NCBI GenBank assembly: GCA_016281805.1
Contig: JAEEJJ010000071.1
Coordinates: forward strand, 1 to 46,434
Length of the DNA stretch: 46,434 bases
Source of the DNA: Clostridiales bacterium
Lineage (GTDB): Bacteria > Bacillota > Clostridia > Oscillospirales > UBA644
Direction: 5' to 3'
How positions within the stretch are numbered: the first letter of the stretch is position 1; the number at the start of each line of letters is the position of its first letter. Shown here piece by piece: positions 1-46,434 of the stretch. The position numbers were made by a program, and so were the translations under genes. Under the pieces are notes generated by a model that worked only from the letters and a program-made list of their open reading frames with translations, made no database searches and was not told where the DNA came from.

Positions 1-88
1 AAAGTCCTTACTCCCTCAAAAAAACACCTCATTCACTTAATCGCTGCATGCCAAATTCACTGCCTTTTTTACCCCTGAAAACGTCAAA

Positions 89-131
89 CGCCCGACAGAA
101 TTTTCACTCTGTCGGGCGTAAGTTTTATGTG
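89..131. terminator. GC-rich stem-loop with T-rich flanks on both strands (candidate bidirectional intrinsic terminator)
   Basis: CGCCCGACAG (89-98) pairs perfectly with CTGTCGGGCG (109-118) around a 10-nt loop. It is followed by TAAGTTTTATGTG on + and by TTTGACGTTTTCAGG on -. Confidence 0.5.
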
Positions 132-647
132 TTATTAAGGCATTTTTACCGTTTTTCCCTCAAAATCGGGCTGTTTTTGGGCTAAAACCCGCTTTTCAGG
201 GGCTAAAACTGGTCTTTAATTATGCCTGCTTCTCACGTATAGCTGCCTGTGCGGAATTCTGAACTTTTAGGAGTTTTTTATTCTGTCTTTTCATCAATAG
301 TAAAATCATCTCGATTGTTTTTGTGACGAGTGTAACAACAACTGTATCAAGGCGTATTGTGTCGTTTGTGATCTCCAAAGGAACTGAGTTAAAAAATCGA
401 CTGCTGGTTACATATAGCTGTTGGTTTGGAATACTTATTTCCTTGGCAATTGAGATTTAGTTTCGCTGATTTTCTGATGCATCTCAAAGGAAACGGTGCC
501 TTTCCTCTTCTGATCAAATGAGCATGTAAGGCATAAAACAGGAATTTCTATTTTACAAAAGTGCCGCTTACGGCAAGAAAAGTGAACAAGTTCCTTTGCA
601 TACTTGACAAATCATGCAATTTCAGGTACATCAGGTTTTCCTCCGTA

Positions 648-2603
648 TCACAGAATCACTTCGACTCGGATGTCCTCCCATTTTTTTTGCGACTGACCAT
701 AACCACAGCTGTGACGAAATGCCTTTGCGCGTTCATGATCTATTACGAAGCTGAAGTACATAAAATGACTGTCTGCTGCAGGCAGTTGTTGGATTGGAAT
801 TCTTGTTTTTCTGTCGTTTGCTTCCTGAATATCATTGCTGAGCTTTCTGAGTGACAGCAACGAATCCCTATGTAACGGAAGAGGGAACCGATTTCCGGTT
901 CCCTCCTTACTTATATTCACGACTGCTTTTCCAGATCTGCCCTCGCATTCCATATTCATTTGAGTTATCAGATCATCGTCCGGTTCCAGCTTCAGATACC
1001 AGGTGAAATGCGTTTTGTCCTCCGGTACGACTCTGTAAACCAGTTTTTTCATTATCTCCTTCATAGATTTCTTTCTGTCGGCAATTTCATAAAGTTTTTC
1101 TTTCAGACCGATCCAGTCAAATCCTTCATCATCTTCGTCGTCAGCGCCGTTTTGAATACTTGTGCATTTTTCCTCAAGACGAACCAGCTCGGAATCGATC
1201 CTCGCCTTTTCAGTTAAGAACTCTTCTTTGCCGATTTCTTTTTCGCTTCTCATATTCAGAAGATTCTGGCGCTTGACTTTCAGCTTATCTATCTCGGAGA
1301 TAATATTAGGTAAAGACGTTACTCCCCCGCTTGTCGATCCGGCTCTGTAGGAATCCCTTATCAGATTAAACGCAAGTTCGACGGCTCCTTTTCTGTCTCC
1401 CCACAGTTCTTCGAGAATCATTGATGCCATCATGTCAAGTTTCCAATCGGGAATAGTCGGCTGATCGCAATAACCAGTTGCGTCTTCACCGATTTCTTTC
1501 CTTGCTGCGGCAGTGCCATTATTAATTTGGTTGTAACATCTGTAACCATATGTCATAGATGTTTTGTTTTTATGCCAGAATTCTCTTTTAAAATGGTAAC
1601 CGCACTTGCAAACCATTTTACTTGCCCACAAATCAGAGGGCTTGAAAACTCCATGTTTCTTATTTCCATCTTTTTGAGTCCCGATTCGACTTCGACGAAT
1701 CAGATCGGCTTTTCTCCAGTCTTCTTCAGAAATGATAGGTTCAAAATCAGCTTTCACGTACATATATGACGTTGTATCCCGGTTGAATACACGCTTCTGC
1801 TCCAGATAGTTGTTGCTGAAGGATTTTCCGTAAGCCTGATACCCCATATAAGTCGGATTGATTATAATTCTGTTTATTATCCCTGTTTGCCACTTGACAA
1901 GCCCTGAAGCGTTTTTCCGTCCCAGTTTCTCCATCTCCCTGCTTATCCTCTGGCACCCCATTTCTTCATAAATATACATATGAAAGATCATGCGTACGGT
2001 CTCAGCCTGCTCTTTATTGATTACATAGGTATCGCCTTCGCGGTTGTAACCGAGTATGTTGCCATTACCGTAGACCGTTCGCTTTTCACGGCTTATCATC
2101 TGACCTGCCTTCACGCGCTCGGAAACCTTCCGGCTCTCCTCCTGTGCAAGCGTTGCCATGATTGTAAGCCGGAGTTCGCCGTCTCCGTCCATTGTCCAGA
2201 TGTTGTCCTCGACAAAGAATACCTCGATTCCGATGTTTTTCAGTTCTCGTGTCGTTACCAGGGTATCAACTGTATTTCGGGCAAACCTGCAGACTTCGCG
2301 AGTAACTATCAGATCAAACTTTCCCTTTCTGGCATCTTCGATCATTCTGAGGAAAGCCGGTCGTTTTTTCGCCTGTGTTCCGGTAATTCCTTCATCGATA
2401 TATTTTTCGACAACCGTCCAGTTGGGATGGTGTTTGGCCTGATCGTCATACCACTGAATCTGATTCTCAAGAGCGCTTAACTGCGCTTCATGTTCAGTTG
2501 ACACTCTTCCGTAGAAGACCATCTTGCGAGGTCTGTTCCGATCCAGCAGATTGAACGGATTGCCTATTGTCTGATTAGTTCCGATTCCGAATGTGAAAGC
2601 CAT
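648..2603 (-). CDS. Large serine recombinase (resolvase/invertase catalytic domain plus recombinase/zinc-ribbon/coiled-coil C-terminal region; TnpX/TndX-like)
   Basis: The 651-aa ORF has the N-terminal motif YGRVSTEHEAQLSALENQ with the catalytic Ser, then DLIVTREVCRFARN. Further on are a Cys cluster (CKCGYHF...YRCYNQ) and a coiled-coil stretch. An AAGGAGGA RBS lies 7 nt upstream of the ATG at 2603. Confidence 0.9.
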   Translation of the reverse strand: MAFTFGIGTNQTIGNPFNLLDRNRPRKMVFYGRVSTEHEAQLSALENQIQWYDDQAKHHPNWTVVEKYIDEGITGTQAKKRPAFLRMIEDARKGKFDLIVTREVCRFARNTVDTLVTTRELKNIGIEVFFVEDNIWTMDGDGELRLTIMATLAQEESRKVSERVKAGQMISREKRTVYGNGNILGYNREGDTYVINKEQAETVRMIFHMYIYEEMGCQRISREMEKLGRKNASGLVKWQTGIINRIIINPTYMGYQAYGKSFSNNYLEQKRVFNRDTTSYMYVKADFEPIISEEDWRKADLIRRSRIGTQKDGNKKHGVFKPSDLWASKMVCKCGYHFKREFWHKNKTSMTYGYRCYNQINNGTAAARKEIGEDATGYCDQPTIPDWKLDMMASMILEELWGDRKGAVELAFNLIRDSYRAGSTSGGVTSLPNIISEIDKLKVKRQNLLNMRSEKEIGKEEFLTEKARIDSELVRLEEKCTSIQNGADDEDDEGFDWIGLKEKLYEIADRKKSMKEIMKKLVYRVVPEDKTHFTWYLKLEPDDDLITQMNMECEGRSGKAVVNISKEGTGNRFPLPLHRDSLLSLRKLSNDIQEANDRKTRIPIQQLPAADSHFMYFSFVIDHERAKAFRHSCGYGQSQKKWEDIRVEVIL

Positions 2604-2619
2604 TTTTATATCCTCCTTA

Positions 2620-2763
2620 TTATGCCGCGTTCTTTTTGGATCGCATCTCTTTTATTTTCTCAATTGCCGCGTTCGCGGTCTGTTCGTTAATATCGCCCTT
2701 TTCGAAGAGCATCTTTATTAGCATCCATGCCGCATCAATATCGCTGATTGATAATTCCTTCAT
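2620..2763 (-). CDS. Small hypothetical helical protein (47 aa from the internal ATG), co-transcribed upstream of the recombinase
   Basis: The ORF track gives 2620..2805. The internal ATG at 2763 (MKELSISD...) has an AAGGAGAA RBS 7 nt upstream, and the gene sits 14 nt upstream of the recombinase start. I recognised no family. Confidence 0.45.
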   Translation of the reverse strand: MKELSISDIDAAWMLIKMLFEKGDINEQTANAAIEKIKEMRSKKNAA

Positions 2764-2862
2764 TCTTACATTCTCCTTGCCTTGCGATTGCGGGTCTGAA
2801 TGCAATCACAAGAATAAACATTTTTTCTCACAAGTCCAGAGACAATCCCCATATTTTTCACA

Positions 2863-3237
2863 TTATTCGAACTTCTTGTTTACTCCCGTTGCCTCATAGC
2901 CTTCACGGGCAATTATCATTGCGTTTACCACAAGATCCAGTGCCCTGTCGGATATGAGATACGGATCTGAAAGGTCAAAAAGATTGATATGAGTTGTTCC
3001 TTCATAGATATCCTGCGCCATTGTCAGAAGAGCATACCCGTAAGCGGTAAGCCCATGACGGTCGATCTCTTTGAAAAAGATCCGTTTTTCTCTGAATGCT
3101 TTCTTCGCCCGCTGCCACGTATCTTTGCTTGCCGCCAGCAGATATGCCGCTCCCAGAAAGCGGTTGCCGTACTTGTACGGCGAACTTATTAGATACGTCT
3201 TGTAAATGGTTGCGTGAGTCAGATTCTTGTAATTCAT
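2863..3237 (-). CDS. Hypothetical protein (124 aa) immediately downstream of the MazF-like toxin; possible reverse-order antitoxin
   Basis: This is an intact ORF whose ATG at 3237 lies 20 nt after the mazF-like stop. I recognised no motif, so the antitoxin role rests on position only. Confidence 0.4.
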   Translation of the reverse strand: MNYKNLTHATIYKTYLISSPYKYGNRFLGAAYLLAASKDTWQRAKKAFREKRIFFKEIDRHGLTAYGYALLTMAQDIYEGTTHINLFDLSDPYLISDRALDLVVNAMIIAREGYEATGVNKKFE

Positions 3238-3257
3238 CCTTTGTCCCTTTCCAGTCT

Positions 3258-3722
3258 TCAGTCGATTATTCCGAGGCTTGTTTTTGCGGCTTCTTCAATT
3301 CTCTGAAGCGTTGTCCCGTCAACCCTTCCGAGGAACTGTCTCAGCCTTGCCTTATCCAGCGTTCTGATCTGCTCCAGCATTATTACCGAATCTTTTATAA
3401 GGCCTCCGGTCGAAGCGTTCACCAGAACATGAGTCGGTCTTCTTTTTTTGTTCGTGCGGCTGGTTATCGCGGCCACAACCGTAGGACCGTTGCGGTTTCC
3501 GATATCATTCTGGATGATCACCACCGGGCGGATTCCTCCTACCTCGTGTCCGACAACCGGATTGAGATCGGCGAAATAGACATCGCCTTTGAATACATTA
3601 TCAACGTGATAGGTATTATCCGTTGATTCCACTTTTACGATTTTCTTCTCGCAGGTCGGACAAACCTGGATTCCTTCCGGAATGACCTCACCGCAAACTA
3701 CGCATTTCTCACTTTCACTCAT
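3258..3722 (-). CDS. MazF/PemK-family endoribonuclease toxin with an N-terminal zinc-ribbon extension
   Basis: The core GDVYFADLNPVVGHEVGGIRPVVIIQNDIGNRNGPTVVAAITS...PTHV is a classic PemK/MazF signature. The N-terminus carries CVVCGEVIPEGIQVCPTCEKK (CxxC...CxxC). A GGAGAAAGA RBS precedes the ATG at 3722. Confidence 0.85.
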   Translation of the reverse strand: MSESEKCVVCGEVIPEGIQVCPTCEKKIVKVESTDNTYHVDNVFKGDVYFADLNPVVGHEVGGIRPVVIIQNDIGNRNGPTVVAAITSRTNKKRRPTHVLVNASTGGLIKDSVIMLEQIRTLDKARLRQFLGRVDGTTLQRIEEAAKTSLGIID

Positions 3723-3749
3723 AATTCTTTCTCCTTCTCAATTTAATTG

Positions 3750-4135
3750 ATAAGTACCGGGACGGCTCCGGCGAACCGTCGCCGTCCCTTGTCGTTTTGC
3801 TTGTGCATCGTATTTTTCTTCAGCACCCCGATGCAGGGCTTTCAGCAGACGTACGGTTGCGAACCGTTCTCATAGGACTTTCACCTCCCCCGGGTACTCC
3901 GCGGGCCGCGCCGGCTTAACCGGCTACGGAAGTATCATTGTCACTGTTATCTGTCATCGCTCTTCCGGAGAGCTGCTCCGGAATTTACCCAACGAGCAAA
4001 GTCCCGTCTGAGGGGACTTGCTTTGATCGGTTGCTTGCCCGGTTCTGCCAGGCGATAACGGCAACGTATCTGCTGAAGGAATTATTCAGTTGTTCAAGGT
4101 CCGAGCGGGAGGGGAAGAAGTATCAACCCCTCTCA
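3750..4135. other. GC-rich, ORF-poor, hairpin-dense non-coding segment (candidate structured RNA or single-strand DNA element), unidentified
   Basis: At least six stable local stem-loops are present. They are 3759-3788 (GGGACGGC/GCCGTCCC), 3853-3867 (ACGGTT/AACCGT) and 3910-3924 (GCCGG/CCGGC). The others are 3965-3981 (CCGGAG/CTCCGG), 3999-4019 (AAGTCCC/GGGACTT) and 4109-4132 (GAGGGG/CCCCTC). The only ORF here is a weak 111-aa + frame, and GC content is clearly above the flanks. Confidence 0.5.
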
Positions 4136-4468
4136 CTAATAGTTTGGAGAAAAAAATCCGTTTTGAGCGAACCTCACGTCAAAAAAATGATTTTTAAAGC
4201 AAAAAGTCTATTAAGCTCTTGCCAAGCACCCTGCAAGCTGAACATATTTACCTGTCAAGCGCTGTTTTGTTGACATAGCGCATTAAAACTCAGCATACTG
4301 AAAAAAGAGGTTCCATGGAACCGAAATTTTCAGTATATCACTTAACATAATCAATATCCCACAAAAGCAGTATGCTCATCATCCCGAGAAAAAAGCTGAA
4401 AACCGGAAAACCTTCTGTAAACTCTTAGTTTGAAGCAGTAAAAAAGACCGGAATTTCCTCTCTGCCTC

Positions 4469-4497
4469 TTGACAAACGAGGTAATTGGTGCTAAAAT
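4469..4497 (+). promoter_or_regulatory. Sigma-70-type promoter for the DUF4143 ATPase gene
   Basis: TTGACA (4469-4474), a 17-nt spacer, then TAAAAT (4492-4497). It lies about 40 nt upstream of the RBS GGAGGA and the ATG at 4537. Confidence 0.65.
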
Positions 4498-4536
4498 AAA
4501 GTGCAGTTAAAAATTACACTTATCTCGGAGGACAGA

Positions 4537-5763
4537 ATGGAGTACATCAAAAGAGATCTGGAGAGAAAGTTTCTCCACATGAGTGAGTCATTCAAGGCCG
4601 TGATGGTTGTAGGCGCAAGGCAGGTCGGCAAGTCCACCATGCTGAGGCATCTCGCAGAAGGTCAGAACAGGACATACGTTTCAATGGACGATACTCAGCT
4701 TCGCTCGCTTGCCCAGGCGGAGCCGAGACTCTTTCTGCAAACATACCGTCCGCCTATTCTGATCGATGAAGTTCAGAAGGCGCCCGAGCTTTTCGAAGAA
4801 ATAAAGATCATATGCGACTCGAGCGACGAACGCGGACAGTTCTGGCTGACGGGATCTCAGAGCAAGAAGCTTGTGAAGGGTGCGGGCGATTCACTCGCCG
4901 GACGTCTGTGCGTCCTGAAGATGTACAGCCTTTCCGCAAGAGAGAAACTGGGTATCAGTCCGGATGAAGATCTGGATTTCTCACTCCCGTCGCTTCTTTC
5001 AAGGAAACGGCTGTTTCCCTCCAACAATATTCTGACCACGTTTGACAACATCTGGCGCGGCGGTCTTCCAGACGTTCAGGGAAAAGACGAGGAGCAGCTC
5101 GGAGAATATTATAACTCCTACATTGAAACATACCTTATGAGAGACGCTGTTGACGACTATGCCATTACAGACACCGAAGGATTCCGCAAGTTCTTAAGGG
5201 CCTGTGCCGCGTTTTCCGGCCAGCTTGTCAACTACAACGATCTGGGTCTGTCCGCCGGTGTATCCGGCGTAACAGCAAAAGAGTGGGTCAAAGTGCTGCA
5301 GTCAATGGGCATCGTCTTCTTACTGGAACCGTATTCGTCAAACGAACTCAAACGTCTTGTTAAAACGCCGAAGCTGTATTTCTGCGACACCGGTTTCTGT
5401 GCATATCTTTCCTCGTGGACGACACGTGACGTCCTTATGAACGGAGCCGCAAGCGGACACTATTACGAAAACTACGTGATCGCCGAACTGCTCCGGCACT
5501 ATGCATACGGCAGGAACAAGGTCAATCTGAATTTTTATCGAGACAGCAAAATGAAGGAGATCGACCTCATTATCGAGGAGGCGGGAATCCTGCATCCTGT
5601 CGAAATCAAAAAGTCCGCGTCGCCTGACAAGAGCGCTGTCAAATCGTTCCCGGTTCTGAAAGAGGGAGAACGCACGGTCGGAAACGGTGCGGTATTCTGC
5701 ATGTCTGATGCTGTTCTTCCGATCACAGAAACGAATTACATTGTTCCGTCTAATATAATCTGA
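4537..5763 (+). CDS. AAA-family ATPase with DUF4143-type C-terminal domain (AAA_14/DUF4143 family)
   Basis: Walker A is GARQVGKST and Walker B is PILIDEVQ. The C-terminal LYFCDTGFCAYL motif is typical of DUF4143 proteins. The track ORF starts at a GTG at 4501, but the ATG at 4537 has a GGAGGA RBS. Confidence 0.8.
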   Translation: MEYIKRDLERKFLHMSESFKAVMVVGARQVGKSTMLRHLAEGQNRTYVSMDDTQLRSLAQAEPRLFLQTYRPPILIDEVQKAPELFEEIKIICDSSDERGQFWLTGSQSKKLVKGAGDSLAGRLCVLKMYSLSAREKLGISPDEDLDFSLPSLLSRKRLFPSNNILTTFDNIWRGGLPDVQGKDEEQLGEYYNSYIETYLMRDAVDDYAITDTEGFRKFLRACAAFSGQLVNYNDLGLSAGVSGVTAKEWVKVLQSMGIVFLLEPYSSNELKRLVKTPKLYFCDTGFCAYLSSWTTRDVLMNGAASGHYYENYVIAELLRHYAYGRNKVNLNFYRDSKMKEIDLIIEEAGILHPVEIKKSASPDKSAVKSFPVLKEGERTVGNGAVFCMSDAVLPITETNYIVPSNII

Positions 5764-5830
5764 CATCTTTTATACAGTATTCAATCGATCACCGCACACT
5801 GTTATATAATAAGCAATATTTGACTCAAAT

Positions 5831-5854
5831 CCCGCGCCGCTTTCGCGACGCGGG
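5831..5854. terminator. Stem-loop between convergent genes (candidate bidirectional terminator)
   Basis: CCCGCGCCGC / GCGACGCGGG forms a 10-bp stem with one mismatch and a TTTC loop. It sits between the + gene ending at 5763 and the - gene ending at 5865. Confidence 0.55.
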
Positions 5855-5864
5855 AATTTAATCT

Positions 5865-6431
5865 TTACTTCTTAATGAGCATTTTCAGCTTTTTGATTAT
5901 TGCCTGTTTCCTACAGTTAAGCGTCTTTTGGGGTACTCCCAGCTCTTCAGCAATTCTACGCTCGCTCTTATGATCATCATTTTTCAGAAAGAGTAAATCG
6001 ACAAGTTCACGTTCTTCATATGAAAGAGCTTCAAGGGCATCATAGAGTTCGTTAATCAGAAGCTGCTCATGGTTGGGTTCGACGTATGCGTCCTCATCCG
6101 CAATAATTTCTGCTCTGGTGATTGGATCATCATCGTCATAATAGACCACTTCATCAAGATCCACGAAAACAGTGTGCTCATCAAAGGCTTTTTTTCCATT
6201 GTAGGCCTTCTTTTTCCTTTCACGGTCATACTCGAGATAATTCTCATACGTTGCTTCAACAACGCTTGTGAAAGTATCCTCTTCATCCTCGTTAAACTTG
6301 ATGAAATACCTGTTTTTGTTCTCGGGATTGTTAACAAATTCTTTGAACTGTTTTCCTGTAAGTTCGATCCACTCCGGGTTTATTCCTTTGCATGCTGCGT
6401 CTTTCCAGACAAAATATCTTCTCTGTTTCAT
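5865..6431 (-). CDS. Sigma-70 region-4-like HTH protein (ICE-type sigma/transcription factor)
   Basis: The C-terminal SYEERELVDLLFLKNDDHKSERRIAEELGVPQKTLNCRKQAIIKKLK resembles the sigma-70 region 4 / LuxR-like HTH. The N-terminal half is unassigned. Confidence 0.6.
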   Translation of the reverse strand: MKQRRYFVWKDAACKGINPEWIELTGKQFKEFVNNPENKNRYFIKFNEDEEDTFTSVVEATYENYLEYDRERKKKAYNGKKAFDEHTVFVDLDEVVYYDDDDPITRAEIIADEDAYVEPNHEQLLINELYDALEALSYEERELVDLLFLKNDDHKSERRIAEELGVPQKTLNCRKQAIIKKLKMLIKK

Positions 6432-6530
6432 TTTTGTAATCTCCTTAAGTTTTGAATTTGGTTTTGATTTGTGTTTTCCGTTGAATTCAAAACCGGAGAT
6501 TACGGGTATTCACCTATGTAGCAGAGCCAC

Positions 6531-6580
6531 TTGTAAAACATAAAAGTCCTTTCTCAAGCGGATGCTTTTTGAAAGGACTT
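6531..6580 (-). terminator. Rho-independent terminator of the LexA-like/ImmA-like operon
   Basis: AAGTCCTTTC (6544-6553) pairs with GAAAGGACTT (6571-6580). On the minus strand the hairpin is followed by TTTATGTTTTAC. Confidence 0.65.
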
Positions 6581-6799
6581 CAAACGCGGTACGAAGCAGT
6601 TACCGTGCATTCGGGCATAAAAAGAGCGCCGTATGAATCGGACGAGAACATACAGGTACACTTATAGCTATACCTATTTTGTTCTCAATCCGGCTTCGTA
6701 CGGCGCTTGGTAGCTTTTCAGATGCAGCTTAAAGCTGCATTAACTGCTCCGCTTGCTCGGTTAAAAGTCGTATTGCCTTGTTATTTTCTTTTTTTCAGA

Positions 6800-6985
6800 T
6801 TATCTTTTGTATCCCATTTTCTCGGTCAGATCGCCGAGACTCTTATCGTACTGGGCTTTAGATATGACTCCGCGTTCAAGAAATTTGTCAAGCACGTCTT
6901 TCTGTTTTTCATAAAGCCGTCTTTTCTTTTCTTCGTTTGACAGCGTAGGCCATATATTATCTTTTTCGTACTCCATTAGGTTCAT
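6800..6985 (-). CDS. Small hypothetical protein (61 aa), translationally coupled to the ImmA-like gene
   Basis: The ATG at 6985 overlaps the ImmA-like stop (ATGA). The sequence is MNLMEYEKDNIWPTLSNEEKKRRLYEKQKDVLDKFLERGVISKAQYDKSLGDLTEKMGYKR. The longer 118-aa track ORF overlaps the upstream gene and is unlikely. Confidence 0.5.
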   Translation of the reverse strand: MNLMEYEKDNIWPTLSNEEKKRRLYEKQKDVLDKFLERGVISKAQYDKSLGDLTEKMGYKR

Positions 6986-7977
6986 CTCTTTATTTTCCTG
7001 TACTTCACAAGTTCGTATCTTTCCGAAGAAGGCTTTCTTTTCCGGAAATACGCAAGATTCAGGCTTTCGTTCAGTCCGCATTTGCGGCACTTCAGCTGTT
7101 GCGTTCCGTGTGTGTTTACGGTGACAGTCGCCATTCTGAAGCCGCACGACGGGCACTTTACGACTCTTGTCTCGTGTCTTTCAGCCTCCCTGCGGGAGCG
7201 GTGAATAAGGTATGTTTTCAGCGGATCCAGTTGTCCGCATCTGCGGTCGTACTCGATGTCCGAGTCATCGAAATCTCCCTCCTGAAGATCCTGTTTTATG
7301 AAGTCGTCGATAGGCTTGTATTCGATAAGTCCCATATCTCTGAGCCTTATTTCAAGAGCCTCCCTCGATACTCCCATTCCGTCCGCCATGCTCTGTATTA
7401 TGATGTGCTCCTCGCTGCTGTACAGAGCGTCTCCGAACTTCGTAAATCCGACACCTCCTGCGAACCGTTCCATTGCCTTGCTTATGTTGAATCCCGGCAT
7501 CAGGAGCGCTGCAGCAAGTCTGTCAGCCCGGTTCTCGAACAAGCTCATTCTTTCTTTCAGTGCAGTTATATCAAAGTCACTGATATTCTTCAACTCTCTC
7601 CGGTACCTTGCAACGGACATTTCCGGGCTCATTCTGTCAAGCAGATAATGAGATACTTCATGCGCCATTGTAAAGCGTTTGCGTCCGCTCAAGGTGGGGT
7701 TCAGGAGCTTTTCGGATATGATAACTGTCTTACGGGGAAAGACAATATCATAAGCCTTGCGACCTCTCACAACAGAAACAGCTGTTTCGCCGTCTCCAAG
7801 AAATCCTTCTACGTCTTTTTCTTTGAAAGTCTCATATCCGATTGTTAAACCGAGATACTCAGCGGCGAAGCCTTCAATATCCACGCAAAGTGAATTATTG
7901 GGATGTTCGGTGTAGAATCGGTCGATAAGAGATTCGCCGAGCTCATCGATCGCTATGTTTGATAAGTGCTGATACAT
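6982..7977 (-). CDS. ImmA/IrrE-family zinc metallopeptidase (anti-repressor protease) with C-terminal zinc-ribbon
   Basis: An HExxH motif is present in FTMAHEVSHYLL. The C-terminal CPSCGF...CRKCG forms a four-Cys ribbon. The gene lies in an operon directly downstream of an S24 LexA-like repressor. Confidence 0.75.
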   Translation of the reverse strand: MYQHLSNIAIDELGESLIDRFYTEHPNNSLCVDIEGFAAEYLGLTIGYETFKEKDVEGFLGDGETAVSVVRGRKAYDIVFPRKTVIISEKLLNPTLSGRKRFTMAHEVSHYLLDRMSPEMSVARYRRELKNISDFDITALKERMSLFENRADRLAAALLMPGFNISKAMERFAGGVGFTKFGDALYSSEEHIIIQSMADGMGVSREALEIRLRDMGLIEYKPIDDFIKQDLQEGDFDDSDIEYDRRCGQLDPLKTYLIHRSRREAERHETRVVKCPSCGFRMATVTVNTHGTQQLKCRKCGLNESLNLAYFRKRKPSSERYELVKYRKIKR

Positions 7978-8243
7978 TCATTATCTCCTCCGTTAGTGTG
8001 ATTCGGAACGACGTACCAACCTGCGTCATCCCTGTAGATATATTTTTCCGCACTACCGATGAGAATCGTGTAGCGAATTCCTTCCAGTCCTTCTACAAGT
8101 GAGCGGTTTGTGTGAAGCACTTTATCGACCGTCCAGCTTTTACCGTCAGACCAGTATATTCTAAGCGGTTTTTCGGCTCCGCTTCTGGACATTCTGCAGT
8201 CCACAGTCACATATAGCTTATTCACCTTTTCAGATACCCTCAC
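7953..8243 (-). CDS. Hypothetical protein (96 aa) between the repressor and the protease
   Basis: The ORF overlaps both neighbours: an ATGA overlap with the upstream stop at 8240-8243 and a 25-nt overlap downstream. It ends in TAG. I recognised no family. Confidence 0.45.
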   Translation of the reverse strand: MRVSEKVNKLYVTVDCRMSRSGAEKPLRIYWSDGKSWTVDKVLHTNRSLVEGLEGIRYTILIGSAEKYIYRDDAGWYVVPNHTNGGDNECISTYQT

Positions 8244-8851
8244 AGTTTTTTAATTACAAACTTCGCGATCCCTTGGATTCTCATACTGTCAAGCAGCAAT
8301 TCTTTCCCAGGATATCTTTCCTCGTTTTCATAGGCGAGTCTCGCCTGGCCTTTTTTATTTGAGCCTTTATACCTTTTCAACGTATTTGCGCCTTCATCAT
8401 CCATGGCGACGACAATGTCATTTTTTTCAGGGAACTGTATATTTTCTACCACAACAGTATCTCCTTCATCGATGCCGGCATCGACCATAGAGTCCCCTTT
8501 CGCTTTCAGTATGTACATATCTCCTTTTCCGAAAATAGACGAAGGGAGTCTTACATACTCAAGTATCTCGGCTTCCTCAAGCTGCGGATCGCCGCATTTT
8601 ACCGCACCGCAGACAGGCGCTGTGCAGTTGCTGTCCGAAATCATGACAGTCCGCTCTGTATTTATATCTCCCGGGGTGTACCTTATCAGCCCTCGTTCGC
8701 TCATTTCCACAAGATATGCATGAACTGTGCTCTTGGAGAGATTGAGGTCATCGGCAATATATTTAATCGAAGGGCTTGTCCCCTCGTTCATCCAGCAGTA
8801 TTCTATTGTTTTAACAATTTTCTTCATTATATCCTGGCTCTTGTGTCTCAT
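8240..8851 (-). CDS. LexA-like repressor (N-terminal winged HTH plus S24 self-cleaving peptidase domain)
   Basis: The S24 signature is GDSMVDAGIDEGDTVVV (Ser) ... NTLKRY (Lys). The N-terminal HTH is IADDLNLSKSTVHAYLVEMSERGLI. The ATG at 8851 has an AGGAGG RBS, and the longer track ORF (to 9025) runs through the promoter. Confidence 0.8.
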   Translation of the reverse strand: MRHKSQDIMKKIVKTIEYCWMNEGTSPSIKYIADDLNLSKSTVHAYLVEMSERGLIRYTPGDINTERTVMISDSNCTAPVCGAVKCGDPQLEEAEILEYVRLPSSIFGKGDMYILKAKGDSMVDAGIDEGDTVVVENIQFPEKNDIVVAMDDEGANTLKRYKGSNKKGQARLAYENEERYPGKELLLDSMRIQGIAKFVIKKL

Positions 8852-8870
8852 AACTGCCTCCTGGCCTATC

Positions 8871-8925
8871 TCGAACGAACCGTTCGGTTTACAAATATTA
8901 TACTGCGCTTTTTCCCGTTTGTCAA
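8871..8925 (-). promoter_or_regulatory. Consensus sigma-70 promoter plus palindromic operator for the LexA-like operon
   Basis: On the minus strand there is TTGACA (8925-8920), a 17-nt spacer, then TATAAT (8902-8897). The palindrome CGAAC-N-GTTCG (8876-8886, within TCGAACGAACCGTTCGG) follows between the -10 box and the RBS. Confidence 0.7.
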
Positions 8926-8935
8926 TAGTTTTCAT

Positions 8936-8964
8936 CAAAAATGGTGTCGCCTGTAAGCGACACC
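8936..8964 (-). terminator. Rho-independent terminator closing the WYL/dynamin/HerA/nuclease operon
   Basis: GGTGTCGC (8943-8950) pairs with GCGACACC (8957-8964) around a 6-nt loop. On the minus strand the hairpin is followed by ATTTTTGATG. It lies 95 nt downstream of the stop at 9059. Confidence 0.7.
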
Positions 8965-9058
8965 TATGAGGTAATCTACATATTGTGCATTTGAGAGTGC
9001 AATCTTTACAACATATAGTTGTCACCGAGGGATTGCTTCCTTGAAGTGCATTCAGGCA

Positions 9059-9421
9059 TTAAAGTATTATGTCTTGACTTCCTACTTCTTTTAACTTCCC
9101 CTGTTTATATACTACTGCGATACCATGCTCTGCGTCAAATTTATACCTGCACATAATTGCCACTCGACAGTCTCTTTTAACAAAAATGCTCTCCGGTATA
9201 ACATATTTGAAGATGTTTGTTATCTTGTCGGAACCTATCTCTCTCTTGTTCTTTTTCAAACAATACTGCTCGACCGTATCCTTTGATGATTCAATCAAAT
9301 TACGGTTGGCTACAAATTCCTTAAGCGCTTCTTTTTGTTCTTCAATAATCTCTTCTCCAATGTAGCAATCATATACTACCTTTAGGTTGAAATCTCTTCC
9401 CCATATTCTTGTTTTAAACAT
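9059..9421 (-). CDS. Putative cognate immunity protein of the upstream nuclease (120 aa)
   Basis: The ATG at 9421 overlaps the nuclease stop (ATGTTTAA) and has a GGAGGTGG RBS. The product is small and cytoplasmic (MFKTRIWGRDFNLKVVYDCYIGEEIIEEQKEALKEF...). Position and size fit the immunity genes that follow polymorphic-toxin nucleases. Confidence 0.5.
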   Translation of the reverse strand: MFKTRIWGRDFNLKVVYDCYIGEEIIEEQKEALKEFVANRNLIESSKDTVEQYCLKKNKREIGSDKITNIFKYVIPESIFVKRDCRVAIMCRYKFDAEHGIAVVYKQGKLKEVGSQDIIL

Positions 9422-10298
9422 CAAAGCCACCTCCATAATTTGATCCCAGCGCTTTTTTACATTCTGATACTCCACCGGAATGTCCAAAAAAGTCGTGAAT
9501 ATCCCTTGATATCATTTGACAGGTTTTTCGATCAATGCATTCATGCCAAGTCATATTGTGATTCCTCCTGTAATCTGCCACGTCACGCGCTGTCCAATCC
9601 GATCGGCCGTCTTTTTTTGCGTCAGCCCATTTTTGAGCACATTCCGTATCAGCTTTCTCAAAATTTCCAGTTATTCCATCTGATATATTGCTGTATCGAT
9701 TCTCGGTCATGTCAATCTCTACTGTTTCTTCTGCACATTTATCAAAGTTCGGAATTGCGTCCTGATAATCTATGCCCTCGATATCATATTCCGATAATTT
9801 TTCTATGGCTTTTGAACCACTTTCTGTTTCTTGATTAGGCCGATAACAGGATTCACCTCTTATTCCTTCCCATGTTCCTCGATCTCCTCCAACGGGGGTT
9901 TGAGCCAAACGTTCTTTATATGAACTTTGATACCCTTCCTCCAAAACCTCTACATTCCCATTGGAATCAACATAGTATTTCCCGCCGTTTGAAGTAAATT
10001 CTGTTTCTGGTATTAATTCTCCATCCTTCTTAAACGGATTGCCCCTGTCGTCGGTTTCATATGAGTGACCATCTTTGATAAATGTTGATCTAGCCTCCAA
10101 CTGTTGGCCACTCATGTTAGAAATGCCATTGTCAAATGATTCCGAATCGGCCAAGGATTCAATTTCAGATTCAGATTCAGATAACTCCTCAAAAAAGCTT
10201 TGCAAATCCTCAATTACACTAATTGGTATTTGACATTCCTCTATGCTGATAGCCACTTCCTGAGCTGCCTCGATAATCTCCGCAATTGCCTCAATCAT
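9414..10298 (-). CDS. HNH/EndoVII-fold nuclease, GH-E/WHH-like toxin domain at the C-terminus, acidic helical N-terminus
   Basis: The C-terminal pattern is GTWEGIRGESCYRP...IEGIDYQDAIPNFDKCAEETVEIDMTENR...NFEKAD...MTWHECIDRKTCQMISRDIHDFFGHSGGVSE. It matches my memory of the TWHH...H...GH.GG..E signature of GH-E/WHH polymorphic-toxin nucleases. I saw no signal peptide or LXG/WXG region. Confidence 0.6.
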   Translation of the reverse strand: MIEAIAEIIEAAQEVAISIEECQIPISVIEDLQSFFEELSESESEIESLADSESFDNGISNMSGQQLEARSTFIKDGHSYETDDRGNPFKKDGELIPETEFTSNGGKYYVDSNGNVEVLEEGYQSSYKERLAQTPVGGDRGTWEGIRGESCYRPNQETESGSKAIEKLSEYDIEGIDYQDAIPNFDKCAEETVEIDMTENRYSNISDGITGNFEKADTECAQKWADAKKDGRSDWTARDVADYRRNHNMTWHECIDRKTCQMISRDIHDFFGHSGGVSECKKALGSNYGGGFDV

Positions 10299-13170
10299 GC
10301 GTTGTCAGCTCCTTTTTGATGTCTGAAAATTCTTCTGCCTTTAGAAGCGAAAGACCGCTAAAGACGGCAGCAAGATAAGCTGATGCAATCTTTAGCTCCT
10401 TCGGGGTTAATTGCCCACATTCTTTTGTTATTTCTTCTTGAATGCTCTTCAAATAACTCCCGTTCTTATCTTTTTTAACATTGAGGTTTAAGTTTGGATA
10501 CAACAAATAAAACGATTTGGCTTTTTCATCTTCACGGATTGTGTGTCCCTTGAACATTTGGGCCATCATAGTCTTTATTTGTGCCGGAATATTCGTTCTT
10601 CCGATTAACTTCAAATCAACCTTGATGAACTCATTTGGTCTCAAAAGAACGTCGCGCACCATTGTCCTCGCGTCATCTTCATTTGCGAGAAGATTGATGT
10701 CATTAGCAACGATGTATGGCTTCTTTTCGTTATCGGAGAATTCGTAAACTTTACACAATACCGGCTCAATCCAATCGTTTTGATATACTGCAGCGACTCC
10801 AAGTTCAAGTTTGGCCAACTCTTCAATCTGTTCGTCATCTAACCCTGCAGCTTTGCCGGCCAGCTCGCGATCAGATAAATCCGGAAGTCTATGGATGATC
10901 TTAGTATTAGTATTTCGTATTATTGCCATATCGAGCAAGCCCGGAGCTTGATCTGCTATTATAAAGCCTTCACCAAATGCTCTCAGCTCAGCGATTGAAT
11001 TTGTGAGCATTTCCACCGATTTTCCCAGTAAGTTTGCGCCCTCGCTGGTTTGTTCAGTAGAAGTCCTCTTTAATACATTGTGAGCTTCTTCCAATACCGT
11101 AATGTGCTTAAGGAACTTGTTGTCCGGACTGTTGTTGGATAGTCTGTATTCCTGCAACTTCATTACCAAAAGTCCCATGATCAATGATCTTGTTTCGGTT
11201 GATCCTACTCGGCTTAAATCGACAATGACCTTTGAATCAAAGAGCTCGTTATCTGATATTTCATTCGCAGAGAATATTTGTCCGTTTATCCCATTTGTAA
11301 GAGATCGTATCCTTGTAACAAGAGCGCCTGTATAGTCACTCTTATTCTCGGCAGAATAGTCACTGCTATGCAGTACTTGTCTTATCTGGTATAAGACATC
11401 TGTAAATGTGGGGAAAAGTGTGGCTTCAAAACGATTCTCAGACAATCTCATATCCCAGCCTGCCGATTCATATGCTTTAATGACAGCATCTTTAAGAAGG
11501 GCCGGCATTGCGGCATACATCGGCCAGCATACATTAAACAGTTCCACCAAACGGTCAATATGCTCATTGACAGAAATATTATCAGGAAATGAGAACGGAT
11601 TAATCCTTAGAAGATCTGTTATCTTAGGATTGGTTCCATATACTTTTACATCTTCATCGCCGCCGAAAACACTTTTGTACTCGCCTTTTGCAGGTTCGAT
11701 AACAAGAAAAGGTACTTTTGCTTTTTTCAGAATTTGAAAGACTGTATTAGTCTTTCCTGATCCTGTTGAACCTGTGATAAAAACATGAGATGCAAGACTC
11801 TTTTTATCCAGAGATACCGGCGTATTATCTGCCTGTCTCATATGATAAATCTGCCCGATTTCCAGCGGGTCTATTGAGTGATTATCATAGGTGCTAATAT
11901 TCCTGCCGAACCTGGCGCATTTAAATACCGGAAATCCCGGAACGGATTTTTGAGGAAAGCTTAAAGACCTGGCAAGCTCGGCCCCTGAAATCACAGCTGT
12001 GGCAGTAACTCTATTCTCGTTGTTGCCTGGGCTAACAAATACAGGATGACGCAAATACCTTAAATAATCTAGAATAGCGGCTACCTGTTCTTCTGCATCT
12101 AATTCTTGACCATTCCAAATGTTAATCGATGATTGTTCAGCAAAAGAATCTCGTCCCTGTGTCAAAGACATGAACATGTGGGCAACTTCGTTTGTTGTTG
12201 CAAGATCAGGAGAAATAATATATGCAGCAAAACTCCACAAACCCAATGCGGCAGATTCCTCAAGACGTTCCATTTGCTTCTCAATCACATCTAGAGTATG
12301 CTTCACCTTATAGTCGGTAACATCTACTGCTAATCCGGAATCCGTTCCTGTTGTCTTCCCCCAGGAATGTCCTGCAAGTATTAAACTCCAATTCCAGTTC
12401 TTTTGTTTTGCCTCGCTGATTGAAATGCTTCTGGATTCACTCGCATATGGACTGAGAAGAGAATAGTTCTGATAGAGTTTTTCCTTTTCAAATTTTAGTT
12501 TATCATAGTTCAACGCCTCGCCCATAATAACCAGCGTATATTCGGTATCTGTGCTCTTGGGCCTTATACCATCCAGCAGTTTCTCAATTCCTTGCGTTGA
12601 ATAATCTTCGGAGAACTCCGTAGCAATATTTGAGACAATTCCAAGTGAGTTTTTGTGCGCAGATGAATACTTTGAACTAATCTGACTAAGCAGTGAAGAC
12701 CCGGTATCAGAATCGGTATATATTTCTCCGCAAGATGAACCCGGGAAATTCCCCTTGAAAGCATCTTTAAGTCTTTCCGCTTCTTTAATAGTTCTTTCTG
12801 AGCTGCCGCCGGAATTACCAATCGCAAGTCCAATTTCACACACATTTTGCTTCCTGTGTATTACAAGAGCTACGCTACAGCCCGAATTGGCAAGGACATG
12901 ATAAACAGACTTTAAACAATCTGTCATTTGTTCCTTTTCGTTCTCCACAAATTTGGATATTTCAAAATAGGCGACAGAATCCGCGACGCTGTTTTTGTTA
13001 TTATACGGACTTACTCTATATTCCTTGGAAATTTTAGGCAAAAAGGATCTAAAGACCTCATCTGAACACCTATTGATGAATTGATCCAAGCTTTTATTGG
13101 CGGCCTCAATCTCACGAATAGATGGTTCGGTATACGCCTGTATGTTTTCTTCTTTTTTCGGGCCCATCAT
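10291..13170 (-). CDS. HerA/FtsK-superfamily (DUF87-like) P-loop ATPase with a large unassigned N-terminal domain of about 450 aa
   Basis: Walker A is ITGSTGSGKTNT, followed by FLVIEPAKGEY. Walker B is HITVLEEAHNVL (the EEAH typical of HerA/DUF87), and IIADQAPG follows. The ATG overlaps the upstream stop (ATGA) and has an AGGAGG RBS. Confidence 0.7.
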   Translation of the reverse strand: MMGPKKEENIQAYTEPSIREIEAANKSLDQFINRCSDEVFRSFLPKISKEYRVSPYNNKNSVADSVAYFEISKFVENEKEQMTDCLKSVYHVLANSGCSVALVIHRKQNVCEIGLAIGNSGGSSERTIKEAERLKDAFKGNFPGSSCGEIYTDSDTGSSLLSQISSKYSSAHKNSLGIVSNIATEFSEDYSTQGIEKLLDGIRPKSTDTEYTLVIMGEALNYDKLKFEKEKLYQNYSLLSPYASESRSISISEAKQKNWNWSLILAGHSWGKTTGTDSGLAVDVTDYKVKHTLDVIEKQMERLEESAALGLWSFAAYIISPDLATTNEVAHMFMSLTQGRDSFAEQSSINIWNGQELDAEEQVAAILDYLRYLRHPVFVSPGNNENRVTATAVISGAELARSLSFPQKSVPGFPVFKCARFGRNISTYDNHSIDPLEIGQIYHMRQADNTPVSLDKKSLASHVFITGSTGSGKTNTVFQILKKAKVPFLVIEPAKGEYKSVFGGDEDVKVYGTNPKITDLLRINPFSFPDNISVNEHIDRLVELFNVCWPMYAAMPALLKDAVIKAYESAGWDMRLSENRFEATLFPTFTDVLYQIRQVLHSSDYSAENKSDYTGALVTRIRSLTNGINGQIFSANEISDNELFDSKVIVDLSRVGSTETRSLIMGLLVMKLQEYRLSNNSPDNKFLKHITVLEEAHNVLKRTSTEQTSEGANLLGKSVEMLTNSIAELRAFGEGFIIADQAPGLLDMAIIRNTNTKIIHRLPDLSDRELAGKAAGLDDEQIEELAKLELGVAAVYQNDWIEPVLCKVYEFSDNEKKPYIVANDINLLANEDDARTMVRDVLLRPNEFIKVDLKLIGRTNIPAQIKTMMAQMFKGHTIREDEKAKSFYLLYPNLNLNVKKDKNGSYLKSIQEEITKECGQLTPKELKIASAYLAAVFSGLSLLKAEEFSDIKKELTTHD

Positions 13171-13508
13171 GATTTACCTCCTGCAAGAATGACTATTATG
13201 GTTATCAGTGTTGCTGCTAAAGCTACACCTCCGATGATCAGAACAGCTTTTTTTCTCAGAGTGCTCTTTTTATCATATTTTATTTCCGCCATCCTTATCA
13301 AAGACTGTTTGTTGTAAATTCCAATTCTGGCATTTGACAGCAACTCTTCGTAGTACGCTGGATCAGTCCTTTCATTAACATCATATATGACATAGAGATC
13401 GTTAGAATTTTTTTCAATCATATCTAGTCGTTTGAACACTTCTTCACTTGATATGGTACCAGAGTCGATCCTGCTGATTAATCTTAGAATTCTTTCGTCC
13501 TTATTCAT
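13167..13508 (-). CDS. Small tail-anchored membrane protein (113 aa)
   Basis: The ATG at 13508 overlaps the end of the dynamin-like gene by 8 nt (ATGAATAA) and has a GGAGG RBS. One C-terminal hydrophobic helix is present (AVLIIGGVALAATLITIIVILAG). Confidence 0.55.
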   Translation of the reverse strand: MNKDERILRLISRIDSGTISSEEVFKRLDMIEKNSNDLYVIYDVNERTDPAYYEELLSNARIGIYNKQSLIRMAEIKYDKKSTLRKKAVLIIGGVALAATLITIIVILAGGKS

Positions 13509-15867
13509 TTTTTGCCTCCATATCGTTTGGAAGAACACTTCCCAATACGGCTTTAACATTAGACAAATTATTAAGCCGTCTCTCCATATCTTCAATTTTA
13601 ACTATCATCGTTTTAATTTTCTCATCGAGGTCACTCAAAATGGCATTTTCTTTATTCAAAGTGGCGTCAATCGATTTCTTATATTCTATGCTCCAACCTG
13701 CAATTTGTTTGCTGTATTTGATTGCCGGTTCTCTAATACATTGATTGGCAAAAGATCCAATTTTGTTATAGGTTCCCCCTATTGTTTCTTTGAAAATTCT
13801 TGTGTAATTCCGGATAACCCTTTCTTTTGCCCAATCAAAAGGCAACTTCCCTAAGAACGATAATTTGATCCTTTCAAACAAGCCAACTGGGACATCTTTG
13901 AGTTGAGGTCCGCTTGTGTTTTCAGCGAAAATGCTTTCGAGTTCTTTTTGAGCACCATCTGATATCTTATTGTATTCTTCTGTAACGCATTGCTTAACGC
14001 TTTCCATGTAACGTCTAATTAATTCGACATATTTAAGCTCGATTTTGCTTTTAATATCTTTGATATGGGCATCGTAAAGATTAGCTTGACAGTGCTCAGT
14101 CATAGCTTTTTCAAACTTGTCCATGGCATTGTCTTTATCTTTATATTTATCCCAAGTTGCTCTGACTAATGATTCAATTCCTGTGCAATAGTTTTCAAGA
14201 GCAGCATTGAATTCTTTTTTCACGTCCGAGATAACAGCATTAACTGCAGGAAGGGGCACCTCGTCGATTTTCTTTATGAGTTTTGCTCTTACAGCCTGTT
14301 GTTCCTTTTCTTTCTTCTTCTTATCTTTTTCAAGTTGAATCTTTGCTTCTTGAAGTTTTTTGTCGGCAAGTTCCAACGCAGTCAAAAGATACCCTTGGCC
14401 TTTGGTGCATTTTTTGTACTCTGCAAACCTGTATGCGTAATAATTGATTTCTGTTTCCAATGATGGAATACCGCTTGCGAATAATAGTGAGGGAATCGAA
14501 GCTCTCCGCTCATTGGAGATTTTTCTTCCACAAGGTGTTTCATTATATGAAGGAGGCATAAGCTCCGTTAAATCGGTCAACTTTTTTTCATATATCTGTC
14601 TATATGCCTGATCAATCCATTTTCCTTTGTCAATCTTTTTTTCTCCAATGGCTGCAATTGGTGAAACAAACATAATGGTCGGATGATTTAACCATTGTTT
14701 TATTTTTTCAGGCATTTCTTCTGATAATTGCTGTTCAACCAGCAGATCGGCCATTGAAATAGCTATTATACAATTCTGAAGAGAAAATCCGGATTCTTTA
14801 TTTTCCAACAATGTGCGAAGATCATTAGCGTCATTCGAATCTAAAGAGTTTCTTCCCATAACAAAAATCGGGAGAGCGTTAGTCTGTTTATCCATTAGTT
14901 CTTCAAGATTCTGTCTGTGTATTCTTTGAGCTTCATCACCATTATTGCTGCCAGGAGTATCAATGAACACAAATGAGTATCGTTCAGTGTCTAGTTCGGA
15001 GTTTCTGAACGGCACGGATATGGTTACGCTGTCTTTGATTTCTGAAATATGGCTGTTTCCACCTGTTTCTATGTTTAGGTTTTCAATGATTTGATGCAGA
15101 ATCTGTTCCTCGGACTCAAGATGATAAGTCTGATTGAACAGTTCATCGATTAGTACTTCGTCTTCATCTTCATCGCACTGAACAGAATGATTATTTCCAG
15201 TCAGAGAAATGGTATAGTGAGCACCTTTATACTCGAAACTTAAGGAATATGACTGATCATTTCTTATATAAACATTCTTTGCTGTTGTGGAATTGGCATG
15301 GCTTGGAAGGATCTCATAACCGATTAATGCGTTCACAAGTGCAGACTTCCCAACACTATAATTACCAATAACGCATACTGGGATCTCTGCCCTTACAGCA
15401 TCTTGGAATTTTTCAATAGAATGACCAATGATTACCCGTTCATCATCTTTATCTAAATCGTCATTCTCGATATAGTCGATAAATTCACTCTTGATCTTTT
15501 CATATGAATCCCTAATAGTCTGCAATGCATCCGACGATGAGGAATATCTGTCGACTAAATCACAAACAATTCCCTTTGATTTTGGATTCTCACTGTGAGC
15601 AATTGCGGCCTTTAAGACGGTAAAATCTTCTGCCGTCCCCAGAAAATCTATAGTCAGGCTTCCTGAAGTATTGAAATACTTATTTATAATATCAAGAATC
15701 TCTTCAACACAGTTTTCAAAAATGCATCTGTTTCGTTGAAATTTTAGTAATTGTGAATCGGATTCTATCTCTGCCAAGAATGGCTCTTCGGAGCCATCTT
15801 TAGTTAGTTCCTGTCTAAAATGAATTCTGTTCGTGTAAGGATTGTACGATATTTCAATTCTTTTCAT
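13501..15867 (-). CDS. Bacterial dynamin-like GTPase (788 aa from the ATG at 15867)
   Basis: G1 is GNYSVGKSALVNALIG, G3 is FIDTPGSNNG, and G4 is degenerate (ISMAD). A long helical and coiled-coil stalk follows (LQEAKIQLEKDKKKKEKEQQAVRAK). The ATG at 15867 has a GAGGA RBS, and the track alternative is a TTG at 15918 overlapping the WYL gene stop. Confidence 0.75.
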   Translation of the reverse strand: MKRIEISYNPYTNRIHFRQELTKDGSEEPFLAEIESDSQLLKFQRNRCIFENCVEEILDIINKYFNTSGSLTIDFLGTAEDFTVLKAAIAHSENPKSKGIVCDLVDRYSSSSDALQTIRDSYEKIKSEFIDYIENDDLDKDDERVIIGHSIEKFQDAVRAEIPVCVIGNYSVGKSALVNALIGYEILPSHANSTTAKNVYIRNDQSYSLSFEYKGAHYTISLTGNNHSVQCDEDEDEVLIDELFNQTYHLESEEQILHQIIENLNIETGGNSHISEIKDSVTISVPFRNSELDTERYSFVFIDTPGSNNGDEAQRIHRQNLEELMDKQTNALPIFVMGRNSLDSNDANDLRTLLENKESGFSLQNCIIAISMADLLVEQQLSEEMPEKIKQWLNHPTIMFVSPIAAIGEKKIDKGKWIDQAYRQIYEKKLTDLTELMPPSYNETPCGRKISNERRASIPSLLFASGIPSLETEINYYAYRFAEYKKCTKGQGYLLTALELADKKLQEAKIQLEKDKKKKEKEQQAVRAKLIKKIDEVPLPAVNAVISDVKKEFNAALENYCTGIESLVRATWDKYKDKDNAMDKFEKAMTEHCQANLYDAHIKDIKSKIELKYVELIRRYMESVKQCVTEEYNKISDGAQKELESIFAENTSGPQLKDVPVGLFERIKLSFLGKLPFDWAKERVIRNYTRIFKETIGGTYNKIGSFANQCIREPAIKYSKQIAGWSIEYKKSIDATLNKENAILSDLDEKIKTMIVKIEDMERRLNNLSNVKAVLGSVLPNDMEAKNE

Positions 15868-15914
15868 AAGAACATCCTCAATTATTCTTGAAAGTTTTCT
15901 TTTGACCGAACAAG

Positions 15915-16925
15915 TCAAAACGGCAGATCGCTGTCATCCTGTTTCTTTTCGAGAGCGTAATATGCCTTTGTTACGAAATCTACGTACTTGTCTTTTACGT
16001 CTTCCGGACTCTTGATCTTTACCAGCCCGCCAAAGCCAACAATCCAGGAGAACAGAACATTGTTGACGGCAATTTCAACAACGGCCCGGAAGTTCTCCAT
16101 ATCGCAAGCGTATGTAGTGACATCCTCGCCGAAACGGTCGATAATGGCATCCATTACTGAGTTGTTGCATATCAGTTCAACGATCCGTCGCTCGGAGCTG
16201 AACATGTGATACATCGTGTTGATGTACTTATCGAGATCAAATTCTTTCGGCATGGGAATGGCATTTTCTTCAAGGATTTTCGGGTTAGAAACAATCCTGT
16301 CAACCCGATAGTTCATGACCTTTTTGTGCTTTTCATACCATCCGACAATGTAGTAATAGTCTCCATTCCAAACAAGTCTCCACGGACTGAATTTGTACCA
16401 GTATCCGTCAAATCGTGGTTTGCGTTCCTTTTTGACATTGTACTCGAAATACTGGAAGGTAATCTGCTTCTTCTGGGTAATCGCTTCATTTATAGCGTCA
16501 ATGATGCCCATGATTTTCTTGTTTGAGCCCTTAATTCTGCGTTCAACAGAAACATTACGTGTCATTCGTTCTGCCGCATTTTGACCTGCAAGCTTGCTGA
16601 TTTTTTCTATCAGCTTTTTGCTTTGGCTTGCCGGAATAAACCGTGCTGAAGCAACGGCATCGATCATAAGACGAAGCTCTGAGTCAAGAAAGTAACGATC
16701 AAGAACATTGTACTTATTTTGCGTTGATTTCACGCATTGGATATCCATGCCTAGACTCTTGAGCATCTCGATATCATAACCTACCGTCGTTCTGTGAGTC
16801 GGCATTTTGTACTCGTCTTCAAGGATCTTCACAAGTTGAGCCGTAGTCAAACTATGCTCGTAATCGGTTCGCTCGTATAGTATTTTAGCCAGTATCCAAG
16901 GACGAAGTTTAGCATCGTTATCCAT
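15915..16925 (-). CDS. WYL-domain transcriptional regulator (wHTH plus WYL plus C-terminal extension; BrxR/CapW-like architecture)
   Basis: The N-terminal wHTH is LTTAQLVKILEDEYKMPTHRTTVGYDIEMLKSLG. The central WYL-type motif is FSPWRLVWNGDYYYIVGWYEKHKKVMNYRVDRI. It is the first gene of the operon. Confidence 0.8.
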   Translation of the reverse strand: MDNDAKLRPWILAKILYERTDYEHSLTTAQLVKILEDEYKMPTHRTTVGYDIEMLKSLGMDIQCVKSTQNKYNVLDRYFLDSELRLMIDAVASARFIPASQSKKLIEKISKLAGQNAAERMTRNVSVERRIKGSNKKIMGIIDAINEAITQKKQITFQYFEYNVKKERKPRFDGYWYKFSPWRLVWNGDYYYIVGWYEKHKKVMNYRVDRIVSNPKILEENAIPMPKEFDLDKYINTMYHMFSSERRIVELICNNSVMDAIIDRFGEDVTTYACDMENFRAVVEIAVNNVLFSWIVGFGGLVKIKSPEDVKDKYVDFVTKAYYALEKKQDDSDLPF

Positions 16926-16957
16926 GACAAACCCTTTCTCAAACCTACATTAGTGTG

Positions 16958-17383
16958 TCATTGTCCTGCTACAATCTGATGTTCCAATTGTTCCATTGTT
17001 TTTTGAAAGTTGTGTTTAATATCGCATTCCCATACAACTATCACTTGCCAGCCGAGCTCGGTAAGAGCGGTTTGATTTCGGTAGTCGTTCTCTACATTTC
17101 TTTTAAACTTTTCAAGCCAGAATTCCGTGTTTGTTGATGGTGTTGTAGTATATTTGCATCCGTCATGCCGATGCCAAAAACAACCATTTACAAAAACAAC
17201 TGTTTTGTACTTCGGAAGAACTATGTCCGGAGTCCCAGGATATCTTCGATCGTTTGCACGATAACGAAAACCCCTTGAAAATAGATATTTTCTGATTTTT
17301 TCTTCAGTTTTTGTGTTTTTTCCTTTTATTCGGGACATATTGTAACTACGAGTTTCCTTACTATGAACATCCATATCAACCAT
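16958..17383 (-). CDS. vsr: Very-short-patch repair endonuclease (Vsr)
   Basis: The sequences TKTEEKIRKYLFSRGFRYR, PGTPDIVLPKYKTVVFVNGCFWHRH and EFWLEKFKRNVENDYR are classic Vsr. The gene overlaps the dcm stop by 8 nt. Confidence 0.92.
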   Translation of the reverse strand: MVDMDVHSKETRSYNMSRIKGKNTKTEEKIRKYLFSRGFRYRANDRRYPGTPDIVLPKYKTVVFVNGCFWHRHDGCKYTTTPSTNTEFWLEKFKRNVENDYRNQTALTELGWQVIVVWECDIKHNFQKTMEQLEHQIVAGQ

Positions 17384-18647
17384 TCACCTCTTCAAGCTTG
17401 TAAAGCTGATAAAAGAAACCCTCAAGCAGTTTAACTGGGATACTGTTTCCGGCCATTCTGATTATTTTATCGCGAGGGAAAAGGCAACTATGAACTTTGA
17501 CAATTGGATTATTTTCAATTAGTCGCTCATAGTCTCCATCAGTGAATCCCATAAACAATAGACACTCTCTAGGTGTTAAATAACGAAATTTTCCTCTTCC
17601 TTCAATCCCACAGTCAAAATAAATGTTTCCCGAGTTAGGATTGCGATCCTGTTTTGTAGTTATAGTTCGTATATAAGATTCAGTTGTAATCTCATTGGCT
17701 TCGTTGACGATTTTAGGGTTTTCGTTCCATATTTTCCTTCTTGATTCGGTATCATTTGGCGTACATTCAACCGCCTCTTGCCAAAGCTTTGAACCTCTCT
17801 TTTTTGGCAGCCTAAGGAGGTCCTTGACCTTCATATCCTCAAAATACGGCGAGTCGATATAATCATCGACGATACTTTTCGGCGTCATTGAATTCAGTTT
17901 CTTAACAATTGCGTCAGCTTTATCACTGTCATCTCCGACCCAAACGCTTATCATAAGTAATCTTGGACGATTCTGTGGAATGCCAAATTCTTTTGCGTTC
18001 AAAGGAAAGTACCTGCTTTTGTAACCCAAAGCCTCAAGTTCAATTATCCACGTATTGAAATTACCTATATGCCTTGAGGAGAGTAATGTCGGGACATTTT
18101 CCATAACAAGATATCTTGGAAGAATACGGCCTTCCTCTTTCATTTCACCAAGTATTCTTCCGACTTGCCAAAGCAAACTTGAACGGCTTCCGGAAAACCG
18201 GTCTATTCCCTTGTTGTATCCGTGAAAAGCGCCAACATTTGAAAGATCCTGGCACGGAAATGAATATGTTAGAATATCAGTTCCGTCTGGCATATCGCAC
18301 CCTTTTACTTTGCTTACATCGACAAGATTGTTTGTCCGAACAATTGCAGAATAAGTCCTTCGAAGGACTTCAGGCCCATATGCATGGATAGTCTTGCTAT
18401 CCATGGCTGCTTTTCCATCGTTGCTTAAAGTGTAGTCTTTGAGCCTGTTAAAAATCTCATCGTCAGATAATTCATCAACAGTTGAGTCAAGCAGAGTGTT
18501 ATTGTGAATAGCATCGTATGCAATAAAAGCATGAATATCCCATTCACATGTCGCCTGCACATTAATTTTTAACCCAATATTCTTTAATGCCTTAGCCTGA
18601 CTGCCAATACCGCTGAATAGCTCAACTACGTTGTAAACTTCTTTCAT
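17376..18647 (-). CDS. dcm: DNA (cytosine-5)-methyltransferase
   Basis: Motif I is LFSGIGS, motif IV is SFPCQDLS, motif VI is ENVPTL and motif X is GNSIPV. Confidence 0.92.
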   Translation of the reverse strand: MKEVYNVVELFSGIGSQAKALKNIGLKINVQATCEWDIHAFIAYDAIHNNTLLDSTVDELSDDEIFNRLKDYTLSNDGKAAMDSKTIHAYGPEVLRRTYSAIVRTNNLVDVSKVKGCDMPDGTDILTYSFPCQDLSNVGAFHGYNKGIDRFSGSRSSLLWQVGRILGEMKEEGRILPRYLVMENVPTLLSSRHIGNFNTWIIELEALGYKSRYFPLNAKEFGIPQNRPRLLMISVWVGDDSDKADAIVKKLNSMTPKSIVDDYIDSPYFEDMKVKDLLRLPKKRGSKLWQEAVECTPNDTESRRKIWNENPKIVNEANEITTESYIRTITTKQDRNPNSGNIYFDCGIEGRGKFRYLTPRECLLFMGFTDGDYERLIENNPIVKVHSCLFPRDKIIRMAGNSIPVKLLEGFFYQLYKLEEVNG

Positions 18648-18656
18648 ATATCACCA

Positions 18657-20753
18657 TTAGACCAGAACGCCTGCATTATCAAGCTTTGTTCTGATTTTCC
18701 AAATGAAATTTGCTTGTTTTTCTGAAGGAACTTTTAATCCCTTCCCGAAACTGATTGCCAGTTTTAAAAGATCCATTTCCTGGGGCGAGAGAATACGCCG
18801 TTTAGTTCCTTCAGCAAGCAGGTTCTCCCAGTACTCGCTGCCAAGATTATAGATCTCAACCATACAGTTGACCTTATTTTCCAGCTTCTTTTCTTTGATT
18901 TCGCCTCTTATCTTTTCATCGATAATATCCTTTGAAACGATATCGGCGAGAAACTCACGATCAAGACTTATGGAAAGAGCCTGATATTTCTTCCACGTCT
19001 CTTCTTTTTTGCAGTACTCGGTTACTATGACGCCGCTCGATTTCTGAATGAACTCGTTGGTAATATACGCTATTTTTTCAATCTGCTTGTTCAGGGAAGG
19101 ATATAGTTCCTGTTTCTTCCATATCTGGCCGTAATCGAGCGTATATCCCCTTGGTATGGAGCTGATCAGTTTTGATATCGTATATGGCACTATATTTAGT
19201 TTGTATCCACCGACATTGTACCAGTTGGCCTTACTGACAATCCTGTCAGTGGCTCTGAACAGGATCACGTAGCAGATTGCCAGCTTGTAAAACTCATCAT
19301 TGAAGTACTCCGGAGTGTTTTGGTATTTTCCGTCGATATATTCGGCAAAAAACGACATGCATTTTTCGGAACCTTTGCTGACCACATCAGGACGAAGTAA
19401 ATCTGCACAAGTGAAGTATTTGGCCAGTTCCTCTTTTTTGACGACCTGACTCTTCGGGTACTTTCTGACATATGCGTCTTTTTCGCTTTTCTTCGTGAAT
19501 TTGAATTGTTCCTGTTCGTATTTTCCTCTAGATCTTTCATAATACCAGAAAGTATTATTGACAAAATCACCGTGCGCTGGCGCCTGATTCTTCTTTGACA
19601 AAGCCTCAAAGGTGCGATGGAAAGGATGGTTGGAGAACAGATCCGAATCTTTAACCTTGTTCTGGCTGTTTGCATATTTGGAAATGTTCTGAATCATTGT
19701 ATCGTAATCATCGTCTTTGACTACGGTCAATTTCATGGGTACAAAAATGTTATCAAGGGGCAATTTGTCCTTGAGTACGGCTGATGTTAGTGAGGCGGTG
19801 GTTTGGCCACCGTTAATAATTTGCAGATCCTCCATGTTGACAATTGTTCTTCCGTCATCGCTTACAACAACTTTGGAGGCTGTGCATGCGATACCATTGT
19901 TATATGTAAAGAACTTAGTGGGTTCTTTCCGGATTGTTTCCCGAATTCCTTTGTTTATCTTACCTCTGTTGCTCAGGAATGCGCGAACATTTCCCTCCAA
20001 CAGCCTGGATCCATGCTCATAATAGATTTCATGTAAAAACTTCCCAGGAACGATAGCCAGATAAGCATCATAATCCAGGTTCCCGGACATCTCAGCTTTA
20101 ATGCAGGGGATCCCATTCACGCCATATTTTTCGACATCAATAATGATCGGTTCGCGGTCGCGCCCGGATTCATAGAGGTCATAAAACCTTTTTATGCTCC
20201 AAACGTTTAATTCGACCTTTTTGCCGCAGAAATCATCGCTTCGGAAAGAAGTAACCTTATCACTAAGGGCTTTGTTTGTAACAATGAAGAGCTTTATCTG
20301 GTTGATCGAATCATCGTTTTCCAGATCAACATAATCGATCTTCATTCTTTTTCCTATACTTCGACCTACAATCAGCATTTCATCGGTGATGTCAAAATAA
20401 TCTCCGAGCTTTTCGTCGTAGGCTTCCTGAAGAAAGTTAAGCATACGGACTTTGATGGTCTCTATTTCTGTTCTTGTAAGAGTGGCATCCGCAACATCCT
20501 TATAGTCATTTGCAATCAAAACAACGGACTTGTCAGAGTCATCAAACCCAAATGCATCGAAAGACATAATACGCCCGTTACGGCATTTCTTTTGAGTTGG
20601 TTTAATCCTCGGATCAACCAGTTCCCCCATACTTGTAAGCTTATCCAGCGTATCAGTCAGAAAGTACTCATCAGGAAGAGTTCCTTCTATCTGGGCATTA
20701 AGCCGTATGTCTTCAAGATATTCCTGCCTGTATTCATCAAAACTGGTCGCCAT
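18657..20753 (-). CDS. AIPR-family (abortive-infection phage-resistance) protein
   Basis: The 698-aa protein has the central IINGGQTT motif typical of AIPR proteins. An AAGGAG RBS is present, and the gene belongs to the GHKL/Z1/PD(D/E)XK/Dcm cluster. Confidence 0.75.
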   Translation of the reverse strand: MATSFDEYRQEYLEDIRLNAQIEGTLPDEYFLTDTLDKLTSMGELVDPRIKPTQKKCRNGRIMSFDAFGFDDSDKSVVLIANDYKDVADATLTRTEIETIKVRMLNFLQEAYDEKLGDYFDITDEMLIVGRSIGKRMKIDYVDLENDDSINQIKLFIVTNKALSDKVTSFRSDDFCGKKVELNVWSIKRFYDLYESGRDREPIIIDVEKYGVNGIPCIKAEMSGNLDYDAYLAIVPGKFLHEIYYEHGSRLLEGNVRAFLSNRGKINKGIRETIRKEPTKFFTYNNGIACTASKVVVSDDGRTIVNMEDLQIINGGQTTASLTSAVLKDKLPLDNIFVPMKLTVVKDDDYDTMIQNISKYANSQNKVKDSDLFSNHPFHRTFEALSKKNQAPAHGDFVNNTFWYYERSRGKYEQEQFKFTKKSEKDAYVRKYPKSQVVKKEELAKYFTCADLLRPDVVSKGSEKCMSFFAEYIDGKYQNTPEYFNDEFYKLAICYVILFRATDRIVSKANWYNVGGYKLNIVPYTISKLISSIPRGYTLDYGQIWKKQELYPSLNKQIEKIAYITNEFIQKSSGVIVTEYCKKEETWKKYQALSISLDREFLADIVSKDIIDEKIRGEIKEKKLENKVNCMVEIYNLGSEYWENLLAEGTKRRILSPQEMDLLKLAISFGKGLKVPSEKQANFIWKIRTKLDNAGVLV

Positions 20754-20757
20754 AGTC

Positions 20758-21669
20758 TCACTCCTTGAATTTTTGTATTGACGAAATCAAAACTTCATAC
20801 TGCACCTTTGCCACACCGTTGGGCAGCATCTCGGCTTTGATTCTGGGAAAATCACTTTTTACCTGGTAGATGTCTTTCGAGACGTAATTGTACATATAAT
20901 TGTCATATACCTCGTTAAATGAATACCCGGCTTGTTTGAGTTTTTCAAAGAATATATCTCGGTCTGATTCAAGTTGCAGCATATCCATAACCTGCTTTAC
21001 GGTTTCATTCAGAGATATGCCCTTGAAACTCGGACTCATCTTTTCAAGTGAGTAAACGACCAGTCTGCCTTCTGTATCTCCATCGAGCTGTTCGATCGAT
21101 GAAATGCTTATTGTTTTCTTGAAAGTGTTTAAGGTTTTGATTTCGAACCATGAATCCATAAAGGAAAAATCTTTATGAGTTGGTTCCGGACCGCTCCATC
21201 CGTTCAGGCCCATAGTTGTGCCATATTTGTCGATGGCATATTCTTTCAAAAACAACAGTTCTCCAATCAGCCCCATAATCTCATTTTCGCTTAACAGTTT
21301 TGAAGAATTGGTAAACATTTTCTTCCATTGGTTGTAGCGATTGACAATTTCAATATAGCCATCTGATTCTGTTGTATTTGCGGTCTGGTTGATAATGTCC
21401 TCACAGAAACTGTAGAACAAAGTCAAGTTGTCAGATGAATTAAAGCAGAAGAGGAGAGAGTTATAGTTCGTCGTTCTCACCTGCTTGACCTCAAGCATTC
21501 CATTTCCTATAACTTTTACAGGCTGGAAAAAACCGTTATAGCGCAATGTAGGATTGCCTTTTTCATTTTTTCCGAGATACAGCTCTAAGGGATGTGTATC
21601 GTAAACTCTCACATATTCAGAATTGTTATGGACTGAACTCAACTTTTCCCTCACTTCATTCTCATTCAT
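20758..21669 (-). CDS. PD-(D/E)XK motif protein of the Z1/AIPR cluster
   Basis: A candidate D...E-x-K motif lies in HKDFSFMDSWFEIKT. The ATG at 21669 overlaps the Z1 stop (ATGAATGA), and the track start at 21705 is an alternative. Confidence 0.6.
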   Translation of the reverse strand: MNENEVREKLSSVHNNSEYVRVYDTHPLELYLGKNEKGNPTLRYNGFFQPVKVIGNGMLEVKQVRTTNYNSLLFCFNSSDNLTLFYSFCEDIINQTANTTESDGYIEIVNRYNQWKKMFTNSSKLLSENEIMGLIGELLFLKEYAIDKYGTTMGLNGWSGPEPTHKDFSFMDSWFEIKTLNTFKKTISISSIEQLDGDTEGRLVVYSLEKMSPSFKGISLNETVKQVMDMLQLESDRDIFFEKLKQAGYSFNEVYDNYMYNYVSKDIYQVKSDFPRIKAEMLPNGVAKVQYEVLISSIQKFKE

Positions 21670-24433
21670 TTCCCTCGTCTCCTTCATCGTCGTGATCTTT
21701 CTCAAAGTAGTTAACCATCTTATTTACAGTGTAAGTGATATTTTCTCCTGTGGCACCATCTTTGTGAGGAAATCCGATAGCATAGCCCACAAGGTAATTG
21801 TACCTCCGGTTCAGAAGTTCCCGTTTAACACGTATTTCTTCCTTCCTGTCTGAAATGCTGGAGTGAATTTCCTCATTGGACATGTCGGTATTATCAATGT
21901 GGACAAAGTAAAATATCAGCAACGGATTACGCCCTTTGATAAGATAATCCTGGGCTTTTATTCGTTCACCGGTTGGAATCTCGTTGCGAGAAAGACCATT
22001 TTTCGCGTCTGCGGGGCCTCCAAGTCTGGTACGCTGGCCACTCATTCTAATTATGCTTGTTTCACCTTCTGGAATATCGAAATTACGATAGACAAGCGGA
22101 ACGTCGATGCCGAGCTTTTCAAATGTAAATCTTCGTGGACTGTCTTTCTGCCCTCCCATAATCAAGACGTCGAAATTATCGAGTTCGTGATCGTTGCGGC
22201 CAAGAAACTTCAGGAGTTGCTTTGTGTCGAAATTTTCATTCAGTTTATGTACCGAAATGGACTGTAAAAGTTTTATCACCTGTGCCTTAGGGATCGATGT
22301 GTAATATGGGTGATTTACTCCTTCTTTTCTTTGAGTTGCTGAAATGGTTCCAAGAAATTCGAGAGTTGACCTAATATTCCTGTCTATTACATCCAAATCA
22401 CTGTGAAGATATGGAGTCTCAAAAATGTTCCCGTAAAACGATTTCCTGTATACCTGCTTTTTCGTATTACGACTCTTATTAGCAGCAGTAATGCCAAGAT
22501 CTATTGAATCATTTCTGACACGAATACCGTAGTCCTCGGGCTTTTTGTGCTGTAGCTCCATTGCTTTGATATCTTTCCGGAGATCTTCGATGGATTCGCA
22601 TATATATCTGTAATACGATGCAGATTCTTTTGTGATATAAATTTTGCATATGTCGGCATACCCTTCGCGATATCCGAACCACCGCCCCATCTGCATCAGA
22701 ACATCAAATGTTGAAGTGTTCCGGTAGAAATAACTGACTATCAGTCCTTCAAGTGTAAGCCCTCTGGACAAAGCTAATCCCCCGATTGCAATAACGCGCA
22801 ATCCTGTTGATTTGTATTTGTCATAGTTCAATTTGGCAGATTGTTTTGAGGAGTTTACAACGACAATCTCAACATCCTTAATTGAGTCGAACATCTCTCT
22901 GAGAACTGTTTCAAAAGTCAGCTTAGTACCATTGCAGATAATATTCCCATATTCTTTATCAAATGATGCTTTCAACGATTCTATGATCGGATTTGTCAGT
23001 GCATAAGCTAAATCCAGTTTTCTGGTCTGTTTCACCGCATTTCTCAGTTGTCCATAATACTCATCTACAATATCCTTTATTACAGATTGAACTCTTGTGA
23101 ATCGGGTCATATTGATCAACATGGAACGATTAGTTCTTTTGTTTATGTCCCGCAAGTCACGAATTACATTAGAGATCATAAACGTATTGATCGCATGATA
23201 AAGTGAATCAAACAATCTGTCGCCAGTCCACTCCTTTTTGTGCTTCATTGGGAATACGTTTTCATCATAGTCCGTAATGTATCTTACATTGTCATTAGCA
23301 CTGAAGAAATACTTTCTTGATCCACAGTAGTTTGAAGGCGCTTCAAGAGAATAAATAAAATCTCTCGGAAACAAGTCGTCCTTCAGCATTTCGTCCTCAC
23401 TACTATAGCTTATAAAAACATTGGCAAATGGAGTCGCTGTAAAACCAACATAGCTGTTTTTAGTGAACAACGATAGAATATTACGGATATATCGGTTTAT
23501 TGTTGTCGGATCATCTTCAGGCTTGTGTGTGTTGATGCTGGCATTATCGGCTTCGTCGTCGATTAGCAACATAGGCGCATCAATTTTATCATACAGTTTA
23601 TTTGTATTAATGTTTTTTAGAGAGGTATAAATCTTTTTTAAAACGGCGCTGTTCTTCTTGACGACAAAAATCATCGGTTCACTCGGGTAACTGCTGATTT
23701 TATAAGTGGTATTCTGATCATCTCCGGCGACAAAATCTTTATCTCTGCTGGTGAATGACTTCGGTGTGCGCTCTCCACGCCCGACGCCTACATCCATGGC
23801 GTTTGTTACGTCATATCCAACAAACCCTTCTTCAACACGTTCTTGTGTTTGTTTTCTTAAGCTTTCAATAGTGCCAGTTAAAACAAAAATAACTCTGTAT
23901 CCCGCGTCAGCTGCTCGAGTTAACAGACCAAGGTAATTAGATGTCTTTCCGGACTGGACATCTCCTACAACTAATCCGCGCACAGAGAATGCACTTTCAG
24001 AATCGTTAGGATTGCCGAGATATGACATTAAGCTTGTAAGAGTTTTTTCTTCAAGTGTTTTTATTACTTCTGGCGCAAAATGTTTTTGCGTAGCAAGGTA
24101 ATGCTTATATCTTTCCCAATAATACTCGTCAAGTCCACTGCTCAGAAGGTTATCAAACCAGGTGTAATCATGGTCATAATCTCCGAGAATAGCATGTCCT
24201 TCTTCCTGATAAATGGAATGAATGGATTTGATTTTGTTTGTCACTATAGACTTTTCTTCTTCATTCAGTTCTATTTCAGGGAGATATTGAAAATACATAG
24301 ATCTCGTCTTTTCAATCGACTCAACTATGCTTTGCTCATCCGGAATATAAAATGGATTGCTGATTTTTCTGACAGCAATATCATTACCATACTGTGAAAC
24401 ATAAATGTCTAATATTTCTTCTCTACTTTTCAT
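21662..24433 (-). CDS. Z1-domain SF2-type NTPase
   Basis: The 923-aa protein has Walker A GDVQSGKTSNYLGL and Walker B LLIDDEADNAS. The C-terminal helicase-like and Z1 region carries GLALSRGLTLEGL...MQMGRWFGYR. Confidence 0.75.
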   Translation of the reverse strand: MKSREEILDIYVSQYGNDIAVRKISNPFYIPDEQSIVESIEKTRSMYFQYLPEIELNEEEKSIVTNKIKSIHSIYQEEGHAILGDYDHDYTWFDNLLSSGLDEYYWERYKHYLATQKHFAPEVIKTLEEKTLTSLMSYLGNPNDSESAFSVRGLVVGDVQSGKTSNYLGLLTRAADAGYRVIFVLTGTIESLRKQTQERVEEGFVGYDVTNAMDVGVGRGERTPKSFTSRDKDFVAGDDQNTTYKISSYPSEPMIFVVKKNSAVLKKIYTSLKNINTNKLYDKIDAPMLLIDDEADNASINTHKPEDDPTTINRYIRNILSLFTKNSYVGFTATPFANVFISYSSEDEMLKDDLFPRDFIYSLEAPSNYCGSRKYFFSANDNVRYITDYDENVFPMKHKKEWTGDRLFDSLYHAINTFMISNVIRDLRDINKRTNRSMLINMTRFTRVQSVIKDIVDEYYGQLRNAVKQTRKLDLAYALTNPIIESLKASFDKEYGNIICNGTKLTFETVLREMFDSIKDVEIVVVNSSKQSAKLNYDKYKSTGLRVIAIGGLALSRGLTLEGLIVSYFYRNTSTFDVLMQMGRWFGYREGYADICKIYITKESASYYRYICESIEDLRKDIKAMELQHKKPEDYGIRVRNDSIDLGITAANKSRNTKKQVYRKSFYGNIFETPYLHSDLDVIDRNIRSTLEFLGTISATQRKEGVNHPYYTSIPKAQVIKLLQSISVHKLNENFDTKQLLKFLGRNDHELDNFDVLIMGGQKDSPRRFTFEKLGIDVPLVYRNFDIPEGETSIIRMSGQRTRLGGPADAKNGLSRNEIPTGERIKAQDYLIKGRNPLLIFYFVHIDNTDMSNEEIHSSISDRKEEIRVKRELLNRRYNYLVGYAIGFPHKDGATGENITYTVNKMVNYFEKDHDDEGDEGNE

Positions 24434-25901
24434 TTTGAATTATCTCCCAGATACGGTTCGAAACCTGGCTGTTATTGTAAGGCTCGTTTTTAGTCAGGAC
24501 TCGGAACACTTCCTCATCACTTTTCTGTATAATGCCCTTTATTCTTCTAAACTGAGCAAGCCCTTCCACTACAATCGAGTCAAACTGAGAATCGGTTATA
24601 GCTGTCTCATTTCTTTTGTTGCAAATGGATGTGTATATATCATCGAACGGAATTGCTGTAGAAACGACATCGATAAAGTTTATTATCTTGTTACGGTCGC
24701 TGTCCTCGAATTCGTCAAGAAAGGATCTGACAAATTCCGAATCTTTGTTAATATAATAGACTTCTTTGCCGTTTTTACTAAGACTCTTGTTCCATATCTT
24801 GCTGTTGTCCTTTTCCAGCGTTAATTTTGCGCGTTTTGTCGATTTTTCACTCGATCTGGAATTAACATCACTGACAGCCTTTTTCAGGTTGTTGAGTATT
24901 TGCTTGGGTATGGTGGCGTTTTGTTTTTTTATATCGATATCCCAGACATCATCAAGTGCATTTGGGATATCAACTTTAATTCGGCCGTATTTCAAGAGTT
25001 CAGAGCTTATATTGGCTGAAGCGAGTCTAAACCATGTTCCATGAATGATCAGTCGGTCATTTCTGTAAATATAGAATCCCTGTCCGCCTCTTAACGACTC
25101 TATTCCACCTATTTTTTCAATGTCTTCTGCAGACAGATCTGACTGATGAGGGAGGATATATGGCTGCACTTTTATTATTTCGCCGTTTAACGTGAGATCG
25201 CTTGATTTTTTTGTATCTGTTTTGGGATGATCCTCAAGAAAAGGATCAACCGGGATAACGGGATCGTTGTTGATGAATATCCTGAACGGTTTGAATCTGT
25301 TTGACAAAAACCTGTGAAAGACCAATGCAAGGTGTTTCTCTGCCTCATCAACTTCATCCGACAGATACTCCCTCACCCGACCATTGCTTTTTCTGAAGGC
25401 AATATCAAAGTTTTGCCAGACAACCATTGTCCCTTCTGGCATTTTGTTAAACTTATCAAAATTAGGAATCTGAGAATAATCATCCGATTCCAGGTAAATA
25501 CAATCCCATTTCTTAGAGGATTCTACGGCGTCTAAGTCCCATTTATAGCCAGAGACTGTCGAGTTCATTTTAGACAGGACGGTGAGAACTCTGCATTGAG
25601 AAAGTGAAGCGGACTTTAAACCAAGCCCGAATCTCCCAAGATCAGTTTCAGAATACTTCCGGTCACTACCATATTTCATGGCATTAAAAAGATCATCGTC
25701 GCTCATACCACTGCCATCATCTATGATGGAAATGAACAAGTTATCATCGTTAATTGGAACGTTAATATAAACGTTTTTAGCCCCAGCTGAGATAGAATTA
25801 TCAATAATATCTGCAAGAGCAGTTTTAAATGAGTATCCAATTGATCTCATCGAGTTCATCAATATAGATGGAGCGGGAGTGTTCTGAATCGTTTTTGCCA
25901 T
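24423..25901 (-). CDS. GHKL (HATPase_c_3, MutL/MORC-like) ATPase
   Basis: The N box is ADIIDNSISAGA, G1 is DDGSGM and G2 is GRFGLGLKSAS. This is the first gene of a six-gene overlapping cluster, and it ends in TAG. Confidence 0.8.
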   Translation of the reverse strand: MAKTIQNTPAPSILMNSMRSIGYSFKTALADIIDNSISAGAKNVYINVPINDDNLFISIIDDGSGMSDDDLFNAMKYGSDRKYSETDLGRFGLGLKSASLSQCRVLTVLSKMNSTVSGYKWDLDAVESSKKWDCIYLESDDYSQIPNFDKFNKMPEGTMVVWQNFDIAFRKSNGRVREYLSDEVDEAEKHLALVFHRFLSNRFKPFRIFINNDPVIPVDPFLEDHPKTDTKKSSDLTLNGEIIKVQPYILPHQSDLSAEDIEKIGGIESLRGGQGFYIYRNDRLIIHGTWFRLASANISSELLKYGRIKVDIPNALDDVWDIDIKKQNATIPKQILNNLKKAVSDVNSRSSEKSTKRAKLTLEKDNSKIWNKSLSKNGKEVYYINKDSEFVRSFLDEFEDSDRNKIINFIDVVSTAIPFDDIYTSICNKRNETAITDSQFDSIVVEGLAQFRRIKGIIQKSDEEVFRVLTKNEPYNNSQVSNRIWEIIQNEK

Positions 25902-25968
25902 ATCTTAAATCCTCTAAGTTTGTTTGTATTAGCTGACTGCAATTCGCAAGAACTCTAAAAAATGCAAA

Positions 25969-27078
25969 TTAGGCTTGGCTTTGGGCTTGTTCTATCCTAA
26001 AAACAAAATCGAGCATATCACCTTCGATACTTTTCCATTCGTCATTAAGATTGATGGTTTTGATTATAATAGGCGTTCCCTCAATAGGATGAACCTTTCC
26101 ACGTTTTAGATCGTTGGTAACCATTGGATAAATCAAAGCCCCAACTTTTTTGCCAGAAAATTCGCTGTCTATAAGGTAACCTCTAATTTGGTTCAGATGT
26201 CCTGTTCGTGTCCTTTGATCATTTTGATTCATGTACGCATCAACAAAGGTCTGCTTGTAGTATTTGGCGTCAAAAATCATTTGAAGATTTAGGTCACGGT
26301 TTTCAATAACAATGTCAGTACGCCTGTCGCCTGGGTCAACATCAACATCAAAAGCACCGCCCCAAATATCCGTAGCATCTTCCGCAATATGCCAGTTGAT
26401 TTTGGGGGCATGAACCCTGTATGTATCTTTGCTAAGATGAAGAGCATAGAAGTTCAGAATGAACAACTCAAACACTTTATGCATCTGTTCTTGCCGGAAG
26501 AAATCCTTAAAAGTGTTTTGACCGTCTTCCTCGTTTACAACTGTATTGTCATATAGCATGATGGCGATATTGATTAGAAGCTTATATGTAATGTTGTTGC
26601 GATTGAAGACCAGTTTCAACCTGTTTTCTTTTGTTGGGGGAACGCTATCGATGCCACCAAAGAATGCTCTCTGTTTCTTCAATTCTTTTTTCGTAATGGC
26701 ACTTACATTTGGATTCCGAATCAACGCATCGATGGTGTATTTCAGTATTTGATTGAAAACATCATTTGGAGAATACTCATCATATTCACAGGCTAGGCGT
26801 TTTTTTTGCATTGATAGGGTCGCGATGCTTCTTTGCACAGATATTTTTCCGCGAACCGTTGCGAGTTCGTCCGTCTGTTCAATGTATGATCTATGGAAGC
26901 CAGACCTAATTATCTTACCGATTCCATACGAAAAAACGCGCGACAAAAGATTATATGCATCGTCATAGTCGTCACTTCCAACTTTAACATCATCCATGAT
27001 AGCAAGGACATTCCATGCATAACAGAGCATATAGAATAGGTTTTTAATTGGAATTTGTGTCTTGCGATCGCTACTCAT
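25969..27078 (-). CDS. mcrC: McrC-family restriction nuclease subunit
   Basis: The PD-(D/E)XK core RTDIVIENRDLNLQMIFDAKYY is typical of McrC. The gene starts 4 nt after the end of the extended mcrB frame. Confidence 0.8.
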   Translation of the reverse strand: MSSDRKTQIPIKNLFYMLCYAWNVLAIMDDVKVGSDDYDDAYNLLSRVFSYGIGKIIRSGFHRSYIEQTDELATVRGKISVQRSIATLSMQKKRLACEYDEYSPNDVFNQILKYTIDALIRNPNVSAITKKELKKQRAFFGGIDSVPPTKENRLKLVFNRNNITYKLLINIAIMLYDNTVVNEEDGQNTFKDFFRQEQMHKVFELFILNFYALHLSKDTYRVHAPKINWHIAEDATDIWGGAFDVDVDPGDRRTDIVIENRDLNLQMIFDAKYYKQTFVDAYMNQNDQRTRTGHLNQIRGYLIDSEFSGKKVGALIYPMVTNDLKRGKVHPIEGTPIIIKTINLNDEWKSIEGDMLDFVFRIEQAQSQA

Positions 27079-27082
27079 ACCA

Positions 27083-27187
27083 TCAGTCCTTCAAAAGATC
27101 TTTTTTACAATCTTCCGCTTTATTCTTGTCGTCCCACCAGTATTCATCCAGTAGCGGAGCCACTTCGTATTTGATGATGGCTTTGTA
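27083..27187 (-). other. mcrB: In-frame continuation of mcrB beyond an internal TAG (34 codons encoding the conserved McrB C-terminus)
   Basis: Reading through the TAG at 27188-27190 in the same frame gives YKAIIKYEVAPLLDEYWWDDKNKAEDCKKDLLKD, then a TGA at 27083-27085. That stop lies 4 nt before the mcrC ATG (27078). Confidence 0.7.
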
Positions 27188-29548
27188 CTAATCGATATCA
27201 CTTTGTCCCGGAACAGGAGGGACACAGAAGTAGCTATGGCCAATGCAGAATCCCTTGCCAAGTCCTGACGTTTCCTCATCAGCGATCTTGTTGTTCAGCT
27301 CACGGAATCGGTTAATAACTTTGTCGACGATATCAGAAGAGTGTATGTATCTTTCAAGATAGGCTCTAAACATGGGTTTATTGAATGCTGGCTCAATATC
27401 GTAAAAACTGAAACGACGGCGAAGAGCATAGTCCATCATGGCTAGGCTCCGATCCGCGGTGTTCATCATTCCAATTACATAGACATTCTTCGGCACACCG
27501 AAAAGCTCATCTTTATATGCGAGTTTTATCTTTTCTCCCCGTTTATCGCCTTCGATAAGCATCATAAGTTCACCAAAGATTTTACTCAGGTTTCCTCGAT
27601 TTATTTCGTCAATGATAAAGAAATACTTGCTGTTCGGATCAGAATCTTTTTCCGCTCTTTTGCAGAAGCTATAAAACACACCGGGGCGCAATTCAAAACC
27701 ATCATCGTTTGGCTTATAGCCCATTATGAAGTCTTCATAGCTATAGCTTTGATGGAATTGAATCATTTCAACGTGTGTGTCGTCTTTCGCTCCAATAATT
27801 GAATATGCAAAGCGGCGTGCAAGAAATGTTTTACCAACACCTGGAGCCCCCTGCAGGATAACATTCTTTTTATACAGAAGAAGCTGAACCAACTCGTTGT
27901 ATTCTTCTTCTGTCATAAAAACCTGTTCGAGGAACTTATCTTTACCGTAAGATTCGGGAGGTGTGAGCTGAACGATTGGTTTTGAAAACACTTCGTTAAG
28001 GTATTTTTCGTACCAATTCAAACCAGACTTTAAGAACCCATTTCCGCAGGAACGGTTAATCGAGTCAAAAGCCGGATGCGCCCGTATAATCGATTTAACA
28101 TCGAGAAAAACGTCTATATCCTTAATTGAAAAGATGCTCTTAAGATCCGGGTATTCGACAATGTCTATTAGAGTGAGTACTTTTTTAAGCGCGTTAGTGT
28201 TTGCGCTAACCATACTCGGGGTACAAACTGATCCTGAAGCCGATGTCTGGACTGAGAGCCACGCTCTAAACTTTCTTTCTTCTGTTTCAACATCCGGTTC
28301 ACTATCTTCCTGTTCAACAAGATGGTTGGGAATGCTGCTCCCATAGTACAGTTTTTCATAGAGGAACATCAAATTGCTTTCCTTTTTGATTTCATAACAG
28401 GTAGTTAGTAATCCTTCATTTTCTGGCAGCCGGTCTGCATCCTCAAATTTGAGCAGCCAGGTTCCTTTTTTGCAGTGAGCCATAGGCTCATTATCATCAT
28501 AGAAATAGGGGCTTAATTCATGAACAAAGCCGATCAGCTTCTCGCCGTCCATAACAACAAAAACCGAGTCGGCGTTTGTCTCATAGAATGACTTTATTTC
28601 ACCGGCTTTTCTTGATGCGGTCTTGGCATCTGTAGGATAGTATAATTCCGAAAGTTTTCGAGCAAGTCTCTCTTTATCAATTTCCCCTTTTTTTAAGTAA
28701 TTGACCAAATCGCCCGTTTTGTTCCATCCTACCGCTACTAATCCGTTTGCTTTCCATCTTTCAGAATAGCTGTCACTTTGATCAGAAGATCCTAAACGAT
28801 AAAAATGCTTTATGTTTCCAAATAAGGAATATAAGACGCTGTAGAAATGCGGTGCAGGAATATTTACCTGTCTCATGACAAGCGCTAATTGTCCATTTCT
28901 GCCATAATACTTTTCGCTCGGTTTTATGCCAAGTCCATACAGAAAATGATTCTGCAGATCTTTGCTGTATATTGTGAAGAACTTCTGCGGAAACATCATG
29001 TGGAAGTATTTTTGAAACCATGCGTAGGAAGCATACTTACCGATTGCTTCAGTCAATGCGTCGTCAAGATTTTCATACTCTGCAACTGTAATCAATTCGC
29101 GCGGTTCAATAATTGCACAGCCTTTTACAAGGCAGTCTCTGATATGTTTCCCCAACTCCAAAGCCTGATCATTTGATAATACCTCTTGGTTGATAGGTGA
29201 GCCGGTCATCCATTTCTTGTCTTCCTGTCTTTGGAACAATCCAAACTTAAAGGAAGAACCGCCAGAAATGCTACCAAAGTAACTTTTGATTTTGGGATCA
29301 AACTCAAGATAATAGCAGAGACTTGTATTATCTGAATCAGCTGTCAGAAAAATATATTGGAGCAATTCGCTGTCATCCAGGTTCTCTAATACATCCGGCG
29401 AAAACCGTGCGCGAAACTCTGCATAGATTCTGTCGATGTCGGCAACGGGTTCCTCGAACTGCCGATGCTGCTCATTGACAATATTGATTATTTGACCCGC
29501 TATTTGGTTGTATTCTGTTAATACTCCACTCATGTCTGTTTCCTCCAT
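27188..29548 (-). CDS. mcrB: McrB-family AAA+ GTPase restriction subunit with a large unassigned N-terminal (DNA-reading) region; truncated by an in-frame amber codon
   Basis: Walker A is ILQGAPGVGKTF, Walker B plus the signature is FFIIDEINRGNLSKIFGELMMLIE, and MMNTADRSLAMMDYALRRRF follows. The start may be the ATG at 29548 or the ATG at 29533, which has the better GGAGGA RBS. Confidence 0.85.
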   Translation of the reverse strand: MEETDMSGVLTEYNQIAGQIINIVNEQHRQFEEPVADIDRIYAEFRARFSPDVLENLDDSELLQYIFLTADSDNTSLCYYLEFDPKIKSYFGSISGGSSFKFGLFQRQEDKKWMTGSPINQEVLSNDQALELGKHIRDCLVKGCAIIEPRELITVAEYENLDDALTEAIGKYASYAWFQKYFHMMFPQKFFTIYSKDLQNHFLYGLGIKPSEKYYGRNGQLALVMRQVNIPAPHFYSVLYSLFGNIKHFYRLGSSDQSDSYSERWKANGLVAVGWNKTGDLVNYLKKGEIDKERLARKLSELYYPTDAKTASRKAGEIKSFYETNADSVFVVMDGEKLIGFVHELSPYFYDDNEPMAHCKKGTWLLKFEDADRLPENEGLLTTCYEIKKESNLMFLYEKLYYGSSIPNHLVEQEDSEPDVETEERKFRAWLSVQTSASGSVCTPSMVSANTNALKKVLTLIDIVEYPDLKSIFSIKDIDVFLDVKSIIRAHPAFDSINRSCGNGFLKSGLNWYEKYLNEVFSKPIVQLTPPESYGKDKFLEQVFMTEEEYNELVQLLLYKKNVILQGAPGVGKTFLARRFAYSIIGAKDDTHVEMIQFHQSYSYEDFIMGYKPNDDGFELRPGVFYSFCKRAEKDSDPNSKYFFIIDEINRGNLSKIFGELMMLIEGDKRGEKIKLAYKDELFGVPKNVYVIGMMNTADRSLAMMDYALRRRFSFYDIEPAFNKPMFRAYLERYIHSSDIVDKVINRFRELNNKIADEETSGLGKGFCIGHSYFCVPPVPGQSDID

Positions 29549-29552
29549 CTAC

Positions 29553-30461
29553 TTATCCCATTTTTATAACCCAGTCTGTATTGCTATCAAAGTCACCGTA
29601 AAAATCAAACCAGTCTTTTTTGAAATCCTGTTCAGGAAAAGTCCAAAATGACCCTGGCGCGGACATCTGTTTGCATAAGTTGGATAATGTCCTTGATTCG
29701 CGTATTGAAAAACTCGAAACCGCGAGGTTATCGCCATCATTGCTCAAAGTAAACAATGGAGTTTGATTTAAAATTTTCAGCCAGTCCGCCATATTCCGTC
29801 TTGCCCTTGAAAGCGGCTGCAATGAAGCACGTTCCTTCCGGCTATCAATAATCGCTTTTACGCACGGATCGACATCAACATGGCTTATACAACGAACAAC
29901 ATAGGTCTGCATCTCGTCGAGAGATATAACTGCAAGTTCCCCACGTTGCCACAAAGAATACAGAATTTCCCACACCAAAATAGCTGGGCGAAATTGAATC
30001 CCATTTGCGTCTTGCATCTCAGTATACGAAGAAAAGGAGAAATCCCTTCCATAGCTCTCAACCAAAGATGGACTGAGTTGTGATTTGTGTCCGTTTGGAT
30101 ACTGATATCGCATTATTTGGAGTGTTATTGCCTCCTCATAGGTAAGTCTCCTGTTTATAAGGGCAAGTGCAACTGGCGTCAGTCGTAGTACTTTAGATAT
30201 TCTTGTAGAATATATAAAACCAAACTCGCTCAAAATCTGTTGATAGTCTCTCCAAGCATCAACTTGATGGCTATCGGAACGGTAATTAGCCGTTAGAATG
30301 CTATGCTCAACTAAATACTCATTTATTAGCTTGGGATCTATTGTTTTACCATTACATAAAACACAAGCATTGAGCAACCCTAATAGCACATCTTTGGATA
30401 ACACTCCCGCGTGTTGAGTTACTGGCCAAGAGATGCCCTCATATGGAACTGTCGGATACAT
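29553..30461 (-). CDS. Unassigned 302-aa protein in the restriction-enzyme position downstream of two C5-methyltransferases (putative REase)
   Basis: The ATG at 30461 has a GGAGGTG RBS and overlaps the upstream MTase by 23 nt. The stop is 5 nt before mcrB. I could not recognise a nuclease motif, so the call is positional. Confidence 0.35.
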   Translation of the reverse strand: MYPTVPYEGISWPVTQHAGVLSKDVLLGLLNACVLCNGKTIDPKLINEYLVEHSILTANYRSDSHQVDAWRDYQQILSEFGFIYSTRISKVLRLTPVALALINRRLTYEEAITLQIMRYQYPNGHKSQLSPSLVESYGRDFSFSSYTEMQDANGIQFRPAILVWEILYSLWQRGELAVISLDEMQTYVVRCISHVDVDPCVKAIIDSRKERASLQPLSRARRNMADWLKILNQTPLFTLSNDGDNLAVSSFSIRESRTLSNLCKQMSAPGSFWTFPEQDFKKDWFDFYGDFDSNTDWVIKMG

Positions 30462-31500
30462 TTTGCACCTCCAACACCTGTCGAACAGAAGACAAGATTT
30501 CATATGCGAGCAAAGGCGGAACCGCATTGCCTACTTGTCGATACTGCTCGGTCCTCGAACCGCAGAATATATACCAATCCGGGAAACTCTGTAATCTTGC
30601 AGTTTCTCGAACCGTCAGCGCTCTAGGTTCATACGGATGAATGAACGGCCTTGCGCCACCTGCAGATGACCCTATCAACACTGTGCCAGAAGGTAAATCT
30701 GGCCTAAGCTTGTCGGAATAAGAACCTCTATCTCGTCCTCCTTGAGGAACCGCTTCAAATCTTTTTCGGACAGCTTCAGTATGAATCCGGATTTCCTGAT
30801 TAGGTAAGCCGTCAACTTCTTCTAAAGCATATTTGCTGGGAACTTTTTCTGGCAACTGATCGTGATAGGCACCCGATGGTTTATCGGGAAAACGGAATGA
30901 ATCCGATACGATATCCGGTCTAAATCCAATGACAAAAATTCTTTCACGGACCTGTGGTATTCCAAAATCCGCAGCATTTAACTTTGTTTTATATAGATGA
31001 TATCCAGTTGTTTCTTGAATGAAACGAAACAGGTTTTCAAAATCCTTCCCTTTGTTGACCGTTAACAGGCCGGGTACATTTTCAAAAACAAACGCTTTGG
31101 GCTTTAAACCTGCAATTAACTCAAAATATTTTATTGTAAGCCGTCCGCGCGGATCATCCAACGATTGACGTCTGCCTATGATGCTGAACGCTTGGCAAGG
31201 TGGACCTGCAATAATCAAATCAATATCGCTTTCAACTTTGGAAAGAGAGCGTATTAATTCCGGCGTTAAGTCCATAGCGTCGTCGTTGTAAACCGATACA
31301 TGAGGCAAGTTTTCTTTTATTGTATTAGTGTATTCGGGGACAATGTCACTTACGAGTAGCGACTTGAAACCGGCAAAATGCGCACCAAGATCCAATCCGC
31401 CGCCTCCGCTAAAGAGACTAATGCAGTTGAACTTATAATCAACATGTGCACCAAATGAAGCTAATCTTTTTAAATAAATGTTCTTTTTAGCGTCTGACAA
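30439..31500 (-). CDS. DNA (cytosine-5)-methyltransferase, second of a tandem pair
   Basis: Motif I is LFSGGGGLDLG, motif IV is GPPCQAFS, motif VI is ENVPGL and motif X is QVGNAVPPLLA. The likely start is a TTG at 31500, 8 nt after AAGGAGGTG and just after the upstream stop. The track start at 31572 would overlap the upstream gene by 67 nt. Confidence 0.88.
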   Translation of the reverse strand: MSDAKKNIYLKRLASFGAHVDYKFNCISLFSGGGGLDLGAHFAGFKSLLVSDIVPEYTNTIKENLPHVSVYNDDAMDLTPELIRSLSKVESDIDLIIAGPPCQAFSIIGRRQSLDDPRGRLTIKYFELIAGLKPKAFVFENVPGLLTVNKGKDFENLFRFIQETTGYHLYKTKLNAADFGIPQVRERIFVIGFRPDIVSDSFRFPDKPSGAYHDQLPEKVPSKYALEEVDGLPNQEIRIHTEAVRKRFEAVPQGGRDRGSYSDKLRPDLPSGTVLIGSSAGGARPFIHPYEPRALTVRETARLQSFPDWYIFCGSRTEQYRQVGNAVPPLLAYEILSSVRQVLEVQNVSDSSI

Positions 31501-31505
31501 TGATA

Positions 31506-32522
31506 TCACCTCCTTGATACGTCTATATAGGCTGATATGTCGTTGCATATGGATTCTATTACCGGAGGGCATACTGCATTCGATAGTTGTTTCGCTGCAT
31601 CTGTACGAGACACCGCACTGAAATCGTACCAGGCAGGAAACCCCATAATGCTTTTCATTTCTGCAATGCTTAAGTGGCGTCGCTCTTTAGATAGAATGGG
31701 GATATGTGCGCCTCCACCAGAATTCAAAACTGTGAGCGTAGGGAGTGGTTCATCTAAAGAAAGTGCTCTAACTCCACTTGATCTAACTTGAAAGACACAA
31801 TCACAAAGATCACACCCCGGGGCGATCCTTTCTAAAGTAGCGCGAGTTTTTGTTAGTTTGAATGTTAGGTCCTCAGCCTTTTTCTTGCCAGTATAATAAT
31901 CGATATACTCTTGCCACTTATCGGAAACAGGGATCGAGTAATCCCCTGGTATTATGAATGGTCGAAGAGGAGTTTTTGGAGTCTTTTTCATTGTAAAATT
32001 GATTTGTTTGTTGCCATATTTACTGATACGAAAACAGACAATATATATTCTTGAACGGCTCTGAGGAACGCCAAAATACGAACTGTCCAGTACTACTGAA
32101 GACACAGAGTACCCTTCATCAGATAAACACTTTACTATTTCGCGATATGTTGCACCATTGTTATGTCTTAATAGGTTTGTAACGTTCTCCAAAAAAATAA
32201 TACCTGGTTTTTTTGAATGAACAATTTCTATAAGCTTAAAAATGATGGTTCCCCGCGGATCACCAAAACCGAGTTCTTTTCCAGCAATCGAGAATGGTTG
32301 ACACGGAAATCCAGCACAAAGCATATCAAAATCGGGCAAAGATTTAGAGGTTAAATTGAACAAATCTTTCGAGTCAAATTTGCTGCCAAAATTTCGTTCA
32401 TATGTTTTTTCACAGTTATTATCTATTTCATTTGAATAGACAAGTTTTGAAGGTAGAAGGGATGCTTCTATTCCCAAACGAAATCCGCCCACACCAGTAC
32501 AAAATTCTGCGTACCTTACCAT
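31506..32522 (-). CDS. DNA (cytosine-5)-methyltransferase, first of a tandem pair
   Basis: Motif I is FCTGVGGFRLG, motif IV is GFPCQPFS, motif VI is ENVTNL and motif X is QLSNAVCPPV. Confidence 0.88.
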   Translation of the reverse strand: MVRYAEFCTGVGGFRLGIEASLLPSKLVYSNEIDNNCEKTYERNFGSKFDSKDLFNLTSKSLPDFDMLCAGFPCQPFSIAGKELGFGDPRGTIIFKLIEIVHSKKPGIIFLENVTNLLRHNNGATYREIVKCLSDEGYSVSSVVLDSSYFGVPQSRSRIYIVCFRISKYGNKQINFTMKKTPKTPLRPFIIPGDYSIPVSDKWQEYIDYYTGKKKAEDLTFKLTKTRATLERIAPGCDLCDCVFQVRSSGVRALSLDEPLPTLTVLNSGGGAHIPILSKERRHLSIAEMKSIMGFPAWYDFSAVSRTDAAKQLSNAVCPPVIESICNDISAYIDVSRR

Positions 32523-32598
32523 ATTTTCACCCTAAAACTCATAATTAGAATTGCTTAAAACTGCTTTTTTGTGTTTTCCCAACAAAAGTGTGGGATTC

Positions 32599-32802
32599 TT
32601 AATCCTCAATAAAATCAACCACATCACCTATATTGCAATGAAATACTTTACAGATATTCATCAAAACCTTCATGTGAATCGGCTCTCCGTGTGTCAGTGA
32701 ATGTCTGGATGCATCTGTAATCTTGGCTGCCTTGTAGAACTCACCTTTTTTCATTTTGTTGTCGATTAAAAGTTTCCAAAGTTTGTCGTAACTCACTCGC
32801 AT
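32599..32802 (-). CDS. XRE/Cro-type HTH regulator (possible controller of the downstream R-M genes)
   Basis: The 67-aa protein has KKGEFYKAAKITDASRHSLTHGEPIHMKVLMNICKVFHCNIGDVVDFIE, which fits the short HTH_XRE pattern. It is the first gene of the AT-rich array. Confidence 0.7.
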   Translation of the reverse strand: MRVSYDKLWKLLIDNKMKKGEFYKAAKITDASRHSLTHGEPIHMKVLMNICKVFHCNIGDVVDFIED

Positions 32803-33078
32803 GGTATTATCTCCCGTGCAATAAAAATCGTTTGCTGTAAGCTGAAAAAAGAGAACGGGTTATGCCCGGTGTCGCTTACAATAAACCATATTATATTATA
32901 TCATACTTACCATTGAATTTCAAGTTCAGATTGTGAACTTTTATCGGATTTTGGCCCAATTGGTGTCGCTTTAAGCTGACAGCTTGACTCCGATTTCGAA
33001 TTCATCGGGCTATTCTCTCCCTATCTATTCTTTTTTCAGCTTACAGTTATCTCTTAGATTGACTATTTCCTGTCAGCC

Positions 33079-33107
33079 GATAGCCGACCATGGGATAGCC
33101 GATCATG
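33079..33107. repeat. Tandem 14-nt direct repeat (iteron-like)
   Basis: GATAGCCGACCATG (33079-33092) and GATAGCCGATCATG (33094-33107) are 1 nt apart, with a partial CAGCCGA just upstream. They lie in the intergenic region below the wHTH gene. Confidence 0.5.
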
Positions 33108-33138
33108 AAGACAGACTACCCCCTTTGCGAGTAAAATA

Positions 33139-33420
33139 TTATTTCAAGCACTTATATCTGTTGCTTGAATTACCGCCATCCGGACGTTTCTGAGGAATCT
33201 TAGAGATGTAGCCCTTGCGCTCGAGCGATGTCAACGCACATTTGACCGTTGACACCGCTCTTTTGCATTGCCTGGCTATCGTTTTATGCGAAGGGAAGCA
33301 GTCGGAATTCTCCCCCTGAAATCTGCACAAAACATGATATACCAGCGTCTCTGTGGCGGATAATTCGTAATCGTCAAGCGCGACCCACGACTGACTCATT
33401 ACAGATTTCCCCCTTTTCAT
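33139..33420 (-). CDS. Winged-helix DNA-binding protein (ICE Rep/regulator-like)
   Basis: LSATETLVYHVLCRFQGENSDCFPSHKTIARQCKRAVSTVKCALTSLERKGYISK is a MarR/DnaD-like wHTH. The ATG at 33420 has a GAGGTG RBS, and the ATG at 33399 is an alternative. Confidence 0.6.
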   Translation of the reverse strand: MKRGKSVMSQSWVALDDYELSATETLVYHVLCRFQGENSDCFPSHKTIARQCKRAVSTVKCALTSLERKGYISKIPQKRPDGGNSSNRYKCLK

Positions 33421-35308
33421 TGATTAACACCTCGTTATACTCTGTCGCGGTAAGGTTCGATTCTGACATTACTGCTCCTCCTGCAGCTGTATAACCTTCG
33501 GGCTTGTCTTTTTCTTTGCTGTTTTTCTCCTGCCACTGTCTGCGTACGCTTTTCTGAGTAGGAGGATACTTTTCTCTTCGCGCCTCAAGCTCTTCTTCAG
33601 ACAGTCTGTCTCCTCTGCTTCGAGTATCCGTAGAGTAGATCTTAACTATCTCCTGTTCAAGAACATCCTGGCGTGCATAGGATACTTTACGGTTTCCTTT
33701 ATCCGGAACGGCATAAATCTCATCGGGAAATACGATACCCCACTTGAAGAACAGCTTTAACCGCACCTGCATCGGATAAAATCCGGTTTTCATGACAACG
33801 AATGTGCCTTTCGGAAGAGATTTCAACTCATCAGGCGTAAGCAGAGCACGTTCAATCATCTGCAAATTCTGTGACGGATCGTTCTTGCCACGACTGACAG
33901 AACCGGACTGAACGGTTTTACTGCCAAGTGCCTTCGATAAGACTTGGGCAGACTCGCTGTTCGGAGCGAAACCGCCGAATACAGTAAGCTGAGTGTTGTC
34001 AGTGATTATCTCACAGCCTTCTTTGCCGTAATTCTTCTGCAACTGCGCGAAAGACTGAATGATCGCAACTATGGACATACGACGAGATCTTGAAGCCGAA
34101 AACATCATCTCCGCCGATTCTATCTTCGGGATAGTACCGAACTCATCAAGATACATCATAACGCGGTTCTTCAGATGACCGCCCTGTTCGTCTGCCACCG
34201 CAAGTATCTCTCGGTAGAGCTGCTGAACGATAAGAGATACCATAAAGTGCTTGGACGTATCTTCTTCCGGAAGCACGATAAAGATTGCCGACTTCTCACT
34301 GCAGAATTTCTCCGCATCGATAGCTGTATCAAAGCAAAGGATCTGTTCCAGTTCCGAGTCCAGGAATGCATTCAAACGGGATAACGCAGTTGACATAACG
34401 GAGTTCATGGCCTGTTCGGAGGTGTTGATCGCCGCGCCGGCAAACCATTTTGCTTTGTGTTCTTCAGGCAACCGTTGCATCAAAAACTGGAATTGTGTCG
34501 TTCCCGGTCTGCCTGTAGGAGCAAGCAGATCCTGAATTATTTTGAACACGGAAACGATATGTCTTGTCTCCGGCGGGCAGAACTCAGCAACGAGCAGAAT
34601 ACTTGCGCAGAGCAGACCTTCGGCTGCGTCGTAGAAGAATGCGTTCTGACCGAAAGATGCGCCGTCCATGCCGGACAGAATGATCGTTTTGGCAATGATT
34701 TTCGCATACTTTTCAGACTTTGCCTTGTACGCAAGATTGTCCGGATTTACTTTCCACAGATCCATATACTTGTTAACCAGGTGAAGCAGATTGTTTCCGT
34801 CAGAACGAGTCGGATTTCGTAGATCGATCACGGATACGTTGTAGCCGTAGTATTCCTTCGCTATCTTTCCGTAATGACGGTACAGATCACCCTTTGTGTC
34901 AGACGTTATAAACGACATTCCGGAAGCGCACGCGTACTCCAGATTCGGATACAGAAAGTAAGCTGTTTTACCGACACCTGCCGCACCGATCATCAGCGCA
35001 TGAACATCAGATGTGTCGACAATGGCTGTAGTTCCGAGTTTTCCGGACTCGCAGCCGACTACTATCCCCTGATCGGATGCTTCCGGAAGATTCTTTCCTT
35101 TACGCCACAGTTCCGGTTCAAACGGAATGTGTCTGTATGTTTTTCTGATTTCATCCTTTTTCGCCCATCTTGCAGTCCCGTGCTGCCCGTCGCCGACCGT
35201 TTTAGCCTTTATACTGTTCAAGTTGTAAATGTGAGCGAGAACAGTTATCAGACCGAGCACGGAGAACATTACGACAGAGACAAAGATGAGTATTCCGGTT
35301 CCGTCCAT
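33374..35308 (-). CDS. virD4: Type IV coupling protein, VirD4/TraG-like (CD1115-type of clostridial ICEs)
   Basis: An N-terminal TM helix is present, with Walker A MIGAAGVGKTAYF and Walker B VMMYLDEFGT. An AGGAGG RBS precedes the start. Confidence 0.85.
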   Translation of the reverse strand: MDGTGILIFVSVVMFSVLGLITVLAHIYNLNSIKAKTVGDGQHGTARWAKKDEIRKTYRHIPFEPELWRKGKNLPEASDQGIVVGCESGKLGTTAIVDTSDVHALMIGAAGVGKTAYFLYPNLEYACASGMSFITSDTKGDLYRHYGKIAKEYYGYNVSVIDLRNPTRSDGNNLLHLVNKYMDLWKVNPDNLAYKAKSEKYAKIIAKTIILSGMDGASFGQNAFFYDAAEGLLCASILLVAEFCPPETRHIVSVFKIIQDLLAPTGRPGTTQFQFLMQRLPEEHKAKWFAGAAINTSEQAMNSVMSTALSRLNAFLDSELEQILCFDTAIDAEKFCSEKSAIFIVLPEEDTSKHFMVSLIVQQLYREILAVADEQGGHLKNRVMMYLDEFGTIPKIESAEMMFSASRSRRMSIVAIIQSFAQLQKNYGKEGCEIITDNTQLTVFGGFAPNSESAQVLSKALGSKTVQSGSVSRGKNDPSQNLQMIERALLTPDELKSLPKGTFVVMKTGFYPMQVRLKLFFKWGIVFPDEIYAVPDKGNRKVSYARQDVLEQEIVKIYSTDTRSRGDRLSEEELEARREKYPPTQKSVRRQWQEKNSKEKDKPEGYTAAGGAVMSESNLTATEYNEVLINEKGEICNESVVGRA

Positions 35309-36195
35309 TTCTTCGCCTCCTGCGGTTTTATTCCGGGTTCCACACCGCTCAGCACCTGCAGATCCTCGTCCCAGTCCTTGTTGAGCGGGATCTCTATCTG
35401 AACGTCTTTGTAACCTTTCAGATACAGTGCGTCCTTAATTCTTACTGTTGCCAGCTGTCCGGCTTCATCGTTGTCAAGGCAAAGCACGATCTTATTCAGA
35501 TTTGGATGTACAGCAAGCTGATGCATCAGTGCCTTGTCCGATACGGAACACAGTGCGACATAAGAATGTTTCTTCCAGTCATCCTTGTGCATGCTGATAT
35601 ATGCGAGCATATCTATCGGCGCTTCAAAAGCATAGATTGTATTGTCCCATCCGTTATAGTGAAAAGCGTATTCGGAACTGCTGCCGGATACCGTCTGTCT
35701 GAAATGTGACAGAGTCGATCTTTTGTGACAGTGTCCCGGTTTGCCGTCCTCGTCACGACCGACAAAAACGCAGTTGTGATACTCCAAGTCCTCGTACAGC
35801 GTCCCCATTTTCACAAACTCATTTATGATTTCAGGATCAATACATCTGTTGTTTCTCAGATACATAAACATCCGGTACGTGCTGTCGCTTTTCTCGGGCA
35901 GCTGCACGTACGGATGACTTTTTCTGCCCGGTACGTACGGCGGGCTGGTTTCATTGTTCAGTTCGTTCACAGCTTCCGGGAAAGATTTATCGAAGTATTT
36001 CATTACAAACCGTACGGCATGACCGCCGGTCTGCTCATAGTGCGAATACCACTCCGACCCGTGTATCCACACATTTTTGTCCTCCCACAGATATTGGTTC
36101 GACTGTCTTTTCAGCTGAACTCCGCGTGAAGAAAGAAACTCCGCGAGATCAGTCTGATTCGCGGAGTCGATTTGTTGTTGTGTCAATGATGGCAT
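35269..36195 (-). CDS. DUF3991/Toprim-domain protein (ICE primase/topoisomerase-like)
   Basis: A Toprim DxD motif lies in IVLCLDNDEAGQLA, with the acidic E in YAFEAPIDMLAY. An AGGAGG RBS is present, and the position next to the T4CP is typical. Confidence 0.7.
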   Translation of the reverse strand: MPSLTQQQIDSANQTDLAEFLSSRGVQLKRQSNQYLWEDKNVWIHGSEWYSHYEQTGGHAVRFVMKYFDKSFPEAVNELNNETSPPYVPGRKSHPYVQLPEKSDSTYRMFMYLRNNRCIDPEIINEFVKMGTLYEDLEYHNCVFVGRDEDGKPGHCHKRSTLSHFRQTVSGSSSEYAFHYNGWDNTIYAFEAPIDMLAYISMHKDDWKKHSYVALCSVSDKALMHQLAVHPNLNKIVLCLDNDEAGQLATVRIKDALYLKGYKDVQIEIPLNKDWDEDLQVLSGVEPGIKPQEAKKWTEPEYSSLSLS

Positions 36196-36205
36196 ATTAC
36201 CTCCT

Positions 36206-36241
36206 GAAAAAAGAAACCGCAGAGCCTTTTATGCCTCTGCG
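36206..36241 (-). terminator. Rho-independent terminator after the radical SAM cargo operon
   Basis: CGCAGAG (36218-36224) pairs with CTCTGCG (36235-36241). On the minus strand the hairpin is followed by GTTTCTTTTTTC, immediately before the Toprim gene RBS. Confidence 0.65.
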
Positions 36242-36281
36242 ATTACATTGGTCTATTTTTGTTTTGCGGATACTGGCCTTA

Positions 36282-37163
36282 TTACAAGGTTCTTTTGTTC
36301 CGGCGGATCGCCGCCATACGGTCAAGGTCACCATGGTCGATCTGGTGCTGAAGCGCGGTGATAATCTTATCTTTTCTGGCAAGAAAATCCGGTCCCGAGA
36401 GATTGACGCCGGAGATCGTATGATGCGTGGTAAATGCGCAGTCACATGTCAGATTCTCCACAAATAGTTTAAGCTCCTCCAGCATCTCCTTTTCGGAAAG
36501 CGGTGTGAATTCTCCGCGCTGCGCTTCCTCGAGCAAAGGTGTGCCGGGGAACAGCGTCAGTCCGCCGGTGCCGACAAGCATCGGCTTGCACTGGTTGAAT
36601 ATCTTTGCCGAGTTTACAGCATGTTCGCGGCTGTGCTCACGTCCGGCAACGCCGTTAAGAAACGTCATCCAGTAGTCGATCCCTGCCTCTTCGAGCTTGT
36701 GACATTGCTCGAGAATATCTTCCGCATGATAGCCCTTATTGATGCGGTCCAGAGTCCAGTTGTCGCCGGATTCCACACCGAGAGAAATCTCCCGCACGCC
36801 CAGCTCTTTCATTTTTTTCAGTTCGTCTACGGTCTTGTTTCTTATGTCGGTCACGCGGGTAGCTGCGTAAATATATTTGATCTTCGGAAGATACTTGTTT
36901 ATCATCACAAGGATCGGTTCGAGCTTGTCGAACGTCATTGCCAGCGGATTTGCCGAAAGCAGCTGGATCGTCTGGGCGTCCGGATCACACTCTGCAAGCT
37001 CCCTGAGATCTTCCTCGATCCATTTCATTGGTGACATCTTGAACGGAACGTCGCGGTACATGGTGCAGAACTTGCACTTGTTATGTGTGCATCCCTGCGT
37101 GATCTCCAGAAGCGGCCATGTCGGCCAATATGGGTTTCTGTATACAGTTCCGGTAAAATGCAT
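36282..37163 (-). CDS. Radical SAM protein (cargo)
   Basis: The N-terminal Cys cluster is GCTHNKCKFC. By my count this is CX4CX2C rather than the canonical CX3CX2C. TIM-barrel-like GVREISLGVESG follows, and an AAGGAGAG RBS is present. Confidence 0.7.
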   Translation of the reverse strand: MHFTGTVYRNPYWPTWPLLEITQGCTHNKCKFCTMYRDVPFKMSPMKWIEEDLRELAECDPDAQTIQLLSANPLAMTFDKLEPILVMINKYLPKIKYIYAATRVTDIRNKTVDELKKMKELGVREISLGVESGDNWTLDRINKGYHAEDILEQCHKLEEAGIDYWMTFLNGVAGREHSREHAVNSAKIFNQCKPMLVGTGGLTLFPGTPLLEEAQRGEFTPLSEKEMLEELKLFVENLTCDCAFTTHHTISGVNLSGPDFLARKDKIITALQHQIDHGDLDRMAAIRRNKRTL

Positions 37164-37174
37164 GGTGTCTCTCC

Positions 37175-37699
37175 TTACAGCTCCGTCACGAAGTTTTCGA
37201 TCGGCATACGCTTGAAGTGCCAGGCGTTGGGCTTCGATCTCTCAGACGGATATCCCATCGCGAACATCATAACGGGGATAATATTCTCAGGCAGTTCAAA
37301 AACCTGTTTCACCGTCAGCGCATCGAATCCGCGCAGCCATACGCTGTGTACTCCAAGCTCCTCAGCCTCATACATCATCGTCGTTGCGGCAATACTCGCG
37401 TCCTGTTCTCCTGAATTGTAATTACGGAACATTCTGTCGTGCGGTGCTGTCCACACGGTATTAAGATCGTAGCAAACGAGGATCATCAGCGGAGCGTTAT
37501 AGTGAAACTGCGTTACCGTTTTAGCTTTCGCGAGAGCTTCGGGACTGCGAAGAACGTAAAACCTTTGCGGCTGGTAGTTGCATGCGGTCGGCACAATGCG
37601 TCCTGCTTCAAGGATCTTGTCAAGCTTGTCCTGTTCCACAGGCTTTGGATCAAAAAATCTCTCTGAATATCTGTTTTTTGCAAGTTCTAAAAATTCCAT
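37175..37699 (-). CDS. Nitroreductase-family protein (cargo)
   Basis: MEFLELAKNRYSERFFDPKPVEQDKLDKILEAGRIVPTACNYQPQRFYVL is a typical nitroreductase N-terminus. Confidence 0.85.
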   Translation of the reverse strand: MEFLELAKNRYSERFFDPKPVEQDKLDKILEAGRIVPTACNYQPQRFYVLRSPEALAKAKTVTQFHYNAPLMILVCYDLNTVWTAPHDRMFRNYNSGEQDASIAATTMMYEAEELGVHSVWLRGFDALTVKQVFELPENIIPVMMFAMGYPSERSKPNAWHFKRMPIENFVTEL

Positions 37700-37710
37700 A
37701 ACGTATCTCC

Positions 37711-38661
37711 TTATCCGATGAAAGGCTCTCCGAGCTCGGCTACGATCTTTTCGCAGGGATCGATGCTCTTTATCAGTCCTGAAAGATTGCTGACGGTATT
37801 GACGCCTGCGTCGGGATCGCCCTTTAACATTCCGTAATAGAAGCTGCCGGACGGAGGATTCATATCACCGCGTTTATTGGCCTCCAATCCTTCTTTGCCG
37901 TACTTGTGAGGAGTCGTTCTCCATTTTGAATAGCCGTTACTCTGTGTGAACACGATAAAGTCATCCGGGTGTGTGTCCATAATATCTTTTTTGGTCGTTT
38001 CAGCCGCGCGGCATTCCTTTGAAAGAATGAAGCGCGTGCCGACGAAAACGCCCTCCGCACCGACAATCTGCGCGGCTTTCGCCAGCTTACCGTTTACAAT
38101 ACCGCCCGCTGCGAGAACCGGGATACTGACTGCGTCGGACAGAAGCGCAGTGATCGCGGTCGTTCCGGTTGAAAGACCGGGCATACATCCGCCCTCGTCG
38201 CATCCGGTGGCGACTATGATATCCGCGCCGACCTCCTCTGCAAGCTGTGCTCCGCGAACGGTCGGATTTGCTTCGCGCATAATGACGGTAAAGCCGTCGC
38301 GCTTCCACGCTCTGATCTCATCGGGAGAAACGTTCCCCGCAACGACGAGGATCATCACACCTTCTTCTTTTGCGAGCCTGATCATGGCCTTGCTGAAGCC
38401 ATATGGATCGCCGGCTTCGGGAAACACATTTATACCGAACGGTTTGTCTGTTTTGGCCTTGGTATTCCGGATAGCTTTCCGCATTTCTTCTACGGATTCC
38501 GGGATTCCGCGCACGATCTCAGTAGAGTCTGCACTTGTTCCGAGAACGCCGAGGCCTCCTGCGTTCGATACGGCGGCGACAAGGTCGGACGATGTGATCC
38601 ATGCCATAGGTCCCTGGATCACGGGATATTTGATTTTCAGTATTTCACAAATTCTGTTCAT
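37711..38661 (-). CDS. NAD(P)H-dependent flavin oxidoreductase, nitronate monooxygenase / FabK-like (cargo)
   Basis: The sequences KYPVIQGPMAWITSSDLVAAVSNAGGLGVLG and AAGGIVNG form the NMO/2-nitropropane dioxygenase family signature. Confidence 0.85.
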   Translation of the reverse strand: MNRICEILKIKYPVIQGPMAWITSSDLVAAVSNAGGLGVLGTSADSTEIVRGIPESVEEMRKAIRNTKAKTDKPFGINVFPEAGDPYGFSKAMIRLAKEEGVMILVVAGNVSPDEIRAWKRDGFTVIMREANPTVRGAQLAEEVGADIIVATGCDEGGCMPGLSTGTTAITALLSDAVSIPVLAAGGIVNGKLAKAAQIVGAEGVFVGTRFILSKECRAAETTKKDIMDTHPDDFIVFTQSNGYSKWRTTPHKYGKEGLEANKRGDMNPPSGSFYYGMLKGDPDAGVNTVSNLSGLIKSIDPCEKIVAELGEPFIG

Positions 38662-38712
38662 GTGTATTCTCCTTTTCGGCTTTTGATTTCACATTTATTA
38701 TACTCACCTGCC

Positions 38713-38747
38713 TTGACTTTTTCAATATACAGTAGTATAATAGTGTA
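38713..38747 (+). promoter_or_regulatory. Sigma-70 promoter of tetR-dinB with an overlapping imperfect palindrome (candidate TetR operator)
   Basis: TTGACT (38713-38718), a 17-nt spacer, then TATAAT (38736-38741). TACAGTAGTATAATAGTGTA (38728-38747) is an 8-of-10 palindrome centred on the -10 box. Confidence 0.65.
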
Positions 38748-38789
38748 AAGAGATTTTACATAATACCGATTTTGTAAAGGACAACGACG

Positions 38790-39323
38790 ATGGCAGAGAT
38801 AACAAAAATGTGGATCGCTGACAAGATGAAGCAGATCATGAAGCTCAAATCCATAGATAAAATACGCGTAACTGAAATATGCGAGGCGGCGGATGTGGAA
38901 CGACCGACATTCTACAACCACTTCAGGGACAAGTATGACCTTGTCGCCTGGATATTCTGCCATGACGCTTATGAAACGGACGTAATCTCTGTCGAATCTT
39001 CTGCCCGTGCTCTTAGCAAAATGAAGGCAGATATTATTTTCTATAAACGCGCCTATGAAGACTCATCTCAGAACGCTCTCTGGAAATATATGCTTGAATA
39101 TTTCGTGAAGCGTTACAGCGACATTGCAAAGGAAAAGCTCGGCACAGATATTCTCGATACGCAGACCGCTTACAGCATTCGCTTTTACTGCATGGGCGCT
39201 GTTGGAATGACACAGGAATGGGTGCTTAAAGATAATATTACATCGGCAGAAACCGTTGTAAAAATGATGTTTGCGTCTATGCCGGACAAGCTGCGCAATA
39301 TATTCTTTGGAAAAGCAGAGTAA
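38790..39323 (+). CDS. TetR/AcrR-family transcriptional regulator
   Basis: The N-terminal HTH is KIRVTEICEAADVERPTFYNHFRDKYDLVAWIF. Confidence 0.85.
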   Translation: MAEITKMWIADKMKQIMKLKSIDKIRVTEICEAADVERPTFYNHFRDKYDLVAWIFCHDAYETDVISVESSARALSKMKADIIFYKRAYEDSSQNALWKYMLEYFVKRYSDIAKEKLGTDILDTQTAYSIRFYCMGAVGMTQEWVLKDNITSAETVVKMMFASMPDKLRNIFFGKAE

Positions 39324-39327
39324 GAAC

Positions 39328-40551
39328 ATGAATCAGATAATAATACACGTTGACATGGACGCATTTTATGCGTCGGTCGAAATTCGCGACGATCCGTCTC
39401 TTGCCGGAAAGCCTCTGATAATCGGATCCCTGCCGAACGAACGCGGCGTTGTCGCGACGTGCAGCTATGAGGCGAGAAAGTACGGTGTTCATTCTGGAAT
39501 GAACATAAAAGATGCTTATCGTCTATGCCCGAAGGGAATATACAAGCATCCGAACTTTGACAAGTACCGGAACGTATCTGAACAGCTCCACTCGATATGG
39601 AACACGTATGCTTCCGCGTCGGAGTACATTGCTCTCGACGAGGCATACCTTGACGTAACTGAACAGGCCAAAGATTTTGACGGAGCGCGTGAGATCGGGC
39701 TTCTAATAAAACAGAGAACACGCAATGAACTCGGTTTGAGCTGTTCCGTAGGTGTAGCCTATTCCAAAACTGCCGCCAAGACTGCCAGCGAGGAGAAGAA
39801 ACCCGACGGGTTCTTCGAGATCCGTACTCCTGAAGATTTTACAGATCTTATTATCGACCGTGACGTCGGAGTGCTTTACACGGTTGGAAAAAAGACTGCC
39901 GACAGGCTGCACGGTATGGGTATCATGACAGTTCGCGATATTCAGAATAACCGTGAAAGAGTCGAACGAGTGCTTGGAAAGCAAGGAAAATGGATAACGC
40001 AGCTTGCCGCAGGCATTGACGACAGAAAAGTTGACGCTTACGATCCGCACGACGCGAAATCGATCGGGCGCGAGATAACATTTCAGCAGGATGTGGGAGA
40101 CTACAATTTCATAAGAGACGTTCTGTTGCTTCTGTCCTTGAGTGTCGAGCGCAGGGCAGGACGTGTCGGACTTTACGGAGGCGGAGTAACGCTTAAACTG
40201 ACATACTCGAATATGAAAAGTATCACGCGTTCCAGACTTTCGTCCGACTGCGATTCGGCGGTAAAGATATATCGCGAGGCGCTAAGACTGCTTGATTCTG
40301 TAGACCAGACATCCGTACGTCTTGTGGGAGTAAGCATTTACAATCTTTCGGAGGAAAAGACGCGGCAGATATCCCTTTTTGATATTTACGCTGATGCTGC
40401 AGAGACGGATTTTTTAACAATCGATAATCTTCTTGAGCAACTCGGTCAACGCTACGGCCTGGATTTTGCCGGCAACCTTGACAAGGTGTTTCACGGAGAA
40501 ACCCTGTACAGAACCATCGAGTACATGAGAAAAAAGCATTTCCGCAGATAA
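39328..40551 (+). CDS. dinB: DNA polymerase IV (Y-family translesion polymerase)
   Basis: The sequence MNQIIIHVDMDAFYASVEIRDDPSLAGKPLIIG, LDEAYLDVT and CSVGVAYSKTAAKTAS are diagnostic. The ATG at 39328 lies 4 nt after the tetR stop, and the track start at 39271 overlaps tetR. Confidence 0.92.
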   Translation: MNQIIIHVDMDAFYASVEIRDDPSLAGKPLIIGSLPNERGVVATCSYEARKYGVHSGMNIKDAYRLCPKGIYKHPNFDKYRNVSEQLHSIWNTYASASEYIALDEAYLDVTEQAKDFDGAREIGLLIKQRTRNELGLSCSVGVAYSKTAAKTASEEKKPDGFFEIRTPEDFTDLIIDRDVGVLYTVGKKTADRLHGMGIMTVRDIQNNRERVERVLGKQGKWITQLAAGIDDRKVDAYDPHDAKSIGREITFQQDVGDYNFIRDVLLLLSLSVERRAGRVGLYGGGVTLKLTYSNMKSITRSRLSSDCDSAVKIYREALRLLDSVDQTSVRLVGVSIYNLSEEKTRQISLFDIYADAAETDFLTIDNLLEQLGQRYGLDFAGNLDKVFHGETLYRTIEYMRKKHFRR

Positions 40552-40560
40552 AACCGCAGC

Positions 40561-41913
40561 TTACATAACAAGATTCTGCCCGTTCTTGACCGCCCATATC
40601 TCGCGACGGAGCTGCTTATCGATATCATCCTCTTCAGGATCATACTTTTTGTAGTTGTCATAAAACACGCGCGCAAGACTGCTTGCAAATCGAATCGCAG
40701 CACCGGCTACAATTCTTCTGTGGTCGGTTCCTTTCCTTTTCTCTTCACTTCCGGTTGATTTGCGGCTGATAGATGAGTTGGTAGCTCGAAACATTTCAAA
40801 GCCCAAACGGGAGGCCTCATAAACAAGTGCGTTGCGTATGGCCTTGAATGTTTTTTCCTGCGATAGTGGAAGTTTTTCGGGAAGCTGATCGGTGTATGTT
40901 GCAAAGACAGAACACTTCGCCTGATACCAAAGATCATATAACCTGTCGACTGTGGTGTTGCCTGAAACATCATCGACGATTTCATCCACAAGCTTTTTTA
41001 CGTTCTTTGGAAGATATCCGTATTGTTTTTTACCCTTGCATTCGTTTAGACGATGAGCAAGTTCTTCAAGCATGTCCATCAGTCTGTGATCTATTATTTT
41101 TCCTGCGTTCGCTTCATCAATCAGTTTTTTAAACTCTGATCGCATCTCGTCTGTAAGTTTGTTCCTGACTGCGGTCTGTCTGTCATAAATCTCGTGTATT
41201 TCGTCTTTGAATATCTCTGAACCGAACAGATGACGAAGGTTGTTCAGCCCTTTCTTTCCTATAAAAGATTGATCAGATTCAGCTGTTGAATACAGAATCA
41301 TATGCACATGCGGATGGCGTGATTCATTATGAAACGCACCGTACCAGCAGAGATCTGTCATTGGAATATTGTGCTGCTTTGCAATATCGGCTGCATTGTC
41401 CCGGATCATATCTCTCCACTTTGACGCATTGCTGTATCCGAGACGTTCGGCATCCTCCCGTTTCAAAGAAATTATAACCGAATACACATTGCCCGGATGT
41501 GCTTTCAGTTTTTCAATTTCTTCTTCGAGATTTATCTCTCCGTCTTTGGAAGAAAACAGTCCGTGATCACCCGTTATTCTTTCCGCACGCGGACGAAGTG
41601 CCATGTAGCGAAGATATTCTTCCGTGTTAAGAAGACGCGGGTTGCTTTCAATCGCGTAAGCAATGAACTCAGAAGCACTGCTTCGAGTTTTTTCTTTCTG
41701 ATACGATCTGTATTCAAGCGATGTTTTCAAAGTTGAGTTGCGTGAAACAATCTCAGCTATGAACTGTTGTTGATGACCTGTTTCAGGAAGCGATTGCTGA
41801 TCTTTTGGAATCTTTTCAACACCTTCGCGTGTTGCGATGTATCTCACCATTCCACCGAGATTTCCTGACGCTGCGTTTTTATAGTATTTGCATTTGACAA
41901 CGACCCCCGGCAT
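40561..41913 (-). CDS. Relaxase (MobA/VirD2-family relaxase/mobilisation nuclease domain)
   Basis: The N-terminal YIATREGVE is present, as is the histidine triad motif HNESRHPHVHMILYS. The start overlaps the stop of the RHH accessory gene. Confidence 0.85.
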   Translation of the reverse strand: MPGVVVKCKYYKNAASGNLGGMVRYIATREGVEKIPKDQQSLPETGHQQQFIAEIVSRNSTLKTSLEYRSYQKEKTRSSASEFIAYAIESNPRLLNTEEYLRYMALRPRAERITGDHGLFSSKDGEINLEEEIEKLKAHPGNVYSVIISLKREDAERLGYSNASKWRDMIRDNAADIAKQHNIPMTDLCWYGAFHNESRHPHVHMILYSTAESDQSFIGKKGLNNLRHLFGSEIFKDEIHEIYDRQTAVRNKLTDEMRSEFKKLIDEANAGKIIDHRLMDMLEELAHRLNECKGKKQYGYLPKNVKKLVDEIVDDVSGNTTVDRLYDLWYQAKCSVFATYTDQLPEKLPLSQEKTFKAIRNALVYEASRLGFEMFRATNSSISRKSTGSEEKRKGTDHRRIVAGAAIRFASSLARVFYDNYKKYDPEEDDIDKQLRREIWAVKNGQNLVM

Positions 41914-42383
41914 CAGTCATCTGCACCTTCCGCAACAGTTTTTGCGTCTTCGATCGCATCGTTGAAAGTGAACACGCCGTGATGTCTTCTTACGCTTTCA
42001 TATCCGGCGTCTGTGTATGCGCGAATTGCAGTGTCATCAAGTCCATCGAAAACTCTGTCTGCAATAACAAGATTTAGAGTTGCCTGTTCACCTGCAAGTT
42101 TATAGATAGCCGAAGCAATATGATTTTCAGAGTTCCTTACCGCAAAGCGAATTGCTTTCAGAAGCTCCTCGCTGAGATACTCTTTGTTCGTTTCAGAATC
42201 CAACTCACAGATATACTTCTTCACTGCTTCGTTTACAAATTTCGAACGGGATTTCATATTTGATGCGTAGAGATGCGAGTCAATTTGCCTGTCCAGTTCA
42301 GGATCAAGCCAGAAATAATAGCCTCGTTTGTTCTTTTTTTCTGTTTCCACTGTTTTTCCTTTCTGCGGAATGACCGCAAGCAA
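41913..42383 (-). CDS. Relaxosome accessory protein (ribbon-helix-helix, MobC-like position)
   Basis: RGYYFWLDPELDRQIDSHLYASNMKSRSKFVNEAVKKYI looks like a CopG/RHH fold. The track start is a TTG at 42383. A GTG at 42350, preceded by AAAGGA, is an alternative. Confidence 0.6.
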   Translation of the reverse strand: MLAVIPQKGKTVETEKKNKRGYYFWLDPELDRQIDSHLYASNMKSRSKFVNEAVKKYICELDSETNKEYLSEELLKAIRFAVRNSENHIASAIYKLAGEQATLNLVIADRVFDGLDDTAIRAYTDAGYESVRRHHGVFTFNDAIEDAKTVAEGADD

Positions 42384-42603
42384 ACCGCAATTGTTTTTTC
42401 AAAACCGCAATTGCCGGCCGGGAGGGGAAGAAGTGTCAAAGCGCCCGTATTATTGCGATTTTCCGGTTCTCCAGTCCGCCGTTGCGGGCTGGTGTCGGTA
42501 TGACCGCAATCGGTCTTTAACCTGCTTAAAAATCGGTCGGCCCGGAAATCGGCTGACAATTCGGTCAATTTCCGCATCAGGCCGGCACGATTCACAGATT
42601 CTG
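42371..42603. other. Candidate oriT / relaxosome assembly region
   Basis: This non-coding stretch lies upstream of the RHH-relaxase operon. It holds four copies of ACCGCAA: 42373, 42384 and 42404 (the last two within AAACCGCAATTG x2), and 42503. It also has the inverted repeat CGGAAAT...ATTTCCG around 42544-42575 and a purine-rich GGGAGGGGAAGAAGTGTCAA box. Confidence 0.5.
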
Positions 42604-42915
42604 TCACAGGCCCTCACAATCGCCTTCTGCGGCGTCTTCCGTCTTTTCCCGGGTGTCTGTTCCGCCGCATTCCGACTCGCCGGAAACGGGCTTTCTGCGC
42701 GTCACACGGCGGGACGGGGAAGTGCTCCCCTCACCTGCCTCAGCATCTGCCTTCTCGATGTACTCGCGTACTGCCTGAGGAACATATTTTTTGTAGAGAG
42801 TCTCAACGTAATCCGTGAGCTCCTGTTCAACGCTGAACCCCTTTCCGTTCATGCAGATGCGTATAGCGTTGACCTTTTCAAGTTCAGTCTTAATCTGAAT
42901 CGTTGTCTGCTTCAT
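42604..42915 (-). CDS. Small conserved ICE protein (103 aa), paralogue of 43194..43496
   Basis: The ATG at 42915 overlaps the upstream stop (ATGA) and has a GGAGGT RBS. The N-terminal 55 aa align by eye with the 43194..43496 product, and the C-terminal tail is acidic and low-complexity. Confidence 0.5.
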   Translation of the reverse strand: MKQTTIQIKTELEKVNAIRICMNGKGFSVEQELTDYVETLYKKYVPQAVREYIEKADAEAGEGSTSPSRRVTRRKPVSGESECGGTDTREKTEDAAEGDCEGL

Positions 42916-43184
42916 GACATTACCTCCATTTTCATTGCGGGAGCCGCCGTGACAGTAACACCGACATCGTACCCGAGCAGTCTCCCCCTGTTGTAGTCTT
43001 CCACCATCTTGTCCGCCTCGGTCATCGTGTGAGCCGCGTCGAACCATCGGCACTCCATCTCGTCGAGCGTAGCGTCAATCGTGTCGTGGACGTGATCCGA
43101 ATAGTTCTTAGCAAGTTCCAGAAACAAATCACGCCCCAGGGTTTTATACAGACCGTGGAGCGTTTTCATCTTACCGTTTCTCAT
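42912..43184 (-). CDS. Hypothetical ICE protein (90 aa)
   Basis: This ORF has a GAGGTGA RBS at the ATG at 43184 and is translationally coupled downstream. I recognised no family. Confidence 0.45.
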   Translation of the reverse strand: MRNGKMKTLHGLYKTLGRDLFLELAKNYSDHVHDTIDATLDEMECRWFDAAHTMTEADKMVEDYNRGRLLGYDVGVTVTAAPAMKMEVMS

Positions 43185-43193
43185 GGCGTCACC

Positions 43194-43496
43194 TCACATT
43201 GCAAGGACCGGACCGCTGTCTTTCGGACCGCTGCTTTGCTGTGAATGCTTTTTCTTTCCGGCAGACTGTGCCGTCTCCGGCTGCTCATGCTGTGAGAGAG
43301 CGTCTGCCGTGTTCTCTTCATCAGGGAACTGCGAAGCGAGAAACTCCTGAACCGTTTCGGGCACCTGTGTGCTGTAGACATCGTTCAAATGCCGGGTAAG
43401 CTCTCCTTCTATCGTCATGCCTTCTTTCTCAAGATAATGAGACAGCGCTTTTGTCTTGGCTAGACTGAATTTCAAATTGATCGTCTGACTTTTCAT
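43194..43496 (-). CDS. Small conserved ICE protein (100 aa), paralogue of 42604..42915
   Basis: MKSQTINLKFSLAKTKALSHYLEKEGMTIEGELTRHLNDVYSTQVPETVQEFLAS parallels MKQTTIQIKTELEKVNAIRICMNGKGFSVEQELTDYVETLYKKYVPQAVREYIEK. Confidence 0.5.
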   Translation of the reverse strand: MKSQTINLKFSLAKTKALSHYLEKEGMTIEGELTRHLNDVYSTQVPETVQEFLASQFPDEENTADALSQHEQPETAQSAGKKKHSQQSSGPKDSGPVLAM

Positions 43497-44017
43497 CGTC
43501 CACCTCCTGTGTCTGTTTTTCGTACCGGCGTTACGCCGTACAGTTCATTGAGCCGTGCTTCATCCTCCGCGGATATATCTATTCCGAACGTTTCCTCCAG
43601 CAGCCGGTACACGTTTTTTTCATTCGTCGTCCCGGTGAAACATGAAAGCAGCCGTCCGTAGAAGTTTTCCTGCGTTTCCATGCCGCCGAGCGCTGTCAGG
43701 CAGAGAAACTGCGCCTTCCGGATATCTCCCTCCGGCAGTCCGTTGTCCGCGAACACCGTCTTCACGGTCTCGAGCCTTTCCTGATATACCGATTCGTTTG
43801 CGTGTCCCTGTAAGGCTCCGGCCATGGCCTGCTGCATTGCGGCCTGATTGTCTGCGCCGGCAGTCCAGCCGAACAGGCTGAACACGACTATCACCGGGAT
43901 GCAGAGAATGAAAACGGCTATGCCGATAACATAGCCGATAAACTTTCTGCCTTTTTTGTTTGACGCGAGTACTTCAACGACCTTTTTCGCGACTGTCGCG
44001 ACTGTTACCGCTGCCAT
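43493..44017 (-). CDS. Single-pass membrane protein of the transfer module (174 aa)
   Basis: The ATG at 44017 overlaps the VirB4-like stop by 1 nt (TGATG). A TM helix is present (FIGYVIGIAVFILCIPVIVVFSLFGW). Confidence 0.5.
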   Translation of the reverse strand: MAAVTVATVAKKVVEVLASNKKGRKFIGYVIGIAVFILCIPVIVVFSLFGWTAGADNQAAMQQAMAGALQGHANESVYQERLETVKTVFADNGLPEGDIRKAQFLCLTALGGMETQENFYGRLLSCFTGTTNEKNVYRLLEETFGIDISAEDEARLNELYGVTPVRKTDTGGGR

Positions 44018-45843
44018 CAGCGACCGCCCGCCTTTCCAAAGAGAGCTGCTTTGTATTCCGGGGCGATGACCTGAAGAAGGTATCTCTCGTTGCCGCACTT
44101 GAACAGACAGACGCCTCGTTCCGGATACTTGATCAGTTCGTATTCGCTCTCCTCAATTTGAAGTGCGTCCATGAACTCTTTCGGATTGATGTTGCCTGGA
44201 TTGAAAAGGAAATGATGCGTCGGAATACTGAACAGCGGTTTAGTGAATTCACGAATGCCCGGGATCAGAAAGTCCTCGATGTTCTGACTGGCGAGTACGA
44301 TCTCGGAATCTTTCTTGCGGACACGCTTTGCTGCGTTGCGGATATACTCGATGGCTGTCAGGTTCGTGAGGAACAGATAAAGCTCGTCGATGGACGCTAC
44401 TGTATTTCCGTTGGTGAGCAGCTTGTGGTTCATATACGAGAGTATATTGAAAAGCATTGCGTCCTTCAGCTTTTTGTTTGCATCCATCAGACCTTTTACA
44501 CCGAAGCAGATGAATTTATCATCGGAGATGTTCGTGTGGCCGTTGAAGAATTTGCTTTCCGCGCCTTTGCACATGGAGTTTATGCCTAGGCAGATTTCGC
44601 GGAGCAGTTCCTCTGTGAACAGTGACTTCGAGCCGTGCTCGTATTTGAGATACTCCTGTTCGACCAGATCATAAAGATCCGACATGACCGGATAGTCCGT
44701 CGGCTTCAGTTTGCTGTAGTCGGTATAATCTGTGATACCGTAATTCGCGTATAGCCTCGAGACAATTATTTCGATTGCGTCGATATGCGCGTCGGTGAAG
44801 TCCTTGTACGAACGGAAAAAGTCTTTCAGATACGAGATATGCTGGCTCAGCCTCGTTGATTTACGGAACGCCTCTGGCGCGTCTTCGTCGATGTCCGCAT
44901 CGTCTGACCAGGCTTTCGGTTCGAGCGGATTGATGATATATTTGCCGGACATGAGGTCGATATAGCAGCCGCCAAGGTTTTCTGTCAGCTCCTCGTATTC
45001 CTGCTCCGCGTCAAGCGAGATTACGGATTTGCCGGCTTCTCTGAGATTCGTGAGCAGCAGCTTCATCAGATACGATTTGCCCTGGCCGGAGTTGCCGAGG
45101 ATGAGGATGTTGCTGTTTGTCTTGTCGTCGTCTCTGCGGTCAAAATCTACGAGGATATTCGTGCCGTATCTGTCCTTGCCGATATAGAAACCATTGGGAT
45201 CGGTTTTGCCGGAGTAATTGAACGGATAGAGATTCGCGACTGAAGATGCCGGGAGCACGCGCTCGAACTGCTTTTCAAAGGCGTTGTATCCGCACGGGCT
45301 GATCGACATGAAGCCCTCCTTCTGTCTGAGAACAAGCCGGTCAACGCTTATCTTTTCACGCGTCAGTTCCATCGATACTTCCGTCTGAAGTTCCGACAGC
45401 TTTTCAAGACTGTAAGCTGAAAGTTCGATGAAGACAGCGCAGTGAAGGAGAGGTTCCTTCGTGCGGCGCATTTCGGCGAGCAGTTCGATGACGTCGTTCA
45501 TATTGCCTTCGCCTTTGATTGACTCCTGCAGATCTTCCGACGTGGACAGCATCTTGTTTTTTCTCTGGGCGTTCTTAATGATCTTGCGCTGCTCGGCGGC
45601 GTCAACGTATCTGCTGTAGATGTGCAGCGTCACGTTTTCCTTGTCACCGAAGCGTGAGAGAATGGCCTGATCCGGCGTTGCCGGAGGATACTCACGGACT
45701 GCCCAGACGCATCTGTAGGTATCTCCGAAGATAAAATGATCGGCCATGAATTTTACGGCGGACGGCGCGACCAGATCAAAGAAATCTTTGAGCTGCGCCT
45801 CCGCCTTACTTACCTGAACGGGTAGCTGTTTCTTCTTTGCCAT
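44017..45843 (-). CDS. virB4: VirB4-like conjugative transfer ATPase (CD1110-type of clostridial ICEs)
   Basis: Walker A is ILGNSGQGKSYLMKLL and Walker B is ASIDELYLFL. The likely start is the ATG at 45843 (MAKKKQ), and the track start at 45876 is an alternative. Confidence 0.85.
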   Translation of the reverse strand: MAKKKQLPVQVSKAEAQLKDFFDLVAPSAVKFMADHFIFGDTYRCVWAVREYPPATPDQAILSRFGDKENVTLHIYSRYVDAAEQRKIIKNAQRKNKMLSTSEDLQESIKGEGNMNDVIELLAEMRRTKEPLLHCAVFIELSAYSLEKLSELQTEVSMELTREKISVDRLVLRQKEGFMSISPCGYNAFEKQFERVLPASSVANLYPFNYSGKTDPNGFYIGKDRYGTNILVDFDRRDDDKTNSNILILGNSGQGKSYLMKLLLTNLREAGKSVISLDAEQEYEELTENLGGCYIDLMSGKYIINPLEPKAWSDDADIDEDAPEAFRKSTRLSQHISYLKDFFRSYKDFTDAHIDAIEIIVSRLYANYGITDYTDYSKLKPTDYPVMSDLYDLVEQEYLKYEHGSKSLFTEELLREICLGINSMCKGAESKFFNGHTNISDDKFICFGVKGLMDANKKLKDAMLFNILSYMNHKLLTNGNTVASIDELYLFLTNLTAIEYIRNAAKRVRKKDSEIVLASQNIEDFLIPGIREFTKPLFSIPTHHFLFNPGNINPKEFMDALQIEESEYELIKYPERGVCLFKCGNERYLLQVIAPEYKAALFGKAGGR

Positions 45844-45931
45844 ATAATGATTCCTTTCCATAGTGTTTTTTGACAAAAAGAAACCGTCCGGTTTTTAACT
45901 CGGACGGTGAAAATAGGATGTTGACGAGGCT

Positions 45932-46348
45932 TCATATGCGTTCCAGCAGTTTTTCCTTCAGATATTTGTACCTGTTTCTTTTTTCCTCTTTGGCGAAATG
46001 AGTATCTCGGAACTGTTCGGGACAGCCGGAGTAATTGAGAACGACGTCGCCGAACTGCTCGCTTGTCAGATCGAAAACACAATCGCCGATTGCGTTGAAA
46101 CAGTGATAGTTTCCGTCGCCAAGCGGAACGCCGTACACCTTGCCGCCGAAAATGTCCTGTATGAGAAACGCGGTGATGGAACATTGACCGAGAGTTTTGT
46201 TTTCTGGAGTCCAGTCTTTTCGCATTCTCGGGGCGCACGTTTCCGCGCACCATATCCCGGACAGGAGATCGTAATAATCTCTCGGTGTCATTCCCCGGCT
46301 GTCTTTTACGTTGGCTTCTTTCCAGCCGTAAAACGAATATGTTTTCAT
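45932..46348 (-). CDS. YunG-like hypothetical protein
   Basis: The 138-aa product has DWTPENKTLGQCSITAFLIQDIFGGKV, which resembles my recollection of the B. subtilis YunG family. Function is unknown. Confidence 0.45.
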   Translation of the reverse strand: MKTYSFYGWKEANVKDSRGMTPRDYYDLLSGIWCAETCAPRMRKDWTPENKTLGQCSITAFLIQDIFGGKVYGVPLGDGNYHCFNAIGDCVFDLTSEQFGDVVLNYSGCPEQFRDTHFAKEEKRNRYKYLKEKLLERI

Positions 46349-46364
46349 AGTGCGGTTTCTTTGT

Positions 46365-46434
46365 TCAGTTGCCTCTGCAGTTGTGCTCGGCGCAGTGTTC
46401 GTGACCGCAGTCGCCGCCGTGGTGTTCGTGATGA
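46365..46434 (-). CDS. 3' end of a gene running off the window, with a His/Cys-rich C-terminal tail
   Basis: The minus-strand frame reads ...HHEHHGGDCGHEHCAEHNCRGN, then a TGA at 46365-46367. This may be a metal-binding tail, and the gene is partial. Confidence 0.35.
   Translation of the reverse strand, partial: HHEHHGGDCGHEHCAEHNCRGN

Follow-up and report, generated by a model that had tools for sequence, protein, structure and literature searches.

A conserved bacterial gene module couples a dynamin-like GTPase and a VirB4-like ATPase to an exchangeable cassette of predicted DNase toxin and immunity protein

We describe a self-contained gene module, widespread among bacteria and apparently undescribed, that is organized in three layers. 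The first is a conserved machine made up of a dynamin-like GTPase of the BDLP/mitofusin class and a VirB4-like ATPase, the second comprises the C-terminal tail of the ATPase and the N-terminal leader of a toxin, and the third is a cassette, consisting of the C-terminal DNase domain of the toxin and its immunity protein, that is freely exchanged. The membrane link of the ATPase is a predicted tail-anchored small protein in the locus studied here and, in most relatives, an S/T/G-rich insert in the N-terminal domain instead.

Results

Organization of the operon

The window, that is, the whole stretch of 46,434 nucleotides analysed from a Clostridiales bacterium, contains six co-directional ORFs between positions 9059 and 16925, all at the coordinates given in a previous reading of the sequence alone (from here on, the sequence-only reading).

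15915-16925, minus strand: WYL-domain transcription regulator with HTH, WYL and WCX-like parts; accessory part of the module
13501-15867, minus strand: dynamin-like GTPase of the BDLP/mitofusin class, 788 aa; G1 at 15343-15366, G3 at 14950-14961, C-terminal half a helical stalk
13167-13508, minus strand: small tail-anchored membrane protein, 113 aa; TM helix at 13188-13244, VLIIGGVALAATLITIIVI
10291-13170, minus strand: ATPase, 959 aa, entire ORF
11881-13170, minus strand: N-terminal domain of the ATPase (aa 1-430), VirB4-NTD-like; low-confidence loop at 12325-12429
10741-11880, minus strand: ATPase core of HerA/VirB4 type; Walker A at 11749-11772, Walker B at 11080-11097
10294-10740, minus strand: C-terminal helical tail of the ATPase (aa 811-959), candidate receptor of the toxin leader
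9414-10298, minus strand: polymorphic toxin, 294 aa; class-A leader at 10119-10298 (MIEAIAEIIEAAQEVA...), linker, and WHH/Colicin-DNase nuclease domain at 9453-9764
9059-9421, minus strand: cognate immunity protein (DUF6985), 120 aa
8934-8964, minus strand: intrinsic terminator closing the operon; stem at 8943-8964 with 9 pairs (6 GC) and a loop of 4, then the T-run ATTTTTGATG

The overlapping junctions carry the strings previously reported for them, namely ATGAATAA at 13501-13508, ATGA at 13167-13170, ATGATTGA at 10291-10298 and ATGTTTAA at 9414-9421. A GGAGG-type ribosome-binding site precedes every downstream start at these junctions and the operon is translationally coupled. The start of the dynamin-like GTPase is an ATG at 15867 with a GAGG ribosome-binding site, and its ORF can be extended back to a TTG at 15918. 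The strong terminator proposed at the end of the operon is borne out by the 9-bp stem, its six GC pairs and the T-run. All the motifs listed in the sequence-only reading were located (G1 GNYSVGKS, G3 DTPG, Walker A GSTGSGKT, Walker B VLEEAH, the TM helix and the nuclease core TWHE..H..GHSGG), and its domain calls agree with Pfam: WYL (4e-13), Dynamin_N (1.3e-16), DUF87 (3.8e-14), Colicin-DNase (7.4e-9), WHH (7.5e-9) and DUF6985 (7.8e-10).

Conservation and distribution of the module

Relatives of the ATPase occur in more than 585 species-representative genomes, and the core across these genomes consists of the dynamin-like GTPase, an ATPase of about 960-1250 aa, a small nuclease toxin and an immunity gene. 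The dynamin-like gene lies immediately upstream of the ATPase gene in 67 of 72 loci from other genomes and a toxin-sized gene plus a small gene lie immediately downstream in 73 of 79, in agreement with the proposed co-inheritance of the genes as one module. Reverse searches started from three distant dynamin homologs recovered the same four genes, and distant dynamin homologs (27-38% identity) always precede the ATPase; this gene arrangement is far beyond chance. The six genes had been put forward together as one system, of which the co-inherited operon stands but the conserved unit is narrower, with only the GTPase, ATPase, toxin and immunity genes. Of 72 related loci, 12 (about 17%) have an upstream WYL gene, and the small membrane protein is confined to one clade, that of the short ATPases.

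That the genes are mere neighbours in a gene-dense island, with no joint function, is extremely improbable. Defence islands do juxtapose unrelated genes, and neither the WYL gene nor the small membrane protein is universal, but the four genes keep their order, with start and stop codons that overlap, at more than 80 loci in several phyla, and the flanks differ by locus (131 Pfam families among 102 flanking proteins). Because the four-gene order is conserved, we consider this explanation already refuted.

Hosts of the relatives include Streptococcus salivarius, S. parasanguinis, S. suis, Bifidobacterium, Collinsella, Lachnospiraceae, Ruminococcus and Treponema, with further copies on Lactococcus dairy plasmids and on one E. 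coli plasmid; pF27B of Lactococcus and a plasmid of E. coli TW10590 each carry the core. The four-gene set is the same in monoderms and in diderms such as Treponema and E. coli, and some variants, from E. coli and Lactococcus, have two dynamin genes. A phage collection gave two short unannotated fragments and IMG/VR five contigs, so carriage of the module by phages is marginal.

Genomic neighbourhood

In the window, the module is placed in the cargo defence island of an ICE, next to Vsr/Dcm genes, a Mza-like set (the Z1/AIPR genes named in the sequence-only reading) and McrBC, which that reading also named; the T4SS genes of this ICE are more than 16 kb from the module. CBASS, GmrSD and BREX are neighbours at an Allofournierella locus, Wadjet was likewise found nearby and an Abi gene stands beside the module on Lactococcus dairy plasmids; several loci are found amid housekeeping genes, with no defence neighbours. 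Since the PADLOC flank scan lists models redundantly, the support for defence-island placement is qualitative. Many loci lie on chromosomes, and the surrounding 8-10 kb hold no mobility genes; other relatives are carried by conjugative plasmids in Lactococcus and E. coli or by islands that contain serine recombinases.

Polytopic membrane proteins and channel proteins were absent from the module and were not conserved in its flanks (102 flanking genes from about 40 related loci), and the dynamin and the ATPase of most loci contain no TM helices. A hidden channel was considered and rejected on the TM scan of these two proteins in most loci, together with the flanks, which hold no conserved membrane protein.

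The ATPase adopts a VirB4-like fold in structure models

The ATPase had been assigned to the HerA/FtsK type. Its HerA/VirB4-type core is confirmed by Pfam, where DUF87 matches at 3.8e-14 and TrwB_AAD_bind at 1.9e-6 and no VirB4 family model is matched at the sequence level; the core motifs do not vary among 65 homologs. A canonical HerA with a HAS-barrel does not hold up, as both halves of the protein are modelled VirB4-like. The check by AlphaFold and Foldseek suggested for the N-terminal domain gave an AF2 model (pLDDT 84, pTM 0.83) whose sole significant PDB matches were 12 TrwK/VirB4 chains (E 2.5e-6 to 1.6e-4, TM about 0.40), and for the full-length model the top matches were TrwK/VirB4 (2.5e-14), followed by HerA, the DndH C-domain and the VirB4 CTD. 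On the basis of these models, the protein is better described as VirB4-like than as HerA. The low-confidence loop at 12325-12429 is enlarged in most homologs to about 200 S/T/G-rich residues (T 18%, S 16%, G 11.5%) that are sometimes hydrophobic; composition and position are suggestive of a possible transmembrane beta-hairpin or amphipathic membrane binder.

The dynamin-like GTPase, the WYL regulator and the small membrane protein

G1 and G3 of the dynamin-like GTPase are invariant in 62 homologs, and the family profile has Nostoc BDLP as its best PDB match (2j68, 4.7e-13), followed by mitofusins. Directly upstream in the window, the WYL gene product matches the PADLOC WYL model (1e-27) as well as Pfam WYL (4e-13), and its WCX match (3.3e-3) falls under the Pfam cut-off. 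Judged from these matches, it has the HTH, WYL and WCX architecture of BrxR/CapW-type proteins and is a candidate regulator. The small membrane protein displays a single hydrophobic helix (aa 89-107), has no family match in Pfam, NCBIfam or PADLOC, and its gene occupies the place before the ATPase that VirB3 has before VirB4. Longer tail-anchored versions are present in the E. coli and Lactococcus variants. Fusion of this protein into longer dynamins or ATPases was considered and rejected, given that an iterative search started from it yielded only free-standing copies.

Toxin, immunity gene and leader-tail pairing

The GH-E/WHH-like nuclease toxin of the sequence-only reading does contain a WHH/Colicin-DNase domain, to which a correction must be added: the toxin is polymorphic and carries a machine-specific N-terminal leader. 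Homologous toxins have in common either the leader or the nuclease half, and in alignments between near-identical machines the identity stops abruptly past the leader. In one such pair the ATPases are 93% and the dynamins 96% identical, and the toxin C-terminal domain and the immunity protein are unrelated. The immunity gene is exchanged along with the C-terminal DNase between near-identical machines. The genes downstream of the toxin (n=76) include DUF6985 (18), SMI1_KNR4 (SUKH, 16), YezG-like (15), PoNi (2) and Tdi1 (1) families, and the claim that the nuclease and the gene after it form a toxin/immunity pair is upheld.

The toxins, of about 170-300 aa, could be classified as WHH/Colicin-DNase (30), Endonuclea_NS_2 (19), HNH-like (about 12), LHH (5), Ntox15 (1), NERD-like (2) and PoNi-partnered (2). 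Every classifiable toxin is a predicted DNase-type nuclease, from several unrelated families, and RNase, NADase, lipase, cell-wall and pore toxins were absent among those classified. A second cargo, a DUF6782/SprT-like peptidase, bears the same leader, and about 14 loci encode two cargos with leaders, both accompanied by separate immunity genes. Apart from such second full cassettes, no orphan immunity arrays were found.

The ATPase tail varies with the leader. Among ATPases at 75-100% core identity the tails are 53% alike if the leader class is the same and 4.7% if it is different, with equal identity of the N-terminal domains, and tail and leader show a Spearman correlation of 0.71, a co-variation that could partly come from the physical adjacency of both segments and not from contact.

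Discussion

Possible roles of the module

The data are compatible both with the defence logic of the sequence-only reading, in which a translocase licenses the nuclease, and with its alternative of toxin export. We tentatively favour, at slightly less than an even chance, a role as an intracellular, membrane-tethered or membrane-proximal device that degrades invader DNA or causes abortive infection. The toxin would be docked onto the ATPase tail through its leader, and the non-specific DNase would be held silent in the producing cell by the immunity protein. The dynamin-like protein would gather at, or respond to, membrane sites disturbed by the entry of phage or conjugative DNA, and the ATPase may spend ATP on releasing the docked DNase from the immunity protein, on supplying this DNase with DNA, or on both tasks, with the result that entering DNA is destroyed or abortive infection ensues. 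In loci that have one, the WYL protein would repress the operon until stress or DNA damage is signalled. The main rival, somewhat unlikely in our estimate, is a new toxin-delivery route for interbacterial antagonism, in which the VirB4-like ATPase would recognise the leader, strip off the immunity protein and pass the DNase or peptidase to a dynamin-driven export step, which could proceed by vesiculation or fusion of membranes or through a host channel; sister cells would be protected by the immunity gene. In its specific form this is a channel-less protein-delivery pathway built from the GTPase and the ATPase, whose tail would select leader-tagged DNases and peptidases and whose dynamin-driven vesicle formation or fusion would reach rival cells; it would be widespread among Firmicutes and Actinobacteria of the gut, rumen and mouth, and we hold this to be unlikely. 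In HerA-NurA and DUF4297-HerA, nuclease effectors work together with HerA-family ATPases, which is in line with the anti-invader role. So is the action in phage defence of the dynamin-like protein DynA (PMC8844932) and of a two-gene Leo-like dynamin system (bioRxiv 10.1101/2022.05.11.491447). Several features of the module speak at once for that role and against delivery: the lack of a polytopic or channel-forming membrane protein in or conserved near the module and of any TM helix in most versions, the same gene set in monoderms and diderms, the lack of orphan immunity arrays, and the WYL regulators and defence-gene surroundings of several loci (the window island, Allofournierella, Lactococcus dairy plasmids). 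The DNase-type toxins from unrelated families fit the anti-invader role, and a cargo range of DNases and one peptidase class differs from the T6SS, T7SS and CDI repertoires; toxins of about 170-300 aa are also too small for receptor-binding or translocation domains.

Other evidence speaks for delivery or against the anti-invader role. Classical polymorphic-toxin immunity proteins swapped with the toxin are a hallmark of neighbour-cell targeting, rare in known defence systems, and the families involved (SUKH, YezG, PoNi, Tdi1) also guard against T6SS and T7SS toxins. Secreted polymorphic toxins are built in this way, as a constant N-terminal leader joined to a C-terminal toxin that varies, with cassette exchange, both ATPase halves are modelled with a fold closest to that of the secretion ATPase VirB4, the small membrane protein stands in the VirB3 position, and about 14 loci encode two leader-tagged cargos with their own immunity genes. 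The tail is matched to the leader class as in substrate-selecting secretion ATPases, a parallel to the essC variants of the type VIIb secretion system, which co-vary with downstream effectors. The dynamin-like proteins LeoABC and IniA have been linked to vesicle-borne toxin release, and several loci lie in housekeeping surroundings with no defence genes. A third possibility is that the module maintains or protects a mobile element, either as a toxin/immunity addiction cassette for an ICE, plasmid or island or as a machine excluding competing conjugative DNA at the membrane, with the GTPase and ATPase in element-specific DNA handling. The window copy is ICE cargo, relatives reside on conjugative plasmids (Lactococcus, E. 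coli) and serine-recombinase islands, and the ATPase resembles conjugation ATPases; nevertheless, we judge this improbable, since a toxin and an antitoxin suffice for addiction and would not need about 1750 aa of conserved NTPases, many chromosomal loci have no mobility genes within 8-10 kb, and the immunity proteins of these families bind tightly and are stable, unlike labile antitoxins.

The module is not rare, with ATPase relatives in more than 585 species-representative genomes, yet its proteins bear generic names in curated resources ('ATP-binding protein', 'serine-rich protein', 'dynamin family protein'). Should it serve in defence, no earlier system would have joined a dynamin-like GTPase with a VirB4-like motor or employed swappable DNases guarded by immunity proteins as effectors, and the module would open a direct way to study how bacterial dynamins act in immunity. 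Should it deliver toxins instead, it would represent a new secretion route that influences competition within human and animal microbiota and, if channel-less, a previously unrecognised secretion system type for polymorphic toxins. Because the three layers are cleanly modular, the choice between defence and delivery is directly testable by part exchange.

Comparison with known systems

The statement that the gene set belongs to no named system was upheld: PADLOC v2, NCBIfam 20.0 and Pfam gave no more than partial or generic hits (LeoA, mad8, HerA, CedD, 'serine-rich protein'), which all fall far short of curated cut-offs. No description of the gene set was found in the full-text literature on dynamins, HerA/VirB4 ATPases, polymorphic toxins and immunity, and lactococcal plasmids; it is unmentioned in Zhang 2011, Zhang 2012, Kaur 2020, Millman 2022 and two lactococcal plasmidome papers, and the word 'dynamin' is absent from the first 300,000 characters of Zhang et al. 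2012 (PMC3482391).

Eleos (LeoA/LeoBC) and B. subtilis DynA likewise place a dynamin-like GTPase in a conflict or defence context. However, Eleos consists of dynamin-like proteins alone, whereas the GTPase of the module comes with an ATPase, a toxin and an immunity gene; the LeoA model matches at 8.4e-7 over residues 116-198 only (83 residues, the P-loop region), there is no LeoBC match and the window has a single dynamin gene. MADS was also rejected, with mad8 matching the ATPase core only (2.2e-16) and no other mad model matching any of the six proteins.

In HerA-NurA, SIR2-HerA and DUF4297-HerA, as in the module, a HerA-superfamily hexameric ATPase adjoins, and is translationally coupled to, an effector that destroys DNA or NAD, often in defence islands. 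The module differs in its VirB4-like N-domain, its free-standing immunity-guarded polymorphic DNases and its obligatory dynamin-like GTPase. The NCBIfam models HerA_antiphage (36.9 bits, cut-off 800) and HerA_antiphage_2 (18.6, cut-off 850) fall short, and PADLOC HerA models give partial matches only (best 2.9e-16). SIR2-HerA and DUF4297-HerA were rejected on the WHH/Colicin-DNase effector and on the N-domain model, which matches the VirB4 N-domain only and not the HAS-barrel.

With T4SS VirB4/VirB3 (TrwK/TrwM of plasmid R388) the module shares, at the level of modelled fold, a two-part ATPase, with a VirB4-type N-domain and a HerA/VirB4 RecA-like C-domain, and a translationally coupled small membrane protein just upstream, and both presumably act at the membrane. 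A T4SS was rejected given that VirB6, VirB8, VirB1 and a coupling protein are missing from the module and from the families of the 102 flanking genes (about 40 loci). Relaxase and pilin are also lacking in the module, sequence similarity to VirB4 families is below detection, and the ATPase differs by its extra C-terminal tail, S/T-rich loop, dynamin-like partner and substrates with N-terminal leaders.

In type VIIb secretion (LXG and EsaD-type toxins, EsaG/YezG immunity) the C-terminal region of an FtsK/HerA-superfamily ATPase similarly varies with the downstream toxin set, and small helical N-terminal targeting regions, Endonuclea_NS_2 toxins and YezG/DUF600 and SUKH immunity proteins are shared. 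In contrast, the module has neither the EssC architecture (FHA domain, TM segments, three ATPase domains) nor EsaA, EssA or EssB, includes a dynamin-like protein, and its toxins are DNases and one peptidase class only. A type VIIb/LXG assignment was rejected: the window toxin has no LXG/WXG100 Pfam match at E<0.1, these families are absent from the ten matched by any of 82 toxins, and no T7SS family is among the 25 most frequent flanking-gene families listed (131 matched in all).

Neither a signal peptide nor a recognised secretion domain or apparatus was seen for the toxin. As in polymorphic toxin-immunity systems, a conserved N-terminal part is followed by a recombining C-terminal toxin domain, with the immunity gene immediately downstream; no orphan cassette arrays accompany it, unlike in those systems. 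With its leader, swapped toxin domain and co-varying immunity gene, the module would, from sequence, qualify as a polymorphic toxin-immunity system, one whose dynamin-like GTPase and VirB4-like ATPase lie outside the trafficking modes set out in the portion of Zhang et al. 2012 (PMC3482391) considered here.

Organization of the operon and its surroundings

ORF calling found all six minus-strand genes that a sequence-only reading had described, and each of its by-eye domain calls is backed by Pfam:

15915-16925, minus strand: WYL regulator (WYL)
13501-15867, minus strand: dynamin-like GTPase (Dynamin_N)
13167-13508, minus strand: 113-aa small tail-anchored membrane protein
10291-13170, minus strand: 959-aa ATPase (DUF87/HerA)
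9414-10298, minus strand: 294-aa nuclease (Colicin-DNase and WHH)
9059-9421, minus strand: 120-aa protein (DUF6985)

The quoted motifs lie at the expected coordinates, and the junction strings ATGAATAA, ATGA, ATGATTGA and ATGTTTAA are all present in the sequence. A GGAGG-type ribosome-binding site precedes every downstream start of the operon. For the GTPase we prefer as the probable start the ATG at 15867, which has a ribosome-binding site, over the TTG at 15918; the WYL gene and the GTPase are then 47 nt apart. The operon ends, as proposed, at a terminator: a GC-rich hairpin with a 9-bp stem and a T-run (8943-8964). Directly beyond it lies a perfect TTGACA-17-TATAAT sigma-70 promoter (8925-8897, minus strand) serving the next gene, a LexA-like S24 repressor (8240-8851), which is followed by an ORF of 96 aa and then by an ImmA/IrrE M78 peptidase (6982-7977). 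Region 6982-9025, with the repressor and the peptidase, is probably an SOS-type switch of the integrative conjugative element (ICE) that makes up the window.

The backbone of this element (serine recombinase, T4SS coupling protein, Toprim/DUF3991 primase, MobL relaxase and VirB4-type TraG P-loop ATPase) occupies 648-2603, 33374-36195, 40561-41913 and 44017-45876, with a GC content of 0.47-0.53 versus 0.36-0.43 in the cargo (about 9-33 kb). The cargo comprises the operon and the genes listed below, among them the McrBC and Mza-like Z1/AIPR genes of the defence island noted earlier; the Mza-like four-gene set (18657-25901) directly follows Dcm.

16958-17383: Vsr
17376-18647: Dcm
18657-20753: AIPR (Mza-like set)
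20758-21705: DUF4420 (Mza-like set)
21662-24433: Z1 and ResIII protein (Mza-like set)
24423-25901: HATPase_c_3 (MutL-like) protein (Mza-like set)
25969-27078: McrC
27188-29548: AAA_5 McrB-like protein, 786 aa
29553-30527: AlwI-like restriction enzyme
30439-31572 and 31506-32522: two C5-cytosine methylases

Not far from the module, the window also encodes an AAA_14/DUF4143 ATPase (4501-5763), and the same family flanks a 77%-identical copy in three related loci, L001-L003 (L001 4699-6147 and 18636-19865), which also carry a JetABC (Wadjet) locus about 6 kb downstream.

Distribution and conserved core

Relatives of the ATPase number in the thousands, and scanning a single genome for each species turned one up in more than 585 species, a lower bound. 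Among the matches listed, most hosts are Lachnospiraceae, Ruminococcus and Oscillospiraceae; Streptococcus, Bifidobacterium, Collinsella and Treponema are also listed, as are single MAGs of Alistipes, Elusimicrobium and Thermoguttaceae. Some odd-phylum occurrences could be MAG contamination; those in Treponema and E. coli are backed by complete replicons. Using a simple caller of our own, we called ORFs in 90 related loci, the genome loci being the best-scoring 80 of the more than 585, and used the six proteins of the window as queries in iterative searches of them; gene-order counts are drawn from 86 distinct ATPases.

A dynamin-like gene stands directly upstream of the ATPase in 67 of the 72 loci with enough upstream DNA, and in 73 of 79 loci the gene directly downstream is of toxin size and is followed by a small gene. 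In the reverse test, three dynamin homologs (27-38% identity) each directly preceded a DUF87 ATPase with a nuclease and an immunity gene behind it. The flanks vary between loci (131 Pfam families in 102 flanking proteins), and of the 25 commonest families given for these proteins none is a secretion-channel part. Given this conserved order, the reverse test and the variable flanks, the functional unit is GTPase, ATPase, toxin and immunity protein. Co-conservation, proposed earlier as a check on the gene set, therefore holds for these four genes and fails for the other two: the WYL gene occurs in 12 of 72 loci, and the small tail-anchored protein is confined to the clade with the shorter ATPase, longer tail-anchored versions being found in the E. 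coli and Lactococcus variants. Both are clade-specific accessories.

The Lactococcus cremoris variant (locus L096, plasmid pF27B 1595-12100), of a kind carried on conjugative dairy plasmids and adjoining an Abi gene, encodes a WYL protein, two dynamins, proteins of 164 and 186 aa, the latter with a C-terminal TM region rich in G/A/V, and then an ATPase of 1076 aa with a WHH-like nuclease and its immunity gene; it would offer a convenient experimental model. The variant on the IncI plasmid of E. coli TW10590 (locus L097, NZ_CP035852 3758-12157) has dynamins of 324 and 752 aa and an ATPase of 1084 aa; its tail-anchored protein measures 290 aa, and the remaining genes encode an LHH nuclease with SMI1/KNR4 immunity. 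It was detected at the DNA level in just one of 5426 complete E. coli genomes.

The GTPase and the ATPase

G1 and G3 are invariant across 62 GTPase homologs, and two dynamin genes occur in some module variants. The family profile is nearest to Nostoc BDLP (4.7e-13), then to mitofusins, both of the class that fuses and tethers membranes, and the match to the LeoA model of Eleos is confined to the P-loop.

By sequence the ATPase matches only DUF87 and TrwB_AAD_bind in Pfam. The AlphaFold model of the full-length protein (pLDDT 78) has as its best match TrwK, the VirB4 of plasmid R388 (2.5e-14), followed by HerA, the DndH C-domain and the VirB4 C-domain. Modelled alone, the N-terminal 430 residues (pLDDT 84, pTM 0.83) gave 12 significant PDB matches, all TrwK/VirB4 (E 2.5e-6 to 1.6e-4, TM about 0.40), and the match after these chains was an unrelated protein at 7e-3. 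The ATPase, earlier assigned to the HerA type, is predicted to be VirB4-like in both halves, a remote likeness with a modest TM score at the N-domain. The small membrane protein precedes it as VirB3 precedes VirB4, by an analogy of position with no homology detected.

The N-domain defines a family of its own, discrete and made up of 642 clusters when 1.84 billion proteins are grouped at 50% identity; its members nearly all measure 1000-1350 aa, most ATPase relatives having about 1200 aa. A low-confidence loop between two strands of the N-domain (window 12325-12429, aa 248-282) has grown to about 190-270 residues in most homologs. The expanded loop is rich in T (18%), S (16%), G (11.5%), A and N and almost lacks Pro, which explains the NCBIfam name 'serine-rich protein' for the long-ATPase subfamily. 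Long inserts, as in the related loci L026 and L054, carry alternating beta-like patterns at both ends and K/T/A/V-rich repeats. The Lactococcus loop holds a hydrophobic G/A/V segment; this hints at a loop that is turned to the membrane and stands in for a separate anchor. The expanded loop may serve as a membrane contact, or as a spacer.

Toxins, leaders and immunity genes

Toxin and immunity families (Pfam; 82 genes at the +1 position, and genes at +2)
Toxins: Colicin-DNase/WHH, 30 of 82; Endonuclea_NS_2, 19; LHH, 5; Ntox15, 1; DUF6782 peptidase, 1
Immunity: DUF6985, 18; SMI1_KNR4/SUKH, 16; YezG-like, 15; PoNi, 2; Tdi1, 1

Less firmly classed toxins include about 12 weakly HNH-like, two weakly NERD-like and two with PoNi immunity partners, and a further class (n=7), unassigned, shares an EVHHMP motif. 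No RNase, NADase, deaminase, lipase, cell-wall or pore-forming toxins were seen among the 82 genes. The +2 genes are assigned to classical immunity families, which agrees with the toxin/immunity pair proposed for the window, where DUF6985 follows the Colicin-DNase and WHH nuclease.

Homologs of the window toxin have in common either the C-terminal nuclease or only the N-terminal part. Where machines, that is GTPase plus ATPase, are near-identical, the C-terminal toxin domains can still be unrelated, and so can the immunity genes, as in the related loci L071/L082 (ATPase 93%, dynamin 96% identical) and L056/L068 (82% and 92%); in such pairs toxin identity stops abruptly past a common leader of 45-80 residues. 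The toxins are polymorphic, with a machine-specific leader. Three leader classes are visible:

Class A: amphipathic MIEAIA..EVA helix (window and membrane-protein clade)
Class B: ..ENFKNIKPE..MT..EA..FW
Class C: FDPDKR[IV] repeats

About 14 loci carry a second cargo, a DUF6782/SprT-like metallopeptidase of 230 aa that has a 98-aa partner to itself and bears the leader of the first toxin in the locus. Behind the toxin/immunity pair, one clade has as its second cassette an SRA-domain protein with a 112-aa partner (L098 14275-15419); the SRA domain is a methyl-DNA-binding fold, and the protein is a candidate for further DNA-directed cargo. In locus L004 (3870-7589) the stretch upstream of the dynamin gene encodes proteins of 709 and 406 aa, the second an LHH-nuclease protein, together with a 119-aa gene; beside the module, these may form another toxin set with a different organisation.

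We divided the ATPases into N-domain, core and a C-terminal tail of about 150 aa, and made pairwise comparisons between systems matched for core identity, taking Spearman correlations with leader similarity within core-identity strata.

ATPase tail, N-domain and toxin domain in relation to the leader
Same leader class (core 75-100%): tail similarity 53%, N-domain similarity 63%
Different leader class (core 75-100%): tail similarity 4.7%, N-domain similarity 64%
Tail vs leader, Spearman: 0.71 (core 75-100%), 0.48 (core 65-75%)
N-domain vs leader, Spearman: 0.36 (core 75-100%), 0.25 (core 65-75%)
Toxin C-terminal domain vs leader, Spearman: about 0.15 (core 75-100%), about 0 (core 65-75%)

The tail matches the leader class, with joint inheritance possibly adding to the tail-leader correlation since the two are adjacent in the DNA. 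The result is three nested layers: the machine, tail plus leader, and toxin domain plus immunity.

Possible function and relation to known systems

The composition of the module, its co-inheritance and modularity, its intact NTPase and nuclease motifs and its membrane link are shown by the data; from sequence, models and gene context we infer what it does. The toxin would dock on the ATPase tail through its leader, and the immunity protein would keep it silent. We tentatively favour, at somewhat below even chances, an intracellular, membrane-proximal anti-invader device over toxin delivery. This reading is suggested by effectors restricted to DNases of several unrelated families and an SprT-like peptidase, by the module having no channel protein and most versions in the related loci no TM helix, by the same four genes occurring alike in monoderms and diderms, and by the absence of orphan immunity arrays, which were looked for at related loci. 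WYL regulators at some loci and defence genes adjoining several also point this way; placement in defence islands is not universal, as several loci have purely housekeeping surroundings. Dynamin-like proteins have been implicated in phage defence, namely DynA (PMC8844932) and a Leo-like system (bioRxiv 10.1101/2022.05.11.491447).

The same features that argue for an anti-invader device weigh against its main rival, a new toxin-delivery route for interbacterial antagonism, which we regard as rather unlikely. In favour of delivery are the immunity-guarded, rapidly swapped toxins, their leader architecture, the VirB4-type fold of the ATPase and the tail matched to its substrate, which is reminiscent of the essC variants of type VIIb secretion. 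That the module is a categorically new delivery pathway is doubtful. Third and weaker still, it might serve mobile elements in addiction or exclusion, which is improbable.

The sequence-only reading knew of no named system with this composition; PADLOC v2, NCBIfam 20.0 and Pfam indeed hold no named model for the module, and a full-text literature search found no published description, so we rate it an undescribed system. RefSeq labels the plasmid copies 'dynamin family protein', 'ATP-binding protein', 'HNH endonuclease' and 'SMI1/KNR4 family protein', and the Lactococcus plasmid copy is absent from the systems tested in lactococcal plasmidome studies. Membership tests placed the module outside Eleos, SIR2-HerA/DUF4297-HerA, MADS, type VIIb secretion and type IV secretion; for the last of these the module lacks the channel parts, and its match to VirB4 is a remote one at the level of the fold. 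It fits the genetic definition of polymorphic toxin-immunity systems, with machinery missing from the accessible part of their reference survey (Zhang et al. 2012, PMC3482391). At the least, the module extends polymorphic-toxin or HerA-effector systems.
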